Shown: positions 1-64,000 of the stretch, piece by piece
Layout of the letters: each line of letters opens with the position of its first letter
Position numbering within the stretch: the first letter of the stretch is position 1
Assembly: GCA_030445745.1 (NCBI GenBank)
Contig: JASUTE010000004.1
Span: 88,173-152,172 of the forward strand
Direction: 5' to 3'
Length of the DNA stretch: 64,000 bases
Source of the DNA: Candidatus Cloacimonadota bacterium
GTDB lineage: Bacteria; Cloacimonadota; Cloacimonadia; Cloacimonadales; TCS61
Notes under the pieces: generated by a model
Seen by the model: the letters and a program-made list of their open reading frames with translations, nothing else
Database searches by the model: none
Told to the model about the DNA's origin: nothing
Made by a program: the position numbers and the translations under genes

Positions 1-191
1 TAATGAAATTTGTGCAGCACGAACCAACATTTCTGGAAAAAACAGAAAAATTGGAGCAATTACGTTTCTTGGAAAACGGCACAAGAATTAAAATGGTGCA
101 AACCAACTACAAAGGCTTTGGTATCGATACCTTGGAAGATCTAAAGGCTGCCGAGAAATTATTGAATGTTTTGGAGAACACCACTAAATAA
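1..191 (+). CDS. kdsB: 3-deoxy-manno-octulosonate cytidylyltransferase (CMP-KDO synthetase), C-terminal fragment, open at window start
   Basis: The frame is open from the window edge. The tail ...[16 protein letters not shown]...[17 protein letters not shown] matches the conserved KdsB C-terminus (LEQLR..G..I ... G[IV]DT.EDL). Confidence 0.6.
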
Positions 192-1346
192 AATAGTTCC
201 TGTTTCTCTGTGTTTTATGAGAAATAAAAAGGGATGATCGGCGCGAAAAATTTTGTTTTTCACAGGTGGTGCCGATTTTATGGCAACCACGCCGCCAGTA
301 GCTGCAGCAGCTTCTGTTCCTGTTTCATCTACCTGCACAAATGCTTTATGCAACACTGCACTCAAGTATAGGGCTTTCTGCTTATTCATACCCGAAAGGT
401 CAGCGTCATTGCCGAAGACATCCTTCATTCCCATTTTCTGCAAAACTGCTTTCAAATTCAAGGTTTTAGTAAGCTTAAATTTGGGTATTATTACTTCAAC
501 TCTTTCTGGTTTTGGTTTAGAATGCTGTTTTTCATTGTTGGTAAGTGAACCTAAAACATCATCGATATTGCTGTTTGCTTTAGGCAGTAAAATTTCCAAA
601 TATAGCTCGTTTCGTTTGTAAGGAATTTGAACCAGCTGATACTTTGGATTCTCAGTGTAATTTATGGTTAATTCTTTGCGCATAAAATCAGTTTGCTGTT
701 TTTCGGCAGCAGCATAGAAATAATCCTCAAAATTATTTTTGGGGTCAAATGGGAACTCCCAGTTTCCTAGAAAATAGATGGCATCGGTTAAAACTACTCT
801 GGTTGTAGGTTGCAAAATGCCTGGTTTTATTAAATCTTTTATCTTGTTTTTTGTTTGAGCTTCAACCCATCTATTAATTTTTTGTCTAGATTTTTCCAAA
901 GAAGCTGGTGTAGAAAAATTTAGTTTATAGGCTTCTGTTTGGTAATATTTCTGTAGTTTTTTTTGGTAGGAATTTAGTAGCTGAAAATCTTGCTGCACCC
1001 ACAAGGCATTGGCAATATTCAGTTGGGAATATTTTACCTGTTTCACAGAGTTTGTTTGGGAAGCAAAAGCTGCCTGGAAATCTTCTGAATTATCAAAATA
1101 CAGCACTTGTTGCATCTGTTTAGCGGTGTTACCTTTAGCACCTGCATATACCATCGCCAAAGCGGTTCGGATGCTAAAGGAAGAGAGAAATAAGTTTTCC
1201 GTGGTATCTAGATTTTGTAGGAGGTCGTAGCAGAATTGGTGATTGGGATTTTCTGGCATAGAAAAAGGCTTTTCTGCCTGGTTGGCGGACATTCCAAATA
1301 ACAAGGAATTGATGAGCACGAGGGCAATTAATAAAAGTTTATACAT
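159..1346 (-). CDS. secreted serpin (serine protease inhibitor) family protein
   Basis: 395 aa with an N-terminal signal peptide ([21 protein letters not shown]). It has the serpin hinge and reactive-centre loop [22 protein letters not shown] and the C-terminal signature [23 protein letters not shown]. Confidence 0.9.
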
Positions 1347-2121
1347 ATTTTTCTCCTTCTTGTAATATTTTCGAGCTTTCTACTGCTCTGTAAGGGTAAA
1401 AATTCTTGTTTTCTGGCTTTATCGCTTCAGTGGGGCAAAAACTAAGACAGCGCATACACATTTGGCACTCATCTTCGAACTCGGGATAATGATCCATAGT
1501 GATGTTATCTACTGGACATAATTTGTAGCAAAGTCCGCATTTTATGCACTTGGTAGTGTCTATATCAAATTCATATTTATTTCGTAGGAGATCCAAAAAT
1601 TTTTCACTTTGTGATATTTTTTTCATAGGATTGGGTAGGGGAAGATGAGGCCACTTACTAATGCCGAAAGTGATATCGTGGGCAAATTTACGAGCTTTAT
1701 TAATCCCTTTCTCTTGCAGTTTTTCAACTTTGGGTGCTGGTTTTTTTAGGTTCATATTATGTGGCATTTTTATCTCTTTAGCACCAATGGGACGATAGCC
1801 CTTCTTTTTTAGAAGCCTGTAAACAGCACTTTTTAAACTACTACTAAAAATTGCCATGGTATCCACCATGAAAGCATCTTGCGGTTCTGCGATAGTGGGA
1901 ATATCTTCCAAAAATTCCCAGATAAATTTAAAGGTGGATTGCATAATTACAGGAAAAGCCAAACCTAGTAAATTATCTGGATTTATTTGGTCTGCTTCCG
2001 ATTTTTCTATACGAAAAAGATCAACTTTATAACCATGTGTTTCAAAGAAGTCTTTCATCTCTTTTACCACAAGGTAGGTGTTTCCAGTACCCGAAAAGTA
2101 ATAAAAATCTAATTTTTTCAT
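1339..2121 (-). CDS. EFR1-type flavodoxin-like domain fused to a 2x[4Fe-4S] ferredoxin domain
   Basis: The N-terminus YYFSGTGNTYLVVKEM is a flavodoxin-like signature. The C-terminus carries CIKCGLCYKLCP and CQMCMRCLSFCP motifs. Start overlaps... rather, its stop region overlaps the serpin start by 8 nt. Confidence 0.75.
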   Translation of the reverse strand: MKKLDFYYFSGTGNTYLVVKEMKDFFETHGYKVDLFRIEKSEADQINPDNLLGLAFPVIMQSTFKFIWEFLEDIPTIAEPQDAFMVDTMAIFSSSLKSAVYRLLKKKGYRPIGAKEIKMPHNMNLKKPAPKVEKLQEKGINKARKFAHDITFGISKWPHLPLPNPMKKISQSEKFLDLLRNKYEFDIDTTKCIKCGLCYKLCPVDNITMDHYPEFEDECQMCMRCLSFCPTEAIKPENKNFYPYRAVESSKILQEGEKYV

Positions 2122-3182
2122 GTTCTCCCCTCACTAAATTTTTTTTCTAATTCAAAAAAAGTATGGTTTTCTGTAGGTGTGCCTACAGAGACCCGCAGAT
2201 AGTTTTTCAATATTGGATGAGCGCTTATATCACGCACGGCAATTTCGTTTTCTTGTAAATATTGGAAAAGTGAAGTGCTGTTTTCTCCAGCAGTGAAAGC
2301 CAGAAAGTTGGTAGAAGAGGGTTCTACCTTTATACCATCAAGTTGGCGTAAGCTTTCATACATTTCATTACGTAATTTAATTACGTTTTGGGTATGCTGT
2401 AAGAATATTTCTCTAAAATCAAGTATAGTATCAGCAAAAGTTTGTGTTAACAAACTTAAATTGAATGCTGTTATCACCTTTTTTAGCTGTTGTATATTTT
2501 GCTGATTGGAAATAGCATAGCCAAAGCGTAAGCCGGCAGCAGAAAAAGATTTTGAAAATGAACGTACTAAAATTAGGTTAGGAAACCGTTCCACATAATT
2601 TTGCAAAGTTGCACCTGAAAATTCAAAATAAGTTTCATCAACTAGCACCAATTTATTGCATTTTTCAATTATATACAGTAGTTTTTGTTTAGGAAACAAA
2701 TTACCAGTAGGATTATTAGGATTGCACAATATAGCTAATTTACAATTAGTATGGTTGCACATTTCTAAAAACTTATCTGGATTAAAATCAAAATTTTTAT
2801 CTAAGTGCAAAAATTTTATCTGCATTCCCACTGCGGAAGTATAGCTCTTGTAGTCGAAATAGGAGGGTGACAGAGAAACGGCATAATCTTCCGAACTATT
2901 GCGCACGGCTGTAAAAATATAGTAGAGCATCTCATCGGCGCCATTGCCTAAAACCAGGTTTTGAGTGTTTGTCCCAACATAGTTTGCCAGTTTCTTTTTC
3001 AAACTGCTACTAATAGGATTAAAATAACGGTTCAAATGTACATTTTGCATCTTTTTTAAAAAGGCATCTTTAATTACTGAAAAAGGGTCCAGCGTGCTTT
3101 CGTTCAAGCACATCATCGTTTTTTTGCGGGGGACTTTTATCTCTACTGCTTTTTTATTTTGCAGATCATTTCTAAAAAACAT
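2118..3182 (-). CDS. hisC: histidinol-phosphate aminotransferase (class II PLP aminotransferase)
   Basis: Contains NPNNPTG, the PLP-lysine motif SFSKSFSAAGLRFGY and the C-terminal YLRVSVGT. The true start may be the internal MM (MMCLNESTLDP). 4-nt overlap with the downstream gene. Confidence 0.8.
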   Translation of the reverse strand: MFFRNDLQNKKAVEIKVPRKKTMMCLNESTLDPFSVIKDAFLKKMQNVHLNRYFNPISSSLKKKLANYVGTNTQNLVLGNGADEMLYYIFTAVRNSSEDYAVSLSPSYFDYKSYTSAVGMQIKFLHLDKNFDFNPDKFLEMCNHTNCKLAILCNPNNPTGNLFPKQKLLYIIEKCNKLVLVDETYFEFSGATLQNYVERFPNLILVRSFSKSFSAAGLRFGYAISNQQNIQQLKKVITAFNLSLLTQTFADTILDFREIFLQHTQNVIKLRNEMYESLRQLDGIKVEPSSTNFLAFTAGENSTSLFQYLQENEIAVRDISAHPILKNYLRVSVGTPTENHTFFELEKKFSEGRT

Positions 3183-3262
3183 TCTAACCTCTTAAATTAA
3201 GAAAATATATTTACGAATAAGTTGTATTTATAATTAAAGTCAATAGAAAATATGGAGGTTAT

Positions 3263-3967
3263 ATGGAAATTAAAACGATTTTATTTGATGCTGACGGGAC
3301 TTTATTCGATTTTTCCAAAGCGGAGCAAACTGCTTTCACAAAAACTTTATCCTATTTTGGAATAATAGATAAAAATGGCAAGTTAGCAAAAACTTACGCA
3401 CAGTGTAATAATAGAATGTGGGAAAAGTTCGAGCAAGGACAGATCTCTGCAAAAAAACTTAGAATCGAGCGCTTTCGGCTTTTCTTAGAACAAAGTCGTT
3501 TGCCAGGTAAAGCAGCGGAGTTTAGCAAAAAATACATTAGTGAACTTAGCCGATGCCGTTATCTATTGCCAGGTGCTAAGCAAATTTTGCAGCAGCTTTT
3601 TGGCAAATTCGAAATAAACTTAATAACCAATGGTCTGCAAGATGTACAGCGGTCTCGCATAGAAAAATCGGAGTTAGCAAATTACTATTCACAGCTGTTT
3701 ATTTCGGAAGAAATTGGCTTTCCTAAACCCGATAGAAGGATCTTTGATTTTGTATTTAAAAAAATACTTCACAAAAATAAAAAACAGGTACTAATTGTCG
3801 GCGATAATTTATTTTCAGACATAAAAGGTGGAATTGATTATGGCATAAGAACCTGCTGGTTCAATCCGCTAAATGCTGCCAACAGCAGCAACATTGTTCC
3901 CGAGTTTGAAATTCAGGATTTAACTGAGTTGAAGAAAATATTAGGAGTAGAAGATGAAAATAATTAA
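3263..3967 (+). CDS. HAD-IA family hydrolase (YjjG-like nucleotidase family)
   Basis: HAD motif I ILFDADGTLFDF, motif III/IV VGDNLFSDIKGG, and a cap-domain pattern typical of YjjG-type enzymes. Confidence 0.7.
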   Translation: MEIKTILFDADGTLFDFSKAEQTAFTKTLSYFGIIDKNGKLAKTYAQCNNRMWEKFEQGQISAKKLRIERFRLFLEQSRLPGKAAEFSKKYISELSRCRYLLPGAKQILQQLFGKFEINLITNGLQDVQRSRIEKSELANYYSQLFISEEIGFPKPDRRIFDFVFKKILHKNKKQVLIVGDNLFSDIKGGIDYGIRTCWFNPLNAANSSNIVPEFEIQDLTELKKILGVEDENN

Positions 3968-4856
3968 ATTGATTGTAATTTTAACATTTTTACTATCTGT
4001 AGCTGCTTGTAACACCAATGCTAAATTAGGCAGCAAGCATAATCCGATTAAAATGTATTTTGTTCCTTCCATGGAGGCCGGTAAAATTATTACAAGCGGT
4101 CGCGAAATTGCCGATCATTTGGAAGAAGTTACAGGCTATAGCTTTAAAGTTGCAGTACCCACCAGCTACGCTTCGGTAATAGAAGCAATGGGAACCAAAG
4201 AAACTGATATCGCTTGGTTAGCTACTTTTGCTTATGTTTTGGCACACGAGAAATTTGGTGCAGAAGTAGAATTAACAGTTGTTCGCCAGGGTATGGAAAA
4301 GTATCGTGGTCAGTTTGTAGCAAAAGTTGGAAGTGGTATCGATTCTATCGAGGATATAGAAGGGAAGGTAATTGCATATACCGATGCGGCTTCTACTTCG
4401 GGTTATATTTATCCTTCTGCATTGCTGAAGCAAAAAGGTATAAAGCCTGCCAGAACTTTTTTTGCTGGGGGACATCCGCAGGCAATTTTAGCCGTCTATC
4501 AAGGGCGAGCAGATGTGGGATGTACATTTTGGACTCCTTCCAATGATAATGAAATACGCGATGCACGCCGTGCTGTTATAGAAACTTATCCCGATGTGGT
4601 TGAAAAAATTAAAATTATCGGATTTACCGATTGGATTCCTAACGATACCGTTGCTTTCCGCAAAAATTTCCCCAAAGAGATGAAAGAGGAAATTGTAGAT
4701 GAACTGTTAAAATTTGCTAAAACTAAAAAAGGCAAACGAATTTTGTATGAGATCTTAGATATAGATGATTTGGTGCGAGCTAAAGATTCCGACTACGACA
4801 TTGTTCGTGAAACCTTGAAATTAACTGGAAGCGATGCAGCGGATATGCTGGAATGA
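3954..4856 (+). CDS. phnD: phosphonate/phosphite-type ABC transporter substrate-binding lipoprotein (PhnD family)
   Basis: Lipobox LSVAAC. PhnD-like core ...PTSYASVIEAMGTKETDIAWL...YRGQFVAK...DAASTSGYIYP. Overlaps both neighbouring genes in operon fashion. Confidence 0.8.
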   Translation: MKIIKLIVILTFLLSVAACNTNAKLGSKHNPIKMYFVPSMEAGKIITSGREIADHLEEVTGYSFKVAVPTSYASVIEAMGTKETDIAWLATFAYVLAHEKFGAEVELTVVRQGMEKYRGQFVAKVGSGIDSIEDIEGKVIAYTDAASTSGYIYPSALLKQKGIKPARTFFAGGHPQAILAVYQGRADVGCTFWTPSNDNEIRDARRAVIETYPDVVEKIKIIGFTDWIPNDTVAFRKNFPKEMKEEIVDELLKFAKTKKGKRILYEILDIDDLVRAKDSDYDIVRETLKLTGSDAADMLE

Positions 4857-5620
4857 AAAATATTATTGAAATTTCTGAACTGCATAAGATCTACGCAGGT
4901 GGTACTCATGCTTTGCAGGGAATAGACTTGCAAGTGAAAGAGGGAGAGTTCTTAATTTTATTGGGGCTTTCTGGCTCTGGCAAATCTACCCTGTTACGCT
5001 GTTTGAACCGGCTGATCGAGCCTACATCCGGCCGAATCAATATCGATGGTGAAGATGTAATATCAGCGAAAGGTATAAGACTGAGAAAAATAAGAAGGCG
5101 CATCGGTATGATCTTTCAACAGTTCAATCTAATCAAAAATCTCAGTGCACTCACCAATGTACTCAGTGGTAAACTAGGCTATGTTTCATTGTGGCATGCA
5201 CTTACATTCAGACAACACAAACAAGATGTACAAGAAGCACAGCAAAATTTACAACGAGTTGGTTTAAACGATTTTGCTAATAACAAAATTAGGAATTTAA
5301 GCGGTGGACAGCAGCAACGTGTAGCTATTGCCCGTGCCCTGATGCAAAATCCCAAATTAATTCTGGCAGATGAACCAGTAGCCAGTCTGGATCCTGCAAC
5401 AGCAGATTCAGTGATGAAATATCTGGGTGAGTTGAACAAAAAAGATGATATAACTGTTATTTGCTCATTGCATTTTCTTAGTCTTGCTCGTAAATATGGT
5501 TCTCGGGTTGTGGCATTAAAAAATGGCAAAATTGTTTTTGATGGTATTCCCACAGAGATAGATGAGCAAAAATTCAAAGATATTTACGGCGAGGAAGCTG
5601 AGGAGGTGGAGATACGATGA
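4853..5620 (+). CDS. phnC: phosphonate-type ABC transporter ATP-binding protein
   Basis: Walker [13 protein letters not shown] signature [15 protein letters not shown], Walker B LILADEP. Has the PhnC-type N-terminus, and ATGA overlaps both neighbours. Confidence 0.85.
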
Positions 5621-6819
5621 GAACTATAATAAAAAATACCGCCAAAGGCTTGCTAACCGATCTTCTATTCTGGACATATTTGTTTAGTTGTGTATATTTT
5701 TTAGTAAATTTATGGGCTACAATTGAATTCAGTTACCTTTATCTGTTTTTAGCTGGAATCGTAGCAGCTTTGGCTACTTTTTTCAGTAAGCTTTCCCTGG
5801 GTTACAAGATGTTTAGGAAGGGCCAGAAAAAGAAGTGGACGAAGACGTTTTGGGGCTGGAGTGTAGCAATAGCTCTTGTTATAACTTTTACTGTAGGTTG
5901 GAATATAGTGGAAGTGCAACCCTATAAGTTTTTTACAGGCTTTTCTAAAGCTGGAGGTATAACTTCAGGGATTTTTGATCCCAGCATTGTGGGCTATCAG
6001 CTTACAGAAGACTCTTTTGAACAAATGAAAAAAGCTGAAATTCCTAAACCTATTTTACAGAAGCTGGAAAAAATTAAATACAAAAATTTTAATACGGGGA
6101 ATATGTTGGAAGAGCGGTTGCAAAAGCTAATTTCTGCAACTAATTATGCAAAGTATAAGGATAGGATTTTCGCAAGTGCCCAAAAAAATACCAAAATGCT
6201 GAATATGGCTTTGGAAGCTTTGGCTGAAACAATTTTTTTGGCATTATTAGCTACGGTTTTAGCAATTCCATTTGCCTTTATTCTTAGCTTTTTTGCTGCC
6301 CGCAATCTAATGCCGAAAACTATACTGGGAAATGCTGTGTATTTGGTTATAAGAACAGTAGCTACTATTTTCCGATCAATAGAAGCTTTAGTGTGGGCTA
6401 TTATCTTTAGTGTTTGGGTGGGTATAGGACCTTTTGCTGGTATGCTGGCCTTGATGATACACTCCATAGCAGCTCTTACTAAATTATATTCCGAACAGAT
6501 AGAAAATATTGATCCTGGCCCAGTAGAAGCTATTAAAGCAACTGGAGCCAGCACGTTACAAACCTGGATCTATGCTGTTATCCCACAAATTATTTCGCCT
6601 TACCTGGCTTTTACTATCTATCGCTGGGATATAAATGTTCGTATGGCTACTATCGTCGGTTTTGTGGGTGGTGGTGGTATTGGTCTGCTGCTTCTGCAAC
6701 AACAACAATTACTGCGCTGGCATAATGTAGGACTTATTATCTGGCTTATTGCGGCAGTAGTGTGGATAATGGATATGGTGAGCGCTAGGGTAAGGGAAAA
6801 ATTAGCCGAGCTGAATTAA
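5617..6819 (+). CDS. phnE: phosphonate-type ABC transporter permease with a ~190-aa N-terminal extension
   Basis: The C-terminal ~210 aa carry PhnE/BPD-type permease features (EALAETIFLALLATVLAIPFAF..., IEALVWAIIFS, GASTLQTWIYAVIPQI). The N-terminal part has extra TM helices and a charged soluble segment. Confidence 0.75.
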   Translation: MRTIIKNTAKGLLTDLLFWTYLFSCVYFLVNLWATIEFSYLYLFLAGIVAALATFFSKLSLGYKMFRKGQKKKWTKTFWGWSVAIALVITFTVGWNIVEVQPYKFFTGFSKAGGITSGIFDPSIVGYQLTEDSFEQMKKAEIPKPILQKLEKIKYKNFNTGNMLEERLQKLISATNYAKYKDRIFASAQKNTKMLNMALEALAETIFLALLATVLAIPFAFILSFFAARNLMPKTILGNAVYLVIRTVATIFRSIEALVWAIIFSVWVGIGPFAGMLALMIHSIAALTKLYSEQIENIDPGPVEAIKATGASTLQTWIYAVIPQIISPYLAFTIYRWDINVRMATIVGFVGGGGIGLLLLQQQQLLRWHNVGLIIWLIAAVVWIMDMVSARVREKLAELN

Positions 6820-6820
6820 A

Positions 6821-8230
6821 ATGGAGGATATGATGGATAACGAGAAATTATATTATAATCCAAAACCTACAAAACAGCGTTCTAAATTTGAGTCAGTTTT
6901 TATTAAATATACACAAGAGCAAATTCTTTTATTCGGTTTTGTAATTTTAATAATTATTGGTGCTATTATTTTAAGTTTACCAATTTCTTCTGCAACGGGA
7001 ACAAATCAGCCTTTTATTGATGCGTTATTTACCTCGGCCTCAGCAGTATCAACAACAGGTTTAAGTGTAGTTGATATAGGAACTTTTTACAATTTGTTTG
7101 GGCAGATTATTATTCTGCTTTTAATACAAGTTGGAGGTTTAGGGTACATGGTATTTGTGGTTTTACTTATCTATATTATTAGGCGAAATATATCGTTGCA
7201 GGGTTCGTTTTTCATGAAAGAAATACTATCAGGAGATTCTGGTATTACAGCTGAAAACGTTTTAAAAGTAGTTAAAATCGTAATAGTTACAACATTGATT
7301 ATAGAATTATTCGGTGCAGTTTTATACACTGTTTTCTTTTATCAAGATTTCTCAATATCAAAAGCAATATATTATGGCATTTTCCATTCTATTTCAGCTT
7401 TTTGTACAGCTGGTTTTTCTTTATTCTCGGATAGTATGTCACAGTATCAATTTAATTATGGAATAAATATAACTACATATTTAATTACAATGGCAGGTGG
7501 TCTTGGGTTTGTGGTGTTATATGACGTCTTTTCTAAGCTCAAAAATAAGAACCTTAAATTCTGCAGATTAATGCCATATTCAAAACTAGTGCTGGTTACT
7601 TCTGCAATTATTATTGGTATTAGTTCGATTATAATCTTCTATTCAGAAACTTTGCTTACACATTATTCAGATTCAAATAGATTCCTAACAACATTGTTTC
7701 AATCAATTTCAGCATCTTCGACAACTGGATTTAATTCATTCGATATAACATCATATAGTATTACATCACTATTTGTAATAATTGTGTTAATGTTCATTGG
7801 AACTGGCTCCGCCAGTACCGGGGGTGGGGTAAAATGCTCAACCTTTTCGATTGCAGTATTATCGATAATTGCTATATTAAAAGGAAACAAAGATACAAAT
7901 GCTTTCGGGCATAAAGTTCCTCAACATACTGTTAAGATTGCCTTTGTCATAATATTTTTAGGAATCTCATTAATTCTGGTTGATTTGATAATCTTAGCAA
8001 ATACTGAAACTCATTCTCTATTTGACTTAATTTTCGAAATAACTTCAGCTTTTGGAACTGTAGGATTATCTACTGGTATAACCTCTACTCTAAGTTACGC
8101 TGGTAAAGCGATAATTATCTTCACTATGTTAATAGGACGTTTGGGACCCCTAACAATAGGTATGAGTATTGCAGGGAAGCAACCCAAAAGTACGTTCAGT
8201 TACGGTGTGGAACAGTTTCATGTAGGCTAA
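6821..8230 (+). CDS. ktrB: Ktr/Trk-family potassium transporter membrane subunit
   Basis: Four pore-loop glycine motifs (SVSTTGLS, FCTAGFS, SSTTGFNS, FGTVGLSTG) in a polytopic 469-aa protein. No KtrA/TrkA RCK subunit gene is present in the window. Confidence 0.8.
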   Translation: MEDMMDNEKLYYNPKPTKQRSKFESVFIKYTQEQILLFGFVILIIIGAIILSLPISSATGTNQPFIDALFTSASAVSTTGLSVVDIGTFYNLFGQIIILLLIQVGGLGYMVFVVLLIYIIRRNISLQGSFFMKEILSGDSGITAENVLKVVKIVIVTTLIIELFGAVLYTVFFYQDFSISKAIYYGIFHSISAFCTAGFSLFSDSMSQYQFNYGINITTYLITMAGGLGFVVLYDVFSKLKNKNLKFCRLMPYSKLVLVTSAIIIGISSIIIFYSETLLTHYSDSNRFLTTLFQSISASSTTGFNSFDITSYSITSLFVIIVLMFIGTGSASTGGGVKCSTFSIAVLSIIAILKGNKDTNAFGHKVPQHTVKIAFVIIFLGISLILVDLIILANTETHSLFDLIFEITSAFGTVGLSTGITSTLSYAGKAIIIFTMLIGRLGPLTIGMSIAGKQPKSTFSYGVEQFHVG

Positions 8231-8671
8231 TCCAATATAATCAATATTTTACTTTAAAATTACATGATTAAAAAGAGATAAAATACTAAACCCAAAAGCT
8301 TTTAGTTACCATTTTAGAGAGTTTTTTCTGCTATAGAGCTTTTGTTTATTTTAGTTCTGGAATCATAATATTCTAGTATTTTTTTCCAAATTTATTACAG
8401 TTTATTTTTATTACTTCTCCCGCTTCCAGTCCTAAGATTTTGTAAATATAATCACCGCTCTCTTTATTTTGCTACAACTGAGTATGTTGTGTGATGATTG
8501 GCTATCCATCTTTTTCGATTCCTACTTAACCATTAAAATATTCGGAAACATTACATACTTTGTATTCGCATTCTATGGTAAGTGTTTTCGTATGAGGATT
8601 ATCATTTGCCTGTAGGTTGGAAGCAGGAAGTGCACAAAGTGTTCCTAAAACATCAATACAGGCAAGATATG

Positions 8672-8902
8672 TTATCTTTTCTTTTTCTTAAAGATTTGAT
8701 TTTTTAGCCAATTCCAATTCAATCTTATGTGAAAAATAGCCATTATAAAGAAAAGAATACCGGCGATTTCATGGATTTCGCTCAAAAATGATGCACCTTT
8801 AAGTTGTGATGGAATAAATTCATAAAAGAGAATACTTAAAACTATAATAAGGAACAAAAAGAGCATACAAACGTTAACGATTTTGAGTGATTTTAATTTC
8901 AT
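8672..8902 (-). CDS. small two/three-helix membrane protein (DUF4405-like)
   Basis: 76 aa, hydrophobic. The His-containing motif HEIAGILFFIMAIFHIRLNWNWLK resembles DUF4405 proteins. Weak assignment. Confidence 0.4.
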   Translation of the reverse strand: MKLKSLKIVNVCMLFLFLIIVLSILFYEFIPSQLKGASFLSEIHEIAGILFFIMAIFHIRLNWNWLKNQIFKKKKR

Positions 8903-8952
8903 AAATCCTCCTACTGCTATTTGGAAATTTATTTAACTATTTGTCAATAAAT

Positions 8953-8990
8953 AAAAAAATCGGTGACAGAAATATCGGTCACCGATTTTT
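8953..8990 (-). terminator. rho-independent terminator (A-run / stem-loop / T-run, potentially bidirectional) downstream of the SDR gene
   Basis: aaaaaaATCGGTGACagaaatatcgGTCACCGATttttt. The 9-bp arms are at 8959-8967 and 8978-8986, flanked by an A-run and a T-run. Confidence 0.6.
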
Positions 8991-9002
8991 GTATTTATTA
9001 TA

Positions 9003-9779
9003 TTATTGAGCTGTCATTCCACCATCTACCGGCAATACTACTCCCGTAATAAAGCTACTTTCATCACTAGCTAGAAATACTGCTGCAGCTGCTACTTCTT
9101 CGTTTGTTGCATATCTTTGTAGGGGGATAGATTGCTCGAAATTAGATTTAGCTGCTTCTGCCTGACCAGGAGTGAATCCCTCTTCCAAAGAGCGCATCAT
9201 ACGATTATCTACCGGAGCTGGGTTAATTGTATTTACTCGTATTTTGTGAGGAGCACCTTCCAGAGCTGCTGAGCGCATCATACCTATGACAGCATGTTTG
9301 CTGGTAACATAGGGAAGTATATTGGCTGTGCCAGTTAAGCCAGCTACCGATGATGTCATAATAACCGAACCGCCTTTTTCTTTCATCAATGGAAAGATAT
9401 AACGCAGCCCATAAAACATTCCATCCACGTTAATGGACATTAATTTATGGTATTTATCCAGCGAATAATCTTCTAATGGTTTAACTTCGCCTTCTATACC
9501 AGCATTGTTGCAAAACACATCTACATTGCCGAAAAGCTCTTTAGCCTTCTTAGCATAAGCTTTTACTTGCTCTTCATCGCTAACATCTGCAACAAAGGTG
9601 TGCACATTTGGTGAGTTTAAATCTTCTGCTGTTTTTTGCAATGCTCTTTCGTTTATATCAACCAAAAGAATTTTAGCGCCTTCAGCCAGCATCATTTTTG
9701 CTACTGTAGAGCCAATTCCTCCGGATCCACCGGTGATAACTATCTTTTTGTTTTCCAGTCTTTTCATTTTTTCCTCCAT
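9003..9779 (-). CDS. short-chain dehydrogenase/reductase (SDR) family oxidoreductase
   Basis: TGGSGGIGS cofactor motif, NNAG, catalytic S...YVTSK, and the C-terminal ITGVVLPVDGG. Confidence 0.85.
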   Translation of the reverse strand: MEEKMKRLENKKIVITGGSGGIGSTVAKMMLAEGAKILLVDINERALQKTAEDLNSPNVHTFVADVSDEEQVKAYAKKAKELFGNVDVFCNNAGIEGEVKPLEDYSLDKYHKLMSINVDGMFYGLRYIFPLMKEKGGSVIMTSSVAGLTGTANILPYVTSKHAVIGMMRSAALEGAPHKIRVNTINPAPVDNRMMRSLEEGFTPGQAEAAKSNFEQSIPLQRYATNEEVAAAAVFLASDESSFITGVVLPVDGGMTAQ

Positions 9780-9851
9780 TTTACTTTTCTTAATAAACTA
9801 ATGGTAAATGTTAATAATGCTAAATATATTTTCTAAATTTGGAAATAAAAA

Positions 9852-9876
9852 AGCCCGAGCTATTAGGGCTCGGGCT
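9852..9876 (-). terminator. rho-independent terminator downstream of gcvPB
   Basis: Read on the minus strand: AGCCCGAGccctaataGCTCGGGCT followed by TTTTTT (complement of the a-run at 9846-9851). Lies about 20 nt after the gcvPB stop. Confidence 0.65.
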
Positions 9877-9897
9877 AGAAGATTAATAAATTAGTAT

Positions 9898-11346
9898 TTA
9901 CCACTCAAATTTCACATTAAGCTCGCGTACCGCTTTGGTATCGTCCACCCGGCGAACCGGAGTGTTTAGTGGTGCTTCTTTTAGTGTTTCAGGTGAATTT
10001 ACAGCTTCTGCAGCAATATCTACCATAGCTTCAATAAATTCATCTAAAGTTTCCTTGCTTTCCGTTTCTGTGGGTTCTATCATCATTGCTTCCGAGACTA
10101 TAAGTGGGAAGTAGATGGTAGGAGCATGAATTCCTTTATCTAAGAGTCTTTTGGCTATATCCAAAGTTTTTACTCCGGTTTTATCCTTCTGCCATTTACC
10201 GCTAGCTACAAATTCATGCATACAATATTCATCTTTGAATGGGACTAAATAATGTGCTTGCAGTTTTTTCATTAGGTAATTAGCATTAATCACAGCGTTT
10301 TCAGAAACTCTTTTTAATCCTTTAGGGCCTAACATCTTAAGATAGATGTAAGCACGCACATTTACAGCAAAATTACCATAGAACGAATGTATTTTCCCAA
10401 TAGAAGTATTTTTGTGGGAATAATCCCAGAAAAATTTTCCATCTTTTCGATTAACCATTGGTACAGGTAGGAATTTTACCAGATCTTTCCGTACTCCAAT
10501 TGGACCTGAACCTGGTCCACCACCTCCATGTGGGGTAGCGAAAGTTTTATGCAAGTTGTAATGCATAACATCAAAACCAATTTCACCCGGTTTCACTATT
10601 CCCAAAAGTGCGTTAAAATTGGCTCCATCCATATACATTAAGCCGTCAACATCGTGAATAATCTTGCTGATTTCTTCAATTTGGGCTTCGAAAATACCCA
10701 AAGTATTTGGATTTGTAAGCATGAACCCAGCAGTTTTTTCATTAACGGCTTCGCGCAGAGCTTTAATATCCACCATACCGCGCTCGTTACTGGGAATTTC
10801 TACTACTTCATATCCTACCATTTTCACACTAGCAGGGTTGGTGCCATGAGCAGAATCTGGAAGAATGATTTGGTTTTTTTTATTTCCCTTAGTAGCATGA
10901 TATGCTTTTATAATCTTCAGGCCAGTAAATTCGCCTTGAGCTCCAGCTACGGGTTGTAGGGAAGCTTTTGCGAAACCAGAAATTTCTGAGAGCATATTTT
11001 GAAGCTCAAACAGAATTTCCAGCGCTCCTTGAACAGTATTTTCTGGTTGTAGAGGATGAATATTGGCAATAGAGGGATTTCGAACCAATTCTTCACTTAT
11101 TTTAGGATTATATTTCATTGTGCAGGAACCAAGAGGATAAAATCCCTTTTCTATAAAATGATTCATATGACTAAGCTCGATAAAGTGACGCATTACATCT
11201 AGTTCACTTACTTCTGGCAATTTTAACTCTTGTTTACGACGGAAGTTTTCCGGGAAACAGTTTTCTAATTTGGTATCTACATCATTTGCAGGCAGGGTAT
11301 AACCTCTACGGTTGTCGGAGTGTTTTTCAAAAATAGTTTTAGGCAT
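9898..11346 (-). CDS. gcvPB: glycine dehydrogenase (aminomethyl-transferring) subunit 2
   Basis: 482 aa with strong family features: SCTMKYNP, HGTNPAS, and the PLP-lysine region NLHKTFATPHGGGGPG. Confidence 0.92.
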   Translation of the reverse strand: MPKTIFEKHSDNRRGYTLPANDVDTKLENCFPENFRRKQELKLPEVSELDVMRHFIELSHMNHFIEKGFYPLGSCTMKYNPKISEELVRNPSIANIHPLQPENTVQGALEILFELQNMLSEISGFAKASLQPVAGAQGEFTGLKIIKAYHATKGNKKNQIILPDSAHGTNPASVKMVGYEVVEIPSNERGMVDIKALREAVNEKTAGFMLTNPNTLGIFEAQIEEISKIIHDVDGLMYMDGANFNALLGIVKPGEIGFDVMHYNLHKTFATPHGGGGPGSGPIGVRKDLVKFLPVPMVNRKDGKFFWDYSHKNTSIGKIHSFYGNFAVNVRAYIYLKMLGPKGLKRVSENAVINANYLMKKLQAHYLVPFKDEYCMHEFVASGKWQKDKTGVKTLDIAKRLLDKGIHAPTIYFPLIVSEAMMIEPTETESKETLDEFIEAMVDIAAEAVNSPETLKEAPLNTPVRRVDDTKAVRELNVKFEW

Positions 11347-11347
11347 C

Positions 11348-12682
11348 TTAAACCTCCTTCAAAGCAGCAACTAATTCGTCTAAGTTAGTTTTACTTTTCT
11401 TTTCGGTAACAGCTATTAGCAGTAAGTTTTCCTCTAAACCAAACTGTTCCAAACTAATACCAGGCAAAATATCGTAGTCTACCAGTTTAGTTATTATCTT
11501 TTTAGCCGGTAACGGGGTTTTTACGGTAAATTCTTTAAAGAAAGGTTTGTTGCTCATTAGTTTATAATTAGGAAGCTCGGCGATCTTAGTAGCCAGGTAA
11601 TGAGCTTTAGTAGCACTTTGGGTTGCTACTTCCTGTAATCCCTTGGGGCCCATCAGACTCATATAAACTGTAGCTGCCAATGTGCAAAGAGCATCGTTAG
11701 AGCAGATGTTGGAAGTAGCTTTGGCACGACGAATATGTTGTTCGCGCGCTTGCAGAGTTAAAGCATAAGCACGAGTGCCATTGGCATCTTCGGTTGCCCC
11801 TACAATGCGGCCGGGCATGGTACGTGCCAATTTTTGGTGGGTAGCCAAAAACCCAAAGAGGGGGCCACCATAATTAGTGTGATTGCCTAAGGCTTGACCT
11901 TCGCCCACCACAATATCTGCTTTGTATTCTGCTGGAGAATTCAATACAGCCAAAGAGATGGGATCTACAACAGCTATAAATAAAGCTTTTTTAGCGGAAT
12001 GCGTTATTTTCTCGATAGCGGCCATATCTTCCAAATTACCAAAGAAGTTTGGAGTTTGTACAACCACACAAGCTGTATCGTTATCGCTTGTTTCTGCCAA
12101 TTTCTGCAGGTTATCTTCAATATCAACATCGATCAATTCAATATCCATTCCCTCTGTATAGACACTCACTATTTGACGATATAAAGGATTAAGCGAGTTA
12201 GCCAGAATTGCTTTATTCTTCTTGGTTTTACGTGCAGCCATCAGAACAGCTTCTGCTGTGGCTGTAGCACCGTCGTACAAACCTGCATTGGAAATTTCCA
12301 TTCCCGTCAGTTCACATATCATTGTTTGATATTCGTAGATATATTGTAGAGTTCCCTGGCTAACCTCAGCTTGGTAGGGTGTATAAGCGCTATGAAATTC
12401 AGGACGCTGAATGATATGATCTACTGCTGCGGGAATAAAGTGATCGTAAATTCCACCACCTAAAAAGGCATTGATTTCGTTTGCTGAAATGTTTTTGGCA
12501 GCTAGTTTAGCATATTTGCGAGAAATTTCTAATTCAGAATACTGTTTTTCCAAACAGCAATCTTCTTGAAGAAGGAATTTTTCTGGGATGTTTTTCAACA
12601 GTTGTGAAAAATTCTCCACACCAATTGCTGCCAACATTTCCTGGCGTTCTTTGTTTGTATTGGAAATGAAGGGCATATTCAT
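11348..12682 (-). CDS. gcvPA: glycine dehydrogenase (aminomethyl-transferring) subunit 1
   Basis: 444 aa with YTPYQAEVSQGTLQ and GEGQALGN..YGGP. Separated from gcvPB by 1 nt. Confidence 0.92.
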   Translation of the reverse strand: MNMPFISNTNKERQEMLAAIGVENFSQLLKNIPEKFLLQEDCCLEKQYSELEISRKYAKLAAKNISANEINAFLGGGIYDHFIPAAVDHIIQRPEFHSAYTPYQAEVSQGTLQYIYEYQTMICELTGMEISNAGLYDGATATAEAVLMAARKTKKNKAILANSLNPLYRQIVSVYTEGMDIELIDVDIEDNLQKLAETSDNDTACVVVQTPNFFGNLEDMAAIEKITHSAKKALFIAVVDPISLAVLNSPAEYKADIVVGEGQALGNHTNYGGPLFGFLATHQKLARTMPGRIVGATEDANGTRAYALTLQAREQHIRRAKATSNICSNDALCTLAATVYMSLMGPKGLQEVATQSATKAHYLATKIAELPNYKLMSNKPFFKEFTVKTPLPAKKIITKLVDYDILPGISLEQFGLEENLLLIAVTEKKSKTNLDELVAALKEV

Positions 12683-12769
12683 ACTCCTTTTTATATATTT
12701 TTTTAATTTTACAATTTTTTTTGTACTTATTCTGTCAATTAAAACGATTAAAGAAAAAACAGAGCTTTT

Positions 12770-13423
12770 TTAGTCCAAAATTATTTTATTTTGCAGTTCA
12801 AAAAAACTTTTCACCGTCAGGTCTGCTTTGTTAATATCTTGTTTGGAAGTGGAATTGGTTTGAAGTGCTGCGCAATACATACCTGCCATTTTTGCAGCAT
12901 TAACTCCGTTAGCCGAATCTTCTATCACCAGAATGTTCGCAGGTTTTGTATGCAAGAATTCGGCACTTTTTAAGAATATTTCGGGGGAGGGTTTGGGATT
13001 GGTTACATTTTCACCGCCTAAAATACTGTCAAAATAATCTCTGATTCCTAATTTATTCAGTATCAAAATTACTAATTTGCTGTGGGTAGAAGAAGCAACG
13101 GCTAGTGGCAAACCAGCTGTCTTTTGTAAAAAGGGTAGTAACCCGGGCATGGGTTTCAATTTATTTATTTTTTTAAACTCAGAATAAAGCAGTTTCTTAT
13201 TTTGCTCTATTAACTGCTCTACGGAATTCGGAAGCGCATGCTTTTGTTTCAGATAACTCCACATATATTGTAAATTGCTGCCAATAAAGCTTTCATATTC
13301 CTGCTCTCCAACCTCTATATTTAAATTATCGAACATCTTTTGAGTAATTTTTGCATGCAGAGGTTCACTATCTAGTAGCACTCCATCCATATCAAAAATA
13401 ATAGCTTTTGGTTTGAATTTCAT
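12770..13423 (-). CDS. HAD-IA hydrolase (beta-phosphoglucomutase / phosphatase family)
   Basis: AIIFDMDGVLLDSEPLH motif I, VASSTHS motif II, and KPSPEIF...VIEDSANGVNAAKMAGM motifs III/IV. Confidence 0.75.
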   Translation of the reverse strand: MKFKPKAIIFDMDGVLLDSEPLHAKITQKMFDNLNIEVGEQEYESFIGSNLQYMWSYLKQKHALPNSVEQLIEQNKKLLYSEFKKINKLKPMPGLLPFLQKTAGLPLAVASSTHSKLVILILNKLGIRDYFDSILGGENVTNPKPSPEIFLKSAEFLHTKPANILVIEDSANGVNAAKMAGMYCAALQTNSTSKQDINKADLTVKSFFELQNKIILD

Positions 13424-13553
13424 ATCTCCTTCCTTGATACAAATGAAACTTAAAACTTAACTAAAATGTCAAGCAAATCTGCTTTTTGTTTGACAACCAC
13501 AGCATTTTCCAATTTATGAGAAATATCTAAAATAAAATATGAGGATAAGATAA

Positions 13554-14879
13554 ATGCCTAAAAAAGGTGGTAGATACGTTTTTTTAATAATATTTAGTAT
13601 GTTTATCGTGGCTTGTTCCGACCAAGTAGAACAAGAAAAAAAAATTGAAGAACCCGTATTACCAAAATATGAATATAGAACTGGTCACATAGGACGAGGT
13701 GAAACTTTAGCTGAAACTATGCTGGAAATGGGATTAAAAAATACCCAGGTTTATGCTATGGTTAATAAACTTAATTCAGTTTATAATTTACGCTATACGC
13801 ATCCGGGAGATAGTTTTCAAGTCAAATTAGATTCTTTGCACAATATTCAAGAGCTTAGCTTTTATCCGGAAGTGGTAAAAACCTACAAAGTGATTCGAAA
13901 AGATAGATTGGTTTATGATGAAGATAGTTTGCGGGCATTGCAGGCAAAAAAACTCCCGCCTCTGGATTTTCTAGAAAGGATGGATGATTACATCATCGAT
14001 ACCACCTTTGTTTATACTGCTCAGGTAGATTCTTTGCCTTTAAAAAAGGAAATTGGAATTTGTACGGGTGAGATAGAGAGTTCTTTATGGCAAGCCATGC
14101 TGGATGCAGGTGAAAAACCTAAACTTACGATGGAACTCAGTCAAATATTCCAGTGGGATATCGATTTTAATATTGATCCACAAAAGGGAGATAAATTTAT
14201 CTTGGCCTACGAAAAATATACAAGCGATGGCGAATTTGTGAAATATGGAAATATCCTCACAGCACGGTATGTTAGCAAAAAATATGATAATACAGCTTAT
14301 CGATTTAATTCCCTAACCGATGGACCTCACTACTACGATTCTCAAGGGAAATCATTCCAAAAAGCGTTTTTGAAATCGCCATTGAATTATACGCGGATAA
14401 CTTCCTACTTTGGGTATAGAAATCATCCGATAGCTCGTAAAGTAAGATTCCACAATGGGGTAGATTACGCTGCCCCTTATGGCACACCGGTAGAAAGCAC
14501 TGGCGAAGGTGTGGTAATTCATAAAGGATGGAAAGGTGGTCATCCCACGGTGAATGGCCGGCGCGGAGGATATGGGAAAACAGTTATGATTCGTCACAGC
14601 AATGGCTATAAAACTCTTTATGGTCACTTAAGCAGCTATGCCAAGATTTGGGTAGGAAAAAGAGTAAGTCAACATGAGGTGATAGGTTATGTCGGCTCTA
14701 CTGGTCTTTCTACTGGAAATCATCTACACTACACCATATATCATCACGATAAACCAATAAATCCTTTAAGATTGAAAAATGTGTCAGGTCCACCAGTACC
14801 AAAAGAGCAAATGGCTGAATTCAAAGAACGTGTTAAAGAGCTAAAACAGCTTATTGCAGGTTTCGATGGAATTTCCTAA
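13554..14879 (+). CDS. M23 family metallopeptidase (LytM-type, secreted/lipoprotein)
   Basis: Signal/lipobox FIVAC. Catalytic motifs HNGVDYAAPYGTP and GSTGLSTGNHLHY. Confidence 0.85.
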   Translation: MPKKGGRYVFLIIFSMFIVACSDQVEQEKKIEEPVLPKYEYRTGHIGRGETLAETMLEMGLKNTQVYAMVNKLNSVYNLRYTHPGDSFQVKLDSLHNIQELSFYPEVVKTYKVIRKDRLVYDEDSLRALQAKKLPPLDFLERMDDYIIDTTFVYTAQVDSLPLKKEIGICTGEIESSLWQAMLDAGEKPKLTMELSQIFQWDIDFNIDPQKGDKFILAYEKYTSDGEFVKYGNILTARYVSKKYDNTAYRFNSLTDGPHYYDSQGKSFQKAFLKSPLNYTRITSYFGYRNHPIARKVRFHNGVDYAAPYGTPVESTGEGVVIHKGWKGGHPTVNGRRGGYGKTVMIRHSNGYKTLYGHLSSYAKIWVGKRVSQHEVIGYVGSTGLSTGNHLHYTIYHHDKPINPLRLKNVSGPPVPKEQMAEFKERVKELKQLIAGFDGIS

Positions 14880-15900
14880 GTTAGTTTTAGATAAACAAAA
14901 ATGCAAAACAAATATAAAAAGGTTTGTTAGCAAAGCCAAGAAGAAAGGTTTAATATTTCGGCCGCATTTCAAAACTCATCAGTCCGCGCAAATTGGTGAA
15001 TGGTTTCGGCAAAATGGTGTTAATAGTATCACAGTATCTTCTATAGCAATGGCGGAATATTTCGCAGCTGCTGGCTGGAATGATATCACTATTGCCTTTC
15101 CCTTGAATGTTTTACAAATTTCACAGTATAACAAGCTAGCAGAAAATATTAATTTAAATTTATTAATCTCCACGACTCAGATTTTGCCGAAATTATCCCA
15201 GCTATCAGATAAAATAGGCTATTTCATCGAATTAGATAATGGCAGCAATCGCAGTGGGTTGGAAATAGATCTTGCGTTGAAATTAGCTGCAATATTACCT
15301 TCAGATCGGGTTAGGGGTTTTTTATTGCATGCAGGAAATACTTATAAGGCAAAAAATTCCACTGAAATTTTGAAAATACACCAGCAGCAATTAGAAATAG
15401 CGCAAAAGTGTAAACAGAATTTTCCTGAAAAGATATTTTCTATTGGTGATACACCTTCTTTCAGTCTTGCTGAAACTTTTTCTAATATTGATGAGGCGAG
15501 ACCAGGTAACTTTGTATTTTTCGATGTAATGCAAAGAAATTTGGGAAGCTGCCAATGGGAAGATATAGCTTTAGCAGTATATTGCCCAGTAGTAGCAATG
15601 TATGATAAGCGTCAGGAAATAGTGATTCATGGTGGCGCCGTACATCTTTCCAAAGAAAATGAAAAAGGTTGTTTTGGTAGGGTTGCAATTCCTGGTAAAA
15701 CAGGGTGGGGAGAACCTTTGCCGGATACATATGTAACTTCGTTATCACAAGAACATGGCATTATAAAAACTCGAGGAGATGTTTTAGAAATGATAGAATT
15801 AGGTTCTATTTTAGCTATTTTGCCTATTCATTCTTGTTTAACAGCAAATCTGTTTACAGAATACAATACCTTAGAAAATAATATAATAGAAAAGTTGTAA
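14854..15900 (+). CDS. D-TA / alanine-racemase-N-terminal-domain PLP enzyme (D-threonine aldolase / D-serine dehydratase-like)
   Basis: The RPHFKTHQS PLP-lysine motif and overall alanine-racemase-like TIM-barrel pattern. The start could be the ATG at 14866 (MEFPKL...). Confidence 0.7.
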   Translation: MQVSMEFPKLVLDKQKCKTNIKRFVSKAKKKGLIFRPHFKTHQSAQIGEWFRQNGVNSITVSSIAMAEYFAAAGWNDITIAFPLNVLQISQYNKLAENINLNLLISTTQILPKLSQLSDKIGYFIELDNGSNRSGLEIDLALKLAAILPSDRVRGFLLHAGNTYKAKNSTEILKIHQQQLEIAQKCKQNFPEKIFSIGDTPSFSLAETFSNIDEARPGNFVFFDVMQRNLGSCQWEDIALAVYCPVVAMYDKRQEIVIHGGAVHLSKENEKGCFGRVAIPGKTGWGEPLPDTYVTSLSQEHGIIKTRGDVLEMIELGSILAILPIHSCLTANLFTEYNTLENNIIEKL

Positions 15901-15911
15901 AAGGAGTATTT

Positions 15912-16865
15912 ATGAATGTTTTAGTAACTGGCGGTGCTGGTTTTATTGGTTCTCATTTGTGTGAAAAACTTTTGGATGCTGGACACAGGGTCTATAATGT
16001 AGATAATTTTTGTGATTTCTATTCGCCAGATATAAAAAGAAATAATATTCAAGTAGCTCAGCAAAATCCAAATTATAGATTGCTGGCAGGCGATATTCGT
16101 AACCAGGAATTTTTAGAAAGAATTTTTGCAGAAAATCAATTCGACATGGTAATTCACTTAGCAGCCATGGCGGGAGTTAGGCCATCTATAAAAGCTCCTC
16201 AGCTTTATACTGAGGTAAATGTAAATGGTACAGTAAACTTATTGGAATGCTGTCGCAAAAATTCCATTAAGAATTTTATCTTTGCCTCTTCCAGCTCGGT
16301 TTATGGCAATAATACCAAAATACCATTTGCCGAAACCGATGCGGTTGATTTTCCTATTTCGCCCTATGCTGCTACTAAAAAAGCGGGAGAACTTTGGTGC
16401 TATACCTACCATCATCTACACAAAATCTCTATTGCCTGTTTACGGTTTTTTACTGTCATTGGCCCGCGCCAGAGGCCTGATTTGGCATTACACAAATTTG
16501 CCAGTAGAATTGCTAACCATAAACCTATTCAGGTGTATGGTGACGGCAGTTCCAAACGAGATTATACCTACATCGACGATATCACTGACGGAGTGCTGAA
16601 AGCGATGCAATATGTCAAAAACAATTTGGTTTACGATATTTTCAATTTAGGTGAATCGAAGAGGATAGATCTATTACATATGATAAAGAGCTTGGAAGAT
16701 GAAATGGGAATGACTGCGGAGAAAGAGTGGCTGCCTATGCAACCAGGTGATGTACAGCTTACCTATGCTGATATCGAAAAGAGTAGAAAAATTTTAGGTT
16801 ACTCGCCACAATTCCCTTTTGAACTTGGTGTGAAGAAATTTGTGGAATGGTTTAACGAAAGATAA
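15912..16865 (+). CDS. NAD-dependent nucleotide-sugar epimerase/dehydratase (UDP-glucuronate 4-epimerase-like)
   Basis: VTGGAGFIGSH Rossmann motif, catalytic SSSSVYG...YAATK, and the extended-SDR pattern. Confidence 0.85.
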   Translation: MNVLVTGGAGFIGSHLCEKLLDAGHRVYNVDNFCDFYSPDIKRNNIQVAQQNPNYRLLAGDIRNQEFLERIFAENQFDMVIHLAAMAGVRPSIKAPQLYTEVNVNGTVNLLECCRKNSIKNFIFASSSSVYGNNTKIPFAETDAVDFPISPYAATKKAGELWCYTYHHLHKISIACLRFFTVIGPRQRPDLALHKFASRIANHKPIQVYGDGSSKRDYTYIDDITDGVLKAMQYVKNNLVYDIFNLGESKRIDLLHMIKSLEDEMGMTAEKEWLPMQPGDVQLTYADIEKSRKILGYSPQFPFELGVKKFVEWFNER

Positions 16866-16913
16866 ATTTTGGAATAAAATTTGCATTAATCATGGAAAAT
16901 TCGGAGGATAAAG

Positions 16914-17480
16914 ATGAAAATAGTCAGAACAGTTATGATCTTGGTGCTAGTATTGCTTTCTGTAGCAGCATTAGCCGAACTAAAAGGAAAGGATTTTGTG
17001 GAGAAGGGTGAACTGCAAGAATTTAGCGGAAACCTAATAAAGACTGATGAAGAGTGGTCTTTACAGACAGAAGAAGCCACTTTTGATTTGCATTTTGGCC
17101 CACAGGAATATCTGCAGAGCAAAGAAGTTGTGCTGCAAGAAGATACAGAAATAAATTTAACGGGCTATTTGTATAAAAAAAATATTGCCGTTGTTAAGTT
17201 TGTTTACTATGATGTTAATGTGGTTTTGCGAAGCGATAAAGGTGATCCACTTTGGCATGGCACAAAATATGCCAAAAAACATGATAAGCATTACGTGGAT
17301 TCCAGCAAATGCATTGGCTGCAAACTTTGTGTTAGTGCCTGCCCCACAGGTGCTATTAGCATGAAAGATGGCAAAGCTGTTATCGATCCGGACAAATGTA
17401 TAAACTGTGGTATTTGTATAAATGGAAATGGTCAGGGGTTTTCCGGTTGTCCGGTAAAGGCTATAAACAAGAATGAATAA
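16914..17480 (+). CDS. signal-peptide protein with an unknown N-terminal domain and a C-terminal 2x[4Fe-4S]-type ferredoxin module
   Basis: Sec signal MKIVRTVMILVLVLLSVAALA. Cys motifs CIGCKLCVSACP and CINCGIC(x9)CP. GGAGGA RBS sits 6 nt upstream of the start. Confidence 0.7.
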   Translation: MKIVRTVMILVLVLLSVAALAELKGKDFVEKGELQEFSGNLIKTDEEWSLQTEEATFDLHFGPQEYLQSKEVVLQEDTEINLTGYLYKKNIAVVKFVYYDVNVVLRSDKGDPLWHGTKYAKKHDKHYVDSSKCIGCKLCVSACPTGAISMKDGKAVIDPDKCINCGICINGNGQGFSGCPVKAINKNE

Positions 17481-18261
17481 ACGAGATAAAATTCGTTTTT
17501 TTAGTCAGCTTTTTTTCCTAATAGTATCGTTAACGCTCTTAGTTTTGCTAATTTTAGGATTTCTAGGAGTATCGCACTCTTACTGTCCATTTGCCAGTGT
17601 TTGTTTTGGAATTCTGGGGCTTAGTCCTGCAGTTTCGGTTTGGTTGTTTAAAACAGCTGCTATTGTAGGAATTCTAATAGCTTTCAGTACGGTCTTTTGG
17701 GGAAGAAAGTTTTGCGGTTATATATGTTTCTTGGGCACACTTCAGGAATTTATTTACAATTTGAACTGCAGCCGGAAAAAGTATTGTCGGAAACTGTCTT
17801 ATAAAACTCATTTAATTTTAAGAGTGTTAAAGTATCTGGTACTTATCTTTACAGCAGTGACTGCTTTCTTGGCTCTACAGTATCTATATATGAAATTTTG
17901 TCCAGTGTATGCATTAGCTCATCCCCAAAACATTAGCTTAGCAGCAGTATTTACTTTAATTGTGATATTTGTTTTGGGAGTGTGGGTCGAAAGATTTTGG
18001 TGCAGATATTTGTGCCCTTATGCAGCATTGATGAATCTATTCCAATATATGGGTAAATTGCTGGGAATTAAAAGACAGAAAATTAGAAGAAATATTGAAG
18101 CAAGCGTGAATTGTAAAACTTGTTCAAATTATTGTCCAATGGGCATAAAAATTGAATGTAAAGAGGAGATAAGTAATATTAACTGCATACATTGTGGTCG
18201 TTGTGTTAGAAAATGTTTGAAAGACAATTTCTCTAAAGAACAGTGTTTATACAGAGATTAA
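17473..18261 (+). CDS. polytopic membrane 4Fe-4S-binding protein (NapH/MauN/NosR-type polyferredoxin)
   Basis: Multiple TM helices. Family-typical motifs RKFCGYICFLG and RFWCRYLCPYAAL, plus C-terminal CKTCSNYCP and CIHCGRCVRKC. 8-nt overlap with the upstream gene. Confidence 0.7.
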   Translation: MNKRDKIRFFSQLFFLIVSLTLLVLLILGFLGVSHSYCPFASVCFGILGLSPAVSVWLFKTAAIVGILIAFSTVFWGRKFCGYICFLGTLQEFIYNLNCSRKKYCRKLSYKTHLILRVLKYLVLIFTAVTAFLALQYLYMKFCPVYALAHPQNISLAAVFTLIVIFVLGVWVERFWCRYLCPYAALMNLFQYMGKLLGIKRQKIRRNIEASVNCKTCSNYCPMGIKIECKEEISNINCIHCGRCVRKCLKDNFSKEQCLYRD

Positions 18262-18264
18262 ATT

Positions 18265-19230
18265 ATGAAAAAGATACTCATATTTTTAGCGATTTTAAGT
18301 TTATTCGCTTGTGATGATTCTATTTCCAAGCTTAGTCTAGATAATACAGCTCCTAACCCGGTTTCTAATTTGCAAATATTAGAAACGGGAGGAGATTATG
18401 TGAAGTTGATATGGAGTGTACCAGATTCCAAAGATGCTGCTTTTTACAAAATTTATAAAAAATTAAGTACGGAAACAGAGACTATTACCAACTTTATTTT
18501 TACCGATCAACTTCAAGTTAACTTACAAAACACTCAGCAGGGTATAATTATAGACAGCTTAGCTTTCAGCAATAATTACGATTTTGCCGTTTCGGTGTGC
18601 GATGAAAGCATGAATGAGAGCGAATTACAAAAAATAACAGGTATTGAAACGCTTAACAATAATCCTGTTGACACAACACCTCCAGGTGATATTGCACAGC
18701 TGCAGTTGGTACCTACATTTTCGGAAGGCTATGAGATAATTGACGTAGTTATAACAGCTTCTTTTGTTGCACCAGGCGATGATGGCGATAACGGTATAAC
18801 CGAGATTGAAGTAAGATATTCACCATTTGGACCAGTTAATTCAGATAACTGGCAAACCGCTTTTCCTTATCAGGGTACAGTTTTTAGTGGTATTGCTGGA
18901 GAAACCACAATAATTGAACTTCCCTTGAAAAAATGTATGGCTCCCCCTCCCGTTCCACCCAATTATGCTTTTTATTTTGCTGCCAGAGCTATTGATGAAG
19001 CAGGAAATACTTCGGCTATCAAGAGTTTTTCTGGTAAAATAACCGCAGAAGTTATCCGTAAAAGCTGTATTTCTTGTTGGGAATGTTTAGATATTTGCCC
19101 GGAAAATGCTATCTCCAAACAAAACGGAAAGGCTTCTATCGATTTGAGCAAATGTGTGCGCTGTGGCGATTGTATTTTAACCTGTGAAGAAAAAGGTAAT
19201 GAAGCAATAAAATATTATATAACAGAATAA
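18265..19230 (+). CDS. lipoprotein with FN3-like domains and a C-terminal 2x[4Fe-4S]-type ferredoxin module
   Basis: Lipobox LSLFAC. FN3-like signatures (PNPVSNLQILETGGDYVKLIWSVP; DTTPPGDIAQLQL). Cys motifs CISCWECLDICP and CVRCGDCILTC. Confidence 0.65.
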   Translation: MKKILIFLAILSLFACDDSISKLSLDNTAPNPVSNLQILETGGDYVKLIWSVPDSKDAAFYKIYKKLSTETETITNFIFTDQLQVNLQNTQQGIIIDSLAFSNNYDFAVSVCDESMNESELQKITGIETLNNNPVDTTPPGDIAQLQLVPTFSEGYEIIDVVITASFVAPGDDGDNGITEIEVRYSPFGPVNSDNWQTAFPYQGTVFSGIAGETTIIELPLKKCMAPPPVPPNYAFYFAARAIDEAGNTSAIKSFSGKITAEVIRKSCISCWECLDICPENAISKQNGKASIDLSKCVRCGDCILTCEEKGNEAIKYYITE

Positions 19231-19247
19231 AAGAGAGGTAGGAGAAG

Positions 19248-19787
19248 ATGAAAAAGAAAATAATTTACGCGATAATTTTGCTGTTTGTAATGGCCGTAAC
19301 ACTATATGCTGCTAGGGTTATCTATCAAATAGACCCCGATCAGTGTAATGGTTGTGGTGAGTGTTTTGTACAATGTCCCAATGATGCTATCTATTATGAT
19401 TATGAAGTATGGACTTATCAGATCAATCCAGAATTATGTGATGGTTGCGGAGATTGTGTAGATACTTGTAATCATAATGCTATTCATGAAGTTGTTAGCA
19501 ATGGCAGTGAAGAGATCGATCCTAATTTAAAGATATCTTGTTTCCCCAATCCACTTAGCTCTAATACAACTATTTCTTATGATATGCACAACGGGCAAAA
19601 AGGAGAAATAGTTATCTTTAACATCAAAGGCAGAAAAATTCGTTCTTTTCCAATAGAAAGCCGTACTGGCCAGGTCAGCTGGGATGGAAAGGATAGAGCT
19701 GGCAATGAAGTTGCAGAAGGTATTTATTTCTATAAATTGAAAACCGGCAATAGAAAAGTGATAAAAAGACTAACTGTAATAAAATGA
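19248..19787 (+). CDS. signal-peptide ferredoxin module fused to a T9SS-type C-terminal sorting domain
   Basis: Signal MKKKIIYAIILLFVMAVTLYA. Cys motifs CNGCGECFVQCP and CDGCGDCVDTC. The C-terminal ~85 aa (CFPNPLSSNTTISY...GIYFYKLKTGNRKVIKRLTVIK) match the por_secre_tail / FlgD-Ig-like pattern. Confidence 0.7.
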   Translation: MKKKIIYAIILLFVMAVTLYAARVIYQIDPDQCNGCGECFVQCPNDAIYYDYEVWTYQINPELCDGCGDCVDTCNHNAIHEVVSNGSEEIDPNLKISCFPNPLSSNTTISYDMHNGQKGEIVIFNIKGRKIRSFPIESRTGQVSWDGKDRAGNEVAEGIYFYKLKTGNRKVIKRLTVIK

Positions 19788-20026
19788 AAAAAATTAATAT
19801 AATTTTAGTTTTAGTGCTGCTGCTCATTATTTCGTGTGCAGCAGCCTCTGCTGCTTATCGAGTAAATACAAACGACTGTGTAGGTTGTAATGATTGTGTT
19901 AAAGTGTGTCCTGTAAATGCGATCTCTATCGAAGATGGAAAAGCTTATATAGACCAGGAGAAATGCATCAAATGTGGGTTGTGTTATAAAACCTGTACTT
20001 ACGAAGTTATTAGGAAATCAAAATGA
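19784..20026 (+). CDS. small (80 aa) signal-peptide/lipoprotein 2x[4Fe-4S]-type ferredoxin
   Basis: MKKINIILVLVLLLIISCAAASA followed by CVGCNDCVKVCP and CIKCGLCYKTC. ATGA overlap on both sides. Confidence 0.65.
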   Translation: MKKINIILVLVLLLIISCAAASAAYRVNTNDCVGCNDCVKVCPVNAISIEDGKAYIDQEKCIKCGLCYKTCTYEVIRKSK

Positions 20027-20265
20027 GAAAAATTGCTATTCTATTCTTGCTAATTGTTCTGATAGCTGTTTGGGGTTGTGAAAAAGTTAGCAATCCCCAA
20101 TATCATGTAGATAAAGAATCGTGTAATGCTTGCGGAGAATGTTTAATTGTATGTCCCGTAGACGCTATTGAATTCGACGCAGATGGTAAAGCTGTGATCG
20201 ACCAAACCAAATGTAACCAATGTGGCAAATGTATAAATGTTTGCCCTCAGGATGCGATATACTAA
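20023..20265 (+). CDS. small (80 aa) lipoprotein-type 2x[4Fe-4S]-type ferredoxin
   Basis: MRKIAILFLLIVLIAVWGC lipobox, then CNACGECLIVCP and CNQCGKCINVCP. Confidence 0.65.
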   Translation: MRKIAILFLLIVLIAVWGCEKVSNPQYHVDKESCNACGECLIVCPVDAIEFDADGKAVIDQTKCNQCGKCINVCPQDAIY

Positions 20266-21461
20266 TGAAAAAATTGTTTTTATTGCTTATAGTTTTATAT
20301 GCTGTAACCGTACAAGCTCAGCTATCCAGTTATACCGATATCAGTTTTCGCTATATTAATACCGATTCCAGTAGTGAATTTTTTACCGATCCCAATGATT
20401 CAGAGGTGAAAAAGGCTAGTGGCTACTCGGGTATGGATTGGGAATATCATCTTAACTACAAGTTCAACAAAAATTTATTTCTTACATGGAATAATCAGCT
20501 TTTTTATTCTGAAGTATCGTCAGAGTTACGCAATTCCTTCCTATACGATAAAAGCCGCTTGAGTATAGGTTTTCGAAATTCTGTTCACAAACTTTCACTT
20601 TTTCTGAATAACAGGTTTTATGGAGATGATGATACCACGATCTCGAATATTGCCGGCTTAGATACTTTGATTAAAAAAAGAGCCACCTTTGCTTATGGCT
20701 TAAACTATGAGCTGAATTTCGGGAAACTAGAATTTGCTACTTCCGGTTACTATAGAAATTTGCGCTACTTAGAATACACAACCAGTCAAAATGAATGGGA
20801 AAATGATCTCTACTTAGCTAGTAAGCTCGGTTACCAGATTATACCACACTGGCAAATTTTCACCAATTTCTACTATAAAGATGACCTAAACCAGGTGGAT
20901 TGGTACGACCAGACTAAATGGGGGGCAGGAGTTGCCTACGAAAATAGATTTGACTTTTTCAACTCTGTAGAAGCAGTGGTGAATTATTTTCATAGCGAAA
21001 CAGATGAGTTGCCCCAATATCAGAATGACTATCTTTTCACCAAAGTTCGCTATTTCAAAAGATTTGGCACAACTTTCAGTAGCTTTATAACTTATATAAA
21101 TCGTAGTACCTACAACACTTCCCAAGAAAAACTCTTGCGGATCTCTAATTTAATAAGACTGCAGGCAAAATATATTTATCAAGAAGGCAGAGCAGAATCT
21201 TCTTATCTACTGTTTTCCGGAAAATATAATCCAGAGAATTCTGGCAGTAAGTTACGCTTGGGTGTGAACCAGCATTTATTTAAAGACCTCTATTTTGGTA
21301 TAGCTGGTGAGTATGCACCAGACCTGTACAATGGTTATGAAGGAGAATTCCGATATTTACTTAGCGGATTTCGCTATCTCTACCTGCGCTATCAACTGCG
21401 GGATTACCAGGATTTTGTTGGTACTCAGAAGATTCAGGCAGGCCTTTCTTACCAGTTTTAA
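20265..21461 (+). CDS. predicted outer-membrane beta-barrel protein, family unknown
   Basis: I place the start at the ATG in the TAATG overlap at 20265 (MKKLFLLLIVLYAVTVQA signal peptide). The track start at 20220 lies inside the upstream gene. The protein is Tyr/Asn/Gly-rich with an alternating strand pattern and a C-terminal ...AGLSYQF, typical of an OMP beta-signal. Confidence 0.55.
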   Translation: MKKLFLLLIVLYAVTVQAQLSSYTDISFRYINTDSSSEFFTDPNDSEVKKASGYSGMDWEYHLNYKFNKNLFLTWNNQLFYSEVSSELRNSFLYDKSRLSIGFRNSVHKLSLFLNNRFYGDDDTTISNIAGLDTLIKKRATFAYGLNYELNFGKLEFATSGYYRNLRYLEYTTSQNEWENDLYLASKLGYQIIPHWQIFTNFYYKDDLNQVDWYDQTKWGAGVAYENRFDFFNSVEAVVNYFHSETDELPQYQNDYLFTKVRYFKRFGTTFSSFITYINRSTYNTSQEKLLRISNLIRLQAKYIYQEGRAESSYLLFSGKYNPENSGSKLRLGVNQHLFKDLYFGIAGEYAPDLYNGYEGEFRYLLSGFRYLYLRYQLRDYQDFVGTQKIQAGLSYQF

Positions 21462-21468
21462 TTTAATT

Positions 21469-21486
21469 TGAGAATCATTCGCAAAA
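21469..21486 (+). promoter_or_regulatory. Fur-box-like palindromic operator, copy 1, abutting a TTGACA -35 hexamer (21493-21498) upstream of fur
   Basis: TGAGAATCATTCGCAAAA. It is near-palindromic, with the AT-rich GAATSATTC core typical of Fur boxes. Two further copies lie at 21982 and 24256. Confidence 0.6.
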
Positions 21487-21536
21487 ATAAGCTTGACACA
21501 TAATAAGCGCTGTGCAATTTAGGCGCAGAGGTTATT

Positions 21537-21965
21537 ATGAAAAAAGAAGAAGCTATTTTTCGTGATTTTTTGAAAACAAAGGGGCTAAAATTAACTAAAC
21601 CCCGTCGCATTATCCTGAATGCGGTCTTCAGCACACACGAGCATTTTAATGTGGATGCACTTTACGATATTATCCGTAAAAGACATAAAAATGTATCGCG
21701 GGCAACCATCTACAGAACTATGCCGCTTATGATAGAAGCAGGTCTTATAAAACAAGCTTTACGATGTCAGGCAAAAGACCACTACGAACATATTTTTGGC
21801 CATAAAAGTCATCTACATTTTATCTGCGATAAATGTGGAAAAATAGTTGAAAAAGAGAGTAAACAAGTTGAAAAAATAATAAAAGATCTAGCAGAAACTG
21901 AAGGATTTGAAATACGTGAATTCAATGTTGGTGCTAAAGGTTTGTGTGCAGATTGCCGCAGTTAA
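21537..21965 (+). CDS. fur: Fur family transcriptional regulator
   Basis: 142 aa with a winged-helix N-terminus (RATIYRT), metal-site H..H.HFICDKCGK..., and the C-terminal CADC pair. Confidence 0.85.
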   Translation: MKKEEAIFRDFLKTKGLKLTKPRRIILNAVFSTHEHFNVDALYDIIRKRHKNVSRATIYRTMPLMIEAGLIKQALRCQAKDHYEHIFGHKSHLHFICDKCGKIVEKESKQVEKIIKDLAETEGFEIREFNVGAKGLCADCRS

Positions 21966-21981
21966 AAATTTAGACTGTATC

Positions 21982-21999
21982 TGAGAATGAATTGCAAAA
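21982..21999 (+). promoter_or_regulatory. Fur-box-like operator, copy 2, 22 nt upstream of the feoB start
   Basis: TGAGAATGAATTGCAAAA, matching copies 1 and 3 at 15-16 of 18 positions. Confidence 0.6.
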
Positions 22000-22020
22000 T
22001 CAAATAGTTGAGAGGTTAAC

Positions 22021-24258
22021 TTGAAAAAATATACAATAGCATTAGCAGGAAATCCCAATTGTGGTAAAACTACCCTGTTCAACGCTTTTACCGGTTCCAA
22101 ACAAAGGGTAGGCAACTGGCCAGGTGTAACTGTAGAAAAAATTATCGGTAACTATAAATATAAAGATGCTGAATATGAAATTATCGACTTGCCTGGAATA
22201 TATTCCTTTTCAGCACATTCGATGGACGAAACAGTATCCCGAGAGTTTATCTTGATGGAGAAACCAGACTTAGTAGTGAACATTATAGATGCTACTAACC
22301 TGGAAAGAACACTCTATCTTACTACCCAGCTTCTGGAAATGAAGATTCCAGTTATTATCGCGCTGAATATGATGGATATGGCTAAACAGCGGCGGATAAA
22401 GATAGAGCTGGATCATTTAGCCAAGCACCTTGATACAAAAATAATATCTATTGTAGCACCCAAAAAACAAGGTCTGGATGAATTAAAACAACAAATTGCT
22501 GAAAGTGTAGAAAAACAACATATTCCTCATACCCAGGTGGAATACGATTCCGTGGTAGAAACAGCTATAAATGAGATAGCTCCGCAGTTAGATAAATATG
22601 CCAAAAAATATCAAGTAGATAAACGCTGGCTAGCTATCAAACTGTTGGAAGAGGACAAGTTAGCTGCTCAGCTTACCAATTCCGACTTAGCAGATCTAGT
22701 AAATCAGCAGATCCAGAAAATAGAAAAACATACTAATAACGATGTGGAAATTGTAATTGCAGATGGACGCTATGGTTTTATTCATGGATTAACTTTGGAT
22801 GTGGTTCATAAAGCTGGTGATGCTCGGCGTAATTTTTCCGATCTGGTAGATAGTATCGTATTAAATCGTGTTTTGAGCATTCCCATATTTTTGGGAGTGA
22901 TGTATCTGGTATTTATGCTAACAATAAATGTGGGTTCTCCCTTCATAGATTTTTTTGATAATTTAATGGGCACTATTTTTGTGGATGGTACAGAGTACTT
23001 TTTACAAAGTCTTAATGCTCCAGCATGGCTTATTTTACTACTGGCACAAGCTTTAGGAGGTAGCATTCAAACAATTTCCACCTTTATTCCTCCTATTTTC
23101 TTTATGTTTCTATCGCTTTCCATTTTAGAAGATTCGGGTTATATGAGCAGGGCTGCTTTTGTGATGGACAGGTTTATGCGCTTCATTGGCCTCCCGGGAA
23201 AAGCATTTATTCCAATGTTGGTGGGTTTCGGTTGCAATGTTCCAGCAATAATGGCAACCAGGACACTGGAAAATAAAAAAGATAGACTCTTAACTATTCT
23301 AATTAACCCATTAATGTCCTGCGGTGCCAGATTACCTGTTTATACACTTTTCGCAGCAGTATTTTTCCCTGAACATGGAGGACAGGTAATTTTTGCACTC
23401 TATCTCACTGGTATTGTCTTAGCTATAATATTCGGGCTAATTTTCAAGAAAACTCTTTTCAAAGGCGAAACTTCTACATTTGTTATGGAACTATCACCTT
23501 ATCACCTACCAACTTTCAACGGAATTATGTTACATACCTGGCAACGTCTGAAAGGTTTTATCATCAGAGCTGGGAAAGTAATCGTAATTTTTATAATTAT
23601 ATTAACTGTGTTAAATTCGGTGGGAATAGATGGAAGTTTGGGCAATCAGGATTCAGAGAATTCTGTGTTAAGCTACATTGGGAAAAAGATTAGTCCGATT
23701 TTCCAACCAATGGGAGTACAGCAGAAAAATTGGCCAGCAGTAGTTGGTATGATGACGGGTATTTTTGCTAAAGAAACAGTGGTAGGAACGCTGGATGCAC
23801 TTTATTCGCAACTGGCTGGAGCTCAGCAGCAAGTAGAAGAAGAAACCGGTTACGATTTTACCTCGGGTATAGTTGCTTCTTTTCGGGCTATAGCTACTGG
23901 ATTTGGTATAATAGAAGCTAAAGATGGAGAAACTACTCTACAAAAGGGTGTTACCAGAGAAATGATGAACAGATTTGGTGGAAAGAATAATGCTTTTGCC
24001 TATCTGCTATTTATACTTATTTATGCTCCCTGTGTGGCTGTAATCGGCGCTATTTACAAGGAAACAAACCTGAAATGGACATTTTTTTCTGTTTCCTATT
24101 TAACCATGTTGGCATGGTTGGTAGCCACTTTGTTTTACCAAGTTTCGATAATTGCGATACAACCTGCTGTAAGTTTGGGTTGGATTCTGGGAATTAGCTT
24201 GATTTTCTTTGGATTCTATAAAACACTACAAAAGATAAAACCAGGTGAAACTTTTTGA
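22021..24258 (+). CDS. feoB: ferrous iron transporter FeoB
   Basis: TTG start preceded by a GAGAGG RBS. N-terminal G-domain GNPNCGKTTLFN...DLPG, followed by the polytopic FeoB permease domain. 745 aa. Confidence 0.93.
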   Translation: MKKYTIALAGNPNCGKTTLFNAFTGSKQRVGNWPGVTVEKIIGNYKYKDAEYEIIDLPGIYSFSAHSMDETVSREFILMEKPDLVVNIIDATNLERTLYLTTQLLEMKIPVIIALNMMDMAKQRRIKIELDHLAKHLDTKIISIVAPKKQGLDELKQQIAESVEKQHIPHTQVEYDSVVETAINEIAPQLDKYAKKYQVDKRWLAIKLLEEDKLAAQLTNSDLADLVNQQIQKIEKHTNNDVEIVIADGRYGFIHGLTLDVVHKAGDARRNFSDLVDSIVLNRVLSIPIFLGVMYLVFMLTINVGSPFIDFFDNLMGTIFVDGTEYFLQSLNAPAWLILLLAQALGGSIQTISTFIPPIFFMFLSLSILEDSGYMSRAAFVMDRFMRFIGLPGKAFIPMLVGFGCNVPAIMATRTLENKKDRLLTILINPLMSCGARLPVYTLFAAVFFPEHGGQVIFALYLTGIVLAIIFGLIFKKTLFKGETSTFVMELSPYHLPTFNGIMLHTWQRLKGFIIRAGKVIVIFIIILTVLNSVGIDGSLGNQDSENSVLSYIGKKISPIFQPMGVQQKNWPAVVGMMTGIFAKETVVGTLDALYSQLAGAQQQVEEETGYDFTSGIVASFRAIATGFGIIEAKDGETTLQKGVTREMMNRFGGKNNAFAYLLFILIYAPCVAVIGAIYKETNLKWTFFSVSYLTMLAWLVATLFYQVSIIAIQPAVSLGWILGISLIFFGFYKTLQKIKPGETF

Positions 24259-24273
24259 GAATGATTTGCAAAA
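24256..24273 (+). promoter_or_regulatory. Fur-box-like operator, copy 3, overlapping the feoB stop codon and 41 nt upstream of feoA
   Basis: TGAGAATGATTTGCAAAA. The TGA at 24256-24258 is the feoB stop. Confidence 0.55.
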
Positions 24274-24314
24274 AATCTAAAAATAAATAGTTTTTAAAAT
24301 AAAAAGGATAAAAA

Positions 24315-24608
24315 TTGTTTGGAAGAAAAAAAAGACGAAGAGCTAAAGGGAAACGTTGTAAAAATCATCCGCAGTGCAACCGTGGGAGCAATAATAATAG
24401 ATTTTTAAATCTGTGTGAAGCCGAAGTTGGTAGAAAATATGTGGTAGTGGATAATCCAGATCACAAAATAATGGAGATGGGTGTTTTTAATGGCTGTGTT
24501 ATCACTGTACACAAAAATAACCCAAGTGATAGTAATATAATTATAGCGGTAGGTGAATCTCGGTTCATAATTCCCAAGCCAACTGCTTGCCGCATTTTGA
24601 TACGCTAA
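24315..24608 (+). CDS. feoA: FeoA-domain protein with a basic, Cys/His-containing N-terminal extension
   Basis: TTG start with an AAGGA RBS. The C-terminal ~65 aa match the FeoA SH3-like pattern (L..CEAEVGRKYVVV...MEMGVFNGCVITV...IIIAVGESRFII....A..ILI). The N-terminus is MFGRKKRRRAKGKRCKNHPQC. Confidence 0.75.
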   Translation: MFGRKKRRRAKGKRCKNHPQCNRGSNNNRFLNLCEAEVGRKYVVVDNPDHKIMEMGVFNGCVITVHKNNPSDSNIIIAVGESRFIIPKPTACRILIR

Positions 24609-24609
24609 A

Positions 24610-24834
24610 ATGCTCTCGGAAATTATAGAATATTTTCACCAAAAAAAAGTATTAAGTATTTCAGAAATAGCTACTTGGTTAAATTCTAACGAAGAAGCAG
24701 TAGAGGGAATGTTGCAAATACTGTTGCGTAAGAAAATGATAAAGCCGTGGAGACCTGCGTGTAAAAGCTGTAGCTCCTCCTGTGCTTCCTGTAATTTGGT
24801 GAAAACAAAATATTACCAGTGGATTTCTGCTTGA
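24610..24834 (+). CDS. feoC: FeoC-like winged-helix protein with a Cys-rich tail
   Basis: 74 aa. The pattern MLSEIIEYFHQKKVLSISEIATWLNSNEEAVEGMLQILLRKKMI is FeoC-like, followed by CKSCSSSCASC. Confidence 0.6.
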   Translation: MLSEIIEYFHQKKVLSISEIATWLNSNEEAVEGMLQILLRKKMIKPWRPACKSCSSSCASCNLVKTKYYQWISA

Positions 24835-24866
24835 CTAAAGCTTGCCACAATAAGTAAAAAGTTCTT

Positions 24867-26945
24867 ATGCAAGCTTTACAGAAAGATATTAAATATTTGA
24901 AAGGTGTCGGTGAAAAACGAGCTCTTTTGCTACACAAATTAAATATATACACCATCGCCGATTTAATGGAATTTTTTCCTAGAGCCTACTTGAACAGACA
25001 TTCCAAAGATACAATTGCCAAACTAAACCCAGAAGAGCAAGCAGCAGTTATTGGGCATATCGTTTCGGTGGAAAAACGTAATTTGGGAAGGCATCGCACG
25101 CAGCTTAACGTAGTAGTTAGTGATGGTAAAAGCTATCTTTTTTGTACTTGGTTTCGGTTTGGGAAATGGTTGCCGGCTAAGTTCGAGGTAGGGAAAAAGA
25201 TTTGGGTAAGCGGTAAAATTTCTTATTTCAAAGGTAGTCCACAAATTGTGCACCCCGATTTTGAAGTTTTGGAAGAGGACGAAGAGCAGAGTTTTTGGAA
25301 CAAACGCGATATTTTACCTGTTTATCCGCTTACCGAGGGTATTTCTATTCGTCAAATGCGCCGTTTAATTTTGAATGCTTTCCAATTTTATGCAGATGAA
25401 ATACAGGAAACATTACCCGAATATTTACGTGAAAAATTGAAATATGAGCCCAGGCGTATTTCACTGCAGAAAATCCACTTTTCGCAACATCCAGATGAAA
25501 TTCCTCCCATCAAGCAGCGTTATGCTTTTGAAGAATTATTCTATCACCAATTAATGTTAGCCAGAGTAAAAAAAATCCATAAACAAAAGGAATCTGGTTA
25601 TAAATTCATCTTACACAAAACTTATACCACTAAGCTAAAAGGGTCTTTGCCATTTAAGATGACAGCAGCACAAAAAAAGGTAATCCGCGAGTTTGTGGCC
25701 GATATGAATTCTGACAGACAGATGAATAGACTGTTGCAGGGCGATGTAGGTTCTGGAAAAACCATCATAACTGTTTTTGCTATGCTGCTTGCAATAGAAA
25801 ATGGATTCCAGGCAATTTTTATGGCACCTACCGAGATTTTGGCAGAACAGCATTTTGCCAGTATTAAATCTTTTTTACAAAATCAGCCCGATATAAAAAT
25901 AGCCTTACTAAAAGGTGGTAATTATAAAGGGAAAAAAGCTACTATAGAAAAAATCGCAAACGGTGAAATCGATATTATCGTAGGAACACACGCACTTATT
26001 CAGCCAGATATAAAATACAAAAAAGTGGGTTTTGTAGCAATAGATGAACAGCATCGTTTTGGCGTAGAGCAGCGCGCTGTACTTTCCCAAAAAAATCGTC
26101 ATCCCGATGTAATGTACCTTTCTGCAACTCCCATTCCTCGTTCTTTGGCCTTAACTGTATATGGCGATTTGGATGTGAGTGTTTTAGATGAACTTCCCCC
26201 AGGAAGGCAGCCCATTAAAACTATCTGGCGCAATTCCAACAAGAAAAAAACTGTTTATAAAGAGGTTGAAAAAGAGTTACAGAAAGGTAAACAGGTCTAT
26301 ATTGTTTGCCCGCTTATTGAGCAATCGGAAAAGAGTGATCTGTTGGCAGCGGAAACGCTTTATCAGGAAATTTCTGAGAGGATTTTTCCCAAATACAATA
26401 GTTTTTTGCTGCATGGAAAGATGAAAACTGCCGAAAAAGATGAAATCATGCAGAAATTTAAGCAAACTCCAGCTTCTATTTTAGTTTCCACCACGGTTAT
26501 CGAGGTGGGGATAGATGTACCCAATGCTTCTGTAATGATAATTGAGCATGCTGAGCGCTTTGGGCTTAGTCAGTTACATCAACTGCGGGGTAGGGTAGGT
26601 CGAGGTCAAGGCAGATCTTATTGCTATCTTATCGCACATCCGCCAATAAGCTCAGAAGCCCGTGAGCGCCTACAGACTATGGTTTCTACCACAGATGGTT
26701 TCAAAATAGCTGAAAAAGACCTGGAACTACGCGGCCCAGGTGATTTTTTTGGTACAGAACAATCTGGTATGCCTCTGTTCAAACATGCCAATTTAGTGCG
26801 CGACCAGCATCTGCTGAAAATAGCTAGAAATTTGGCTTTCCAAATTGTGAAAGATGATCCCCAACTTGAAAAGCCAGAAAATAGATTGTTACACCAAAAA
26901 TATAAAGCTGAATTTGCTCAGCGTGAGCAGCTTTTTAATTTCTAA
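24867..26945 (+). CDS. recG: ATP-dependent DNA helicase RecG
   Basis: 692 aa with a wedge domain, helicase motifs GDVGSGKT, DEQHRFG, SATPIPR, QLHQLRGRVGRG and TDGF. Confidence 0.93.
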   Translation: MQALQKDIKYLKGVGEKRALLLHKLNIYTIADLMEFFPRAYLNRHSKDTIAKLNPEEQAAVIGHIVSVEKRNLGRHRTQLNVVVSDGKSYLFCTWFRFGKWLPAKFEVGKKIWVSGKISYFKGSPQIVHPDFEVLEEDEEQSFWNKRDILPVYPLTEGISIRQMRRLILNAFQFYADEIQETLPEYLREKLKYEPRRISLQKIHFSQHPDEIPPIKQRYAFEELFYHQLMLARVKKIHKQKESGYKFILHKTYTTKLKGSLPFKMTAAQKKVIREFVADMNSDRQMNRLLQGDVGSGKTIITVFAMLLAIENGFQAIFMAPTEILAEQHFASIKSFLQNQPDIKIALLKGGNYKGKKATIEKIANGEIDIIVGTHALIQPDIKYKKVGFVAIDEQHRFGVEQRAVLSQKNRHPDVMYLSATPIPRSLALTVYGDLDVSVLDELPPGRQPIKTIWRNSNKKKTVYKEVEKELQKGKQVYIVCPLIEQSEKSDLLAAETLYQEISERIFPKYNSFLLHGKMKTAEKDEIMQKFKQTPASILVSTTVIEVGIDVPNASVMIIEHAERFGLSQLHQLRGRVGRGQGRSYCYLIAHPPISSEARERLQTMVSTTDGFKIAEKDLELRGPGDFFGTEQSGMPLFKHANLVRDQHLLKIARNLAFQIVKDDPQLEKPENRLLHQKYKAEFAQREQLFNF

Positions 26946-27649
26946 TCGGAATAAAAAGAGCAGGTTACCGTTACTTTTATATTCTTTTTGCGGGTAGAAG
27001 TAGAGTGGATTCCATAGCCGGCAATATCGGTGGAATAGGGCTCGGTTATTTGGAAAACACCTGCGTGAGCAGTTTTTAATTTTCCTACTTTAGAACCATT
27101 GGCTGCAGCAATTTCGTTAGCTCGTTCGCGTGCATTTTTGGTAGCAGCTGCCAGAAGTTGTTTCTTAATTTCGGGAAGTTTAGTGGAAAAATACTGCAAA
27201 TTAGTTCGTTCAAATGCAATTCCAGCATCAATAAATTTTTTGGGATTAATACTGATATCTTCCACCGCATCTAACTGCTCGGAAATGATAAAAATACGCT
27301 GTTCAAAGTGATTCCCAACTATTTTTCCCTGCTCGCCATATTGTTTGTAAACGTTCACGGGACTTATGTTCATGTCGGAGTAAGCAATGTTTTGTTTTTC
27401 CCATATTAGTTTAAATTTTTCCAATTTATTTTGCAGAATCTTGTAGCCGGCAGCAATGTCATTAACATCATTCACATTAGTCGAAATGGAAAAATCCCAT
27501 TTAATTTTATCAGCAGTAAAAGCTTCTGTGGCGTAGCCCACTACCCGAATTGTATTTTTGTTAGCGCGCGAGGAATGGAAAAATATTCCAAATACCAAAG
27601 CGGCTAAAATTAGACCCACACTCAAGATCACGGCGAATTTGTTGTTCAT
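26942..27649 (-). CDS. SIMPL (DUF541) domain periplasmic protein
   Basis: I place the start at the internal ATG (MNNKFAVILSVGLILAALVF signal/anchor), 1 nt after the upstream gene's stop. SIMPL-like pattern: ...IRVVGYATEAFTADKIKWDFSI...AGVFQITEP... Confidence 0.7.
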   Translation of the reverse strand: MNNKFAVILSVGLILAALVFGIFFHSSRANKNTIRVVGYATEAFTADKIKWDFSISTNVNDVNDIAAGYKILQNKLEKFKLIWEKQNIAYSDMNISPVNVYKQYGEQGKIVGNHFEQRIFIISEQLDAVEDISINPKKFIDAGIAFERTNLQYFSTKLPEIKKQLLAAATKNARERANEIAAANGSKVGKLKTAHAGVFQITEPYSTDIAGYGIHSTSTRKKNIKVTVTCSFYSD

Positions 27650-27650
27650 T

Positions 27651-28721
27651 TTATTCCTCCAATTTTTTCTTATTTCCCTCGATATCAATTTCATACCAGC
27701 CGGAACTGTCAATAAGTATTCCAGCTCCAGTGTTACCTTTTTTCAGGCCGGCATCAATAGGAATTATCTTTCCTTGGAAAATGGGAGTGATTTGTTCTTG
27801 AGTGGTGTGTCCTACAACTATTTTTTCTACCTTAAAATGAGACAGAGTGCTGTCGACCTGAGCTTGATTTATAGCTTTATAACGCCAACTGCTGCCAAAA
27901 TAACCACGATACCAAAAAGGGCCCTTGCTGTGCTGTAAATATTCTAAACTATCAGGCAGGTTCATTTGCACAGCTAGCTTATTTAGTTGGGAAATAGATA
28001 AATTTTGCCTATAAACTAGCGGGTGAATGCCGGCATGCACAAAGAGAATATTGTTTATTTTTATCGCATTAGGAAGTGTGTGTAGCCATTTTCCCAAAAT
28101 GCTGTTTGTTGCATAAAGCTGCGGATATTTTTTGTTGAGCAACTTGCAGGTTTTTGCCAAATATTTATCGTTCACATAACGCAGATCATTCTGCTGTATC
28201 ATTTTTTCATGATTCCCGCGAAGTAAGATAACACAGCCCCCGGCTTGACAAGCTTGATTACGCAGTTTGTAAAGTAGCCAAAAACTCTGGTTAACCTGTG
28301 CCCCTCTATCGAAAATATCACCAACCACAACTAACACCCCATCTGCGAAGCTCCAGTTAAAGTCATCATCGATAACGTGAGCTTCTTTTAATAATTTTTG
28401 CATAACTCCAAATTGACCATGCACATCGCTGAGGGCAAATATCTTACTAGCAGATAAGGAATCAACTTCAGGGAATTTAGTTTTTGCTATTTTTACTGGA
28501 TATGGTAAAATACTCTCGGAAAAGTTTACAGTATCGGCATAAACTTTATGGTACAAGCTATCGTTTTGAATAAAATAAACTTGTAGGCTATCGTTTTCCC
28601 AAAAAATATATGGGCCATCGTTCCAAGACTCTTTTGACCCATCTTGGGGAAAACTGATATAATTGTATGTTGCCCACAATAAACTACTTAAAAGGAAGAA
28701 AACGAAGATAACTTTCTTCAT
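27651..28721 (-). CDS. secreted calcineurin-like metallophosphoesterase
   Basis: Signal peptide present. Motifs ALSDVHG, GDIFDRG, GNHE and VHAG. Confidence 0.8.
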   Translation of the reverse strand: MKKVIFVFFLLSSLLWATYNYISFPQDGSKESWNDGPYIFWENDSLQVYFIQNDSLYHKVYADTVNFSESILPYPVKIAKTKFPEVDSLSASKIFALSDVHGQFGVMQKLLKEAHVIDDDFNWSFADGVLVVVGDIFDRGAQVNQSFWLLYKLRNQACQAGGCVILLRGNHEKMIQQNDLRYVNDKYLAKTCKLLNKKYPQLYATNSILGKWLHTLPNAIKINNILFVHAGIHPLVYRQNLSISQLNKLAVQMNLPDSLEYLQHSKGPFWYRGYFGSSWRYKAINQAQVDSTLSHFKVEKIVVGHTTQEQITPIFQGKIIPIDAGLKKGNTGAGILIDSSGWYEIDIEGNKKKLEE

Positions 28722-28722
28722 A

Positions 28723-29544
28723 CTAACATTTTCTCTTTTTCCTTTTTAAAAATAGCGAAATGAAATAAGCCATACCGCTTAAGATGATTATAGTAGCTCC
28801 AGTTGGTAGGTTAGCTGAATACGAAAGCACAATGCCACTTCCAGTGAATATAATTCCCAATACTGCAGCTATTAACATCATTGTTGCTGGGCTTCTGCTG
28901 AAAAGAAATGCGATAGCAGCGGGTAGAGTTAAAAGTGCTATCACCAATATTATGCCAACAATTTGAATTAGTACCACTATAGTAAGTGCAATTAGAATAA
29001 GTAGAAAGATGTAAAGTAAATTAACCTTCAAACCGCTGATACGTGCATATTTTTCATCAAAAGCGATTGCTATAAACTGACGATAGAAGACAAAAATGCT
29101 GCCAATAATTACTAAATTCAAAATTAACAGGACCCATAAATCGGAACGTGTAACTAACAAAATATTTCCAAATAGGTAGGTCATCAAATCGCTTTTATAA
29201 CCAGGAGTAAGATACATGAAGATTAGTCCTAAAGCCATACCAACAGCCCACAAAGCTCCAATCACTGTATCTTCGTGCTGTGCTCCTTTTAGCTTTATAA
29301 GTCCAATAATTACAGCAGCCAAGATGGCGAATACAAAGGCACCGATAAGGGGCTCGATTCCCAAATAATAAGCAATGCCTATACCACCTAAAACAGTATG
29401 TGCAATACCGCCGCTGATAAATGTGATGCGTTTTATAATGACAAAAGTACCAGTAATTCCACAGACTATGCTAGCCAGAATACCTGCTATGATGGCATTT
29501 TGCAAAAAAGCATGATTTAAAAACGAGTAGAAAAATTCTGCCAT
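28723..29544 (-). CDS. znuB: zinc/manganese ABC transporter permease
   Basis: 273-aa polytopic ABC-3 family permease, positioned in the znuA-znuC-znuB series. Confidence 0.85.
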   Translation of the reverse strand: MAEFFYSFLNHAFLQNAIIAGILASIVCGITGTFVIIKRITFISGGIAHTVLGGIGIAYYLGIEPLIGAFVFAILAAVIIGLIKLKGAQHEDTVIGALWAVGMALGLIFMYLTPGYKSDLMTYLFGNILLVTRSDLWVLLILNLVIIGSIFVFYRQFIAIAFDEKYARISGLKVNLLYIFLLILIALTIVVLIQIVGIILVIALLTLPAAIAFLFSRSPATMMLIAAVLGIIFTGSGIVLSYSANLPTGATIIILSGMAYFISLFLKRKKRKC

Positions 29545-29553
29545 AAAATCTCC

Positions 29554-30285
29554 TTACAAATTACAACCGTGTTCCAAAGCTTTTATAGAACCCATATAAG
29601 CTTGTTGCAGTTTTTCACCTTTAATATCTTTCGTATAATGCGTGCAACTACGCACATTTAAACAGGTTACTTTGTTTACATAGGAAGAAACAAAAGCGAT
29701 GTCGTGAGAAACAAGTAAAATAGTAGTATTTTTGTTTAATTCTTCCAAGGTGTCGTAGATATCTTTTTCTATGGAAGAATCGATAGAGGCGGTGGGTTCA
29801 TCCAGCAGCAAAATTTTGGGATCTGTCATTAGAGCACGGGCAATAAGGGTACGCTGTTTCTGTCCGCCGGAAAGTTCACCCAGCCTTTTTTCAGCTATAT
29901 TTTCTATTTGGAGTTTTTTCAAGAGAGCAATTGCTTTTTTTTGTGCACGTTGTGGGTATTTAGGAAAGAAAGAATTGTTTTGTAAACAGCTCATCATTAC
30001 TACTTCTTTTACTTTAATGGGAAAATCGGAATCGAATTGGGCATATTGTGGTACATATCCTATATGACGACGTGCTTTTTGTGGGGTAGTACCTAAAATT
30101 TCTATCTTACCGCTATCTGGTTGCAAAAAGCCCAAAATTATTTTCAGTAAAGTTGTTTTGCCGCCTCCGTTTGGACCCAAAATAGCCATAAAATCATTTT
30201 CTTCTACTTCCAAATTGATATTTTTCAAGGAAGGTTGAAAGTCATAGCTATAAGATAGATTTTCTATTTTTATTATTTTATTCAT
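29554..30285 (-). CDS. znuC: zinc ABC transporter ATP-binding protein
   Basis: Walker A GPNGGGKTT, signature LSGGQKQR, Walker B LLLDEP. Confidence 0.88.
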   Translation of the reverse strand: MNKIIKIENLSYSYDFQPSLKNINLEVEENDFMAILGPNGGGKTTLLKIILGFLQPDSGKIEILGTTPQKARRHIGYVPQYAQFDSDFPIKVKEVVMMSCLQNNSFFPKYPQRAQKKAIALLKKLQIENIAEKRLGELSGGQKQRTLIARALMTDPKILLLDEPTASIDSSIEKDIYDTLEELNKNTTILLVSHDIAFVSSYVNKVTCLNVRSCTHYTKDIKGEKLQQAYMGSIKALEHGCNL

Positions 30286-31147
30286 TCAATGCCTTTCTCA
30301 GTTGTTGTGCTACCTGTAGTAAATTTTCGGAATAATTAGGTGCTAAGGGATCGATAGAGACCGCTGTGCCACCTATTTGTTCTGCTATCGATTTAGCAAT
30401 AGCTCTGTTAAACTGCTTTTGTATGAAAATGGTTTTTATTTGGTGCTGGTTTGCGAAATCTATTATAGCAGCTAACTCCTTGGAATTTGGGGATTTTCCT
30501 TCCATTTCAATAGGTATTTGGGTTAAATCAAACTCTTCAGCAAAGTAGCCCCAAGAGGGGTGAAAAACCAAAAATTTTCGATTAGGTAGATCTTTTAAAA
30601 TTATGGCAATTTGTTCATGCAGGTTTTGTAGTTCATTTTGGAAACTGCTTAAGTTATTCTGTATTTTTTGTTTATGGTTAGGAAATTGTTTCACAAGCTC
30701 ATTAGCTATATTCTCAGCTTGTTTTTTTACCAAGAGTGGGCTAAGCCAAATATGCGGATCTTGGGTATGTGAAGCGTGATGCTGTTTTGTATCAGCAAGC
30801 AAGTGAGTTTGCATATCTCGCAGTTTGATACCAGCGCGGGTATCAACAATTTTAAGATTGGGATTGGTTTGTTTTATTTTTGGCAGCCAGGCTTTTTCGA
30901 AAGGAACCCCAATTCTGAAAAAAAGAAGCGCATCTGCTAGTTTAGCCATTTGTTTGGGGGTTACTTCATAGGTAGCAGGGTTTGCACCAGGTTGCACCAT
31001 TACCTCTATCTCTACCAAATCTTGTGCCAACTTCTCTACAAAATATTTTTGGGGTAAAATACTAACGAAAACTGTATTTTGGGCATTTTGTGTACTACAG
31101 GAAAATAGAATACCAAATAACACTACTATCAAGCATATTTTCTTCAC
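30278..31147 (-). CDS. znuA: zinc ABC transporter substrate-binding lipoprotein (cluster A-I, ZnuA type)
   Basis: Lipobox ILFSC. TroA/ZnuA fold pattern (DPHIWLSP) plus the His-rich loop HLLADTKQHHASHTQDPH typical of Zn-specific ZnuA. Confidence 0.85.
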   Translation of the reverse strand: MKKICLIVVLFGILFSCSTQNAQNTVFVSILPQKYFVEKLAQDLVEIEVMVQPGANPATYEVTPKQMAKLADALLFFRIGVPFEKAWLPKIKQTNPNLKIVDTRAGIKLRDMQTHLLADTKQHHASHTQDPHIWLSPLLVKKQAENIANELVKQFPNHKQKIQNNLSSFQNELQNLHEQIAIILKDLPNRKFLVFHPSWGYFAEEFDLTQIPIEMEGKSPNSKELAAIIDFANQHQIKTIFIQKQFNRAIAKSIAEQIGGTAVSIDPLAPNYSENLLQVAQQLRKALNE

Positions 31148-31515
31148 TTTTGGCTCTCCCGCTCTTGTAACATTTTTTCTCCAGAATCTATTGTAGTAAT
31201 TGCATCAGCAATCTGAACAATTCCTACTTTCCCATCAACTGTACACAAAACATTTTTCTCTAGTTGGAAAGTTGTGGAAAATTCATTAATATCCAATTGA
31301 ACAGCTGCTGGTTTTAGTTGCTTAAGTTCATCATAATTGTCTATAACTGCAGCTTTTATGATATATATGGAGTCACCTTTAGCAATTTGTATTTCAGATT
31401 CACAGCTACTTAATAGTTTGCCTTCGATTTTTTCTTGATTTAGTAAAATTGCTGTGACAGCATTTAATTGGATAAAAAATATTATAATTAATAACCAACT
31501 AGCAAATTTTTTCAT
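31144..31515 (-). CDS. hypothetical secreted protein, first gene of the znu transcription unit
   Basis: 123 aa with a signal peptide (MKKFASWLLIIIFFIQLNA). 4-nt overlap with the znuA start. No family recognised. Confidence 0.4.
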   Translation of the reverse strand: MKKFASWLLIIIFFIQLNAVTAILLNQEKIEGKLLSSCESEIQIAKGDSIYIIKAAVIDNYDELKQLKPAAVQLDINEFSTTFQLEKNVLCTVDGKVGIVQIADAITTIDSGEKMLQERESQK

Positions 31516-31564
31516 ATCAACCCTTCTAAACTTCTAATATAAAAGATAAAATTATTTAAAATTT

Positions 31565-31582
31565 TACAAGCAAAATCTTGTA
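31565..31582. promoter_or_regulatory. 6-6-6 palindrome upstream of the znu unit (candidate operator)
   Basis: TACAAG-caaaat-CTTGTA, about 50 nt upstream of the 31515 start. It does not match the classical Zur box, so its function is speculative. Confidence 0.2.
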
Positions 31583-31590
31583 TCTGAGCT

Positions 31591-32337
31591 TCAGCTCAAA
31601 TTTGGGTATTCAACATTTTGCAAATATAATCCTTGGGGAGGAGCGGTGGAGATTAAGTTACTTTGGGGAGATCGAGCTGCTAGCAACTCTGTTATTATGC
31701 TTATTTCTTGTTCTTTATGGGAAATATTTACCAAGGTGCCAACTACACGGCGTACCATGTTATGCAAAAATCTATTAGCTTCTATCTGCAGAGTTATGGT
31801 ATCAGTATTTTCATAGCAGTTGAAATTATAAATTTCGCAGATTTGGGTTTTTACATCCGGATTAAATTTGCTAAAGGCGGTAAAATCATGTTTACCTAAG
31901 AAAAGTTGTGCCGCTTGATCGATAATAGAAATATTCAAGTTTTTTTTGGGAAAATAACTCTGGTAGAAGCGATTGAAAGGTGTTCGTTTTTTGGTAATGA
32001 TGTATAAATAAGTTCGTTTGCTAGCATCGTAACGCGCATGAAAATCTGCTGGTACTTCCCAAATTTGTTTTATCAAAATATCCTCTGGCAAAAGTGAATT
32101 TAATGCTGCCACTATTTGTTTGGGTTGCATGGAAATGGGAAAATCGAAATGCGCATATTGGTTAAGGGCATGTACTCTAGCATCGGTACGTCCACTTCCC
32201 ACAATTGGTGTGGTTTGTTTGGCTATTTTAGATAGAGTAGGTTCCAAAACTTGTTGCACTGTGCGTACTTGAGGCTGAGTTTGCCAACCGCTAAAAAAAG
32301 TACCGTCATAACTCAATTGCATCAAAAAACGCTTCAT
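31591..32337 (-). CDS. truA: tRNA pseudouridine(38-40) synthase TruA
   Basis: YDGTFFSGWQ.Q and the catalytic GSGRTDARVHA motif. The probable start is MKRF at 32337 (ATGA overlap with the upstream gene). Confidence 0.9.
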   Translation of the reverse strand: MKRFLMQLSYDGTFFSGWQTQPQVRTVQQVLEPTLSKIAKQTTPIVGSGRTDARVHALNQYAHFDFPISMQPKQIVAALNSLLPEDILIKQIWEVPADFHARYDASKRTYLYIITKKRTPFNRFYQSYFPKKNLNISIIDQAAQLFLGKHDFTAFSKFNPDVKTQICEIYNFNCYENTDTITLQIEANRFLHNMVRRVVGTLVNISHKEQEISIITELLAARSPQSNLISTAPPQGLYLQNVEYPNLS

Positions 32338-32948
32338 AGATATTTCCAACTAACTAAGTTTAGAAGCAGAATATAAAAGAGCAAGATAAAATTAGCACTA
32401 TTTGCTATACTCCTAATAGGCAGAGGTTCTGCCAATTTGGCCTCAATTTTCTTTACTATTGAAGGTGAATCCTGAGCAGTTTTGGTAATAGCTTGCAGTG
32501 CAGAATGAAAAATATCACTTTTTATCTGACGAAAATTATTTATAAATGCTGGTATAAACTCCACAGTAGCGGAAATGTAAAGTACAAAAGCAGATTTTTT
32601 GCCAAAGATTGGGGCAATATCTGCTAAGAAGTTATGAAGACTGGTAGTGTGAATAAGATAAACTGAAACCATGACTAAAATTAAAATCTTGGTAGCTGTT
32701 TGTAGTTGAGAAATAAAATCTGAGTCGAACAATATTCCTAACAGAAAAAAAGCTATAAAAAACGGAACCAACTTGAGGCTGGTTCGGAGCCAGGCGATAA
32801 TTAGTGTTGGCTGTAACAGAAAAAAAATAAATTGTGCTATCAGCAAATAACCGATGAATTCAAAACTTGCATGAAATAAATAGAATATTACCGAAATCAA
32901 CAGTAGAAGTTTGAGTAAAAGGTGCTGTTTGGAAAATAAATTATTCAT
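32334..32948 (-). CDS. hypothetical polytopic membrane protein
   Basis: 204 aa with about 5 hydrophobic helices. No family confidently recognised. Confidence 0.4.
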   Translation of the reverse strand: MNNLFSKQHLLLKLLLLISVIFYLFHASFEFIGYLLIAQFIFFLLQPTLIIAWLRTSLKLVPFFIAFFLLGILFDSDFISQLQTATKILILVMVSVYLIHTTSLHNFLADIAPIFGKKSAFVLYISATVEFIPAFINNFRQIKSDIFHSALQAITKTAQDSPSIVKKIEAKLAEPLPIRSIANSANFILLFYILLLNLVSWKYL

Positions 32949-35208
32949 TTTGATTTGGTTTGGTTGTAGGAAGGGGAAGATTGTTTTCCGAATTGCCCAG
33001 AGTATCTGCTATTGCGGGGTTCAATGTGTTAATACTGTCTGGCTTTTGGATTTTTACACTATCGGAATATAACTTGGTGCTATCTTGTAACGCACTTAAA
33101 TTTTTAGCAGTTGCATTCATGCTATCTACCACGGTTTTAGTGCTATCTAGCATTACTTTAGCGCTATCGCTAGCAGCTTGTTCTGCTGCCATTGCCTCTT
33201 TAATTGCCTGCAGGCGATCTTCTTTTATAAATTTTTTGCCATCAAAGAATTTTTGCACTTCATCTTTCCACTCGCTGTCTTCCATGGCTAATATCTGTTT
33301 CCAATATGGTTTAGCCGCCAAAGTATCTTCTCGGATGAAATATTGGATATGCCCCAAAGCATACAGCGCTTTTTGATAAAATCTGTGGGTTGAATCGCTG
33401 GCAATGTTTTCCAATAGTTCTATGGTTTTGGAATAGTTTTCTTCTAAATGTTGCATAGCTTGGTGATATTCGTTTAGCTGTTGCTCTTCCTCTGTTCCAA
33501 ACTCAATTTTCTGGTTATTCAAAAGTTGTCGGCAGGCCCTAGTGTATTTGTTTTCAGGATAATTCTGTTCTAAATATCTGGTAAGGCTATCGGCAGTAGT
33601 GCTATCGTGTTTCACCTTATCATAGATCCAAACTTTTAGAAAATTAGCATGGGGGATACATATATCTTGATAAATTTTATACTCTTTTTGTTTTTGTGAA
33701 ATTTGGTTTTGTAACTCTGTGAATTTAGTTTGTAAGGAATCTATTACTGCATTTTTGCGAGCAACAGAATCGCTAGCAGCGGTTGTGGAATCTATCTTTA
33801 CTGAATCAGCCGGTAAAGAGTTCAAGCTATCTTGTGTTAGTGTAAAGGAAAGTGTATCAATATACACCTCTGTAGAATCTTCAGGCAAGATAACGCTGGA
33901 ATCTGCTACTACTGTGGTCAAGGTGGAATCTGAACTGATGGTTTCTGTTAGGAAGGGATGAGCCAAATGTAAACTATCCAACTGTGCTTGCAAGGAGTCT
34001 AATTCAGCACCTATTAATTCCTTACGTTGAATGATATCATTATAGACAACCAAAGCAGAATCTGGTTGCTGCAAATTCTGCAAATAGAATTCTGCCAGCT
34101 TAAACTGTTGGTCGACTAAAGTTTCGATATCAAGAGTTCTATCTGGGTGGTAATATTGAATAATTTGGCTTGCCACCGAGCTTTTGGAAACTGCTTTTTC
34201 TACAAATTCCGAGTTTCTATCTTGATTTTGCACTTGATTATATTTTTCGATAGCAGCTTCATAATCATGTGTGATTTGGAAGTGCATCTCGCCCCAGTAA
34301 AAATAGGCCTGTGCAGCTACTTTACTGCGTTTATTTTCGTCTATTATTTTTTGGAAAAGTTCTGCTGCTTTTTCGGTTTTCTTCAGGTTTGCCAAACTGC
34401 GGGCAATTAAGAGTTCAATTTTGGGAAAATTAGCAGGGTCAACTTCATCTTTTAAAAGTTCGCGACTTTCTTGCAAAGCTTGGTCGTAATTTTTTAACTC
34501 TAACTGGTTCAAAGCAAGGTAATAGCGAGCATCTAATTTGGTTCTTTTGCTTACTTTGCTATTAATTAACTCGGTAAAGGTATCGCGGGAGCGCTGGTAT
34601 TTTTCCTCTTCCCAATATAATTTTCCTAAATTAAAGAAAGCTTGTTCAAATTCATCCGATTTTGGAAATTTATTAACAATATTATTCAAATAATATTCTG
34701 CTTGCAAATAATTTTCATCATCTTTGTAATATTGAGCCAGTGTGAGTAATATTTGTGGATGGATCTCTTTGAACTCTTTTTTTTGTAATAATTCTTTTAG
34801 CTCTTCAATAGCCTGAGTTTTTTTATTCATCTGGTAATGGCTTTTAGCTAAAAACAGATGTGCTTCTTCGTAAAATTCACTTTCAGGGTAAAATTTAATA
34901 AGTTCTTCGAATTTTTCTATAGCCTGTACATAACCGCGTCCTTTATAATAGAAAGCTTTTCCCATCAACATCAGAGCATCATCGGCATATTTACTATCTT
35001 TGTAATCGGTTAAGATTATCCCACATTTTTTTATAACTTGATTGTATTTGCCAATAGCATTAGAATTTGCCCTGCCGTCATCTCGGCGCGGCATTTCGCT
35101 GGCTTCTTTATAAAGTTTTTTGGCATTGTAAAAAGTGTTGTAGTAGGCATTGAAGTTGGTACAGGAAAAAATAGCAAATATAAGCAACAGGGGAAAATAT
35201 TTTTTCAT
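32941..35208 (-). CDS. TPR-repeat lipoprotein with Asp-Ser-rich low-complexity regions
   Basis: Lipobox IFSC. There are many TPR-like A..Y/F..A repeats in the N-terminal 400 aa, and DS-rich degenerate repeats in the central and C-terminal parts. Confidence 0.7.
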   Translation of the reverse strand: MKKYFPLLLIFAIFSCTNFNAYYNTFYNAKKLYKEASEMPRRDDGRANSNAIGKYNQVIKKCGIILTDYKDSKYADDALMLMGKAFYYKGRGYVQAIEKFEELIKFYPESEFYEEAHLFLAKSHYQMNKKTQAIEELKELLQKKEFKEIHPQILLTLAQYYKDDENYLQAEYYLNNIVNKFPKSDEFEQAFFNLGKLYWEEEKYQRSRDTFTELINSKVSKRTKLDARYYLALNQLELKNYDQALQESRELLKDEVDPANFPKIELLIARSLANLKKTEKAAELFQKIIDENKRSKVAAQAYFYWGEMHFQITHDYEAAIEKYNQVQNQDRNSEFVEKAVSKSSVASQIIQYYHPDRTLDIETLVDQQFKLAEFYLQNLQQPDSALVVYNDIIQRKELIGAELDSLQAQLDSLHLAHPFLTETISSDSTLTTVVADSSVILPEDSTEVYIDTLSFTLTQDSLNSLPADSVKIDSTTAASDSVARKNAVIDSLQTKFTELQNQISQKQKEYKIYQDICIPHANFLKVWIYDKVKHDSTTADSLTRYLEQNYPENKYTRACRQLLNNQKIEFGTEEEQQLNEYHQAMQHLEENYSKTIELLENIASDSTHRFYQKALYALGHIQYFIREDTLAAKPYWKQILAMEDSEWKDEVQKFFDGKKFIKEDRLQAIKEAMAAEQAASDSAKVMLDSTKTVVDSMNATAKNLSALQDSTKLYSDSVKIQKPDSINTLNPAIADTLGNSENNLPLPTTKPNQNE

Positions 35209-35209
35209 T

Positions 35210-36727
35210 TTATTGCAGGGTAATTATCTTGTTAAGTTTAGCTAATAGTTCTTCCGATTCTATATAATTTTTTGCTTTATGAATATCTTCGGTTATAATA
35301 CGGTCTTTTTCCAAAGGCAAAATCTGGCTTCTGACCTCTTTTTTTAATTTTTCAATAAAATTGGAGCTTTTAAAGTTGCGGTAGTCTAGCGCTTGCAAGG
35401 CTGCCATTAATTCAATTCCCAATACATATGCAACGTTGGAAATCACATTGCGGGCTTTTACAGCACCTATAGTTCCCATGCTTACATGATCTTCCTGATT
35501 AGCCGAAGTGGGAATGGAATCAACACTCGCTGGATGTGCTAACACTTTATTTTCCGAAACCAGAGAAGCGCTGGTAAGTTGTGCTATCATAAACCCGGAA
35601 TCTAAACCAGGGCGGGCAGCTAGGAATGGTTTTAAATCGCGATTTAAGGCTGGATTTAAAAGCTGCTCAGTACGCCTTTCTGAAATATTAGCCAATTCTG
35701 CTACTGCAATAGCCAAACTATCTGCTGCAATAGCTACAGGCTCACCATGAAAGTTACCGCCAGAAATTACCTTGTCTTCATCAGGAAAGATTAAAGGATT
35801 ATCGGTGGTAGAGTTGAGTTCGATAGTAAGAACGTTGCGTACATAGCTCAAAGCTTCGCGTACAGCTCCATGTACCTGGGGAGTGCAGCGCAAACTGTAT
35901 GCATCTTGCACATTCTTACAATTTCGATGTGACTCTCGTAATGGACTATTTTTTAAAATATTATACAGATTAGCTGCAGATTTTTTTTGGCCTGGGTAGG
36001 GACGCAAATTATGAATTAACGGATCGAAAGCAGCTGGAGTTCCTAAAAGAGCATCTACACTAGCTGCAGCGCAAACATCTGCCATTTGAGTTAGGTGTTC
36101 TGCCTTTAACAAAGCCAAAGCAGCAATTCCTGTCATTACTTGAGTGCCATTATTCAAAGCAAGTCCTTCTTTAGCCTTTAATTTTATCGGTTTTAAGCCA
36201 GCTTGGGCCATTGCTTCTGCCCCAGGCATTATTTTGCCTTGATATTCTGCTTCACCCTTTCCCAATAGAACCAAAGCTAAATGAGAAAGCGGTGCCAAAT
36301 CGCCACTAGCACCTACAGAACCCTTTTCTGGAATGCAGGGATGAATTTGCATATTTAACATATCTATAAGAGTTTGCAAGGTTTGTAAACGAATCCCAGA
36401 ATGTCCCTTTGCTAAAACATTTATGCGTAATAGCATAATAGCTCTGACTTCTTCTTTAGGTAATAAATTTCCAACACCAGTTGCATGACTCAAGATCAGG
36501 TTTTGCTGAAGTTCGTCTATTTGATCAGGTGGAATTTTTATGGAAGCAAATTTGCCAAATCCGGTGGTTAAACCGTAAACAGTTTTATTTTCAGCTATTA
36601 TTTTTTCTATATATTTGCGGCATTTTGTCACTTTCTGTTGGGAAGCTTCACTTAATTCTATTTTTTCATCTTCGCAAGCAACTTTTTTTAATTCTTCTAA
36701 AGTTAAATTATATCCATCTATTTTCAA
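35210..36727 (-). CDS. hutH: histidine ammonia-lyase
   Basis: 505 aa with the MIO-forming motif GSVGASGDLAPLSHLA and overall HAL/PAL family conservation. Confidence 0.93.
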   Translation of the reverse strand: MKIDGYNLTLEELKKVACEDEKIELSEASQQKVTKCRKYIEKIIAENKTVYGLTTGFGKFASIKIPPDQIDELQQNLILSHATGVGNLLPKEEVRAIMLLRINVLAKGHSGIRLQTLQTLIDMLNMQIHPCIPEKGSVGASGDLAPLSHLALVLLGKGEAEYQGKIMPGAEAMAQAGLKPIKLKAKEGLALNNGTQVMTGIAALALLKAEHLTQMADVCAAASVDALLGTPAAFDPLIHNLRPYPGQKKSAANLYNILKNSPLRESHRNCKNVQDAYSLRCTPQVHGAVREALSYVRNVLTIELNSTTDNPLIFPDEDKVISGGNFHGEPVAIAADSLAIAVAELANISERRTEQLLNPALNRDLKPFLAARPGLDSGFMIAQLTSASLVSENKVLAHPASVDSIPTSANQEDHVSMGTIGAVKARNVISNVAYVLGIELMAALQALDYRNFKSSNFIEKLKKEVRSQILPLEKDRIITEDIHKAKNYIESEELLAKLNKIITLQ

Positions 36728-36738
36728 TTTCTACTCCA

Positions 36739-37395
36739 TTAAAATCTATAATTAAATGTAAGCAGCGGGTTCAGCTGTTTGTTTACTTTTACTTTAACAT
36801 CTACTTCAGTTTGGAGTGCACTTATTCGTAGAGAATTTATAACACTAATAATATGATTTGCTACTATTGCTCCGCTAAAAACCTTGGCGTAATCATCGAA
36901 TTCAAGGCTTCTTTTTTGCAAAATTTTATAATCATGTTGGCGCTCATCAGATTCCCATTTCCAAAAATGAGATTCTGAATAGATATGTTCATCAATAAAT
37001 TGCTGTCGTTCCTCCGGATCTTCAATACTTTCAGCCTGTAGGATGATATTGGCATTGTATCCGCCGGTTTCAAAACCGTAGCTATCATAGTTTTTCAAAT
37101 CGATCCAGAAATCTTGGCTATAATTACCTTGGGGATCTACGTCAGCGTAACGATAAGCGTAATCGTGTGCTGCAGATATTTTCAGGTCAGATTCTTGGGC
37201 AAAGTAGAGTTGCGCCGACCAAAGCAGTATTTCGGAAGCAATAAAAGCGTAACCAGTATTATTGCCCATGGAAATTTCGCCCCAACCTGGCAATATAGCC
37301 GATTTCAAGACATTTATTTTACTATGTTGAGCAGTTAAATTAGTTGTAAATAACAGTAAAAGGGTAATGATGAGTAATTTAGAAATTAATTTCAT
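36739..37395 (-). CDS. envelope protein, paralog 3 of a tandem triplet (PGxG-helix family, DUF5683-like)
   Basis: Signal peptide, ILPGWGEISMGN...EILLWSAQLY, an acidic/aromatic middle (FWKWESDERQHDY), ANHIISVINSLR, and a C-terminal ...LLTFNYRF. Confidence 0.5.
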   Translation of the reverse strand: MKLISKLLIITLLLLFTTNLTAQHSKINVLKSAILPGWGEISMGNNTGYAFIASEILLWSAQLYFAQESDLKISAAHDYAYRYADVDPQGNYSQDFWIDLKNYDSYGFETGGYNANIILQAESIEDPEERQQFIDEHIYSESHFWKWESDERQHDYKILQKRSLEFDDYAKVFSGAIVANHIISVINSLRISALQTEVDVKVKVNKQLNPLLTFNYRF

Positions 37396-38038
37396 ATGAA
37401 ACCTGCATTCCTTTTTTTTGTAAATCTGGTTTTACAGAAAGATTGTTCAGCTTTTCTTTCACATAATTACTGGTAACCATAGCATCGATGGTGGAAACGA
37501 TTCGATTTAGAATAGCTGCTGCAATGGCAAAATTGGCATATATTTCCAAATCTTGTTTTTCGCGCCGCAAATCTTTATATTTTTGCCAATCTTGCGTATT
37601 TTCCCAGTTCCAATTATTTTCTTCAGGTAGCAAATTATTGTTCAAGTAAGTTTCGTAAGCATCCTTATCTTCCAAACCTATCAAAAAATAATTACGTGCA
37701 GTTTGGATGACATCGTTGTTATAATCTTCTAAACTCATATAATCTTGAGCTTTTTGGTAGATAAAATCAGGGCTGTCGGAGTTTAGACCGGCATTATTTT
37801 GGGCAAATTGCTGGTAGGTGTTTATTTTCCAGTTTTTCTCAGCATCTAAGCGCAGATAGGAAAGAATGATAGCTAGTTCTGCACCTAAATAGATGCCACC
37901 TTTGTTGTAGTCTTTTAAATAAAGATGACCACTTCCAGGCACTGCCAGCGAAAATAAAGCTGCTTTGCCAGTGGAAACCTGTGCCAAGGATACAGAACAT
38001 AAACTTAGTAGAATTAAGATAATAAGAAATTTACGCAT
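37379..38038 (-). CDS. envelope protein, paralog 2 of the tandem triplet
   Basis: Signal peptide, AVPGSGHLYLKDYNKGG...AELAIILSYL, WNWENTQDWQKY, LNRIVSTIDAMV, and a C-terminal ...QVSYEINF. Confidence 0.5.
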   Translation of the reverse strand: MRKFLIILILLSLCSVSLAQVSTGKAALFSLAVPGSGHLYLKDYNKGGIYLGAELAIILSYLRLDAEKNWKINTYQQFAQNNAGLNSDSPDFIYQKAQDYMSLEDYNNDVIQTARNYFLIGLEDKDAYETYLNNNLLPEENNWNWENTQDWQKYKDLRREKQDLEIYANFAIAAAILNRIVSTIDAMVTSNYVKEKLNNLSVKPDLQKKGMQVSYEINF

Positions 38039-38041
38039 AGA

Positions 38042-38914
38042 TTAGAACCCTTTAGAAAAAACTAACCCGAGAGAAACTTGGTTGTCTACAAACATAGGTG
38101 ATATCTTCATTTTAAGATTATTTTGTGAAATAGCTTCAAAATTATATTGTTTAGTAACGCGCAGGGCATCGAAAGCACTAATAATATGGTTGAAAACTAT
38201 GCCAAAGCTCATCAAATCGGCTTTGTCGTAATAATCTTCTGCTTCTCTTCTCATATCGATATATTCAGCTCGCATTTCACTGTAGATACCGTTATGATTA
38301 TCGTAGATTTGTTCTTTGCCTACATAATATTGCGAGTTAGGATTTATCGGTTGATTACCTGCCCACTTCTTATAATTAGCACTTTCATCTTCCCAGATCC
38401 AAGTGGCATTTGTCCAAAAACCCTGGGGGTTGGTGCAGTAGATATCGAACCAATCTTGCCAGCCGAAGATATATTTGTTGTATTTCCCAATATCTTCGTA
38501 AAAATGTTGTGAATTTTCATCATCCAGTCTGAAATGATTTTCATAGAAGGGATTATTATTGCTGGCTATAATTAAGTCTTCTTCAGCATGATGTTGACGG
38601 TCTCTATCGTAATAATTATCTGCATAGTCTTGATATGAAGCTTCTTTATCTTCGCCTTCCTGCTGGAAATGATACATTCCATACCATAACCCAATTTCGA
38701 TAAGAGGAAAGATGTAAGTGGTAATGCTTTTGTAGTTGGCATAAGCCTGACCAGTGCCAGGAAAGATAGAACTCATAATCATAGCTTTAGCTGCCGATTT
38801 GGGTTCATATTTAACTTCTATAATATCGTTTATTATCTCTTCATCTTCGTTGTCTTGAGCCACTAGTGGCAACATGAGAGCTGTTACAACCAAAATAACA
38901 AGTAATTTTTTCAT
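38042..38914 (-). CDS. envelope protein, paralog 1 of the tandem triplet (longer Trp/Tyr/Asp-rich insert)
   Basis: Signal peptide, IFPGTGQAYANYKS...IEIGLWYGMY, WIWEDESANYKKW, FNHIISAFDALR, and a C-terminal ...LGLVFSKGF. Confidence 0.5.
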   Translation of the reverse strand: MKKLLVILVVTALMLPLVAQDNEDEEIINDIIEVKYEPKSAAKAMIMSSIFPGTGQAYANYKSITTYIFPLIEIGLWYGMYHFQQEGEDKEASYQDYADNYYDRDRQHHAEEDLIIASNNNPFYENHFRLDDENSQHFYEDIGKYNKYIFGWQDWFDIYCTNPQGFWTNATWIWEDESANYKKWAGNQPINPNSQYYVGKEQIYDNHNGIYSEMRAEYIDMRREAEDYYDKADLMSFGIVFNHIISAFDALRVTKQYNFEAISQNNLKMKISPMFVDNQVSLGLVFSKGF

Positions 38915-38923
38915 AATAAACTC

Positions 38924-41900
38924 CTATTTTATTATGGCTATGGGAACTTTTTGAGTTTCTCCCCGAGAACTGATAACTGCAAAATATACACCCGAGCTGA
39001 ATTTGTCAGTAGAAAACCAGATATCTTTAGAATTCCCATCATTTTTTTCTATATTATCCGAATAAATTTTATGGCCAGCTATGTCAAATATCTTAATTTT
39101 TATATCCGCTTTCGCATTTTTCACTTTTATTCTAAATTCACCTTTTTTAGCTGGATTGGGGAAAGCAAAAGCTGCTAAATTTTCAGTCTCGGATATTGGC
39201 ATATCAATAAAAGCTTCATATAAACCACTGTAGTTATTACGGTAACCTTGCCAAACCAAGGGGTTTACCTGGACGGAATCTTTTCGAGAAGCAAAAAGAT
39301 TATGATTACTATCTTGGTGAAAATAGAAAAGATTTTTCTGAGAACCTTGCCAGAAATAACTGTGTTTATTTGTAAATTCGGAATTGGAAATACTGAATTC
39401 TGGATGCTGATTGCCCAGGTTGTCTATAGCTATACTAGCATCATTGTCGGTACTTAGTACTATCATTGTAGCTTGAGCGAAATTTATAATCTCTGGAAAA
39501 CTGTTAGCAAGTATGTTTTTATTTTCCACATAAGCCGGAAATCCTTCCAATAGTGTACCATCAAGAGTTAGAGCAAAAACTCTGTCCCTTATTCCAAAAG
39601 TGATGTAAACCTGATTTTCGTCTGTCAATTTGCCTAAAGCCAATTGTGAAGCTTCATTGCCCCAGTTTTCTGCTGTAAATATTCTTTCATAATCATTACC
39701 AGATAATTTGTAGATATTCGCTTGCTCATCTTGGATGAAAACAGCAGAATTAGCTGCATTTAAGGTATCATTGTAGCAAACTGGTTCGTAATTGGCAGTA
39801 GAGTGTGGCAGATTGATCTGATGAGTAATTTGTCTATTTTCTATGTCTATGAAATTCACCACATTATCGGTAACAGCGATCAACTGGGAATTGTTGTACG
39901 CCAGTTTTGCCGCTGGTAAATCGAACTGGCTCTCTCCTATATATAGTATTTCCGCAGTAGCCACTACTTTCTGTGAGATTTCGGGAAGATAGAGAGGAGG
40001 TGAAGTTATTTCAGTTGGATACTCATTTTCGGAAATATATTCGTCAGAAACAATAGTAAGTTTATTGTTTGCTACTAAATAAAATTCATTATTAGGAGAT
40101 TTTCTGCCAACTGTAATTGGTTGAGTCAACTCACCAGTATATTCTTCTTCCCACTGTAAATGATTAGCTACAGTATTATTTATGATGGAAAAGAGCTCTA
40201 CTTTATTATCTTCCACAACTGGGAAGGTAGGAAAATCATAAATATTACCAACTGGACCGATAGCTTGCAGAAAATCGTATTCAGCTATTTTACTAGTATT
40301 TTGGAAGTACTGCGTACCCAGTTTGAAGCTGATTGTTCGAGTTTGATCGGCCTGCAGGCTGCAGCTACCAATATCGTACACACGGTAGATGGAGTTTTGA
40401 CCGGAATTAAGCTGCAGTGCCGGTTCACTAGTTGACGAAAGCTCGTCGTTAAAAGTAGGAAGTGTTTGCCCAGCAGCATAATTTATGTCCCAATTCAAAA
40501 AATAACCATCACTGCTGAGTTCAGGAAGATATCTGTGGTAGGGCTCATAAGCTGTGCCCCGCCAATATTGAGAATAAGCATTACCAATATCCGGCAGGTT
40601 GTCTGCTTCTATTATTTTTACAGCACGATTGGAATGACTGGTATTTACACTATTGTTGGCAAAGTTATTATTCTCGTACAAAATCTTCTGATCGATATGC
40701 CAAACTACTATGCCACCACCTACAGCCTCTCCGGTGCTCTTTTGCCAGCCGGGTAAAAGATAGTCATATTCATATGTGGGCTGGTCATAAGGATCATCAA
40801 AACGGCAAGGATAAAGAGCAACTCTGTTACCGGAAGTGGTTACAACCGATGTTCCGCCATCACCATCTGAATCTACTTGCCGATTTTCCAAAAGAAGATA
40901 TTCTTCATTTCCCAATGGGATCTTTACAAAATATGGGTTTTCGCAGTTTTCTGTAAGTTTTTTTTCAACTGGTTCTAAAATGATCTCTTCGTCAAAAGTT
41001 AAATCAGAGGCATTTTTATAGATTCTTTCTTGTTGGAATTCATTTTCCCACACCAGTAACCGAGTCCAAACACTGGGTAAAGTAGGCAGGACGCCTTCTA
41101 TATAAAATAGTTTATCATCTTGTCCGTCGCCATCGGTATCTTGCACAACACCAGAAAGCCCAGCTCCGCCACTATCCATAATATCCCAATAACCTACTTC
41201 TGGTCTATGATTGTAAGTATTGTATAGATCTACAAAGCCCAAAGAATGACCAAATTCATGAGCCATAACTGCATTAATAACTCCATAATTGTAAACAATA
41301 GGCATTGAATTAGTTTCGTATTGTTCTATATCTTGCGTTATTGTTTCAGGTACATTACAAGCATAGTCTATCATCACAGTACCATCATCTACGTAAACTT
41401 CTTTTCCGTCTCCCATGGTAATAAAGAAAGATGGCATGTCATTGGGTGAATTACCCAAAACATCATGCTGCCAGTCCGAACCAGCGTGAATTAGCATAAA
41501 ATGATCGTATTGGGAAAAATCTATCTGAGGCGAGGTTTGATCGGCGATATGGAAACAATCGGCAAAGTATTCCTCGAATCTACTAACCATTAGTTGTTGA
41601 TCAGATGTACCTGGTGAATAATAGGACAATTTATGGGGTAAGGTATAGGCATTAAATTCACCAGATTTAGAAACTGGAAAGATATCGTAGTTCAAATTAA
41701 AATTACCAAAACTGACAGCTTTGTAATAATATCGCAGACTAGTTAGTTGATCGCTAAAAAACTGATAGTTATGAGGAGGTTTTCCCAAACTGGGTTGGTA
41801 TCCCGTGGTATCTTGCACAAATTGACCATTGCCAGTGGTAGTGCTGGTTGTATCTGGTTGAAATTGAACTAAAAGCACAAGAAGATTTTCAAAGTTCCTA

Positions 41901-42067
41901 GATTTTGCTAAGATCTCTCTTTTACCAACACCAGAAAATTCTGTTTCCAGTGGATGCACATTTTTTTCCTCTATTTGAGGATATGATATTTTTTGCAGCT
42001 TCATTTTCTCAGCTATTGCTAACTGAGAAAACAGCAGCAGACAAAATATTAAGCTGAAACGCTTCAT
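38924..42067 (-). CDS. M6 (immune inhibitor A-like) family metalloprotease with a T9SS-type C-terminal sorting domain
   Basis: 1047 aa with a signal peptide and the zinc motif VMAHEFGHSLGFVDLY. The C-terminal ~80 aa (AFAFPNPAKKGEF...SGVYFAVISSRGETQKVPIAIIK) fit the por_secre_tail pattern. TAATG overlap with the upstream gene. Confidence 0.8.
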   Translation of the reverse strand: MKRFSLIFCLLLFSQLAIAEKMKLQKISYPQIEEKNVHPLETEFSGVGKREILAKSRNFENLLVLLVQFQPDTTSTTTGNGQFVQDTTGYQPSLGKPPHNYQFFSDQLTSLRYYYKAVSFGNFNLNYDIFPVSKSGEFNAYTLPHKLSYYSPGTSDQQLMVSRFEEYFADCFHIADQTSPQIDFSQYDHFMLIHAGSDWQHDVLGNSPNDMPSFFITMGDGKEVYVDDGTVMIDYACNVPETITQDIEQYETNSMPIVYNYGVINAVMAHEFGHSLGFVDLYNTYNHRPEVGYWDIMDSGGAGLSGVVQDTDGDGQDDKLFYIEGVLPTLPSVWTRLLVWENEFQQERIYKNASDLTFDEEIILEPVEKKLTENCENPYFVKIPLGNEEYLLLENRQVDSDGDGGTSVVTTSGNRVALYPCRFDDPYDQPTYEYDYLLPGWQKSTGEAVGGGIVVWHIDQKILYENNNFANNSVNTSHSNRAVKIIEADNLPDIGNAYSQYWRGTAYEPYHRYLPELSSDGYFLNWDINYAAGQTLPTFNDELSSTSEPALQLNSGQNSIYRVYDIGSCSLQADQTRTISFKLGTQYFQNTSKIAEYDFLQAIGPVGNIYDFPTFPVVEDNKVELFSIINNTVANHLQWEEEYTGELTQPITVGRKSPNNEFYLVANNKLTIVSDEYISENEYPTEITSPPLYLPEISQKVVATAEILYIGESQFDLPAAKLAYNNSQLIAVTDNVVNFIDIENRQITHQINLPHSTANYEPVCYNDTLNAANSAVFIQDEQANIYKLSGNDYERIFTAENWGNEASQLALGKLTDENQVYITFGIRDRVFALTLDGTLLEGFPAYVENKNILANSFPEIINFAQATMIVLSTDNDASIAIDNLGNQHPEFSISNSEFTNKHSYFWQGSQKNLFYFHQDSNHNLFASRKDSVQVNPLVWQGYRNNYSGLYEAFIDMPISETENLAAFAFPNPAKKGEFRIKVKNAKADIKIKIFDIAGHKIYSDNIEKNDGNSKDIWFSTDKFSSGVYFAVISSRGETQKVPIAIIK

Positions 42068-43116
42068 TAAAATTCTAATTTAGCAGAGAAAGTTTTGTTA
42101 TAGTCTGTCATTTCACCAGCCGGCTGCATGGCAAAGTCAATTGATAACTTGTATTTTCCCGAAAATGCATAATGAATACCGCCACCAAAAGAGAAGCCGT
42201 CGATAGCACCAGCCTCATCGTAGATGTAACCTGTTCTTAAGGAAAGAAGATCCAAATATACATATTCTGCACCACAGTTGTAGATAGGAGCATCACCGCC
42301 CCAAGCTGTAAATAGTCTCTGGTAAAAAGCATCATCATTATCGGTTGCTAGCACTTTATTAAAATCGGCATTAATGGTGAATTTGTTCATCTGTGTCTCT
42401 AGAACTCGGTAGGAAATTCCCATTCTCCAGTTCATAGGCAATTGGTCCGATTGAGATTCATTGATATAGGTGATGTTTGGGCCCACATTTTGCAAGTTCA
42501 AGCCAGCATCAAGTCCTCTGAGGAAAAGGTCTTTTCTTTTTACACCAAAGTCGAAAGCATAACTCATTCCACGTCCTTTTACCCCAGATTCTGTTTCTCC
42601 TTGTCCTTCTGGTGCAAGGTCACTGTAGATGAATTTAAAAGTAATACCCAAGCCTGTTTTGGGATTTAACTGATAGCCATAGCTAATAGCAGGGGCGGCT
42701 TCCCAACTGCTAAAAGTGCCTTGGTAATTTCCTTCGGAATCGTATTCTTCCTGTTCGCCGTAGGTCATAAAGATCATATTAAAACCTATATTTCCAATAT
42801 TTTCATAATATTTGTTCCACCCGATATATTCATAATACATATCGTTGATATCGGAAACATCACCCAGCCAGTTTGTATGCATCCAGGCAAATTGATTTTT
42901 TCTGTTAAAAGCCATAGCCCCTGGATTCCAATAACCAGCATAAGCATCATCTACTTGTGCCACGTAAGCAGAACCCATAGCTCCAGCACGGGAACTTGGT
43001 TCTATAAGTAAAAAGATAACGGCAGATTGAGATACAGCAGTGGCTGTAGCGGGGATAAGTAATGACAAGATCATTGCGATCAGTATCCATTTAGATTTCA
43101 TAAAATTCCTCCACAA
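42067..43116 (-). CDS. PorV/PorQ-like outer-membrane beta-barrel protein
   Basis: Signal peptide present. The N-terminal motif FLLIEPSSRAGAMGSAYVAQVDDAYAGYWNPGAMAF matches the PorV/PorQ (UPF0164-like) signature. The C-terminal ...FSAKLEF is an OMP beta-signal. Confidence 0.7.
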   Translation of the reverse strand: MWRNFMKSKWILIAMILSLLIPATATAVSQSAVIFLLIEPSSRAGAMGSAYVAQVDDAYAGYWNPGAMAFNRKNQFAWMHTNWLGDVSDINDMYYEYIGWNKYYENIGNIGFNMIFMTYGEQEEYDSEGNYQGTFSSWEAAPAISYGYQLNPKTGLGITFKFIYSDLAPEGQGETESGVKGRGMSYAFDFGVKRKDLFLRGLDAGLNLQNVGPNITYINESQSDQLPMNWRMGISYRVLETQMNKFTINADFNKVLATDNDDAFYQRLFTAWGGDAPIYNCGAEYVYLDLLSLRTGYIYDEAGAIDGFSFGGGIHYAFSGKYKLSIDFAMQPAGEMTDYNKTFSAKLEF

Positions 43117-43199
43117 TTATTTCTATAGGATGAAGTTATAAAAGATTGTCAAACTAACAACTCGGTATATCTGCCTCCATACTTTATTTTCAAATTTTA

Positions 43200-43287
43200 T
43201 GGTGCCGAAGGCCGGACTCGAACCGGCAAGAGCTAAAAGCTCGGTGGATTTTGAGTCCACTGCGTCTACCAATTTCACCACTTCGGC
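43200..43287 (-). tRNA. tRNA-Leu (anticodon CAA), class II with long variable arm, CCA encoded
   Basis: The minus strand reads GCCGAAGTGGTGAAATTGGTAGACGCAGTGGACTCAAAATCCACCGAGCTTTTAGCTCTTGCCGGTTCGAGTCCGGCCTTCGGCACCA. The acceptor stem is 7 bp (GCCGAAG/CTTCGGC), the anticodon loop is CTCAAAA, the T-loop is GGTTCGAGTCC, and the total is 88 nt. Confidence 0.9.
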
Positions 43288-43296
43288 ACATTGGCT

Positions 43297-43327
43297 GTTA
43301 TAAAAAAAACAACCTATCATGTGTCAA
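43297..43327 (-). promoter_or_regulatory. candidate sigma70-type promoter for tRNA-Leu
   Basis: The minus strand has TTGACA (43327-43322), then an 18-19 nt spacer, then TTATAAC, ending about 10 nt before the tRNA 5' end. Confidence 0.35.
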
Positions 43328-43879
43328 GTAAAAATGATTTCCATGCATACCCCGAAATATTTTCATTAGAATGATGGACCGGAGGTGCATCCTAAGTTCA
43401 TACTTGGTAATCCTAACTAATTTTCTATACAACCTTACGTAATTATAACATATCTAACAACTAGAGCGAGGTTATAGTAGATAAATTTTCCCTGCAAATT
43501 TTTAATCATATTTTTTCTGTGAACCGCATAGAAATGCTCCTTTTATTATTTTTTTTATTAGAATTAATATGATAGAGCATTTCTTTGCAGCTATTTTTTA
43601 ATGATTTTCATTAAGACTATCCATTTTTTTCAATAGATTACCTTATCATAAATCTGCTTTTTTAGAGTAAGGGTAATAAAACTAGAATATTTATCAAGTT
43701 AGTCATCAAGTTAGTCATCTTGATTTGCAGATAGACTTATGAGCTAACTGGCATATCCTGGTTATTTTCTATTTTATCTAATCCAATTCGAGGTTTTCAG
43801 CAGGCGAAGTTAGCCGAGGTATAAAAAAATCATAGACATATAGAAATTAATTTCAACTTTTGTGTTACAGGAGGGTAAG

Positions 43880-44347
43880 GTGAATAAATTTCCCATTTAT
43901 CTATTAATTTTGCTAATTTTAGCTGGTTGCAGTTCTACAGCTAAGTATAAAACCAACAGCAACAGATACAGCGGTTACACCAGAGGTTATGGCAATACAG
44001 TTACTAAAACAACGACGACAAACCAGCAGAAATTCCACCAAGGAGAAGTATTATATCTCGTTACTTCCTATTATGGTAAAAAATTCCATGGACACCCGAC
44101 CTCCAATGGTGAAGTTTTCGATATGAATAAATTCACCTGCGCCCACAAGGAATTGCCTTTTAACACCAAATTGCGGGTAACCAATGAAGCCAATATGAAA
44201 TCAGTGGTGGTACGTGTAAACGACCGTGGCCCTTTCATACCTGGTCGCGATTTAGATATTTCCTATGCAGCAGCCCAAAAAATTGGCCTTACAGCTAGCG
44301 GAGTGAAAAAATTGAAAGTAGAAATTTTGGAGTATCCCAATGAATAA
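43880..44347 (+). CDS. rlpA: RlpA-family lipoprotein (DPBB domain, septal ring lytic transglycosylase-like)
   Basis: I prefer the GTG start at 43880, after an AGGAGGG RBS; the track start at 43862 is also possible. Lipobox LILAGC. DPBB motif SYYG..FHG..T.NGE.FD......AH..LPF.T.LRVTN..N...VVVRVNDRGPF. Confidence 0.8.
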   Translation: MNKFPIYLLILLILAGCSSTAKYKTNSNRYSGYTRGYGNTVTKTTTTNQQKFHQGEVLYLVTSYYGKKFHGHPTSNGEVFDMNKFTCAHKELPFNTKLRVTNEANMKSVVVRVNDRGPFIPGRDLDISYAAAQKIGLTASGVKKLKVEILEYPNE

Positions 44348-45242
44348 AATAGTTGAACTAAGCGAAAAAGTGAAGACAGCTTTCCAAACTGGTAAGCCGA
44401 TAATAGCATTGGAATCTACCATCATCTCGCATGGTATGCCCTATCCCGAAAATTTGCAGGTAGCCCAAGCTTTGGAAAATATCGCTGAAGAAGCTGGCGT
44501 AACTCCAGCTACGATCTGCCTGATGAATGGCAAGATCAAGATAGGTTTGAACGATTCTGAGCTGGAGCAGTTGGCTACTGCTTCCCAGGTGGAAAAGGTA
44601 AGCAGGCGCGAAATTGGTAAGGTGCTGGTACAAAGCAAAACAGGCGCAACCACGGTGGCTGCCACCATGTTCTGTGCTAACCTGGTTAATATAAAAGTCT
44701 TTGCTACCGGTGGTACAGGCGGTGTGCATCAAGGTGCTGCAACTAGCTTCGATATCTCGGCCGATCTGCAAGAATTTGCTTCCACTCCGGTTATAGTTGT
44801 TTCTGCTGGTGTAAAAGCTATTTTAGATATTCCTAAAACCCTGGAAATGCTGGAAACTTTGCGTGTGCCCGTGCTAGGCTATAAAACCAGTTCTTTCCCA
44901 GCTTTTTACTCTAACAATTCTCCTTGGCAGGTAGAGAAAATAGACTCAGCTGCCCAAATAGCCGAAATATATAAATTGGAACACCGTTTGGGTCTTAAAA
45001 ATGGAATGCTGATTGCCAACCCCATACCTGCTAAAGATGAGATCCCATTTTCTAAGATGGAAAAAATAATAGCTGCCGCCTTGAAAGCAGCAAAAAAGCA
45101 AAAAATAACCGGTCAGGCAGTTACACCATTCCTATTAAAAAAGATAGTGGAACTAACGAAAGGCCGCTCGCTGCAGGCGAACATCGCTTTAGTGAAAAAC
45201 AATGTGCGTCTAGCTTGCCAAATAGCTAAAGAGCTGGCCTGA
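44340..45242 (+). CDS. psuG: pseudouridine-5'-phosphate glycosidase
   Basis: 300 aa with IALESTIISHGMPYP, the VSRREIG...GATTVAATM pattern and FATGGTGGVH. No psuK is adjacent. Confidence 0.9.
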   Translation: MNKIVELSEKVKTAFQTGKPIIALESTIISHGMPYPENLQVAQALENIAEEAGVTPATICLMNGKIKIGLNDSELEQLATASQVEKVSRREIGKVLVQSKTGATTVAATMFCANLVNIKVFATGGTGGVHQGAATSFDISADLQEFASTPVIVVSAGVKAILDIPKTLEMLETLRVPVLGYKTSSFPAFYSNNSPWQVEKIDSAAQIAEIYKLEHRLGLKNGMLIANPIPAKDEIPFSKMEKIIAAALKAAKKQKITGQAVTPFLLKKIVELTKGRSLQANIALVKNNVRLACQIAKELA

Positions 45243-45243
45243 C

Positions 45244-46035
45244 CTATTTCCAGGCTGAACGTAATTGGTCGATTGGTTTTAGAATTTCTCGCAAAAGCTC
45301 CAAAGTTACCGTCTGTCGGCTATCGCACACAGTTTCATCGGGACAGAAATGAGTTTCAATCATAAGACCATTGGCACCCGCAGCCACAGCTGCCCAGCTT
45401 AAAGATTTTATCATCTCGCGTCTGCCCGAACTATGCGAAGGATCAACTATTATAGGCAATTTACTCAGCTGTTTCACTGCGCAAACAGCAGAAATATCCA
45501 AGGTATTACGGGTATAGTTCTCGAAAGTTCTGATGCCGCGTTCACACAAAATTACTCTAGGATTTCCTGCTTGAATTATGTGTTCAGCAGCCAGCAACCA
45601 CTCTTCTATAGTACTGCTCATACCTCGTTTTAACAAAATCGGATTTTTTACCTCTCCTAAAGCAGAAAGCAACCTAAAGTTGTACATATTACGGGTTCCA
45701 ACCTGCAAAATATCCACATAATCTTGCATCAAAGGGAGGTCTTCTTTGGAAACTATCTCCGAAACAGAGATCATACCGGTTTCCAAGCTCACTTTTTTAA
45801 TATATTCCAAGCCTTTTTTGCCCAGCCCTTGAAAACTATAAGGCGAGGTGCGCATCTTGTAGGCTCCACCACGAAATAAGTTAATGCCCATACTTTGCAA
45901 TTGAAGTGCTATTTCTTTTAAATCCTGGTAATTTTCTATGGTACAAGGTCCGGCAATTACATTGAAACTATCCTGAGAAAATTCCACACCTTTAAAGGTA
46001 AATCCGCCTATTTCTTCATATTTAAAACTACTCAT
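45244..46035 (-). CDS. 3-deoxy-7-phosphoheptulonate (DAHP) synthase, type I-beta, no regulatory domain
   Basis: VIAGPCTIEN, RGGAYKMRTSPYSFQGLG, ILQVGTRNMYNF, LLKRG, ILCERGIRTFE, IVDPSH. Confidence 0.85.
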   Translation of the reverse strand: MSSFKYEEIGGFTFKGVEFSQDSFNVIAGPCTIENYQDLKEIALQLQSMGINLFRGGAYKMRTSPYSFQGLGKKGLEYIKKVSLETGMISVSEIVSKEDLPLMQDYVDILQVGTRNMYNFRLLSALGEVKNPILLKRGMSSTIEEWLLAAEHIIQAGNPRVILCERGIRTFENYTRNTLDISAVCAVKQLSKLPIIVDPSHSSGRREMIKSLSWAAVAAGANGLMIETHFCPDETVCDSRQTVTLELLREILKPIDQLRSAWK

Positions 46036-46928
46036 CTTTCACCTAAATACTCTTCCAATTTTTTGCGAGGTAAATTCAAAATTCCATATTGTAGCCCCTT
46101 ATCACTAACAAATATTTCCTGCACTCCAAAATAAGCAACGATTTCTTTCACTATCATAGTGCCAGTTAGAATTATCTCTGCCCGCTTAGGCTCGAATGGC
46201 ATTATCTTTTGCAGTGTTTTTCGGTTGCTGTTTTTTAGTTTGGAAAGTATTGTCTGCAGTTCAGATTCGGTCAGAATTTGTTTATGGATCTTGCTGGTAT
46301 CGTATTCGTCCATATTTTGGGAAATTGCCACCAGCGAAGTAACAGTTCCGCCAATCCCAACTAATTTTGCCTTTGTTTTAGGAAGCTTACGCAAAATTTC
46401 GCGAGTATATTTCAATCTATTTTTCATATTGGAAAACTCATTATGCAGCCGGCGAATCCCCAGTTCCAAGCTAAACATTTTATCTATTTTACCATCGTTT
46501 ACATAGGTAAATTCTGTGCTGCCACCACCCACATCGAACAGCAGCAGCTGTGAAAATTCTGCAAAATCGCCTAAGTTGGCCAGGCCGTTCAAATAAGCTT
46601 CTTCCTCACCCGAGATTATCTTGAAATTTATATTAAACCTGCTCTTTAGCCAAGTTTGCAGCAGTTTTATGTTAGCTGCACGCCGGGCAGTGCTGGTGCC
46701 AACTACAATAATATTGCTGGTAAAAAATTTACAATACTGAATATATTCCCGTAAAATTTTCTTGGCTCTAGCTAAAGCAGCACCAGTAATATTATCAGCT
46801 CGCATATTACGGCCTAGTGCCGAAGTGCGCGAACTTTTTTTCAGAGTAATTATCTCATCGTTTTGTTTGCGGGCAATAAGTAGCAAAATATTATTGGTGC
46901 CCACATCTATAACTGCGTATTTTTCCAT
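46032..46928 (-). CDS. Ppx/GppA family phosphatase (short form)
   Basis: YAVIDVGTNNILLLIA, DVGGGSTEF and IGGTVTS (ASKHA-fold Ppx/GppA motifs). 298 aa. Confidence 0.8.
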   Translation of the reverse strand: MEKYAVIDVGTNNILLLIARKQNDEIITLKKSSRTSALGRNMRADNITGAALARAKKILREYIQYCKFFTSNIIVVGTSTARRAANIKLLQTWLKSRFNINFKIISGEEEAYLNGLANLGDFAEFSQLLLFDVGGGSTEFTYVNDGKIDKMFSLELGIRRLHNEFSNMKNRLKYTREILRKLPKTKAKLVGIGGTVTSLVAISQNMDEYDTSKIHKQILTESELQTILSKLKNSNRKTLQKIMPFEPKRAEIILTGTMIVKEIVAYFGVQEIFVSDKGLQYGILNLPRKKLEEYLGER

Positions 46929-46931
46929 TTT

Positions 46932-47741
46932 CTAATAATGATAGATCGCTTTGATATTTTCGGCCTGCATCCCTTTATCTTTTACCTCTTTCAATTCAAA
47001 TTCAAATATTTGCTGGCGATTAGGAAGCTCTCGCTCATCAATATTGTCTGGCAACTGTGAGCTATGTACAAAAGCAGTACCGTAAGGTGAGAGTTCATTA
47101 CGTGAATCTGTTATCCACAGTCCGCCTCTCAAATCTTTCATATAGCGCATAAAACCATATTTTTTTTCGGGAAAATAGGAATAACAAACTCCGCGATAAT
47201 GTTTATTTCCATTTTCATGTTCCGGTTCCAACAGATCCGGCACCAAATAACCAGAAGTAAATACATCAGCCTCGTTTCTAAGTTGATGAGCTACATTCTT
47301 GAAGGCTAATATCTCTACACGGCAGCCTTTATTTTGTAACGCGCGTACTACTTGTACAAAATCACCATCACCGGAAACCAACAACACGTAATCCAATCTT
47401 TCCGACTGCAAAAGCGCATCTACAGCCATATCCAAATCGGCATTGGCTTTACCATAGCGAACTCCATTATCATCATAGAACCAGCGCACTTTTTTTACGA
47501 TAACCTTGAAACCAAAATCGCGTAATACATTATGAAAATTTTGCGATTTTTTACGATATTCCGGGTTTTTGTTTGCCATCTCCTCATCATAAGCAACATA
47601 AGCATTTAAGCGCATGGCAACGCCATTGTTGCGGCAGGCAAATTCTCTTAGAATATCATATTGCATGCCATAACCGCCATTTTGGGCAATATTGGCCACA
47701 TCTACGTAAACTCCTACTTTTAAACATCCGTCATTTTTCAT
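46932..47741 (-). CDS. NYN (LabA-like) nuclease domain fused to a C-terminal cold-shock-like OB domain
   Basis: N-terminal VGVYVDVANI...LVSGDGDF is the NYN/LabA pattern. C-terminal YRGVCYSYFPEKKYGFMRY...AFVHSSQL...QIFEFEL...GMQAENI is the CSD pattern. Confidence 0.75.
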   Translation of the reverse strand: MKNDGCLKVGVYVDVANIAQNGGYGMQYDILREFACRNNGVAMRLNAYVAYDEEMANKNPEYRKKSQNFHNVLRDFGFKVIVKKVRWFYDDNGVRYGKANADLDMAVDALLQSERLDYVLLVSGDGDFVQVVRALQNKGCRVEILAFKNVAHQLRNEADVFTSGYLVPDLLEPEHENGNKHYRGVCYSYFPEKKYGFMRYMKDLRGGLWITDSRNELSPYGTAFVHSSQLPDNIDERELPNRQQIFEFELKEVKDKGMQAENIKAIYHY

Positions 47742-47758
47742 AAATATCCTTTCTTTTT

Positions 47759-49417
47759 TTAAAATCTACTTTCAACTCCAAAATGCAATAATCCTTGCAT
47801 TGGAGCACTAAATTTTCCGTTTTGATAATTTAAGGCATAATCTAAATGAAATAAACCTAATCTGGTTTGCAACATCAAACCAGCACCAAAACCGCACAAT
47901 AGACCATATTTGTAAACATCATTTTCTATATACCCATGATCGATAAAAATATAACTACGGCTAGTACGAGATAACAAATATCTAAACTCCAAAGTTGTTA
48001 CAGCCGTTCTGTAACCATAAAATTCATTTTCTCTAAATCCACGCAGACTATTGTAGCCGCCTATTTCATAATAATCCAGATCTGTTAAATCCTTATTTTC
48101 TGCTACCTTGATTTTTGTTTGCAAAGCTAAACTAAGTCTATTTTTAATTGGAATATAACGCGCTGCTTCCCACTCTACGGCCTGGTGCGAGTTTTCTTCC
48201 GAACCGCTATCGTTCATGATATAAAAATAGCGTAGTGAAAATGTTTGCCCATCGCGAGGATTTTTGCGATTATCCACATTCCTATATTCCCATAACACAC
48301 CTGTTTTAGTATAATTGCTTTTTTCGTATATTTTAGGTCGGCGGCTTCCCGGGTAAATTCCATTCCATCCCAAAATAATTCCATAACGACTTTTTAGGTC
48401 CGTATAATAAACTTCAGTTTCTACTTCTGTGTCAATGTAGGTAGAATCTACTTCTTCGCGAAATAAGGAAAGATCGGCATTTACTGGCACGCTATTTACT
48501 CCAGTTTCGTGATAGTTCAATTGTACAGAACTGCGAGAAGCTACCAACCTCTGCCATTGTAAAGACAAAGACCGCCCCGTTCCAGATAAATTCATAAACT
48601 GCAAATCCACGAAACCTGTCAGTTGATTGTCTTCCTGGGCCGAATTATCGTAACCTAGCAAAAAAGCTAACTGAGTCATTTTATCTTCTTCAATTTTTAT
48701 AAGCAAATTATCTGAATTTACAGGGATAATTTCTGCATTTTTAATGTATTCTTCATCTTCCAGATTTTCTTCTGCTAAACGAATGAGTTCTGGTGTAAGC
48801 AATTGGTAGTTTTGTAGGCCTGAAAGTCGAATTAAAGTATTTTCGGTAGTCACTTTGTTGCCTTGAAACCTAAAATTCTCAATCTCACAAGGCTTACCCT
48901 CGTTGATTTTTAAAAATACTTTCAGGTTTTCATCTGTTTTTACAATTTTTTGCAAGGAAATAGAAGCAAAAAGAAAACTCTGGTCATTGTAATATTGCAC
49001 TATTTCTTTCATAAATTTGGGAAGCTGTTGCAATTGAGAAACATTTCCAACCTGCTCTCTTAGTTTATTGCTGGTTATATAAGAATTACCGGTAAATTCT
49101 ATACTAGCAATATTGATATTGGCATTTTCTTGTATTGAATAGATAATTTTTAATTTTTGAGCTGGCAAAAACTCTATGTCTGGTTGAAATATTTTGGCAA
49201 AATAGAGTCCTTTGTTTTGATAAAGCCTGCTAAGGCGCTGGGCATCTTCACTAAGTTTTTGTTCGGAATATTCCGCCCCTGGCTTTAAACTTAAAATTTT
49301 TAAGATCTGTTCATCGTTTATTAGCTGATTACCTTCTAAAACTACATCTTCCACAATAACCTGTGCTACCAGAGAAGTACAAAAAAACATTAGGAAAAGC
49401 AGCTGGCTAATTTTCAT
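47759..49417 (-). CDS. BamA/TamA-family outer-membrane protein (short, reduced POTRA region)
   Basis: Signal peptide, POTRA-like N-terminal repeats, and an Omp85 barrel with ...GGYNSLRGF... and a C-terminal ...LLHFGVESRF. At 552 aa it is shorter than a canonical five-POTRA BamA. Confidence 0.75.
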   Translation of the reverse strand: MKISQLLFLMFFCTSLVAQVIVEDVVLEGNQLINDEQILKILSLKPGAEYSEQKLSEDAQRLSRLYQNKGLYFAKIFQPDIEFLPAQKLKIIYSIQENANINIASIEFTGNSYITSNKLREQVGNVSQLQQLPKFMKEIVQYYNDQSFLFASISLQKIVKTDENLKVFLKINEGKPCEIENFRFQGNKVTTENTLIRLSGLQNYQLLTPELIRLAEENLEDEEYIKNAEIIPVNSDNLLIKIEEDKMTQLAFLLGYDNSAQEDNQLTGFVDLQFMNLSGTGRSLSLQWQRLVASRSSVQLNYHETGVNSVPVNADLSLFREEVDSTYIDTEVETEVYYTDLKSRYGIILGWNGIYPGSRRPKIYEKSNYTKTGVLWEYRNVDNRKNPRDGQTFSLRYFYIMNDSGSEENSHQAVEWEAARYIPIKNRLSLALQTKIKVAENKDLTDLDYYEIGGYNSLRGFRENEFYGYRTAVTTLEFRYLLSRTSRSYIFIDHGYIENDVYKYGLLCGFGAGLMLQTRLGLFHLDYALNYQNGKFSAPMQGLLHFGVESRF

Positions 49418-50468
49418 TCTGATAATTTTCTATAACCTCCAGCAGACCCTCGATCAGCTTATTTTCCGGCACTGTTTTCAGGATTTCACCCTTCTTAAAG
49501 ATTATCCCCTGATGTTTACCACCAGCAATACCAAAGTCTGCTTCCTTGGCTTCGCCAGGGCCATTTACTACACAGCCCATCACAGCCACTTTCAGGTCGG
49601 CATCAGCATATTTTTGCAATCTTTTTTCCACTTCTGCGGCAATACCGATAACATCGATTTCTGTACGCCCGCAGGTGGGGCATGAAATAATCTCTAAACC
49701 CTTGCGCAATCCTAAATCACGCAAGATATGCTGAGCAACTGCTACTTCTTTTACTGGGTCAGCTGTTAGCGAAACCCGAATTGTGTCGCCGATACCCTCA
49801 GCCAGCAAAGTACCAATGCCGATCGCAGATTTTATAGTACCACTAAACTCGCTCCCAGCTTCAGTTACTCCCAAATGCAAGGGATAATCCACTTTTTGGC
49901 TCAATAAGCGATAAGCTGCTAGGGTAAAAGGTACCGAAGATGCTTTCACCGATATTTTCATATCATAATAACCTGCTTTTTCCAAAATTGCTACGTGTTC
50001 CAAAGCACTTTCCACCAATGCTTGCGGTGTTACCCCATATTTTTTTATCATTTCTGGAGAAAGCGAACCGCTATTTACACCAATTCGAATGGGAATTTGC
50101 TTAGGTTTGGCTGCTTCTATAACCTTCAGCACATTTTGGTAGCTGCCAATGTTGCCTGGGTTCAATCTAAGGCCATCTATACCGCCTTCAATGCTGGCCA
50201 CAGCCAGTTTATAATCGAAATGTATATCGGCGATAAGCGGCACCGTACTTGCTTGCACCAATTTCGGAATAGCTTCTGCTGCTTCTTTATTAGGTACAGC
50301 AACTCGCACTATTTCGCAACCGGCAGCAGCCAACTGCTCGATTTGCCGGCTTGTTTCGGGAATATTTTGAGTATAAGTATTGGTCATCGACTGAATCGAA
50401 ATCGGATTATCGCCGCCAATGCCAACCTTTCCAACAAATATCTCTCTGGTTTTATGTCTTGGGAACAT
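49407..50468 (-). CDS. ispG: 4-hydroxy-3-methylbut-2-en-1-yl diphosphate synthase
   Basis: 353 aa with IGGDNPISIQSMT, VRVAVP and Cys ligands CPTCGRT...GCVVNGPGE. Confidence 0.93.
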   Translation of the reverse strand: MFPRHKTREIFVGKVGIGGDNPISIQSMTNTYTQNIPETSRQIEQLAAAGCEIVRVAVPNKEAAEAIPKLVQASTVPLIADIHFDYKLAVASIEGGIDGLRLNPGNIGSYQNVLKVIEAAKPKQIPIRIGVNSGSLSPEMIKKYGVTPQALVESALEHVAILEKAGYYDMKISVKASSVPFTLAAYRLLSQKVDYPLHLGVTEAGSEFSGTIKSAIGIGTLLAEGIGDTIRVSLTADPVKEVAVAQHILRDLGLRKGLEIISCPTCGRTEIDVIGIAAEVEKRLQKYADADLKVAVMGCVVNGPGEAKEADFGIAGGKHQGIIFKKGEILKTVPENKLIEGLLEVIENYQNEN

Positions 50469-50475
50469 TTTTCTC

Positions 50476-53400
50476 CTATTTCAAATAAAGCATTCGGCGA
50501 ACATCACAGTTGTGACTAGCTTGCAATTTGATGAAATAAATTCCAGTTGCCAAATCCTGTTGCTGCATATTCCAACTTATTTTGTGCTCACCTGTGCCAA
50601 ATTTACCAACAGCCAATTTTTTGACAAGCTGTCCTTTAATATTGTAAGCATTCAGCTGGATCTTTTGTGGAGATTTCAGTTTAAACTTTATTTCGGTAGA
50701 ACTATTTTTGGCAGAAGTAGGTGTGAAGGGATTGGGATAAACTGCGGTAATTTTAGCTGCTTGCGGTATGAATTCGGGTTGTTGGTCGTTGGCAACCAGC
50801 TCATAATTCAGATCCGTTGTATTTTCTATCATATTGTAATAAAAAGTTACATCTGCTGTTTGGGAAATAGAAAAATTCAAATTGCCACTGGTTGTATTCT
50901 GATCCCAATTGTTATTCAGCACGATTTTGTATTCGTAACTGCCAGCTGGAATTTGCACCAGGCGAGTGAAAATACCGTCTCCGCTCACCTCATCGCCATT
51001 CAAGCCTTCATCGTTCATCACAGTAAGCTCGGTTTGCTCATTCCAATTAGTTCCACCAATTGCTGCCAAAAAATCTCCCGCTACAACTGGTAAATTCGTA
51101 CTATGGCATACATATTCAATACCTTCATAAGTTTCTATTTGAGCTCCGCAATTCACGTAAAATTTTACTTCAGTTGCATCGTCTAAGACAATCGCCTGAT
51201 TTTCGGAAGGATAATCATTATCATCCCAAGCATCACTTTCCACAACTTTGTATTCATGCACACCAGCATCCAGAGCTAAGGTTACTTGCCAAAGTCCATT
51301 ATTTTGCAATATAAGATCATAACTATGGTTATCAACTTGCCACGCATTGAAAGAACCAACCAAATGCGGACGAATCACGTTTACTACAGCTACTGTATTT
51401 TGTTCTGGAGCAATCTCGTTGCCATTCAAATCGGTTATGTTTTGCAAAACAACTTCGCCGAGGTCATCAGCAGAAAAATCGTTATTCGCTGTAAGCACTA
51501 CCCGCCGGTTGTGGGTAAGCACTGCTTCTGCAACGGTGTAGGAACCACTGAAACCTTGCAGCTGATAGTTAGCTTCATTTTCAGCTGCAGCAACATTTAT
51601 AGCTTCCGAAAATGTCAGCTGCAATTTATTTTGACCTACCCAGGCAGCCTGCTCTTGCCAAACTGTGGGTGGAATGTCATCTTCCAAAATAGTTGCCAGG
51701 TTATCTAACTCTTCTACTTTGTTGTTGTATTCATCGTAAGGTGCGCTAGTGTAGCCAGCATACAAAAATAATTTAAAACTAGCACCACCTTTGATCTCAT
51801 CTCCCATCACCAAAGTGCCTTCAAAGGTTGAGTTATGCTGAGCACCGCCGTTTCCTAAAACATAAGCAGCGGTAGCTCCGCTAGTGCTGTTCCTTCTACC
51901 GCAATAACTTCCGAAATCACCCCACATACGCTGCACATTTTCCTTTCCAGACCAAATAAGATCTAGAAGATCGGGGGACCAACCACTTTTCACGTAGGTA
52001 TCGCCACTTCCAGCATATTCTACTTCCAAATAGGAATTACCGGTTTGCAATTTACAGATTTTGGTAACATCATTTTTAGTGAATTCTACTTCTACTTCAT
52101 CACCGCTGGTCTGTAGCAAATTCCATTCGTAAATATCGTGTTGCAAATTGGGTGACGATTCGGAGAGAGCAGCCACATGGTTGTTGGAAGACTCGTTATA
52201 GTCGCCATCTGTTTCCGACCAATAAGCCATATCGGAGCCAACGACTGAGTACTGGCCGCCGTTATCATCTTTAGCAAAAATCCAGTTAGCCTTACCGCCA
52301 ATACTCTCGAACACAGCCATCAGCTTATCGTTATGCATCACTACTTCATCCACTCCATCACGGTCGATATCTTCCAAATAAGCTGCGGTGGTTGCGGCAT
52401 AATCTCCATTAGCCCAGCGCGAAGCTTCGGCATAAACATTGGCATTTTTCATGTGGGCAGAATAACGATGTTCCCAACCAGAGATCTCCTCGCCATCGTG
52501 CCAGCCAGTTTCGTGCAAATTTATCATCAAAGTGTACCAACCCAACTGTGCCAGGTTGTTATCGGGGCAATTTATTAAATTTTCGTAAGCATTATTCCAA
52601 ATAAATCCATAATTCCATTTAGGATCATGAAAATCGGAATGCGATTCGGCACCAGCCCAATGGGTATACCAACCGTTGTTTCCGCCCCCATAACCATCAG
52701 TTCCTCCCAAAAGACCATAAGTACCATGGGTAATATCGGCGGTAACGCCATTGAAATCGGGATTGGTTAATGCATTATCCAGCTTCCAAACATTTACACC
52801 TGGATAGTTATCGTGACAGTACCAGAGAACATTTTCGTAGTTATCTAGGAAAAAGCTGCCGTCGTGTTCGTTCATTTCTGCTGCCACTTCCCAATCTGTA
52901 CCATAAACACAGATGTTATACTGTCCCATGCCGGCAATCTGGTTTTTGACAGCATTGGCGTCGTAGTGCATATTACCGACAAATTCGTTATTTATGGGAA
53001 TCACGCGCAGGTCGATATCGGAGCCATTTGACATCCAGTGTATCTTGCGATTATCGTATCCACTCAAATGAGGCCAGTCATCCAAAACCACGCCCCAAAC
53101 ATCGTGCTGAGTCCAATTATCTCCTAGCCAATCAATTACACCAGCATCGGGATAATAACCCGGAGCTAACCATACTCTTTCGGGGACCCAAGCAACATGG
53201 GGAACGTAGTTGTAGCGGTAATCTACCATGTCACATTCAATATTTACCGACCAATTATTCATTTCATTTTGCACAAAAGGCATTATATGTTGTCCTAAAG
53301 CAGAGGTCATCATCGCTGCCTGGCCATCGGCGGACATCTGAGTAAGCCAGTCGTTGAATTCGGGATTGTGCCATTGAGCAGCTGGCATAAGTGTGCCCGA

Positions 53401-53748
53401 CATATGAAAATTGCCAGGAACACCAGTCGCTTCGTGCACTTCCAAAACCTCATCAAATCCACTTCCATCTAAACCGCTTTCACCACTGGCACTACCATAG
53501 AAAACCTCGGTGTAGGTAAGTCCTTGATTTCCATGATGCACAAAAGCACAGTTGCCAGTATCGCGAGAACGCCTTAGCTTCCCAACAAAACTATCCTGCA
53601 ATTCGCCTTCTAAAACAGTTTTAATACTTATTTGCTTATTTTTGGCTAAATATTTAGGTATTTTTAACTCTAGCAAATTATTTTGTGGTGTACGCAAGAA
53701 ATCATACTCAGCATTTTCGGCGTAAAGCTTGTCCAGATTTAAGCGCAA
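50476..53748 (-). CDS. GH57-like glycoside hydrolase with Ig-like domain, two CBM-like modules and a T9SS C-terminal sorting domain; body of a probably frameshift-split gene
   Basis: GH57-like regions: FVHHGNQG (region I variant), HVAWVPERVW (nucleophile region), VYGTDWE, HETGWHDG. CBM-like repeats: GVHEYKVVESDAWDDNDYP and GSYEYKIVLNNNWDQN. The C-terminal VYPNPFTP...GIYFIKLQASHNCDVRRMLYLK is a sorting domain. No signal peptide follows the annotated TTG start (see findings). Confidence 0.6.
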   Translation of the reverse strand: MRLNLDKLYAENAEYDFLRTPQNNLLELKIPKYLAKNKQISIKTVLEGELQDSFVGKLRRSRDTGNCAFVHHGNQGLTYTEVFYGSASGESGLDGSGFDEVLEVHEATGVPGNFHMSGTLMPAAQWHNPEFNDWLTQMSADGQAAMMTSALGQHIMPFVQNEMNNWSVNIECDMVDYRYNYVPHVAWVPERVWLAPGYYPDAGVIDWLGDNWTQHDVWGVVLDDWPHLSGYDNRKIHWMSNGSDIDLRVIPINNEFVGNMHYDANAVKNQIAGMGQYNICVYGTDWEVAAEMNEHDGSFFLDNYENVLWYCHDNYPGVNVWKLDNALTNPDFNGVTADITHGTYGLLGGTDGYGGGNNGWYTHWAGAESHSDFHDPKWNYGFIWNNAYENLINCPDNNLAQLGWYTLMINLHETGWHDGEEISGWEHRYSAHMKNANVYAEASRWANGDYAATTAAYLEDIDRDGVDEVVMHNDKLMAVFESIGGKANWIFAKDDNGGQYSVVGSDMAYWSETDGDYNESSNNHVAALSESSPNLQHDIYEWNLLQTSGDEVEVEFTKNDVTKICKLQTGNSYLEVEYAGSGDTYVKSGWSPDLLDLIWSGKENVQRMWGDFGSYCGRRNSTSGATAAYVLGNGGAQHNSTFEGTLVMGDEIKGGASFKLFLYAGYTSAPYDEYNNKVEELDNLATILEDDIPPTVWQEQAAWVGQNKLQLTFSEAINVAAAENEANYQLQGFSGSYTVAEAVLTHNRRVVLTANNDFSADDLGEVVLQNITDLNGNEIAPEQNTVAVVNVIRPHLVGSFNAWQVDNHSYDLILQNNGLWQVTLALDAGVHEYKVVESDAWDDNDYPSENQAIVLDDATEVKFYVNCGAQIETYEGIEYVCHSTNLPVVAGDFLAAIGGTNWNEQTELTVMNDEGLNGDEVSGDGIFTRLVQIPAGSYEYKIVLNNNWDQNTTSGNLNFSISQTADVTFYYNMIENTTDLNYELVANDQQPEFIPQAAKITAVYPNPFTPTSAKNSSTEIKFKLKSPQKIQLNAYNIKGQLVKKLAVGKFGTGEHKISWNMQQQDLATGIYFIKLQASHNCDVRRMLYLK

Positions 53749-54041
53749 TTTTCTCCCATCGATTGCAATACCAGTTCAATTTTTTTATTTTTGTAATTAT
53801 CCTTGGAAAATTTCAAGTGAGAGCGAGTAGCCATATCATCAAATGTTATTCTTAGGAAACTATCGTCAGTTTCTTGTCTGAAATAAACCGAAGCAATATC
53901 TCCTAAATTTTTGGCATCGCCCACTTTATCGAAGCCAATCAAATCTTGTTGTCGCCAGTTTTGGGGGTTGCCGGTGAACTGAAAGGCCAATATTAAACCA
54001 ATTTGCATAAAAAAGTATAAAACAAAGATATATTTTTTCAT
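53739..54041 (-). CDS. signal-peptide-bearing N-terminal fragment, probably the 5' part of the GH57-like gene
   Basis: 100 aa starting MKKYIFVLYFFMQIGLILA (signal peptide). It overlaps the downstream ORF by 10 nt in a different frame. An A4 run at 53749-53752 lies in the overlap. Confidence 0.5.
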   Translation of the reverse strand: MKKYIFVLYFFMQIGLILAFQFTGNPQNWRQQDLIGFDKVGDAKNLGDIASVYFRQETDDSFLRITFDDMATRSHLKFSKDNYKNKKIELVLQSMGENCA

Positions 54042-54225
54042 TTCTCCTCCTCATTTCTTTCTAAGTTATTCTTTTGATATTTGTCAATTTAAAATATTCA
54101 CTGGTAAACCCCGAATTTTTGATAATGTCCAGAACTGGTGTAAAAAAGTTGAGCCAAAATTCAATCCTCATAACTTGGTTTAAGCAAAAATCAAAACAAG
54201 GACTAGAATAATAGCTCAAGTGTAA

Positions 54226-54513
54226 ATTAATTTAGATAGTAAATTATGGCAAGGTTTTAATGATATTTTAGCAGTTCTAATACTTCCCTTTAGATATCGT
54301 GGAAGCTTGCAAACAACCAATAGCATTGAACGTTTAAATAAAGAGATCAAAAGGAGGGGAAGAGTAATAAGAGTATTTCCGAACGAAGCTTCTGTGATAA
54401 GATTGTTTGGAGCTTTGCTACATGAGCATCATAAAAAGTGGATAACAGGCAGAAAATATTTAGATATGGAAGCTATAAAGAAAAAAAGTGAAAATATACT
54501 AAAAAGTGTTTAA
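54226..54513 (+). pseudogene. IS256-family transposase, C-terminal remnant only
   Basis: The open frame gives ...DILAVLILPFRYRGSLQTTNSIERLNKEIKRRGRVIRVFPNEASVIRLFGALLHEHHKKW, which matches the conserved IS256-family C-terminal block (TTN.iErlN..iKrR....FPn). The N-terminal ~300 aa, including the DDE residues, are absent. Confidence 0.7.
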
Positions 54514-54644
54514 ATCTTTTATGAGGAATTTACATACTTTTGGGGACTTGACTGTTTAATAGATATTTAAAGTAAGAAATATAAATTGTTTGACGTTTTT
54601 TCTTACAAACTTTTTTTGAACCGAAAATAGGATAAGGAGAGCTT

Positions 54645-55406
54645 TTGGAAATATATTCTTGGAATGTAAACGGTTTAAGGGCTGCCGTTAGGAAAAATTT
54701 TCTGGAATTTATAGAAGATGAAGATCCTGATATCTTGGCAATTCAAGAAACTAAATTACAAGAAGAACAAATTCCTGAGGAAGTAAAGAATCTCTCTCAG
54801 TATCACCAATATTGGAATTTTGCAGAAAAAAGGGGTTATTCTGGTGTAGCTGTATTTACCAAGCAGAAACCTGAAAAAGTGGAATACACAATTGGGGATG
54901 CAGATTATGATGCAGAAGGTAGACTGCTGATTCTCTACTTTTCCGATTTTGTACTGTTAAACTGCTATTTTCCCAATGGAAAGATGAGCGAGGAACGGCT
55001 GCAGTATAAATTGAATTATTATGATAAGATGTTCAACTTAATGCAAAAGTTGCGCAAAGCAGGACACAATGTAGTGGTTTGTGGCGATTACAATACTGCC
55101 CATAAAGAGATAGATTTGGCTAATCCCGAGCGTAATAAAGATATTTCAGGTTTTTTGCCTATAGAAAGAAAGTGGCTGGACAAATTAGTCAATAACGATT
55201 GGGTTGATACATTTCGTCAATTCAACCAACAACCAGGGCAGTATTCTTGGTGGACATACCGGTTTGGAGCTCGCAAGCGCAATGCCGGTTGGCGGATAGA
55301 CTATTTTTTTGTGAACAAAGATTTTATGAATAGGGTGAAAGACGCCTTTATAAGGCAAGACATAATGGGCAGCGACCATTGCCCGATAGGAGTGGAGTTA
55401 GGATGA
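54645..55406 (+). CDS. xth: exodeoxyribonuclease III
   Basis: TTG start. SWNVNGLRA, QETK, GDYNTAH and SDHCP motifs. 253 aa. Confidence 0.92.
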   Translation: MEIYSWNVNGLRAAVRKNFLEFIEDEDPDILAIQETKLQEEQIPEEVKNLSQYHQYWNFAEKRGYSGVAVFTKQKPEKVEYTIGDADYDAEGRLLILYFSDFVLLNCYFPNGKMSEERLQYKLNYYDKMFNLMQKLRKAGHNVVVCGDYNTAHKEIDLANPERNKDISGFLPIERKWLDKLVNNDWVDTFRQFNQQPGQYSWWTYRFGARKRNAGWRIDYFFVNKDFMNRVKDAFIRQDIMGSDHCPIGVELG

Positions 55407-56581
55407 AGAATAGAATAGGTTTTCTAGAATTGTTATTATATGTAACAAAGCATAAAAAGTTAGTTATCTCTACCGTTCTGTTGGCGTCAATATTGGCAGT
55501 TACCTATAGCTTGTTGGCACCTAAATATTGGAGTTCTAAAGCAACTTTTTTCCCTGCTGAAACGTCTAGTATGATTTCTTTTGGTGAAATTTCTAAAATT
55601 AGGGAATCATTATTTACTGGTAGTATGCAACCTGCAAGTTCAGAGTTAACAATGATAATGGAAAGTGATACGTTTAGCGAAAAAGTCATTAAGCATTTTA
55701 ACTTAGTTGAAAGGCTGGAAATTACCGGAAGAGATTCTTTGGAAATTAGAGAAAAGGCAATTAAAAAATTGATGCAGGATATTGTAAATTTTTCTATAGA
55801 TGAAGAGACGGGGTTGATCGTTGTTAGTGTAATGACTAAAGATAAATATCTTTCTGCCGAAATTGCAAATTATTATACCCAATTAATAAATCAATATAAT
55901 AAAAAAACAAGAAAAACTAAAGGACGTAGGACAAGAAAATTTATTGAACAGCGTTTAACAGAAGTAGAAAATAAAATTGATTCTCTTTCTATTGCTATTA
56001 AAAATTTCCAAGAAAAAACCAATTTAATCGACTTAGAAACTCAAGTGAAGAAATCAGTAGAACTATATTCTGAATTAATTTCCAAAAAGATGATTGCTCA
56101 AATAGAATATAATATTAAAGAATCATACCTTGACATCGATTCTTTCAATTTGCAAAAGTTGAAAAAGCAAATATCGGAATATGACAAACTGATAAATAGT
56201 TTGGAAGGTATTCAGAAGAATAAGGATTTCCAATATATAATCAAATTAAAGAATGTACCGAAGAATGCCCTAAAATTAGGTAATTTGAAAATGGAACTGA
56301 AAATTCAGCAAACTGTATATGAATTCTTATATCCACAATATGAAAGTGCAAGAATTGATGAATTAAGAGATTCCGAATCCATTGTAATTTTAGATGAAGC
56401 ACGTCCAGCAGGTAAACGTACTAAACCACGAAGAGCCATCATTTGCATTACTACATTTATCATTGCCTTATTAGCCAGTATCATCCTCAGCATTTTAATT
56501 GAAATTTCTAAAGAATATCTTAAAGATGAAGAAGAACAAAAGTTAATTACTAACATAAAGTCTAATTTATTTCACAAGTAA
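55403..56581 (+). CDS. polysaccharide chain-length determinant (Wzz/PCP family) protein
   Basis: ATGA overlap with xth (start MKNRIGFLELL). It has an N-terminal TM helix, a long coiled-coil periplasmic region and a C-terminal TM helix preceded by PAGKRTKPRR, which is the PCP architecture. Confidence 0.7.
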   Translation: MKNRIGFLELLLYVTKHKKLVISTVLLASILAVTYSLLAPKYWSSKATFFPAETSSMISFGEISKIRESLFTGSMQPASSELTMIMESDTFSEKVIKHFNLVERLEITGRDSLEIREKAIKKLMQDIVNFSIDEETGLIVVSVMTKDKYLSAEIANYYTQLINQYNKKTRKTKGRRTRKFIEQRLTEVENKIDSLSIAIKNFQEKTNLIDLETQVKKSVELYSELISKKMIAQIEYNIKESYLDIDSFNLQKLKKQISEYDKLINSLEGIQKNKDFQYIIKLKNVPKNALKLGNLKMELKIQQTVYEFLYPQYESARIDELRDSESIVILDEARPAGKRTKPRRAIICITTFIIALLASIILSILIEISKEYLKDEEEQKLITNIKSNLFHK

Positions 56582-57922
56582 ATGAAAAAAACTTTAATAA
56601 TTGCGCTTCTTTTAGCCACTATTTCGCTAGGTTTGGCTTTAGATTTTAGATATATAACCCTGTTATTAATTCCAGCAGTTATCATTTTCTTGCCTAAATC
56701 TATATTTGATAGACGTTATATGTTTTTTTTTATTTTGTCAATATTTGCTATATTACCCCAGTTAGAGAGGTATTCTGTGCTTCCTGTCATTACCAGTTCA
56801 ATGGCTTCTGTTATTTTACTGATAATGCTGTTTTATAGTTGCAATAACATTAGGCTTTCTAATTCCTATAATATTTTTTTCTTAATTTTAATAGCATTAA
56901 TAGCATTTCAAACTTTCAGGGGATATTTTTTAGGATATAAATTCTATTATCTTTTCTCTGAAGCTATAAAATATTTATATTACCCAATAGGCTTTTTCTT
57001 TACTATGAGTATGTTTAAAGATGATGACAAAGATGAAAGTATAATAAAAAATTTTTTACTTTTTTTTCTAGTTTCAGGTATCATCATTAGCATACAAATA
57101 CTTTTCTATCACTTTAACGTTACTAGGGGAGAACGAGTTTTAACGCGCCAAGCAAACCTATTATTAATGTCAATAGTTGTTGCTATTATATATTTTTTTG
57201 CTTATGCGAGAGATATAAAAGAAAAAATAATGATTTCTATTTTACTTATGTTATATATTTTATCAGTGATATTATTTATGCAACGTTCTTTGTGGGGGGG
57301 GATTATAGTAGCCTTATTGTCTTTGATGTTCTGTTTACAAAAGAAGATTATTAAAAGCAATAAAGAGGCAATAATCATAGTTTTAATAATTGCTTTATTA
57401 CTAGCAGTTGTTATAAATATTTATCAGTCAATTAGCTTTAACTCAGATGTCATGTCAACCAGAACAGATGTGCTTGAAAGTGGTACAAAATCTTTTAGTT
57501 TAGGTGTACGTCTTTTATCTTTTGCCCGGATTTTCCAGAAGATAAAAAATCATCCTATTATTGGTTCAGGATTTGGAGATTCATTAGTGACTCCATATTT
57601 AAACAGTAGAGAAGTTGGGTTTGTAGATAATAGCTTTATTGTAATTCTTTGGAAAAGTGGAATACTAGGATTTATGATTTTTTGTGTTATTTTTATCCGG
57701 TTTTTCTTTCAATTATTCAAAATTATAAATCATTCAAAAAATAAACATTATATATTATTTGCAATATTTTCACTGTCTACAATTGTTGGACAAATGGTAA
57801 ACGGGCTTGCTTGCGTTATTATGATTTTGTATCACTTTAATATATATTGGGCAGCAATTATAGCTATTACTGACTATATTTACAGGAGGGAATTTTACAC
57901 ACAAAATGAAAAAACTCATTAG
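56582..57922 (+). CDS. O-antigen polymerase/ligase-like (Wzy-type) polytopic membrane protein
   Basis: 446 aa with more than 10 TM helices and a large loop carrying the R...G.GFG pattern typical of the Wzy_C/O-antigen ligase family. Sits inside a wzx/wzz locus. Confidence 0.6.
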   Translation: MKKTLIIALLLATISLGLALDFRYITLLLIPAVIIFLPKSIFDRRYMFFFILSIFAILPQLERYSVLPVITSSMASVILLIMLFYSCNNIRLSNSYNIFFLILIALIAFQTFRGYFLGYKFYYLFSEAIKYLYYPIGFFFTMSMFKDDDKDESIIKNFLLFFLVSGIIISIQILFYHFNVTRGERVLTRQANLLLMSIVVAIIYFFAYARDIKEKIMISILLMLYILSVILFMQRSLWGGIIVALLSLMFCLQKKIIKSNKEAIIIVLIIALLLAVVINIYQSISFNSDVMSTRTDVLESGTKSFSLGVRLLSFARIFQKIKNHPIIGSGFGDSLVTPYLNSREVGFVDNSFIVILWKSGILGFMIFCVIFIRFFFQLFKIINHSKNKHYILFAIFSLSTIVGQMVNGLACVIMILYHFNIYWAAIIAITDYIYRREFYTQNEKTH

Positions 57923-59333
57923 TTCAAGCATATGGAATTTTTCAGCTAATTCGATAATAAGAGTATTAAGCTTGATTACTTATCCTATTATAGTTAGAAA
58001 TTTTAATAAGAGTGATATCTCATATTTCAAAGCTTTCCAGTCTCTTATTATGATTTTAATTGCTGTAATTCCTTTGGGAACGAAACAACTATTTATAAGT
58101 GCTCCCAAAAATTTAAAAGAAGAAAGGTGGAAAGTAACTTTTCTAATTACAATTAGTGTATCCTTACTTTTGATACTAATAATTAATATTAATAATAGCT
58201 GGATTATGAATATTTTGGGCACCCAGTATTCTTTTATTAATAGTAATATACTTACTTTGATAATTTTATTAGCAAGTTTAAAAACGCTTTTTATTACATT
58301 ATTGACTAGCAAGATTGATTTTAAGACAATTTCTATAGCGCTTATCATTAAACAATTATGTTTTTATTCGGCAGTTATTGTAATTGCATTTTGTAAAAAA
58401 ATACCAGGTATATTAATTTATTTGGTTATTATGGCTGAAATATTGGAAGTAGTGATATTGGCCTTGAAAATCTATTCAAAGCGAATTCGTTTCTTACCAA
58501 AAAAGAAAGTAAACTTTTTCCTTGATAAGGTTGCTGTTAAGTATATTAGTTTTATTGGGTCAGAACAAATTTTTAACGTTTTAGCTCTTCATTTCCCTTC
58601 AATCTTTGTTATTTTTCTGATGGGCAGCAAACTCGCCCCTGAATTCCAGTTACCTTTTTATGCGATCAATATTCCTGCCAGCTTAATTATGATGTCCGTT
58701 GCTAAAGTTTTGTTCCCTTATAATTCAGAATATCGAGAAAACTCTATGATGCGTAAAACATATCGTACTGTTATTTTTGCTTTAACTTTTATCATGGTTC
58801 CAGTTCTTATTTCCATATTTATATTAAATAAAGAAATTGTGTCAATTTTGTTTCAACCCGATTGGATCTATGCTATGCAAGCGGTTCGGATATTCCCAAT
58901 AATGATTTTTGTAAATGTTATTTCAAACCCATTTTCTACTATTCCGAACATAAAAGAAAAACCTCAAATTATGTTCATTTATTCTCTTGTACTCTTCGCG
59001 TTAAGAATGAGTGCTTTGTATTTTGGGTATACTATTTTTGGGTTTATAGGAGCGGTTGTAGCCTTTACCATAGCTGATGCTGTAGTACGCTTAATGAAAC
59101 TTAAAATAGATCTGCAGCTGATCGAGTACAAAATATTAGATTTTTTAAATAACATAAAACTAAATTTATTTGCGGGAGGGATCTATCTAATCAGCTTTTT
59201 CATACTAAAACTGGTTTTGCCTAAATATATTGCTCTATCAGCAAGTTTATTATTTTGCCTTGTTTTTATTGTTCTTACTCAGAAGCAAAGAATAATTAAT
59301 TTGTTACATAAAGTGAAAATGGAGCGAAAGTGA
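57906..59333 (+). CDS. MOP-superfamily polysaccharide flippase (Wzx-like)
   Basis: 475 aa with about 12-14 TM helices. The N-terminal pattern SSIWNFSANSIIRVLSLITYPIIVRNF is typical of polysaccharide biosynthesis (Wzx) proteins. Confidence 0.7.
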   Translation: MKKLISSSIWNFSANSIIRVLSLITYPIIVRNFNKSDISYFKAFQSLIMILIAVIPLGTKQLFISAPKNLKEERWKVTFLITISVSLLLILIININNSWIMNILGTQYSFINSNILTLIILLASLKTLFITLLTSKIDFKTISIALIIKQLCFYSAVIVIAFCKKIPGILIYLVIMAEILEVVILALKIYSKRIRFLPKKKVNFFLDKVAVKYISFIGSEQIFNVLALHFPSIFVIFLMGSKLAPEFQLPFYAINIPASLIMMSVAKVLFPYNSEYRENSMMRKTYRTVIFALTFIMVPVLISIFILNKEIVSILFQPDWIYAMQAVRIFPIMIFVNVISNPFSTIPNIKEKPQIMFIYSLVLFALRMSALYFGYTIFGFIGAVVAFTIADAVVRLMKLKIDLQLIEYKILDFLNNIKLNLFAGGIYLISFFILKLVLPKYIALSASLLFCLVFIVLTQKQRIINLLHKVKMERK

Positions 59334-60490
59334 AAAAAATAGTTTATATGGTTGTCCTGAATAATGTAATTTATGATGCACGTGTTTTAAGAGAAGCCAA
59401 AGCATTATCAAGGAAATATGAAGTTCAAATACTGGGAATTAAGCAAAGTGAAACCGATTTAACTAACCACAAGGTTTCTGGAATAAATATACATTTGTTT
59501 CACCTTTTAACAAAAAATATATTGCCCAAGAACAACCTCGGATGGAGTATAAAATATCTCGAATTTATAATAAAAGCTAACTTGTATTTAGTTTTTAAGA
59601 AGTTAGATTTTTTACATGCCCATAACTTAAATGCACTCTTACCAATATATTTTTTAGGTAGAATTAAAAAGGCAAAAATTATTTATGATTCTCATGAGCT
59701 CTTTACAGAAATGTCTGGCAAAAAAAATACTTTAATAAATAGATTATGGTTTAGAATAGAAAAATTTTTATTAAATAGGGTTAATATAGTAATTGCTGCC
59801 AATAAATCTCGGGCCGATATAATGTACAAGGAATATGGCGCTAAAAAAATACCTGAAGTTATTTTAAACATTCCTAGGAAACAACAAAAAATAGTTCAAT
59901 ATAATAAACTATTTAAATATCTAGAAGAAAATAATATCAGTACTGATAATAAAATTGTAATATATCAGGGCGGAATCTCTAAAGCTAGAAATATTGATGT
60001 TCTGATAAAATCAGTGAAATTTTGGCAACCTGGAAGCCTACTCTTTTTAATAGGACCTATTTTAAGTTCGGAGAAAAATGAGCTGGAACAATTAATCAAT
60101 CAGGAAGCAAGAGTTATTTATCATTCACCGGTAAATTCAGAGGTTTTACCACAATACACCAAATTTGCTGATGTTGGTATAGTTATATATGCTAACGATT
60201 GTAGAAATAACTATTATTGTGCTCCTAATAAATTATATGAATATATTTTTTCTAGTATACCGGTATGTGGCAGTAATTTACCAGAAATTAAAAAGGTAAT
60301 ATCAAAGTACAAAGTAGGCGAGATCTTTGAGGATTCCAACCCAAAATCTATTGCTAGAGCTATTAATAAAATTTTATCTAATTATGAAAACTATAATAAG
60401 AAAGAAATATACACAAAAATTATTGAAGAAGTAAATTGGGAAAAACAGGCTGAAAAACTGTTAAATATTTATAAAAGAATAACTGGCTGA
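59330..60490 (+). CDS. glycosyltransferase (GT4-like, GT-B fold)
   Basis: 386 aa. The C-terminal half follows the GT4 pattern (IVIYQGGIS..RNID...PNKLYEY), including the E-x7-E-like region. Confidence 0.7.
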   Translation: MKKIVYMVVLNNVIYDARVLREAKALSRKYEVQILGIKQSETDLTNHKVSGINIHLFHLLTKNILPKNNLGWSIKYLEFIIKANLYLVFKKLDFLHAHNLNALLPIYFLGRIKKAKIIYDSHELFTEMSGKKNTLINRLWFRIEKFLLNRVNIVIAANKSRADIMYKEYGAKKIPEVILNIPRKQQKIVQYNKLFKYLEENNISTDNKIVIYQGGISKARNIDVLIKSVKFWQPGSLLFLIGPILSSEKNELEQLINQEARVIYHSPVNSEVLPQYTKFADVGIVIYANDCRNNYYCAPNKLYEYIFSSIPVCGSNLPEIKKVISKYKVGEIFEDSNPKSIARAINKILSNYENYNKKEIYTKIIEEVNWEKQAEKLLNIYKRITG

Positions 60491-60495
60491 AGAAT

Positions 60496-61587
60496 ATGAA
60501 AAAAGTGTTTATATTTACTAGTGTTCATAAATGGGATGATATAAGGATATTCAAAAAAGAAGCAACTTCATTAGCTAAAAATTTTGATGTAGAACTACAT
60601 GCTCCTGCTAATTTTGAGTTTAAAGAGAAAAATAATGTTAAAATCTACGGCTTGCCAGTTTGGGAAAAAAGGATTGATAGAAAGCAAACTAGGAAAATTT
60701 TATGGTCCAGAATTAAGCAAAGCAACGCTGATATTTTTCATTTTCATGACCCTGAATTATTATTTCATGGGTTTTTTATTAAGTTATTTAAACGAAAAAA
60801 AGTGATTTTTGACATTCATGAGAATGTTGCATGGCAAATTCTTAATAAAACATATATTCCAACTAGAATTTTAAGAAAAATTATTTCAAGCTTATATTCA
60901 TATATTCAGAAAATTTCCTGTAGTTTTTTTGATGTAAATATAGTAGCAGGTGATGGTATTTTAAAGAATTATTCTAAGAGAGAGGTCATAAACAATTATC
61001 CGATCTTGAAGGCCATTAAACCAGCTACAAGCAAGGATTTCTCATATTTGGCTTACCTGGGTGGCATAACACGAATTAGAGGAATTGTTGAAAGTTTGCA
61101 AGCAATTAGAATGGTAAATATGAAACGAGATAATAAAATTAAACTAATTCTAATTGGTCCTTTCGAAGATGAGAATCTTAAATATGAGTTATTAACTGAG
61201 TATAAAGAAGAAGTGGAATATTTAGGTATTTTAGATCAAGTATCAGCATTTGATAAAATAAAAAAATGTTTTGCCGGATTTGCTTTATATCAACCGGTAC
61301 CTAACCACTATAATTTACGTTCCAATAAGGTGTTTGAGTATCTTGCTTTAAAAATTCCGGTAATTTATCCTAATTATAAAGATTGGATAAAAAAGTTGGG
61401 TGATGGTAAGGTTGGATATGCAGTGGATCCAAAAAGAATCAGTGAAATCAGTTCTAAAATAGAATTATTATTAAATGATAAAGATGGTTATAGAAAAATA
61501 TTGAATAATACAAGAACTCTTGTAGATTCCAACTTTAGTTGGGATAGTGAAGAAAAGAAACTGTTACACATTTACAGAAAATTATAG
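60496..61587 (+). CDS. glycosyltransferase (GT-B fold, GT4-like)
   Basis: 363 aa with N-terminal FHFHDPEL and a C-terminal LAYLGGITRIRG...NKVFEYLALKIPVI pattern. Confidence 0.65.
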   Translation: MKKVFIFTSVHKWDDIRIFKKEATSLAKNFDVELHAPANFEFKEKNNVKIYGLPVWEKRIDRKQTRKILWSRIKQSNADIFHFHDPELLFHGFFIKLFKRKKVIFDIHENVAWQILNKTYIPTRILRKIISSLYSYIQKISCSFFDVNIVAGDGILKNYSKREVINNYPILKAIKPATSKDFSYLAYLGGITRIRGIVESLQAIRMVNMKRDNKIKLILIGPFEDENLKYELLTEYKEEVEYLGILDQVSAFDKIKKCFAGFALYQPVPNHYNLRSNKVFEYLALKIPVIYPNYKDWIKKLGDGKVGYAVDPKRISEISSKIELLLNDKDGYRKILNNTRTLVDSNFSWDSEEKKLLHIYRKL

Positions 61588-61589
61588 AG

Positions 61590-63491
61590 ATGAAAAAGAA
61601 TATAATAATTTCGATTATAACATTAATAATTGTTGTGTTTTTAATTCTAGCACCAACAATATACAGAGAGAATCAAATAAAATCTTTTGAAATAAAACTG
61701 AATGATTATTGCGATTATTTTTTTTATCTAAAAACACAGAAGCGAGATAAACACAGAGCTTTACAGATAGCAAACAATTCCTTAGGAAATAAATTTGAAT
61801 TTCAAATCAAAACTTCCGATTATCCTTTATTAGAAGTAGAAAAACCACAAGAATTGTGGACCAAGAATAATTTTTATAATAATACCCATGAATTTTATGG
61901 ACATTCATTGATAATTTTGTGGGATTTAATTTTAGCTCATCAGCAAACGGGTAATGCAGACTACCTTTTAAAAGGAGAAGAACTTATAACGTCTTGGATT
62001 AACAATAATGAACGATTTGATCCTCTGAATCAACGCTATGCCTGGGAAGATCATTCAACTGCTAAAAGAATAATAGCTATATTGTTATTTTCCGATTATG
62101 CAAAACAATATATACAATTTAATAAGAAATTTTTTACTAATATAACTAAACTGACTAATTATTCAGCTGAATTTCTCAACAGTGATCAAAATTATTCTTT
62201 TAATCATAATCACGGGATATATCAGGATATTGCTCTTTTAACCATAGCACTACATTGTCAAAATATGAAAATATCTGACCAACTGATTAAAAGGGCTAAT
62301 TCCCGCTTTGAGAAACAAGTTTTGGCTACATTTTCTCTTAATGGCTTTCATTTAGAGAATTCTCCAGGTTATCATTTTGTTACTACCGATAGATGTAACG
62401 ATTTTAAGAGACTATATAAACTAACAGATTATAGCTTAGGTAGTAGAATAGAAAATATTATAAAAAAGGCGAATAGGAACAGAAAGCTATTTGTTATGCC
62501 AAATAATAAAATACTTAACTTTGGTGATACAAATAGTGAGGAGATAGTTCCTGAATACGAGGCAGATTCTTTATTGGTTTTCGACCAGCAAGCTGGCTAT
62601 TTTATTTTTAAATATGACTACAACTATTTAGCAGTTAAAACCAGCAGTGTATTGCAAACACATAGACATTATGATGACATGTCATTTATAATATTTATAG
62701 ATGGTGAACAGTTAACATATGATCCTGGCTTTCTAACCTATGCCAAAACTGAAACAAAATATTATTCTAAGAGTATGCAAGCTCATAATACAATTATTCC
62801 AAAAGAAAAATTAGGTGATTATAATTTTGATTATAACTCCAATTTTGTAAAATATTTTGTGAACGACGAGTTTTTGCTAGTAGCCATAAAAACCAAAAAT
62901 GAAAATATTTACCGAAATATTATCTTCGATTATTCTAATATGTTATGTATTATAGAAGACGAAATTAAACAAAATGGAGATTTTTGTCAGATTATTAATT
63001 ATAATAATAACTCTAAATTTAGATTGTACCTATCAGAAAGAGGAAAATTTTATCATGGCTCCAATAAGCCTAAACTCGGTTGGAAAGCACTTCCCTTACA
63101 AAAATTAGTAGCAGCTGATACTTATATAAACTGTGGAAAAGATAGTTTATTATTCAGCTTTAGCAAAAATAAAATAATCAAAATTATATCAGATGAAGGT
63201 TCTTATATCATTAAAACAAACAAGGATAAAATAAAATTGAATTTAGATATAAAATATAAAGATTTTCCCGCAAAAAAAGTTCCCCCAAAAATTGGTCATA
63301 TCTCCAAAACCAGATTAAGCTATTATCGTAGGAATCAATTATTATTTATTAATATTTTTATTACTATATTTGTGATTTTATTAAATATTATCTGTAAAAG
63401 AATTAAACCTGGGTTAAGGAAATTTTTATTGACACCGCTATTTATTCAGCTATTTTTAATATTTATTTTGTATTGGAAATATATTAACTAA
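61590..63491 (+). CDS. heparinase II/III-like (alginate-lyase-fold) protein with N- and C-terminal membrane anchors
   Basis: Motifs WEDHSTAKR, NHGIYQDIALL, GFHLENSPGYHF and HRHYDDMSFIIFIDGE are typical of the heparinase II/III-like family. There are hydrophobic helices at residues ~5-25 and two near the C-terminus. Confidence 0.7.
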   Translation: MKKNIIISIITLIIVVFLILAPTIYRENQIKSFEIKLNDYCDYFFYLKTQKRDKHRALQIANNSLGNKFEFQIKTSDYPLLEVEKPQELWTKNNFYNNTHEFYGHSLIILWDLILAHQQTGNADYLLKGEELITSWINNNERFDPLNQRYAWEDHSTAKRIIAILLFSDYAKQYIQFNKKFFTNITKLTNYSAEFLNSDQNYSFNHNHGIYQDIALLTIALHCQNMKISDQLIKRANSRFEKQVLATFSLNGFHLENSPGYHFVTTDRCNDFKRLYKLTDYSLGSRIENIIKKANRNRKLFVMPNNKILNFGDTNSEEIVPEYEADSLLVFDQQAGYFIFKYDYNYLAVKTSSVLQTHRHYDDMSFIIFIDGEQLTYDPGFLTYAKTETKYYSKSMQAHNTIIPKEKLGDYNFDYNSNFVKYFVNDEFLLVAIKTKNENIYRNIIFDYSNMLCIIEDEIKQNGDFCQIINYNNNSKFRLYLSERGKFYHGSNKPKLGWKALPLQKLVAADTYINCGKDSLLFSFSKNKIIKIISDEGSYIIKTNKDKIKLNLDIKYKDFPAKKVPPKIGHISKTRLSYYRRNQLLFINIFITIFVILLNIICKRIKPGLRKFLLTPLFIQLFLIFILYWKYIN

Positions 63492-63504
63492 AGTGTGGGG
63501 GATT

Positions 63505-64000
63505 ATGAAAATTATGTATATTAGCCAATATTTTTACCCAGAAGTCTGTGCTCCAGTTAATCGAGCACATTCGAATGCCAAGCTGTTAAGCGAAATGGGG
63601 CATGATATCACCGTTGTAAGTGAGATCCCGAACCATCCAAAGGGAATTGTATTTCCGGAATACAAAAACAAAATCTATCAATCGGATAATCAGCTTGGGT
63701 TTAAAACTGTTAGGCTCTGGGTTTTTACCAGTAAGAAGAAAAATTTTATTACCAGGCTTCTTTTTTACTTCAGCTTCTTATTCTCTGCTTTAATCTATTC
63801 TCTTTTTAATTTCCGAAAATACGATATAATATATATTAGTTCTCCTCCTTTATTTGTTGCCCTTATCGGAATAATTATCAAGAAGATTGAACCTAAGAAG
63901 AAAGTTGTTTTTGAAGTTAGAGATCTGTGGCCAGATAGTGCAATACAATTAGGTGAATTAAAAAATAAAGTGCTGGTTAAGTTTAGTTTCTTTTTGGAAA
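63505..64000 (+). CDS. GT4 glycosyltransferase (WbuB/WcaI-like), 5' part, open at window end
   Basis: Not in the ORF track because it runs off the window. My translation from the ATG at 63505 gives MKIMYISQYFYPEVCAPVNRAHSNAKLLSEMGHDITVVSEIPNHPKG...FEVRDLWPDSAIQLG, the classic WbuB/WcaI N-terminus. GGGGGA RBS upstream. Confidence 0.75.
   Translation, partial: MKIMYISQYFYPEVCAPVNRAHSNAKLLSEMGHDITVVSEIPNHPKGIVFPEYKNKIYQSDNQLGFKTVRLWVFTSKKKNFITRLLFYFSFLFSALIYSLFNFRKYDIIYISSPPLFVALIGIIIKKIEPKKKVVFEVRDLWPDSAIQLGELKNKVLVKFSFFLE

Follow-up and report, generated by a model that had tools for sequence, protein, structure and literature searches.

The operon between positions 16,914 and 21,461 of the analysed window, a 64-kb (64,000-nt) stretch of a Cloacimonadota genome, raises the question of whether electrons could cross an outer membrane through ferredoxins instead of cytochromes. 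The answer suggested by our analysis, to which we give slightly less than an even chance, is that the cluster is a haem-free porin-ferredoxin electron conduit built from 2x[4Fe-4S] folds. MtrCAB is a haem-based conduit; the candidate described here uses ferredoxin folds and is known from genes and models only. No published description of such a porin-ferredoxin cluster was found in the literature. If the proposal is true, the system would be an iron-sulfur counterpart of the haem "wires" in an uncultured, cytochrome-poor phylum.

Organization of the Operon

The operon consists of seven tightly packed genes (g1 to g7), all on the plus strand, with overlaps of 8, 4, 4, and 1 nt and gaps of 3 and 17 nt, and it ends 75 nt before fur. 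Rechecking of the ORFs reproduced exactly these coordinates and spacings as given in the original prediction, and all ten cysteine motifs quoted there were found in the protein sequences. The profile searches that it had proposed (Pfam/TIGRFAM) recovered the expected domain make-up. The original observation of genes, modules, signals, and barrel is confirmed as correct in each checkable detail. The CxxCH haem motif, said to be missing from the seven proteins, was indeed absent from all of them in a motif scan, and no multi-CxxCH ORF exists within the window. The window contains one further Fer4 ORF (1339–2121, minus strand), which has no hydrophobic N-terminus. Since this is the only other one, the combination of signal and Fer4 is a trait of the cluster and not of the ferredoxins of this genome in general.

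Predicted Export of the Ferredoxin Modules

Five of the seven proteins (g1, g3, g4, g5, and g6) contain a 2x[4Fe-4S] module, with matches to Fer4 families at E values of 1e-7 to 1e-17 (Pfam). All five begin with a K/R-rich N-terminus followed by an h-region of 12–17 residues. Export signals were judged by rules (hydropathy, h-region, and positive-inside), and this analysis places all five modules outside the cytoplasm, in agreement with their predicted export. The claim that every ferredoxin has a Sec signal or a lipobox stands for all five, except that the lipobox of g5 (IISC) is not kept in its orthologues; these resemble substrates of signal peptidase I. No RR pair occurs in the first 30 residues of any of the seven proteins. 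The signals are of the Sec or lipoprotein kind, with very hydrophobic h-regions and without a twin-arginine.

The two CxxCxxCxxxC motifs retain their eight ligand cysteines without exception in the alignments of g5-like (n = 8) and g6-like (n = 12) sequences, and the orthologues of g5/g6 from lineages L024 and L025 also have all eight. Across 24 sequences no ligand cysteine is lost, and the prolines of the CP motifs and the core residues of the ferredoxin are kept.

In known exported Fe-S proteins, clusters are loaded in the cytoplasm and the folded protein is then exported via Tat. We know of no pathway for [4Fe-4S] assembly outside the cytoplasm. Sec-type signals imply export of an unfolded apo-protein, which makes cluster acquisition the main biochemical obstacle, one that the original prediction did not mention; the route by which Sec-exported proteins acquire their clusters is the chief difficulty for a conduit.

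The Barrel and Its Two Small Ferredoxins

The last gene, g7 (20265–21461), encodes a 398-aa protein without a Pfam or NCBIfam match. It has an N-terminal signal peptide (VQA-Q) and ends in GLSYQF, the last residue being F. The original prediction of an outer-membrane barrel is borne out by an AlphaFold2 model (54-sequence alignment), in which g7 forms a large, open, 20-stranded beta-barrel (pLDDT 93.5, pTM 0.83) with strands of 9–19 residues, short loops, and no plug domain. As modelled, a plug-less barrel of this size would need an occupant. The nearest folds are 22-stranded TonB-dependent transporter (TBDT) and 18-stranded OccK barrels, which are generic matches only (Foldseek). g7 itself shows no detectable sequence homology to MtrB/PioB; two distant members of its family reach the MtrB_PioB gathering score (26–27 bits vs. 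23, Pfam), over 78 residues only. The family includes about 77 representatives, every named one being a Cloacimonadota "hypothetical protein", with the signature ..LISNxLRxQxKYS...KY(S/N)PEN. Based on these sequences, g7 seems to be the founding member of an uncharacterised barrel family, so far found in Cloacimonadota only.

Two 80-aa ferredoxins precede the barrel. The signal-peptide ferredoxin g5 (19784–20026) has a mature length of about 57 aa, its family ends in C[TSP]Y.AIR, and it may serve as a soluble periplasmic carrier. The lipoprotein g6 (20023–20265; lipobox VWGC, mature 62 aa) belongs to a family ending in CP..AIY, in which the lipobox cysteine is kept in 14/14 proteins and the mature length of 62 aa in 12/14. 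Its stop overlaps the start of g7, and it would be a lipid-anchored ferredoxin associated with the barrel.

A g6-like lipoprotein gene lies immediately upstream of the barrel gene, usually overlapping it, in all 14 lineages examined. The triad of g5, g6, and barrel occurs in the same 14, a g5-like ORF being found directly upstream of the g6-like gene at every locus with enough upstream DNA (in L010 and L014 as uncalled ORFs). The pairing persists at barrel identities of 19–33%, GC contents of 38–56%, and in differing neighbourhoods. For instance, in L027 the gene order is shuffled and accessory genes follow the barrel, but the triad remains paired. Genes for g1-like proteins and FN3-ferredoxins recur often among the loci. 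The original prediction had made its case depend on conservation of the gene set in relatives: the set is kept there in the form of the triad, whereas the seven-gene order is not.

The Inner-Membrane Side

The first gene, g1 (16914–17480), encodes a signal peptide (cleavage at about ALA-E), an N-terminal domain of ~100 aa without an assigned fold, and a C-terminal 2x[4Fe-4S] module with the motifs CIGCKLCVSACP and CINCGIC-x10-CP. Full-length orthologues are found in L024 (181 aa) and L027 (186 aa), each in an operon of like kind. It overlaps by 8 nt with g2 (17473–18261), a polytopic membrane polyferredoxin which matches Fer4_5 (49.7 bits vs. a cutoff of 22, Pfam). Its predicted likeness to NapH is upheld by an alignment of residues 55–254 to the NapH/MauN profile TIGR02163, at 66.6 bits and below the cutoff of 213, and by a shared topology of four TM helices with the N-terminus inside (hydropathy and positive-inside). 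Its CxxxC and CxxxCP motifs lie, together with the C-terminal Fe-S domain, on the K/R-rich, cytoplasmic side, and C38, C44, and C143 on the periplasmic face. The g1-g2 pairing resembles that of NapG-NapH, and g1 could be the periplasmic partner of g2 in a NapG-like role. Relatives of g2 (NosR, NapH, and CcoG types) serve periplasmic reductases.

No homologue of g2 was found in the other barrel loci compared; g2, like g4, is found only in the present species. The commonest membrane partner in other loci is a DsbD_2 protein with Cys-Pro motifs (CLxxC.P and FCPSF) in predicted TM1 and TM4; in six lineages its gene comes directly after the barrel gene or overlaps it. Neither the 64-kb window nor the minimal loci encode it, and in the latter the triad is surrounded by housekeeping genes without a transporter. 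Most loci show no obvious inner-membrane module for electron input. Where it occurs, DsbD_2 probably provides metal or keeps the cysteine ligands of the exported proteins in reduced form, which would allow clusters to be assembled outside the cytoplasm.

The Putative Surface Ferredoxins

The lipoprotein g3 (18265–19230; lipobox LFAC followed by DDS) carries about 250 aa of FN3-like domains ahead of its C-terminal 2x[4Fe-4S] module. The predicted FN3 fusion is weak by itself (fn3 E 0.07, DUF4959 E 0.0015, Pfam), but it is strengthened by the L024 homologue (31% over 312 aa), which carries a clear fn3 match. Homologous FN3-ferredoxin lipoproteins are present in L024, L001, L009, L026, and L027, and 717-aa homologues have two ferredoxin modules with about five FN3 domains between them. 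It is conceivable that g3 is exposed at the surface.

In g4 (19248–19787), a signal peptide and a 2x[4Fe-4S] module are followed by a T9SS type-A C-terminal sorting domain. This domain, noted in the original prediction, exceeds the cutoffs of both Por_Secre_tail (39.1 bits vs. 27, Pfam) and TIGR04183 (41.6 bits vs. 23), and g4 would be a surface-attached ferredoxin. A homologue search for g4 gave only a same-species match. Further T9SS-CTD proteins are encoded in the window at 38924–42067 and 50476–53748.

A Candidate Conduit and Its Alternatives

The original interpretation of the operon as a trans-envelope conduit is partly supported. The proposal starts from the domain content, the export signals, the barrel fold, and the conserved, tightly coupled triad. 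Its core would be the soluble g5, the lipid-anchored g6, and the 20-stranded g7. The ferredoxin modules may dock at or within the lumen of g7, where their four clusters would form a chain through the outer membrane, comparable to that of MtrA and MtrC through MtrB. On the inner side, g2 and g1 would pass electrons into the periplasm from cytoplasmic donors or quinol, and on the outer side g3, on its FN3 stalk, and the T9SS-anchored g4 would display clusters at the cell surface to a mineral, a humic substance, or a syntrophic partner as acceptor or donor. It is by inference that we place clusters on the proteins outside the cell, dock these in the barrel, and assign a direction and a partner to the electron flow.

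The conduit is favoured by the export signals of the ferredoxins (among them the lipobox of g6 in 14/14 and the CTD of g4), FN3 domains and barrel being extracytoplasmic by nature; by the retention of all eight ligand cysteines in both motifs; by the plug-less barrel model and its obligate association with ferredoxins in 14 lineages; by the MtrB_PioB scores of the two distant barrels over 78 residues; and by the resemblance of g1-g2 to NapG-NapH. The ferredoxin-centred metabolism of Cloacimonadota and the lack of multi-CxxCH ORFs in the window also favour it; published surveys describe no complete respiratory chain and a metabolism centred on ferredoxin, Rnf, and hydrogenase (PMC12590816; bioRxiv 10.1101/2021.10.08.463351), and pili are the only basis on which direct interspecies electron transfer (DIET) was suggested for the phylum (PMC13082233, PMC7382037). 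Against the conduit stand the Sec/lipoprotein instead of Tat signals and the lack of an obvious electron-input module in most loci, DsbD_2 belonging with transporters or two-electron thiol relays, not with ferredoxin reductases, and the minimal triads being set among housekeeping genes. The roughly five FN3 domains of the 717-aa homologues also part the two modules too far for a static wire, g7 lacks MtrB/PioB homology, and its Foldseek matches are generic.

A rather unlikely alternative is the acquisition of iron or FeS, in which exported apo-ferredoxin folds at the surface would bind Fe(II) or aqueous FeS clusters, or dissolve FeS/Fe(III) minerals by reduction, and iron would pass through the barrel to the periplasm and then to FeoB here or to a DsbD_2/LysE-clan transporter elsewhere. 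Pre-loaded clusters would be unnecessary, the Sec-exported apo-protein being the functional start, and the superfamily (Pfam clan) of DsbD_2, the commonest partner, includes many divalent-metal transporters. The habitats (digesters and Guaymas sediment) are probably sulfidic and scarce in free iron, and a precedent is the Fus system, in which ferredoxin crosses the outer membrane as iron cargo (PMC6793856). The operon adjoins fur-feoBAC in the present genome, and a Fur-box-like palindrome precedes fur, feoB, and feoA (three occurrences). However, no such palindrome was found upstream of g1, and the linkage to fur-feo is confined to the present lineage, being absent from every other barrel locus examined; for both reasons the original idea of an Fe(III) reductase feeding FeoB is weakened. 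Perfect dicluster motifs with their CP prolines and a NapH-like partner fit electron carriers better than metallochaperones, and the minimal triads lack a transporter.

Thiol or sulfur redox outside the cytoplasm is improbable. Here the Cys-rich/Fe-S proteins would relay reducing equivalents exported by DsbD_2 or g2 to disulfides, polysulfide, elemental sulfur, or oxidants (protection from O2/ROS), both on the surface and in the periplasm, with the barrel as substrate channel or lipoprotein anchor. The DsbD_2 neighbours in six lineages and the periplasmic reductases served by g2 relatives are in line with this, but no locus encodes a catalytic subunit (molybdopterin, flavin, haem, rhodanese, or thioredoxin fold), DsbD_2 is missing here and from the minimal loci, and the invariant barrel-ferredoxin pairing is left unexplained. 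It is still less probable that the small proteins are clusterless, disulfide-rich or other-metal envelope proteins (structural, adhesive, or sensory) descended from ferredoxins, next to a Slam- or LptDE-like translocon or anchor. Cofactor loss is the simplest expectation for unfolded Sec export, Slam and LptDE are barrels encoded beside their own lipoprotein clients, and fusions to FN3 or T9SS domains are a typical trait of adhesins; yet ligand cysteines, CP prolines, and core residues are kept as in working ferredoxins (Fer4 E to 1e-17; 24 sequences), and the partners g2 and DsbD_2 are redox or thiol-maintenance proteins. Uncleaved anchors that leave the ferredoxins in the cytoplasm, beside an unrelated porin, are disfavoured as highly improbable. 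The h-regions of g1 and g4 (16–17 residues in these rule-based calls) reach the upper length range of signal peptides, but K/R-rich N-termini predict N-in, C-out, and g6-like lipobox cysteines, the CTD of g4, and the FN3 domains of g3 also stand against it, as does the translationally overlapped barrel pairing, which is invariant despite deep divergence and shuffled gene order.

Gene Cluster and Ferredoxin Modules

The seven plus-strand ORFs at 16914-21461 (g1-g7) are laid out as originally described, with overlaps of 8, 4, 4, and 1 nt, gaps of 3 and 17 nt, and 75 nt between the last gene and fur. A motif scan located all of the cysteine motifs quoted for the ferredoxin proteins, and CxxCH is missing from all seven products. 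The Fer4-family matches of g1, g3, g4, g5, and g6 are strong (30.7-61.5 bits, Pfam Fer4 cutoff 21.1), and these proteins show the features of bacterial 2x[4Fe-4S] ferredoxins, that is, two CxxCxxCxxxC(P) motifs with eight Cys ligands and scores above the Pfam gathering threshold. Cluster binding by these five proteins is predicted from their sequences, and is especially uncertain because their export seems to be by Sec. The eight ligand cysteines are invariant in the aligned g5-like and g6-like orthologues from homologous Cloacimonadota loci, and are present in the copies of loci L024 and L025. No ORF with two or more CxxCH motifs exists in the 64-kb window, and CxxCH is equally absent from the proteins checked in L024 and L025. 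The only other Fer4 ORF of the window, and its only Fer4 protein without a signal, is an EFR1-type protein of 260 aa (1339-2121, minus strand) with a flavodoxin-like and not hydrophobic N-terminus. It adjoins the gene of a bacterial serpin (159-1346, minus strand; Pfam E 1e-106).

Localization and Export Signals

Localization was judged by hydropathy and the positive-inside rule. The proteins g1, g3, g4, g5, and g6 have a K/R-rich start followed by a hydrophobic core of 12-17 residues, and thus an N-in orientation is predicted, with the remainder of the ferredoxin chain exported. Lipoboxes typical of bacterial lipoproteins are found in g3 (LFAC) and g6 (VWGC). In the g6 family a [GAS]C lipobox is present in all 14 proteins, a conservation which is hard to account for except through lipoprotein processing. 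The IISC lipobox of g5 is not kept in the g5 orthologues. A sequence scan detected no RR pair in the N-termini of the seven window proteins, and no twin-arginine is visible in the aligned orthologues. The window ferredoxins show neither the S/T-R-R-x-F-L-K motif nor the moderately hydrophobic h-region of Tat substrates; the h-regions of the orthologues are strongly hydrophobic, with Kyte-Doolittle maxima over 12 residues of mostly 2.1-3.8. Export of the ferredoxin proteins by a Sec- or lipoprotein-type route rather than by Tat is well supported by these signals.

The T9SS sorting domain attributed to the plus-strand gene g4 was recovered at its C-terminus, with both curated cutoffs exceeded (TIGR04183, 41.6 bits vs. 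23; PF18962/Por_Secre_tail, 39.1 vs. 27), together with an N-terminal signal peptide. By its sequence, g4 qualifies as a true T9SS type-A cargo. The domain is not unique to g4, since it is carried by two further large proteins of the window, one with an M6-like peptidase domain and the other with pullulanase X25 and CBM-like domains (38924-42067 and 50476-53748, both on the minus strand). An Omp85/POTRA protein is encoded at 47759-49417.

Structure and Relatives of the Barrel

The reading of g7 (398 aa) as an outer-membrane barrel agrees with its AlphaFold2 model, in which a beta-barrel is predicted with a pLDDT of 93.5 and a pTM of 0.83 from a 54-sequence alignment (an alignment of two sequences gave an uninformative pLDDT of 49). 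The modeled barrel has 20 strands of 9-19 residues, short connecting loops and no plug domain. A signal peptide, a closed all-beta fold, an even strand number and a terminal F are all present, as in outer-membrane beta-barrels. Word-indexed searches gave few relatives and an exhaustive HMMER search was needed, by which a family of 77 representatives was collected, nearly all of ~400 aa. The most conserved motif of the family, KY(S/N)PEN, lies in the short loop joining strands 15 and 16. One protein matched by the family profile, P0071 (1474 aa), contains 14 separate matches, all at profile positions ~291-328 (the conserved ISN.LR..KYS region), and looks like a repeat protein composed of this motif.

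No Pfam or NCBIfam model matches g7. Foldseek returned generic large barrels only, with a probability of 1.00 to TBDT and OccK barrels, that is, 22-stranded TonB-dependent transporters (TM ~0.55) and 18-stranded OccK porins. PorP/SprF, Slam/DUF560, LptD, FadL, and TBDT were rejected as labels, as neither family matches nor a plug or TonB box domain were found. The search of g7 against Pfam PF11854 (MtrB_PioB) gave no match even at E 1. Two members of the family that are 19-21% identical to g7, P0069 and P0082, do reach this model with 26-27 bits against a cutoff of 23, over 78 of its 635 positions. Sequence searches of the PDB with the family profile or P0082 retrieved neither MtrB nor any other real relative, only spurious PD-L1 matches. 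Homology of the g7 family to MtrB is an open lead rather than a finding.

For a barrel of 20 strands and a shear of ~22, the calculated C-alpha radius is ~18 Å and the lumen roughly 25 Å. A clostridial-type ferredoxin of 55-60 residues is of the same order of size. An open barrel of these dimensions would normally need an occupant.

Conservation of the Triad in Cloacimonadota

The decisive evidence in this analysis comes from comparative genomics. Loci were sampled through look-ups of exact proteins and through one scan each of genomes and metagenomes. They represent 14 lineages of the ~77 representatives, in which barrel identity to g7 ranges from 100% to ~19% and GC content from 38 to 56%. 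The cluster of seven genes proved to be conserved only in part: the triad of g5, g6, and g7 is found in the 14 lineages, whereas g2 and g4 were found only in the window's own species. A search for g4 homologues returned that species alone, and no NapH-like gene exists in the other loci examined.

A g6-like lipoprotein ferredoxin is encoded directly upstream of the barrel in 14/14 lineages, and its gene usually overlaps the start of the barrel gene. These proteins end in ...CP..AIY and have a mature length of 62 aa in 12 of the 14 cases. In all loci with enough upstream DNA, the g6-like gene is preceded by a g5-like signal-peptide ferredoxin, ending in C[TSP]Y.AIR... In two loci (L010, 4262-4504; L014, 896-1138) this 80-aa gene, located between LemA and the g6-like gene, had been missed by the original gene callers. 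Between the mature g5-like and g6-like proteins no consistent pattern of complementary charge was seen, and charge is therefore not used as an argument for docking. All source-named family members (four named records) are "hypothetical proteins" of Candidatus Cloacimonetes/Cloacimonadota MAGs.

The genes around the triad vary. Minimal triads are located in a housekeeping neighborhood (rpsA, PAP2, LemA ... MscS, HAD, YjbQ). FN3-ferredoxin lipoproteins are found in the window and in L001, L009, L024, L026, and L027, and g1-like proteins in L024, L027, and the window. The L027 operon runs g5, g6, barrel, g1-like, FN3-ferredoxin and DsbD_2 (PF13386) membrane protein. That these parts are retained though reordered favors functional linkage over inherited synteny alone.

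Three of the FN3 lipoproteins have 717-718 aa (L001, 7334-9487; L009, 21-2174; L026, 5295-7451), with a variant dicluster module (CxxCxxCx5CP) after the lipobox, approximately five FN3 domains and a second module at the C-terminus. With these domains in between, the modules are too distant for direct electron transfer and a rigid wire is impossible, which suggests a tethered shuttle at best.

DUF2271 proteins recur a few kb from the triad, on either strand: L010, 8890-9972; L013, 14132-15244; and, on the minus strand, L015, 8214-9305; L020, 7484-8572; L023, 3042-4136; and L024, 741-2276. Those of L010, L013, and L015, for which domains were called, also contain CarboxypepD_reg and a T9SS-type C-terminal domain, and the copies of L020 and L023 were recognized by their N-terminal sequence only. 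This recurrence could reflect functional linkage or merely conserved synteny.

A DsbD_2 Protein beside the Barrel

A DsbD_2 protein of ~325 aa is encoded in six of these loci. Its gene is directly 3' of the barrel gene, or overlaps it, in L001 (11334-12332), L009 (3929-4927), L024 (9209-10180), L025 (9224-10210), and L026 (9273-10295), and is at the operon end in L027 (9060-10034). The protein has conserved CLxxC.P and FCPSF motifs and an extra C-terminal domain of 130 aa without assigned function; no NCBIfam model matched it, and the 64-kb window does not contain it. As a DsbD-superfamily protein (Pfam DsbD_2, 72 bits) encoded beside exported proteins whose cysteines would have to remain reduced to accept a cofactor, it resembles the CcdA/DsbD exporters, but it differs from them in its DsbD_2 branch, its additional domain, the lack of an NCBIfam model and its absence from the window. 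It is best explained as a maturation aid, which would keep the eight exported cysteines reduced as CcdA does for apocytochromes, or which might possibly move metal.

The NapH-like Protein and Its Partner

The assignment of g2 to the NapH type holds for its domain and topology and fails at the family cutoffs. The protein matches Pfam Fer4_5 (49.7 bits, cutoff 22), including the CxxxCP motif, and its residues 55-254 (~200) align with NapH/MauN, but its score to TIGR02163 is far under the cutoff (66.6 bits vs. 213.05), as is that to the NapH equivalog PRK09477 (52.7 vs. 234). By sequence g2 is NapH-like, not a NapH. A heuristic prediction from hydropathy and K/R distribution gives an N-in protein with four TM helices and both termini cytoplasmic, as in NapH/MauN. 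Both CxxxC(P) motifs, like the Fe-S domain at the C-terminus, fall in K/R-rich loops and are thus predicted to be cytoplasmic, which is the NapH arrangement. Three other cysteines, C38, C44, and C143, are predicted to be periplasmic (CPFASVC in the turn between TM1 and TM2, FCP in the loop between TM3 and TM4) and could form an electron exit site or a redox-active disulfide.

The gene of g2 overlaps that of the exported ferredoxin g1, a further likeness to NapGH, NrfCD, and MauMN. NapG contains four clusters behind a Tat signal, whereas g1 contains a single dicluster module behind a Sec-type signal. Moreover, no nitrate, nitrite or amine enzyme is found near g1 and g2, and the pair is confined to this lineage among the loci examined.

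Interpretation of the System and Its Alternatives

The common element of all lineages is a private 20-strand barrel without a plug that is obligately encoded with two conserved, exported folds of the dicluster-ferredoxin kind, of which one is soluble and the other lipid-anchored. We tentatively read it as a porin-ferredoxin electron conduit, at a little under an even chance. The g5 and g6 ferredoxins would associate with the barrel, either one per side or stacked in the lumen, which would place four clusters across an outer membrane of ~40 Å, much as MtrA and MtrC span it within MtrB. In the window's genome, a NapGH-like entry at the inner membrane may be provided by g2 and g1, and g3 and g4 may carry the chain on to the cell surface. 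Surveys of the Cloacimonadota describe the lack of a complete respiratory chain and reliance on ferredoxin, Rnf and hydrogenases (PMC12590816; bioRxiv 10.1101/2021.10.08.463351), and DIET with Methanothrix has been hypothesized from pilus genes only (PMC13082233, PMC7382037); together these make an electron outlet attractive.

The main difficulty is that the export signals are, by sequence, clearly of the Sec type, unlike those of the known exported Fe-S proteins (NapG, HiPIP, Rieske, and DmsB), which are loaded in the cytoplasm and exported by Tat. The Rieske-type cases are documented (PMC5449189). Cluster assembly could be extracytoplasmic, perhaps occurring spontaneously where anoxic habitats are rich in Fe(II) and sulfide, with the help of the DsbD_2 protein; alternatively, the ferredoxins could function in an apo or other-metal form, or their export could be unconventional. 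It is this conflict with the Tat rule that holds our confidence in the conduit short of even and keeps its rivals in consideration. The stronger proposal, in which the Cloacimonadota would have the first known outer-membrane conduit made of iron-sulfur ferredoxins only, with clusters installed extracytoplasmically after Sec export and the DsbD_2 protein as maturation factor, is rather unlikely as a whole.

Acquisition of iron or FeS, suggested by the fur-feoBAC genes downstream of g7, is an unlikely explanation. A palindrome, TGAGAAT(C/G)A(A/T)T(C/T)GCAAAA, lies upstream of fur (21465-21487, match at 21469), feoB (21982-22000), and feoA (24256-24274), with four matches against 0.6 expected by chance, the fourth being the reverse-strand reading of the fur site. 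It is probably the Fur box of this organism; the Fur-box consensus of E. coli has no match in the window. Neither the palindrome nor anything similar is present in the 48 nt upstream of g1, and fur/feo genes are near no other locus. The proposed linkage of the operon to fur-feo is thus not upheld, and the iron-uptake reading loses its main support. A thiol or sulfur redox system appears quite improbable, and envelope proteins devoid of clusters are less likely still. The conduit would be preferred to these readings, tentative as it is.

Comparison with Known Systems

In function, the closest designs are the porin-cytochrome conduits (MtrCAB of Shewanella, MtoAB/PioAB, and OmaB-OmbB-OmcB of Geobacter). 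Adjacent, tightly coupled genes for a periplasmic redox protein, a redox lipoprotein and a large plug-less barrel are shared with them, as are, in this lineage, an inner-membrane entry module and surface-displayed carriers, besides the local MtrB_PioB gathering scores of the two distant barrel relatives. The heme motif is absent here, and the cofactor would be [4Fe-4S]; no periplasmic multiheme cytochrome of the MtrA/PioA type is co-encoded. MtrB has 26 strands and ~700 aa, compared with 20 strands and ~400 aa in g7, which has no detectable sequence similarity to MtrB/PioB. The MtrCAB-type design originally invoked stands as a functional likeness but not as membership, for want of the heme motif and of an MtrB_PioB match in g7, and in view of the strand number. 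The system would be an analogue in which a porin and redox proteins likewise form the conduit, with another cofactor and from parts that are not homologous. Heme attachment in the periplasm is served by a known machinery (Ccm), whereas we know of none for periplasmic Fe-S insertion.

To our knowledge, the only well-known Fe-S subunit at the outer face of a Gram-negative cell is DmsB (4x[4Fe-4S]) in DmsEFAB of Shewanella, likewise next to an MtrB-like porin. There, DmsAB receives its cofactors in the cytoplasm, leaves it through Tat and is then moved outward by T2SS, and the trans-membrane wire is still the decaheme DmsE. In the LptDE plug-and-barrel and in Slam, a lipoprotein is encoded beside a dedicated outer-membrane barrel and associated with it or moved by it. 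The arrangement of g6 and g7 is similar, but g7 has no match to LptD, DUF560 or other families, and the client is a redox-cofactor fold with a second, soluble paralogue. In a full-text literature search, no account of a porin together with exported or secreted 4Fe-4S ferredoxins came up; a paper on Gallionellaceae in which such terms appear side by side is unrelated.

All characterized trans-outer-membrane electron conduits rely, as far as we know, on multiheme cytochromes. If a conduit of Fe-S proteins is confirmed, it would be a new molecular solution, whose intrinsically low potentials would suit syntrophs exporting low-potential electrons. [4Fe-4S] clusters would have to assemble after Sec export, in the periplasm or at the surface, by a process that we do not know to exist, and Tat would no longer be obligatory for exported Fe-S proteins; with such assembly confirmed, the system would be categorically new. 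The Cloacimonadota are an uncultured phylum that is abundant in anaerobic digesters and important to the digestion there, and a conduit would supply the cytochrome-free pathway that is missing for their electron transfer to minerals or directly between species. They have repeatedly been suspected of DIET (PMC13082233, PMC7382037), and the module offers a concrete, testable candidate of three small genes. Even if the conduit is wrong, phylum-wide lipid-anchored exported ferredoxins with a private barrel are an unannotated system that needs explanation.

At the far end of the window (54000-64000), the GC content is ~28%, compared with 34-43% elsewhere. This region contains a surface-polysaccharide cluster with Wzz, a Wzy-type ligase, a flippase, two GT4 glycosyltransferases and a heparinase II/III-like protein, which was possibly acquired horizontally.

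Follow-up and report, generated by a model that had tools for sequence, protein, structure and literature searches.

What would a small ferredoxin do with a C-terminal sorting domain (CTD) of the T9SS? The question is raised by one ORF (protein D) of Candidatus Cloacimonadota bacterium, an uncultured member of an anaerobic lineage, in a 64,000-nucleotide stretch of contig JASUTE010000004.1, which we call the window. The Cloacimonadota are abundant syntrophic and fermentative anaerobes of digesters and anoxic waters. Coordinates of D, of the genes around it and of the T9SS component found in the window are collected in Table 1.

Table 1. Features of the window discussed in the text, with the evidence for each.
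Feature	Position	Strand	Evidence
A, exported 2x[4Fe-4S] protein	16914..17480	+	Sec/SPI signal; Fer4 57.7 bits
B, NapH/MauN-like polytopic membrane Fe-S protein	17473..18261	+	Fer4_5 PF12801 49.7 bits (cutoff 22)
C, lipoprotein with 2x[4Fe-4S]	18265..19230	+	Lipobox LFAC; Fer4_21 38.5 bits, Fer4 30.7 bits
D, central ORF	19248..19787	+	179 aa; signal peptide, 2x[4Fe-4S] ferredoxin, linker, T9SS type-A CTD
D signal peptide, Sec-type	19248..19310	+	Residues 1-21; sequence inspection, hydrophobicity script; AF2 helix residues 2-19
D ferredoxin domain	19317..19496	+	Residues 24-83; Fer4 matches, Foldseek, Cys conservation
D T9SS type-A CTD	19524..19784	+	Residues 93-179; seven-strand beta-sandwich; PF18962, TIGR04183, AF2, Foldseek
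E, exported 2x[4Fe-4S] ferredoxin, 80 aa	19784..20026	+	Signal peptide; Fer4 57.3 bits
F, lipoprotein 2x[4Fe-4S] ferredoxin, 80 aa	20023..20265	+	Lipobox VWGC; Fer4 61.5 bits
G, predicted outer-membrane beta-barrel	20268..21461	+	Signal peptide; C-terminal ..LSYQF; AF2 20 strands
Fur-family regulator	21537..21965	+	PF01475 94.4 bits; 75-nt gap after G
FeoB, FeoA, FeoC, ferrous-iron uptake	22021..24834	+	FeoA 39.6 bits, FeoC 41.1 bits; FeoB domains in twin locus L001
PorV/PorQ-family T9SS outer-membrane protein	42067..43116	-	NF033709 223.4 bits (cutoff 90); PF19572 76.3 bits

D begins at the first start codon 3' of an in-frame stop, with GGAG upstream, and a short disordered linker separates its ferredoxin domain from its CTD. 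The signal peptide, called heuristically from sequence inspection and a hydrophobicity script, consists of MKKK, a 12-residue hydrophobic core (mean Kyte-Doolittle 3.07) and LYA-A. Two CxxCxxCxxxC motifs follow, at residues 33-43 (CNGCGECFVQCP) and 64-74 (CDGCGDCVDTC). Pfam Fer4 (PF00037) matches D in two stretches with 51.9 bits (cutoff 21.1), and the dicluster models Fer4_7 (PF12838) and Fer4_10 score 37.9 (cutoff 27) and 42.3 bits (cutoff 25.5), respectively. In the AlphaFold2 (AF2) model (pLDDT 83 overall, ~84 for residues 24-83), Foldseek matches residues 24-83 to the PFOR delta subunit (9bt4_G, rmsd 1.6 Å, 64 columns), FwdG (5t5i_G, rmsd 1.4 Å), 7q4w_B (rmsd 2.0 Å) and the APS reductase beta subunit. 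The predicted structure of this region meets the expectation for a (beta-alpha-beta)2 ferredoxin fold; cluster binding and redox activity are inferred.

The C-terminal region scores above the cutoffs of TIGR04183 (NCBIfam; 41.6 bits, cutoff 23) and Por_Secre_tail (PF18962; 39.1 bits, cutoff 27) over residues 99-177 of 179. It is modeled as seven strands (residues 94-177), for which the best Foldseek matches are PorZ (5m11), PorU (6za2) and the mirolase CTD (8qb1). It also aligns with the C-termini of an M6-like protein (38924-42067; BLASTP E = 1e-5) and a pullulanase/GH57-like protein (50476-53748; E = 1e-11), both likewise above the CTD model cutoffs; common to the three are PNP, NIKG(R/Q/H), W, G(I/V)YF and a terminal (I/L)K. 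The first-pass annotation had read D as a two-cluster ferredoxin motif pair joined to a C-terminus that shares the T9SS pattern of these two proteins. Both parts of that reading are borne out, and Fer4 and TIGR04183 occur in one polypeptide above curated cutoffs.

A small metagenome protein of unusual architecture could come from a chimeric assembly, from two genes fused by a frameshift or from an ORF in decay, and merited a check, but no evidence supporting such an origin was found. The identical protein, deposited as MDN5353962.1, is present on 30 contigs, a 96%-identical copy lies in the same operon on independent JGI contigs, and D is a single ORF in independent assemblies. The AF2 model is confident for both domains, and pN/pS relative to a 94%-identical strain is 0.08. 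A k-mer search with D returned only the 96% twin, and the family came to light only through an exhaustive HMMER search; the genome scan for relatives used a six-sequence alignment. As the first-pass annotation anticipated could be checked by an architecture search, the Fer4+CTD combination recurs in distant relatives, with at least 24 divergent protein clusters (50% identity), and all relatives that could be placed are Cloacimonadota. Fer4 was found in 27 of 27 family members and Por_Secre_tail in 24, with a CarboxypepD_reg spacer, a domain found in many T9SS cargos, in 8. An artefactual or dead gene is refuted by these data, and we give it virtually no credence. D is a genuine fusion of a two-cluster ferredoxin with a T9SS type-A CTD, conserved among relatives and subject to purifying selection.

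Among 16 homologs of D (32-46% identity) seven of the cluster cysteines never vary, and position eight holds Cys or Asp. Since CxxDxxC occurs naturally in ferredoxins, selection appears to act on cluster ligation. A YQI(N/D)P strand is conserved before each cluster motif. Proteins of this family have been deposited as ‘hypothetical protein’ or ‘ferredoxin’, and the family was previously unannotated.

D does not stand alone, a context that the first-pass annotation overlooked. It lies in a translationally coupled operon (16914-21461) with overlapping start and stop codons; its companions are four further ferredoxins exported through Sec or as lipoproteins, a membrane Fe-S protein resembling NapH, and a predicted outer-membrane barrel. 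In A, an N-terminal domain of ~100 aa and unknown fold precedes a C-terminal 2x[4Fe-4S] domain whose second cluster motif carries a GNGxxFxGCP insertion; the eight cysteines of A are invariant in 8 orthologs, and in L003-L008 and L017 the ortholog of A immediately precedes D. B overlaps A by 8 nt and has two CxxxC(P) motifs and a C-terminal ferredoxin-like motif. C combines beta-rich domains with a C-terminal 2x[4Fe-4S] domain, and its orthologs in L005, L009 and L022 are shorter. The start of E overlaps the stop of D (ATGA), and orthologs of E, with SPI-type signals, occur in all related loci. All 11 orthologs of F have a cysteine where the signal peptide ends, and 10 fit the lipobox pattern (the VWGC of the window was judged by eye). 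G comes after F at all loci that extend far enough; its AF2 model, built with database homologs, has 20 antiparallel strands (pLDDT 75.7) and resembles Occ/OprD porins and TonB-dependent-receptor barrels in Foldseek. G has no Pfam match, and a profile search of PDB sequences gave none at E ≤ 10. Values of pN/pS range from 0.02 to 0.22 across A-F (F, 0.02), with G left out because the two copies differ in length. Domain content, export signals and purifying selection are observed for the operon, as are the predicted folds. In a promoter/terminator scan between 15.8 and 25 kb, the counts did not stand out from those of shuffles.

We propose that D lies at the outer end of a chain of ferredoxins that transfers electrons across the envelope of this Cloacimonadota bacterium, an inferred function to which we assign roughly even chances. 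Reducing equivalents would enter at the inner membrane, where B is the candidate entry point in this genome and J, a DsbD_2/CcdA-like thiol-relay protein, would serve in relatives. The DsbD_2 family falls in a superfamily with members that transport metals, for which reason J might not carry electrons. Electrons would then pass to the soluble periplasmic ferredoxins A and E and the lipoprotein ferredoxins C and F, cross the outer membrane at or through the predicted 20-strand barrel G (for which there is no docking model) and reach D. D itself would be exported by Sec, fold in the periplasm and, by virtue of its CTD, be taken to the cell surface by the T9SS. The E-F-G triad, comprising a soluble carrier, a lipoprotein carrier and a barrel, forms the conserved core. 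The direction of electron flow and the acceptor are inferred; the latter is likely extracellular and could be Fe(III)/iron-sulfide minerals, sulfur species or a syntrophic partner.

The export route is the least expected property of this set. The twin-arginine motif (S/T-R-R-x-F-L-K) is absent from A, C, D, E, F and their orthologs; the MRRNLIV of one ortholog departs from the consensus, and the operon ORFs are not extendable upstream. Judged from these signal sequences, the presence of Sec instead of Tat signals on all five exported ferredoxins is the real oddity, one that the first-pass annotation passed over. Sec delivers an unfolded apoprotein, while exported Fe-S proteins are thought to need Tat because their clusters are inserted in the cytoplasm; to our knowledge, all characterized exported Fe-S proteins use Tat, and we know of no extracytoplasmic pathway for Fe-S assembly. 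Since all components are Sec-exported, cluster assembly would have to take place beyond the cytoplasm; in the absence of a Tat motif their acquisition after Sec export is unexplained, and loading at that stage is an inference. An RnfB-like arrangement, with an N-terminal anchor and a cytoplasmic ferredoxin, was rejected: the hydrophobic core comes after positive charges, lipoboxes occur in the paralogs, and neither a CTD nor a dockerin would serve any purpose on a cytoplasmic protein.

Conservation and synteny of the operon are evident across relatives. The order A-D-E-F-G is kept in different Cloacimonadota lineages with either of two alternative membrane modules, NapH-like or DsbD_2 (J in place of B), and a minimal E-F-G module is found elsewhere; the contigs examined for P0025 and P0123 were too short or uninformative. 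The flanking genes vary by lineage: two have Fur/Feo, one has a CPC-type P-type ATPase and others have neither; because of these differences the acceptor is not defined. In the window and twin loci, Fur-FeoB-FeoA-FeoC lies directly downstream of the operon, and a mineral acceptor for reductive iron acquisition is suggested because of this adjacency. The E. coli Fur-box consensus was not found at ≤3 mismatches anywhere in the window, a result that is uninformative for this phylum.

The same neighbors admit another reading, in which the exported proteins, of ferredoxin fold and rich in Cys, scavenge iron, FeS clusters or thiophilic metals in the periplasm or outside the cell rather than relay electrons. 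Iron might be handed through G to FeoB, or the proteins might act as a toxic-metal sink, with DsbD_2/NapH keeping thiols reduced. Besides the Fur-Feo cluster, a CPC-motif HMA P-type ATPase is encoded directly upstream in L003, L004, L006, L007 and L008, Fur and FeoA lie beside the L010 version, a CDF cation-efflux gene follows a stand-alone long variant, and a ZnuABC-type system is near the operon in the window; Sec export also means that apoproteins arrive and must bind metal outside the cytoplasm. Adjacency to metal genes is not universal, however (it is missing at L005, L011, L017 and L026), and the full ferredoxin signature is conserved, including the Pro that follows Cys four and a switch between Cys and Asp of the kind usual in redox ferredoxins. 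In addition, five paralogs that differ in their anchoring (soluble, lipoprotein, T9SS) resemble a relay more than a sponge. We consider metal handling unlikely as an explanation of the operon, while noting that it partly overlaps the electron-transfer chain because reductive iron uptake needs both.

Whether D reaches the cell surface is a separate issue. T9SS cargos pass through Sec, fold in the periplasm and then enter the translocon, and the Cloacimonadota are one of the FCB phyla that possibly have this system, its function there being inferred and not demonstrated (PMC11285876). The only T9SS machinery seen in the 64-kb window is the PorV/PorQ-family protein, which scores 144.8 bits against the PorV equivalog model (cutoff 250) and is encoded next to the CTD-bearing M6-like protein. 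D could be imagined to stay in the periplasm or at the inner face of the outer membrane, with a CTD that is uncleaved, non-functional or an Ig-like spacer, in a redox chain for sulfur/polysulfide reduction, thiol-disulfide maintenance or oxygen/ROS scavenging, and with G as an ordinary substrate porin. The operon indeed encodes no reductase and no acceptor-specific enzyme, and FlgD_ig matches the CTD region of D right at its cutoff (27.1 vs. 27 bits). Yet the domain sits at the C-terminus and passes both T9SS models, and by published motif definitions (PMC11285876) the loop Gly of L-beta3-beta4 (G128) is invariant and K127 and W145 are at least 90% conserved. The C-terminus ends in ..V/I-I-K, a hydrophobic-K ending that aligns with other cargos in the window, and the CTD is of the same subtype as those of the hydrolase cargos there, one of which adjoins porV.

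A further observation bears on location. The L010 ortholog of D, which adjoins genes for an exported FMN_bind-like protein, Fur and FeoA, has Dockerin_1 (48.6 bits) in place of the CTD. Dockerin-bearing secreted enzymes and a CTD-anchored scaffoldin have been reported for Cloacimonadota (PMC8542988). On sequence grounds, the dockerin is a second extracellular-display module on the same ferredoxin, and as it would be sensible only on an extracellular protein, it argues against a D confined to the periplasm. The swap itself is observed, and it lends independent support to an extracellular D. We regard a purely periplasmic chain as rather improbable; the surface location and redox function of D remain unproven, and the model as a whole is without an experimental datum.

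Compared with known proteins, D combines familiar parts in a new setting. Like the type-A cargos of the T9SS (RgpB, mirolase, the PorZ/PorU CTDs), it has a Sec signal and a C-terminal seven-strand beta-sandwich, but its passenger is an Fe-S redox protein of ~60 residues, while named cargos are peptidases, a deiminase, a haemin-binding protein, adhesins, a chitinase and a cellulase (PMC11285876). Its fold and cluster motifs are those of clostridial-type 2x[4Fe-4S] ferredoxins, PFOR delta, FwdG and APS reductase beta; these are cytoplasmic, whereas the D family has a signal peptide, the YQI(N/D)P strand and a secretion/display domain.

The operon as a whole invites comparison with porin-cytochrome conduits. 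The roles of MtrA, MtrB and MtrC in the MtrCAB conduit of Shewanella have been described (PMC3282943). In MtrCAB and the Geobacter Pcc complex (OmaB/OmbB/OmcB), an operon likewise encodes a periplasmic carrier, a barrel and a lipoprotein or surface redox protein, corresponding here to E, G and F (plus D). By this analogy E-F-G mirrors MtrA/MtrC/MtrB and the Geobacter complexes and may work in the same way, but it is not a member of that group: membership was rejected since no CxxCH haem motif occurs in A-G. The conduits rely on c-type haems and this operon on predicted [4Fe-4S] clusters, and G, with its 20 predicted strands, is without detectable sequence similarity to Pfam or PDB entries. Export here is by Sec, with an extra component that would be displayed at the surface via T9SS/dockerin instead of T2SS.

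A precedent for an Fe-S protein at the surface, which the first-pass annotation missed, exists in Shewanella. DmsB, a four-cluster molybdoenzyme subunit, receives its cofactor in the cytoplasm and leaves through Tat followed by T2SS. In the extracellular DmsEFAB DMSO/iodate reductase, which includes the barrel DmsF and is fed by the decahaem cytochrome DmsE, DmsB is described as anchored on the outer membrane (PMC11302344). The likeness lies in a ferredoxin-type Fe-S subunit outside the outer membrane together with a barrel; the ferredoxins of our operon differ in being stand-alone, Sec-exported and cytochrome-free.

For the inner membrane, NapH-like and DsbD-like proteins are two modules proposed to feed extracytosolic redox proteins (PMC8238504). 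In the systems of Meheust et al. 2021 (PMC8238504), and in NapGH, NosR and PceC, a NapH-like (PF12801) or DsbD module is combined with small secreted or lipidated redox proteins, and, as in the Cloacimonadota, the two modules are interchangeable between lineages. Their partners are ApbE-flavinylated FMN-binding domains or Tat-exported NapG, as opposed to Sec-exported ferredoxins; B has no FMN_bind domain, and an FMN_bind-like neighbor occurs only at the L010 locus. From its sequence, B is NapH-like in the PF12801 sense only. Membership of NapGH was rejected, with B far under the NapH cutoffs (TIGR02163, 66.6 bits, cutoff 213; NF007013, 52.7 bits, cutoff 234) and partners that have two clusters and Sec signals, against the Tat-exported four-cluster NapG.

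In its strongest form, our proposal is that Cloacimonadota run a cytochrome-free trans-envelope conduit made wholly of small [4Fe-4S] ferredoxins with clusters assembled outside the cytoplasm. This remains tentative, and we would sooner doubt it than assert it. No description of such a secreted-ferredoxin/barrel system was found in the literature searched. Electron routes known across Gram-negative envelopes use multihaem cytochromes and, in some bacteria, flavinylated proteins. If true, the proposal would add a type of extracellular electron-transfer machinery not seen before and give the first example of Fe-S proteins maturing outside the cytoplasm, and Sec-exported, lipid-anchored and T9SS/dockerin-displayed ferredoxins with their own barrel would challenge both the cytochrome and the Tat views. 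If only the ordinary reading holds, D still defines a well-delimited protein family that had not been annotated. The electron-transfer chain would widen the range of T9SS cargos from hydrolases and adhesins to redox proteins, and would provide a testable gene set for electron disposal by cytochrome-poor syntrophs such as the Cloacimonadota, or for gaining iron in sulfidic, iron-sulfide-rich habitats.

The ferredoxin gene under study (D), whose product ends in a T9SS type-A C-terminal sorting domain (CTD), is the fourth of seven genes (A to G) in a tightly packed, co-directional operon. The start and stop codons of D overlap with, or lie very close to, those of the adjoining genes. This context is our main new result, and the finding on D extends to a conserved multi-gene system. 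Domains of A to G were assigned with Pfam and NCBIfam profile searches.

Coordinates of the operon, of other features of the window and of related loci (L-numbers) from other genomes and metagenomes
Sequence	Position	Strand	Feature
Window	16914-17480	+	A: signal peptide, ~100-aa domain, ferredoxin
Window	17473-18261	+	B: NapH/MauN-like membrane Fe-S protein, PF12801
Window	18265-19230	+	C: lipoprotein, beta-rich domains and ferredoxin domain
Window	19248-19787	+	D: ferredoxin and T9SS CTD
Window	19784-20026	+	E: 80-aa ferredoxin with signal peptide
Window	20023-20265	+	F: 80-aa lipoprotein ferredoxin
Window	20268-21461	+	G: no Pfam match; predicted barrel
Window	21537-24834		Metal-homeostasis neighbourhood: Fur-FeoB-FeoA-FeoC
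Window	28723-31147		Metal-homeostasis neighbourhood, second part
Window	36739-43116	-	PorV/PorQ-family gene, then 1047-aa CTD protein, two DUF5683 proteins, unassigned 218-aa ORF
Window	38924-42067		M6-like CTD cargo
Window	50476-53748		Pullulanase/GH57-like CTD cargo
Window	1339-2121	-	260-aa flavodoxin-like/2x[4Fe-4S] protein
Window	55379-63491	+	Surface-polysaccharide cluster: Wzz, Wzy_C/O-antigen-ligase-like protein, flippase, two GT1/GT4 glycosyltransferases, heparinase II/III-like protein
L010	3216-3692	+	D ortholog with dockerin
L010	2544-3131	-	Exported FMN_bind-like protein
L010	2032-2493	-	Fur
L010	1773-2006	-	FeoA
L019	8001-8789		'Long' D variant P0019
L003; L005; L006; L017	10258-11241; 10155-11120; 10240-11235; 5806-6804		DsbD_2 (PF13386) membrane protein, 320-332 aa
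L003; L004; L006; L007/L008	7459-7992; 7456-7989; 7461-7994; 7446-7979		A orthologs with HCGKHFP
L011; L026	2282-3944; 7286-8954		Minimal E-F-G module (signal-peptide ferredoxin, lipoprotein ferredoxin, barrel)
L027-L030			Minimal E-F-G module
L017	206-2713		835-aa cytoplasmic oxidoreductase

The D ORF (179 aa) begins at the first start codon past an in-frame stop and is preceded by a GGAG ribosome-binding site. The signal peptide, residues 1-21, is of the Sec type (MKKK, then a hydrophobic core, then LYA|A) and has no twin-arginine motif. The two-cluster ferredoxin motif pair claimed by the first-pass annotation is present as two CxxCxxCxxxC motifs (residues 33-43 and 64-74), matched by Pfam Fer4 in two stretches (51.9 bits, cutoff 21.1) and likewise above cutoff by several dicluster ferredoxin models. 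Residues 99-177 of the same polypeptide match Por_Secre_tail (PF18962, 39.1 bits, cutoff 27) and NCBIfam TIGR04183 (41.6 bits, cutoff 23), and align, as had also been claimed, with the CTDs of the M6-like and GH57-like cargos, sharing PNP, NIKG, W, GIYF and a terminal IK/LK.

An AlphaFold2 model of D, built from a 16-sequence alignment (mean pLDDT 83.4), starts with a signal helix; residues 24-83 adopt a ferredoxin fold and residues 94-177 a seven-strand beta-sandwich, with a disordered linker at 84-89. In Foldseek searches of the PDB the N-terminal domain matched PFOR delta (9bt4_G, rmsd 1.6 A), FwdG (5t5i_G, rmsd 1.4 A) and APS-reductase beta, and the sandwich matched the CTD-bearing T9SS proteins PorZ (5m11) and PorU (6za2) and the isolated mirolase CTD (8qb1, TM 0.65). 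The beta3-beta4 loop Gly and the C-terminal strand of the CTD matter for secretion in P. gingivalis (PMC11285876); the D CTD has both, and G128 is invariant across the family. D is thus placed as a genuine ferredoxin-domain protein that also satisfies all the sequence and structure criteria testable here for a T9SS type-A CTD protein.

The first-pass annotation had named an assembly or frameshift artefact as one thing that would refute the fusion, and this can be excluded. An identical protein (MDN5353962.1, deposited under the title 'hypothetical protein [Candidatus Cloacimonadota bacterium]') occurs on 30 contigs. Independent JGI contigs carry the same operon with a 96%-identical D; between the two strains, pN/pS is 0.08 for this gene, and the values for the other operon genes compared (A-F) are 0.02-0.22. 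D also belongs to a divergent family: 1.84 billion representatives, searched exhaustively with HMMER, gave 16 matches below 1e-30, and among 27 full-length relatives, each one 50%-identity cluster, Fer4 is found in all and Por_Secre_tail in 24. Seven cluster-ligand cysteines are invariant. The eighth position holds either Cys or Asp (CxxDxxC), which also vary at this site in genuine ferredoxins. As for taxonomic spread, the full-length relatives in reference genomes all derive from Cloacimonadota/Cloacimonadales MAGs.

Eight of the 27 relatives are 'long' forms (249-266 aa; P0013, P0019, P0021, P0024, P0027, P0029, P0040, P0059) in which a CarboxypepD_reg spacer separates ferredoxin and CTD; the only one with visible context stands alone outside the operon, with the gene of an FGE-sulfatase/fn3 protein on one side and a CDF cation-efflux gene on the other. 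In four other metagenomic proteins (P0066, P0070, P0123, P0134) a Sec-type signal peptide occurs together with two ferredoxin domains that low-complexity linkers join. Judged from such sequences, Sec-signal ferredoxins may be more widespread than the D family; the sole context checked for this group (L020) was uninformative.

The D ortholog of Cloacimonadota NIOZ-UU4 (L010) retains both signal peptide and ferredoxin (47% identity), and its C-terminal domain is a type-I dockerin (PF00404, 48.6 bits, cutoff 22.9), not a CTD. Its divergently transcribed neighbours are Fur, FeoA and an exported FMN_bind-like protein (20.9 bits, cutoff 22) carrying a TGATMTT motif. Dockerin-bearing secreted enzymes and a cohesin scaffoldin, itself CTD-anchored, have been reported in Cloacimonadota (PMC8542988). 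That one ferredoxin comes with two different devices for extracellular display is a strong argument, if from sequence alone, that the module is intended to work beyond the outer membrane, and this evidence makes a purely periplasmic role the less likely, indeed improbable, reading.

The A-D-E-F-G order recurs at 32-47% identity in divergent Cloacimonadota loci (L003-L009, L017/L018). These lack the NapH-like gene and, wherever it is absent, carry instead a DsbD_2 membrane protein after G. Its first and fourth helices contain Cys; helix 1 has a CxxxC motif, a later helix has FCP, and the C-terminal domain of ~130 aa is Cys-free and matches no family. C is confined to some lineages. Still others have only E-F-G, without A or D, and one of these organisms (L026) is markedly higher in GC. 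The Cys ending the F signal peptide is kept in 11/11 orthologs, the signal of E orthologs is always SPI-type, and no ortholog examined has a Tat consensus. A orthologs of one lineage bear a conserved HCGKHFP motif right behind the signal peptide, absent from the A of the window, which may be a metal site. Directly upstream of the L017 operon, the oxidoreductase (Fer4_20, Pyr_redox_2, a DHO_dh-like region and Fer4) resembles GltD/dihydropyrimidine dehydrogenase and is a possible electron donor.

In the window, Fur and FeoB-FeoA-FeoC directly follow the operon, and a ZnuABC-type uptake system (ZnuA/ABC-3/ABC_tran, minus strand) lies further on, beyond RecG, SIMPL and a metallophosphoesterase. 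The region at 36739-43116 may be a T9SS-linked operon; its 1047-aa protein resembles the NCBIfam 'T9SS-dependent M6-like inactivated metalloprotease' (221.9 bits, under the 600 cutoff). The polysaccharide cluster (GC 28%, against 35-40% elsewhere) could be relevant to LPS-anchoring of T9SS cargo. A possible member of the EFR1-type ferredoxin family is the apparently cytoplasmic 260-aa protein, whose N-terminus is flavodoxin-like (MKKLDFYYFSGTGNT) and whose C-terminal part is a 2x[4Fe-4S] domain.

The predicted G structure is a 20-strand antiparallel barrel (AlphaFold2, pLDDT 75.7) resembling 18-strand Occ porins and plug-less 22-strand TonB-dependent-receptor barrels. From anatomy and synteny we infer, with confidence evenly poised, that the operon most likely encodes a ferredoxin relay across the envelope. 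Electrons would enter at the inner membrane via B or the DsbD_2 protein; an earlier study proposed that NapH-like and DsbD-like modules feed extracytosolic redox proteins interchangeably (PMC8238504). They would then pass through the soluble ferredoxins A and E and the lipid-anchored C and F to barrel G and on to the surface ferredoxin D, brought there by the CTD cargo route of Sec, periplasmic folding and T9SS (PMC11285876). Because Fur/Feo genes adjoin in two lineages, reductive iron acquisition is suggested; with the acceptor unknown, the electrons could equally well be passed to minerals, sulfur species or syntrophic partners.

Characterised exported Fe-S proteins use Tat because their clusters are inserted in the cytoplasm, and DmsB of Shewanella is exported in this way. 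The Rieske protein is another example (PMC3471235). All five ferredoxins (A, C, D, E, F) carry Sec or lipoprotein signals, so cluster formation would have to take place in the periplasm or beyond it; of the points still open, this misfit with the model is the most interesting. It also leaves room for an unlikely alternative, a role of these proteins in handling iron, FeS or other metals and not electrons. One may speculate that in a sulfidic habitat the clusters self-assemble from Fe2+ and sulfide while the DsbD_2/NapH module keeps thiols reduced.

E/F/G parallels MtrA/MtrC/MtrB, and the operon would work like a porin-cytochrome conduit, yet it is not a member because its proteins lack haems (no CxxCH motif in any). 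NapGH identity was likewise rejected: B scores far below the equivalog cutoffs and no Tat-exported NapG is present. A surface Fe-S redox protein had been called highly unusual; one precedent exists in DmsB, a cytochrome-fed molybdoenzyme subunit of the outer-membrane-anchored DmsAB (PMC11302344). Full-text literature searches turned up no account of ferredoxins that are secreted or linked to T9SS or a dockerin. Domains, folds and family conservation confirm the ferredoxin-CTD fusion and support its interpretation, and the relay, if correct, would be a trans-envelope redox conduit with T9SS cargo in which ferredoxins replace cytochromes.

What the first reader, a model, noticed from the sequence alone, without database searches (positions are those of the whole stretch)
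19784..20265. Fe-S motif proteins with Sec/lipoprotein signals but no twin-arginine motif
Cofactor-loaded Fe-S proteins that work outside the cytoplasm (NapG, and the DMSO-reductase and hydrogenase small subunits) are normally exported folded through Tat and carry an S/T-R-R-x-F-L-K signal. None of the five exported ferredoxin-module proteins here has an RR motif. The two 80-aa proteins start MKKINIILVLVLLLIISC and MRKIAILFLLIVLIAVWGC, which are plain lipoprotein-type signals. One possibility is that the apoproteins are exported and the clusters inserted extracytoplasmically, a pathway not established in bacteria. A second is that the Cys motifs bind something else. A third is that the hydrophobic N-termini are membrane anchors for cytoplasm-facing domains.
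Basis: inference. Interest (0 to 1): 0.6.

Follow-up and report, generated by a model that had tools for sequence, protein, structure and literature searches.

The report
Exported ferredoxin module without Tat signals
An uncultured anaerobe (phylum Cloacimonadota) carries a conserved operon of small iron-sulfur "ferredoxin" proteins whose signals send them outside the cytoplasm by the unfolded-protein export route, which conflicts with the rule that such cofactor proteins leave the cell ready-folded through the Tat system.

Summary
Window 16914-21461 is a tightly coupled seven-gene operon. It encodes five proteins with 2x[4Fe-4S] ferredoxin domains, a NapH-like membrane polyferredoxin and an outer-membrane beta-barrel.

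- **Signals:** All five ferredoxin proteins start with short K/R-rich n-regions and very hydrophobic h-regions. None has an RR motif, and no upstream start codon could add one.
- **Location outside the cytoplasm:** FdB has an invariant lipobox Cys. One ferredoxin ends in a type IX secretion (T9SS) sorting domain, and PorV plus other T9SS cargoes lie in the same window. Relatives insert Fn3 repeats between ferredoxin domains.
- **Conservation:** The triad FdA-FdB-barrel recurs in 49 of 50 loci, 46 of them Cloacimonadota-type hits from a one-genome-per-species collection. A CcdA-like DsbD_2 gene usually follows it. RR occurs in only 3 of 50, KK in about half.
- **Feo:** Adjacency to fur-feoBAC is specific to this species and looks like a separate Fur regulon.

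Best reading: Sec/lipoprotein/T9SS-routed apo-ferredoxins gain their clusters after export and form a cytochrome-free electron path across the envelope. The cytoplasm-facing-anchor idea is rejected. Binding of something other than Fe-S, or a role in iron acquisition, is not excluded. Whether tat genes exist in these genomes could not be tested. I found no description of this module in the literature searched.

The parts
16914..17480 (+). g1: 188-aa protein. It has a Sec-type signal (MKIVRTVMILVLVLLSVAALA|E), an N-domain of about 100 aa with no family match, and a C-terminal 2x[4Fe-4S] domain. Its stop overlaps the NapH-like gene by 8 nt, so it is a NapG-like partner candidate.
   Evidence: Homologues with hydrophobic signals and no RR were found in 19 of 19 relatives. 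Cluster Cys are conserved.
17473..18261 (+). g2: 262-aa NapH/MauN-like membrane polyferredoxin with 4 TM helices. The two CX3C(P) motifs and the C-terminal Fe-S motifs are predicted cytoplasmic. Conserved Cys (C38, C44, C143) sit in the predicted periplasmic loops.
   Evidence: Pfam Fer4_5 49.7 bits (cut-off 22). TIGR02163 napH 66.6 bits, below its cut-off of 213. Topology and Cys conservation. No solved homologue.
18265..19230 (+). g3: 321-aa lipoprotein (lipobox LFAC, then DDS) with Fn3-like repeats and a C-terminal 2x[4Fe-4S] domain. Relatives are 300-1055 aa and many have a ferredoxin domain at both ends of an Fn3 stalk.
   Evidence: L011 relative: fn3 E=2e-27 plus N- and C-terminal Fer4. 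Lipobox in 30 of 35 relatives.
19248..19787 (+). g4: 179-aa protein with a Sec signal (..TLYA|A), a 2x[4Fe-4S] domain, and a T9SS type-A C-terminal sorting domain (residues 99-177, nt 19542-19778).
   Evidence: TIGR04183 41.6 bits (cut-off 23) and PF18962 39.1 bits (cut-off 27). The CTD aligns with those of two other cargoes in the window. The L045 orthologue also has the CTD.
19784..20026 (+). g5 = FdA: 80-aa 2x[4Fe-4S] ferredoxin with a Sec-type signal. Its start overlaps the g4 stop (ATGA).
   Evidence: Present in 49 of 50 related loci, with a hydrophobic signal in 49 of 50, RR in 3 of 50 and KK in 25 of 50.
20023..20265 (+). g6 = FdB: 80-aa lipoprotein-type 2x[4Fe-4S] ferredoxin (lipobox VWGC, Cys19). 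The lipid-anchor Cys is 14 residues from the first cluster Cys.
   Evidence: C19, all 8 cluster Cys and 2 Pro invariant. Lipobox in 46 of 50. KK in 26 of 50, RR in 3 of 50, h-region KD 3.4. Matches solved 2x[4Fe-4S] domains.
20265..21461 (+). g7: 398-aa outer-membrane beta-barrel with a signal peptide (..TVQA|Q) and C-terminal ...SYQF. It has no Pfam or NCBIfam family. Its start overlaps the FdB stop by 1 nt.
   Evidence: The AF2 model has low confidence (pLDDT 52.7) but about 18-19 long antiparallel strands. Foldseek returns only OM barrels, TM 0.34-0.45. Only 76 relatives among 1.84 billion representatives. Follows FdB in 49 of 50 loci.
42067..43116 (-). PorV homologue (T9SS outer-membrane cargo shuttle). 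Supporting context: the source genome has T9SS machinery.
   Evidence: PF19572 76.3 bits (cut-off 27). It lies adjacent to a 1047-aa M6-like peptidase with a Por_Secre_tail domain (38924-42067). A second CTD cargo is at 50476-53748.

Best explanation
The operon 16914-21461 encodes an extracytoplasmic, ferredoxin-only electron-transfer module that is specific to Cloacimonadota.

**Shown by sequence**
- Five proteins with canonical 2x[4Fe-4S] motifs carry Sec-type signals: signal-peptidase-I type on g1, g4 and FdA, and lipoprotein type on g3 and FdB.
- g4 additionally carries a T9SS sorting domain.
- All are co-transcribed with an outer-membrane beta-barrel and a NapH-like inner-membrane polyferredoxin. 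In most relatives a CcdA-like DsbD_2 membrane protein is also present.

**Inferred: biogenesis**
- The ferredoxins cross the inner membrane unfolded and cofactor-free through Sec.
- They are lipidated, or handed to the T9SS, as ordinary cargo.
- They acquire their clusters only after export. The simplest route is self-assembly from Fe2+ and sulfide in the anoxic, sulfidic habitat.
- The Cys-lined DsbD_2 protein would help either by keeping the eight thiols reduced, as CcdA does for apocytochromes, or by supplying metal.

**Inferred: function**
- Electrons from cytoplasmic reduced ferredoxin or quinol enter through the NapH-like/g1 pair or through DsbD_2.
- They pass through FdA and FdB, which sit in or under the barrel. 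The four clusters together are roughly one membrane thickness.
- They reach surface-exposed carriers: the Fn3-stalk lipoproteins and the T9SS-anchored ferredoxin. These reduce an external acceptor or partner.
- The result would be a cytochrome-free analogue of a porin-cytochrome conduit.
For: **Motifs and domain identity**
- Fer4-family HMMs score well above cut-off for all five proteins.
- In FdB, all 8 Cys and both Pro are invariant.
- The mature domain matches solved 2x[4Fe-4S] domains: MvhB at 1e-26, FwdF, and clostridial ferredoxins 1FCA, 1FDN and 1CLF.

**Export signals**
- There is no RR and no alternative start codon.
- Across 50 loci the n-region is KK in 25-26, a single K/R in 11-13, and RR in 3. 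The mean h-region hydropathy is 3.3-3.4.
- The lipobox Cys is invariant in the FdB alignment and present in 46 of 50 loci.

**Independent evidence for an outside location**
- g4 has a T9SS CTD above both curated cut-offs, and its orthologue in L045 has one too.
- PorV and two other CTD cargoes lie in the same window.
- T9SS cargoes are Sec-exported and fold in the periplasm (PMC11285876).
- Relatives have fn3 repeats between ferredoxin domains.
- The barrel has a signal peptide and a C-terminal Phe, about 18-19 predicted strands, and only OM-barrel structural neighbours.

**Operon structure and synteny**
- Stops and starts overlap.
- FdA is present in 49 of 50 loci and the barrel in 49 of 50. 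DsbD_2 follows in 32 of the 41 loci where the contig has room.
- DsbD_2 matches PF13386 at 72 bits and has 4 invariant Cys.

**Contrast and precedent**
- A cytoplasmic-type ferredoxin-domain protein in the same window (1339-2121) has no hydrophobic N-terminus.
- NapG, and even NapH-NapG fusions, keep a twin-arginine motif and need Tat (PMC5449189). This module clearly departs from that rule.
Against: - No pathway for Fe-S cluster insertion outside the cytoplasm is established in bacteria, and no scaffold or desulfurase with a signal peptide is in the module.
- Whether Cloacimonadota have tatA/tatC could not be tested. Only about 0.65 Mb of scattered loci were available, and they contain no Tat components or Tat-type signals.
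- Both AF2 models have low confidence. The barrel size and the idea that ferredoxins sit inside it are therefore inference.
- The module contains no terminal reductase and no identified external acceptor.
- The inner-membrane partner varies between genomes: NapH-like in 7 of 31 loci, DsbD_2 in 32 of 41, and neither nearby in a few.
- No expression, proteomic or biochemical data exist. GenBank annotates these genes as hypothetical proteins.
Confidence: 0.5

Rival explanations
1. The location is the same (exported by Sec, lipoprotein sorting and T9SS), but the role is iron or iron-sulfur acquisition rather than disposal of electrons. In this reading the surface and periplasmic apo- or holo-ferredoxins reduce Fe(III), or capture Fe or FeS from sulfidic surroundings. 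The barrel lets the iron in, and an inner-membrane permease takes it up: FeoB in this species, or the Cys-lined DsbD_2 protein in others.
For: - In the window, fur-feoB-feoA-feoC occupies exactly the position that DsbD_2 holds in 32 of 41 other loci.
- DsbD_2 belongs to a superfamily that includes thiol-lined soft-metal permeases. There is a weak ArsG hit, and the family assignment is from my own knowledge.
- NapH-like polyferredoxins occur in the FtrABCD iron uptake system (own knowledge).
- A ferredoxin can pass an outer-membrane barrel for iron piracy in the Fus system (PMC6042079 and PMC6793856).
Against: - Feo adjacency occurs only in the window species. Elsewhere the neighbours are TetR plus RND efflux genes or unrelated genes.
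- The three exact Fur-box-like sites (TGAGAATNATTNGCA) precede fur, feoB and feoA. None precedes the ferredoxin operon.
- Five separate electron carriers are more than a simple uptake system would need.
Confidence: 0.17
2. The proteins are exported, but the Cys motifs do not hold [4Fe-4S] clusters in vivo. They might form disulfides, bind another metal, or act as thiol-based redox or sensor modules. In that case DsbD_2 would act as their reductant supply.
For: - No extracytoplasmic Fe-S assembly system is known.
- The conserved neighbour is a CcdA/DsbD-type protein, which typically serves thiol-disulfide chemistry.
- The AF2 model of FdB without cofactor is poorly ordered.
Against: - Both complete CxxCxxCxxxCP motifs, including the Pro residues, are invariant across the family.
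- The closest solved matches are all bona fide 2x[4Fe-4S] domains.
- There is no sign of the relaxed motif conservation expected if the cluster-binding function had been lost.
- The co-encoded NapH-like polyferredoxin implies electron transfer.
Confidence: 0.12
3. The proteins are holo-ferredoxins exported folded through Tat, using degenerate non-RR signals.
For: - Rare natural Tat signals with KR exist (own knowledge).
- A minority of family members have KR, RK or RR in the n-region.
- Tat-dependent lipoproteins exist in other phyla (own knowledge).
Against: - KK or a single basic residue is the majority state, and RR occurs in only 3 of 50.
- The n-regions are only 2-4 residues long. The h-regions are much more hydrophobic (KD 3.3-3.4) than Tat signals, which favours Sec/SRP (the rule is from own knowledge).
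- There is no [ST]RRxFLK-like motif in any frame-extended N-terminus.
- Known T9SS cargoes use Sec.
- No Tat component or Tat-type signal was seen in the sequence sampled.
Confidence: 0.07
4. The hydrophobic N-termini are uncleaved membrane anchors that hold the ferredoxin domains on the cytoplasmic face, as in RnfB.
For: - RnfB-type proteins have an N-terminal helix with cytoplasmic Fe-S domains (own knowledge; RnfB appears among the domain-level hits).
- This reading would remove the biogenesis problem.
Against: - The basic residues lie before the helix and none after it, which gives an N-in, C-out orientation.
- FdB and g3 have an invariant lipobox.
- g4 has a T9SS CTD, and the Fn3 repeats and the co-transcribed OM barrel also point outside.
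- The h-regions are 16-18 residues long, which is signal-peptide length.
Confidence: 0.04

Closest known systems
NapGH (and MauMN) quinol-dehydrogenase module
   Same: Both pair a four-helix NapH-type membrane polyferredoxin, which has cytoplasmic CX3CP and [4Fe-4S] motifs, with a translationally coupled ferredoxin-type partner on the outer side of the membrane. Here that is g2 plus g1.
   Different: NapG is a Tat substrate with four clusters. Even NapH-NapG fusions keep the RR motif (PMC5449189). g1 has a Sec-type signal, two clusters and an extra N-domain. g2 scores far below the NapH equivalog cut-off (66.6 against 213 bits), and no Nap catalytic subunit is present.
Porin-cytochrome conduits (MtrCAB, PioAB/MtoAB)
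   Same: The gene logic is the same: a periplasmic redox protein, an outer-membrane barrel and a surface lipoprotein redox protein in one operon. Both plausibly move electrons across the outer membrane.
   Different: There is no CxxCH haem motif anywhere in the module. The cofactor motifs are [4Fe-4S]. The barrel is about 400 aa (roughly 18-20 strands) against about 700 aa (26 strands) for MtrB, and it has no sequence relation to MtrB. The function is inferred, not shown.
Cytochrome c maturation System II (CcdA + ResA + CcsBA)
   Same: In both, Cys-motif apoproteins exported by Sec receive their cofactor outside the cytoplasm, and a CcdA/DsbD-type membrane protein is encoded alongside. Here that is DsbD_2, present in 32 of 41 loci.
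   Different: The cofactor would be an Fe-S cluster, not haem. No ResA-like or CcsBA-like partner is present. The DsbD_2 protein has a different Cys pattern (CxxxC in TM1, a loop Cys, and FCP in TM4) and a Cys-free acidic C-terminal domain.
Flavin-based extracellular electron transfer of Listeria (PplA lipoprotein flavinylated outside the cell by FmnB)
   Same: Both use a Sec-exported lipoprotein redox carrier that is loaded with its cofactor after export (own knowledge).
   Different: The cofactor there is covalent FMN and a dedicated transferase is known. That organism is monoderm, and the proteins are not homologous.
Tat-dependent extracytoplasmic ferredoxin subunits (NrfC, HybA, DmsB; extracellular DmsAB of Shewanella)
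   Same: They share the same 2x/4x[4Fe-4S] domain type working outside the cytoplasm. NrfC is among the solved matches.
   Different: All of these carry, or hitchhike on, RR signals and are exported folded. The Cloacimonadota proteins each have their own Sec-type, lipoprotein or T9SS signals.
Fus ferredoxin-uptake system of Pectobacterium
   Same: A ferredoxin, an outer-membrane barrel and iron are linked in one locus (PMC6042079).
   Different: Fus imports a host plant [2Fe-2S] ferredoxin through a TonB-dependent receptor and degrades it. Here the ferredoxins are self-encoded and exported, and the barrel has no plug or TonB features.

Membership tests
Tat (twin-arginine) substrates | Consensus [ST]-R-R-x-F-L-K, or at least an RR (rarely KR) pair, in the n-region | tested here: not met
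   There is no RR in any of the five window proteins, and no in-frame upstream start. Across 50 loci RR occurs in 3 of 50 for both FdA and FdB, and KK in 25-26 of 50.
Tat (twin-arginine) substrates | Long n-region and a only moderately hydrophobic h-region | tested here: not met
   The n-regions are 2-4 residues. The mean best 12-mer Kyte-Doolittle hydropathy is 3.3-3.4, with a minimum of 2.6.
Tat (twin-arginine) substrates | tatA/tatC present in the genome | not testable with these tools
   Only the 64-kb window and loci of up to 20 kb were readable. Neither holds a TatA or TatC match. Whole Cloacimonadales chromosomes (OY782831.1, OY762964.1, OY782499.1) could not be scanned.
Bacterial lipoproteins (signal peptidase II substrates) | Basic n-region, hydrophobic h-region, and a lipobox [LVI][ASTVI][GAS]C within about 15-25 residues | tested here: met
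   FdB has VWGC at residues 16-19, and C19 is invariant. The lipobox is present in 46 of 50 relatives. g3 has LFAC, and 30 of 35 relatives have a lipobox. For FdA the feature is not met as a family: Cys is present in 1 of 50.
Bacterial lipoproteins (signal peptidase II substrates) | Actual lipidation and cleavage | not testable with these tools
   This needs globomycin sensitivity, palmitate labelling or N-terminal proteomics.
T9SS type-A CTD cargo | C-terminal sorting domain that matches TIGR04183 / PF18962 above the curated cut-off | tested here: met
   g4 scores 41.6 bits on TIGR04183 (cut-off 23) and 39.1 bits on PF18962 (cut-off 27). The L045 orthologue scores 28.6 bits. The CTD aligns with two other cargo CTDs in the window.
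T9SS type-A CTD cargo | N-terminal Sec signal and T9SS machinery in the same genome | tested here: met
   g4 has the signal MKKKIIYAIILLFVMAVTLYA|A. A PorV homologue lies at 42067-43116 (76.3 bits) next to a CTD peptidase. Other core T9SS genes were not looked for.
Clostridial-type 2x[4Fe-4S] ferredoxin domain (Pfam Fer4 clan) | Two CxxCxxCxxxC(P) motifs, and an HMM score above cut-off | tested here: met
   Fer4 scores are 57.7, 30.7, 51.9, 57.3 and 61.5 bits (cut-off 21.1) for the five proteins. The motifs are listed and are invariant in the family.
Clostridial-type 2x[4Fe-4S] ferredoxin domain (Pfam Fer4 clan) | Clusters actually bound | not testable with these tools
   This needs anaerobic purification, Fe/S analysis and EPR.
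NapH/MauN family | Score above the TIGR02163 / NF007013 cut-offs | tested here: not met
   g2 scores 66.6 bits against 213, and 52.7 against 234. It is related, but not a family member by NCBI's criterion.
NapH/MauN family | Four TM helices, two CX3CP-type motifs (Fer4_5), and a C-terminal pair of Fe-S motifs on the cytoplasmic side | tested here: met
   Fer4_5 x2 scores 49.7 bits (cut-off 22). Four TM helices are found, with K/R-rich loops 0, 2 and 4. C81/C85 and C177/C181 are 100% conserved.
Porin-cytochrome conduit (MtrAB type) | Multihaem c-type cytochrome (CxxCH repeats) partnered with the barrel | tested here: not met
   No cytochrome family matched any operon protein, and all Cys motifs are of the Fe-S type. 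The resemblance is functional and architectural only.
Outer-membrane beta-barrel protein | Signal peptide, C-terminal aromatic beta-signal, and an all-beta amphipathic strand pattern | tested here: met
   The signal is ..TVQA|Q, and the C-terminus is SYQF (LIF or IIF in relatives). The AF2 model has 18-19 strands, at low confidence. Foldseek hits are exclusively OM barrels.
DsbD_2 (PF13386; CcdA/DsbD-like) | Pfam score above cut-off, and conserved membrane-embedded Cys | tested here: met
   The neighbours in relatives score 72.3 and 71.1 bits (cut-off 24.9). C19, C23, C104 and C128 are invariant in 34 sequences. The gene is not present in the window itself.

The most novel reading that the evidence does not exclude
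Bacteria of the phylum Cloacimonadota build working [4Fe-4S] ferredoxins outside the cytoplasm without Tat. The apoproteins leave through Sec. They are lipidated or secreted by the T9SS, and they are loaded with clusters in the periplasm or on the cell surface. There they form a cytochrome-free 'porin-ferredoxin' wire, consisting of FdA, FdB and a dedicated barrel, with Fn3-stalked and T9SS-anchored ferredoxins as the outermost contacts. This wire carries low-potential electrons across the whole envelope.
Probability: 0.4. Interest if true: 0.9.

Novelty: new variant of a known kind. Interest (0 to 1): 0.78.

Why it matters
- **A textbook rule.** Fe-S proteins that work outside the cytoplasm are held to be assembled inside and exported folded by Tat. 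A conserved, phylum-wide set of ferredoxins with Sec, lipoprotein and T9SS signals would be the first clear natural exception. It implies that Fe-S clusters can be inserted after export, whether spontaneously in sulfidic anoxic habitats or with help from a CcdA-like protein.
- **A possible non-haem electron route.** The module may be a way to move electrons across a diderm envelope in abundant, uncultured fermenters and syntrophs of anaerobic digesters and anoxic waters. That bears on interspecies electron transfer and on iron and sulfur cycling.
- **Testability.** The proteins are tiny (about 60 residues when mature), sequence-defined, and available under accessions MDN5353962-65. The question can be tested directly with reporter fusions and anaerobic biochemistry.

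Tried and rejected
- **Start-codon correction to reveal a Tat motif.** No in-frame start exists upstream of any of the five genes.
- **Feo link.** Fur-box-like sites lie only in front of fur, feoB and feoA, and Feo adjacency is absent from all other loci. Feo is therefore treated as a neighbour, not a part.
- **Promoter and terminator scan.** It gave no more than chance.
- **Tat census.** The sample is far too small to conclude absence.
- **Literature.** Nine searches found no description of Sec, lipoprotein or T9SS ferredoxins, or of this module. The Cloacimonadota genome paper whose MAGs contain the module does not mention it or Tat. The 2008 Cloacimonas genome paper is not held.
- **Homologue searches for the barrel.** The word-indexed database returned only 2-4 proteins. 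The AF2 alignment was therefore shallow and the model poor. The FdB model was also poor without cofactors and was not used for fold search.
- **Solved structures.** None exists for the NapH-like or DsbD_2 proteins.
- **Hits outside the phylum.** Candidatus Eisenbacteria hits from the genome scan proved to be cytoplasmic HdrA-like flavoproteins and are not relatives of the module. One 'Armatimonadota' MAG hit (L031) carries the full module and is probably a binning error.
Full report
**What is in the sequence**

The two ORFs named in the finding are real and read exactly as quoted: 19784-20026 and 20023-20265, both 80 aa. They sit inside a compact, same-strand run of seven genes, 16914-21461. 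The stops and starts of these genes overlap or lie within 17 nt of each other.
- **g1** (188 aa): signal, an unknown N-domain, and a 2x[4Fe-4S] domain.
- **g2** (262 aa): a four-helix NapH-like polyferredoxin.
- **g3** (321 aa): a lipoprotein with Fn3-like repeats and a C-terminal 2x[4Fe-4S] domain.
- **g4** (179 aa): signal, a 2x[4Fe-4S] domain, and a type IX secretion C-terminal domain.
- **FdA** and **FdB**: the two 80-aa proteins.
- **g7** (398 aa): a protein with a signal peptide, no family match and a C-terminal Phe.

Pfam Fer4 models score 31-62 bits (cut-off 21) on all five ferredoxin proteins. The T9SS sorting domain of g4 passes both curated cut-offs: TIGR04183 at 41.6 against 23, and PF18962 at 39.1 against 27.

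**Checking the 'no Tat motif' claim**

None of the five N-termini contains RR. For each gene, the in-frame sequence back to the preceding stop codon holds no ATG, GTG or TTG. All five have 2-4-residue basic n-regions and very hydrophobic cores. The 15 residues after the core are neutral or acidic. By the positive-inside rule this places the N-terminus in the cytoplasm and the domain outside.

**Who carries it, and is it conserved?**

Exact copies occur in JGI and Logan metagenome assemblies. They also occur in an NCBI MAG of Candidatus Cloacimonadota as PWQ09_718-721 (MDN5353962-65), all annotated 'hypothetical protein'. FdB has 33 database clusters of about 80 aa, three of which GenBank labels Cloacimonadota or Cloacimonetes (most carry no organism label). 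In a clean alignment the lipobox Cys19, all eight cluster Cys and both Pro are invariant.

A scan of one genome per species returned 80 loci. Forty-seven (L016-L062, one a duplicate of L013) are close FdB matches (48-80% identity). By record title nearly all are Cloacimonadota; three are labelled 'uncultured bacterium' and one Armatimonadota. They include complete Cloacimonadales chromosomes.

I called ORFs in 50 non-redundant loci and classified them by BLAST. These were the 46 from that scan plus 4 reached through other databases.

| Component | Present |
|---|---|
| FdA | 49 of 50 |
| Barrel | 49 of 50 |
| DsbD_2 (PF13386) directly downstream | 32 of 41 loci with room |
| Fn3-ferredoxin lipoprotein | 21 of 31 |
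| g1-like protein | 13 of 31 |
| NapH-like protein | 7 of 31 |
| Small T9SS-ferredoxin | 4 of 31 |

The signals behave as follows.
- **FdB:** a lipobox in 46 of 50.
- **FdA:** a hydrophobic signal in 49 of 50 but a lipobox Cys in only 1 of 50. Its relatives end the h-region with A-I-[ST], a site of the signal-peptidase-I type.
- **n-region basic residues:** KK in 25-26 of 50, a single K/R in 11-13, KR or RK in 8-11, and RR in 3.
- **h-region:** mean hydropathy 3.3-3.4.

KK pairs and such hydrophobic cores are properties of Sec/SRP signals, not Tat signals (established knowledge of Tat signal requirements).

The barrel family is tiny. An exhaustive HMMER pass over 1.84 billion representative proteins found 76 members. 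Hits from the genome scan in Candidatus Eisenbacteria are cytoplasmic HdrA-like flavoproteins and are unrelated to the module.

**Independent evidence that the domains are outside the cytoplasm**

1. g4 and its orthologue in a complete chromosome (L045) end in a T9SS CTD.
2. The window itself encodes PorV (76 bits) beside a CTD-bearing M6-like peptidase, and a second CTD cargo. The three CTDs align over the usual motifs.
3. T9SS cargoes are exported by Sec, lose their signal peptide, and fold in the periplasm before secretion. T9SS genes have been reported in Cloacimonadota (PMC11285876).
4. The g3 family inserts one to several fn3 domains (E=2e-27 in L011). Many members have a ferredoxin domain at both ends, directly after a lipobox.
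5. The last gene is an outer-membrane barrel.
   - It has a signal peptide and a terminal Phe.
   - The AF2 model has low confidence but about 18-19 long antiparallel strands (pLDDT 52.7).
   - Its structural neighbours are exclusively OM barrels, at low TM-scores of 0.34-0.45.
6. As a control, a flavodoxin-ferredoxin fusion elsewhere in the window (1339-2121) has no hydrophobic N-terminus.

**Are these really Fe-S domains?**

The mature FdB sequence matches solved 2x[4Fe-4S] domains: MvhB polyferredoxin at 1e-26, FwdF, RnfB, NrfC, and clostridial ferredoxins 1FCA, 1FDN and 1CLF. Together with the invariant CxxCxxCxxxCP pairs, this makes cluster binding the most economical reading. It was not, and cannot be, shown here. 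The AF2 model of FdB was poor (pLDDT 59.8) and was not used.

**Inner-membrane partners**

By hydropathy and charge, g2 has four helices. Its N-terminus, both CX3C(P) motifs and the C-terminal Fe-S motifs lie on the K/R-rich cytoplasmic side. This is the arrangement described for NapH (PMC5449189). Its two K/R-poor loops carry conserved Cys: C38 and C44 at 93%, and C143 at 100%. g2 is NapH-like but scores far below the NapH equivalog cut-offs.

The DsbD_2 neighbour in relatives has four invariant Cys: a CxxxC in TM1, a cytoplasmic-loop Cys, and an FCP in a later TM helix. It also has an acidic, Cys-free C-terminal domain of about 135 aa. This domain is predicted periplasmic if the CcdA-like six-helix topology holds. 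DsbD_2 is absent from the window. Neither protein has a solved homologue.

**The Feo neighbourhood**

In the window, the barrel gene is followed by fur, feoB, feoA and feoC. A Fur-box-like palindrome, TGAGAATNATTNGCA, occurs exactly three times in 64 kb. The sites are in front of fur, feoB and feoA. None lies upstream of g1. In all other genomes the position after the barrel holds DsbD_2, TetR plus RND efflux genes, or unrelated genes. I therefore treat Feo as a neighbour. The positional swap of DsbD_2 for Feo keeps an iron-related role open as a rival explanation.

**Mechanism proposed**

*Shown.* The module is a set of ferredoxin-motif proteins with Sec, lipoprotein and T9SS signals. They are co-transcribed with an OM barrel and with a membrane polyferredoxin or a CcdA-like protein. 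The arrangement is conserved across the Cloacimonadota loci recovered.

*Inferred.*
- The apoproteins are exported unfolded, and the clusters are inserted afterwards.
- Clostridial-type apoferredoxins reconstitute chemically from Fe2+, sulfide and thiol (classical biochemistry, own knowledge). Sulfide can feed Fe-S assembly in vivo under anoxia (PMC13015791, abstract listed). These organisms are anaerobic fermenters of anoxic habitats (PMC8542988).
- DsbD_2 could keep the thiols reduced, by analogy with CcdA in cytochrome c maturation. Alternatively it could act as a Cys-lined permease.

*Function, inferred.* The invariant triad of two small ferredoxins plus a dedicated barrel resembles a porin-cytochrome conduit with Fe-S clusters in place of haems. 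Four clusters in series are about the thickness of a membrane. The Fn3-stalked lipoproteins and the T9SS-anchored ferredoxin would be the outermost carriers.

*What remains untested.* No experiment, expression data or confident complex model supports this yet. The tat-gene status of the phylum is also untested.

**Comparison with what is known**

Every established extracytoplasmic ferredoxin-type protein uses Tat, either directly or by hitchhiking. These include NapG, NrfC, HybA, DmsB and Rieske proteins. Even NapH-NapG fusion proteins retain an internal RR motif and require Tat (PMC5449189). The module shares the following with known systems:
- with NapGH, the membrane-plus-outer ferredoxin pairing;
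- with MtrCAB, the operon logic;
- with System II cytochrome maturation, the CcdA-type neighbour;
- with the Listeria PplA/FmnB system, post-export cofactor loading of a lipoprotein.

It fails the defining tests for membership in each of these (see the membership table). Nine literature searches and the Cloacimonadota genome papers available gave no description of it.

**Verdict**

- The cytoplasm-facing-anchor reading and the hidden-Tat-motif reading are rejected on sequence evidence.
- The apoprotein-export reading is the best supported, but it is not proven.
- Overall confidence in the full model (Sec export, post-export Fe-S loading and a trans-envelope electron path) is about 0.5.
- Confidence that the domains are extracytoplasmic and not Tat-targeted is higher, at about 0.85.

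Noticed in passing
window 21469-21483, 21982-21996, 24256-24270: There are three exact copies of a Fur-box-like palindrome, TGAGAATNATTNGCA. They sit immediately upstream of fur, feoB and feoA and are the only exact matches in the 64 kb. This suggests an autoregulated fur-feoBAC unit that is separate from the ferredoxin operon.
   Followed up: partly
window 24315-24608 and 24610-24834: FeoA has an unusual, highly basic N-terminal extension of about 30 residues that contains Cys (MFGRKKRRRAKGKRCKNHPQCNRG...). The FeoC-like protein ends in a Cys-rich tail (CKSCSSSCASC), which resembles a cluster-binding FeoC.
   Followed up: no
window 38924-43116 (-) and 50476-53748 (-): T9SS context: a PorV homologue lies directly downstream of a 1047-aa M6-like peptidase with a Por_Secre_tail domain. 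There is also a 1090-aa X25/CBM-type protein with a Por_Secre_tail domain.
   Followed up: partly
window 159-1346 (-): This is a full-length bacterial serpin (Pfam Serpin, E=1e-106) with an N-terminal signal peptide. Serpins are uncommon in bacteria.
   Followed up: no
window 1339-2121 (-): This 260-aa protein fuses a flavodoxin-like N-terminal part with a 2x[4Fe-4S] domain and has no signal. I used it as an internal control for what a cytoplasmic ferredoxin-domain protein looks like in this genome.
   Followed up: partly
L011 11334-12332; L014 11703-12695; 32 of 41 related loci: A DsbD_2 (PF13386) membrane protein follows the barrel gene in most relatives. It has four invariant Cys and a Cys-free, very acidic C-terminal domain of about 135 aa with no family or solved homologue. 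It is missing from this window, where fur-feo takes its place.
   Followed up: partly
window 17473-18261 (g2), residues 32-46 and 133-153: The predicted periplasmic loops of the NapH-like protein carry conserved cysteines: C38 and C44 at 93%, C143 at 100%, and C32 at 60%. They could form a periplasm-facing redox or cluster site.
   Followed up: partly
g3-family lipoproteins in L011, L013-L016, L018-L044; window 18265-19230: The residues right after the lipobox Cys are strikingly conserved and acidic (C-[ST]-D-[ST]-L-D-K; CDDSISK in the window). This is reminiscent of the surface-export signals of Bacteroidota lipoproteins (recalled from memory, not tested).
   Followed up: no
L031 (JAUWNO010000109.1, labelled Armatimonadota): This contig carries the complete Cloacimonadota-type module (Fn3-ferredoxin, FdA, FdB, barrel, DsbD_2). 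It is nearly collinear with L025 and L041, so the MAG label is probably a binning error.
   Followed up: no
window 28723-31147 (-): A ZnuABC-type metal ABC transporter (ZnuA, ABC-3 permease, ATPase) lies about 7 kb downstream of feo, so several metal-uptake systems are clustered here.
   Followed up: no
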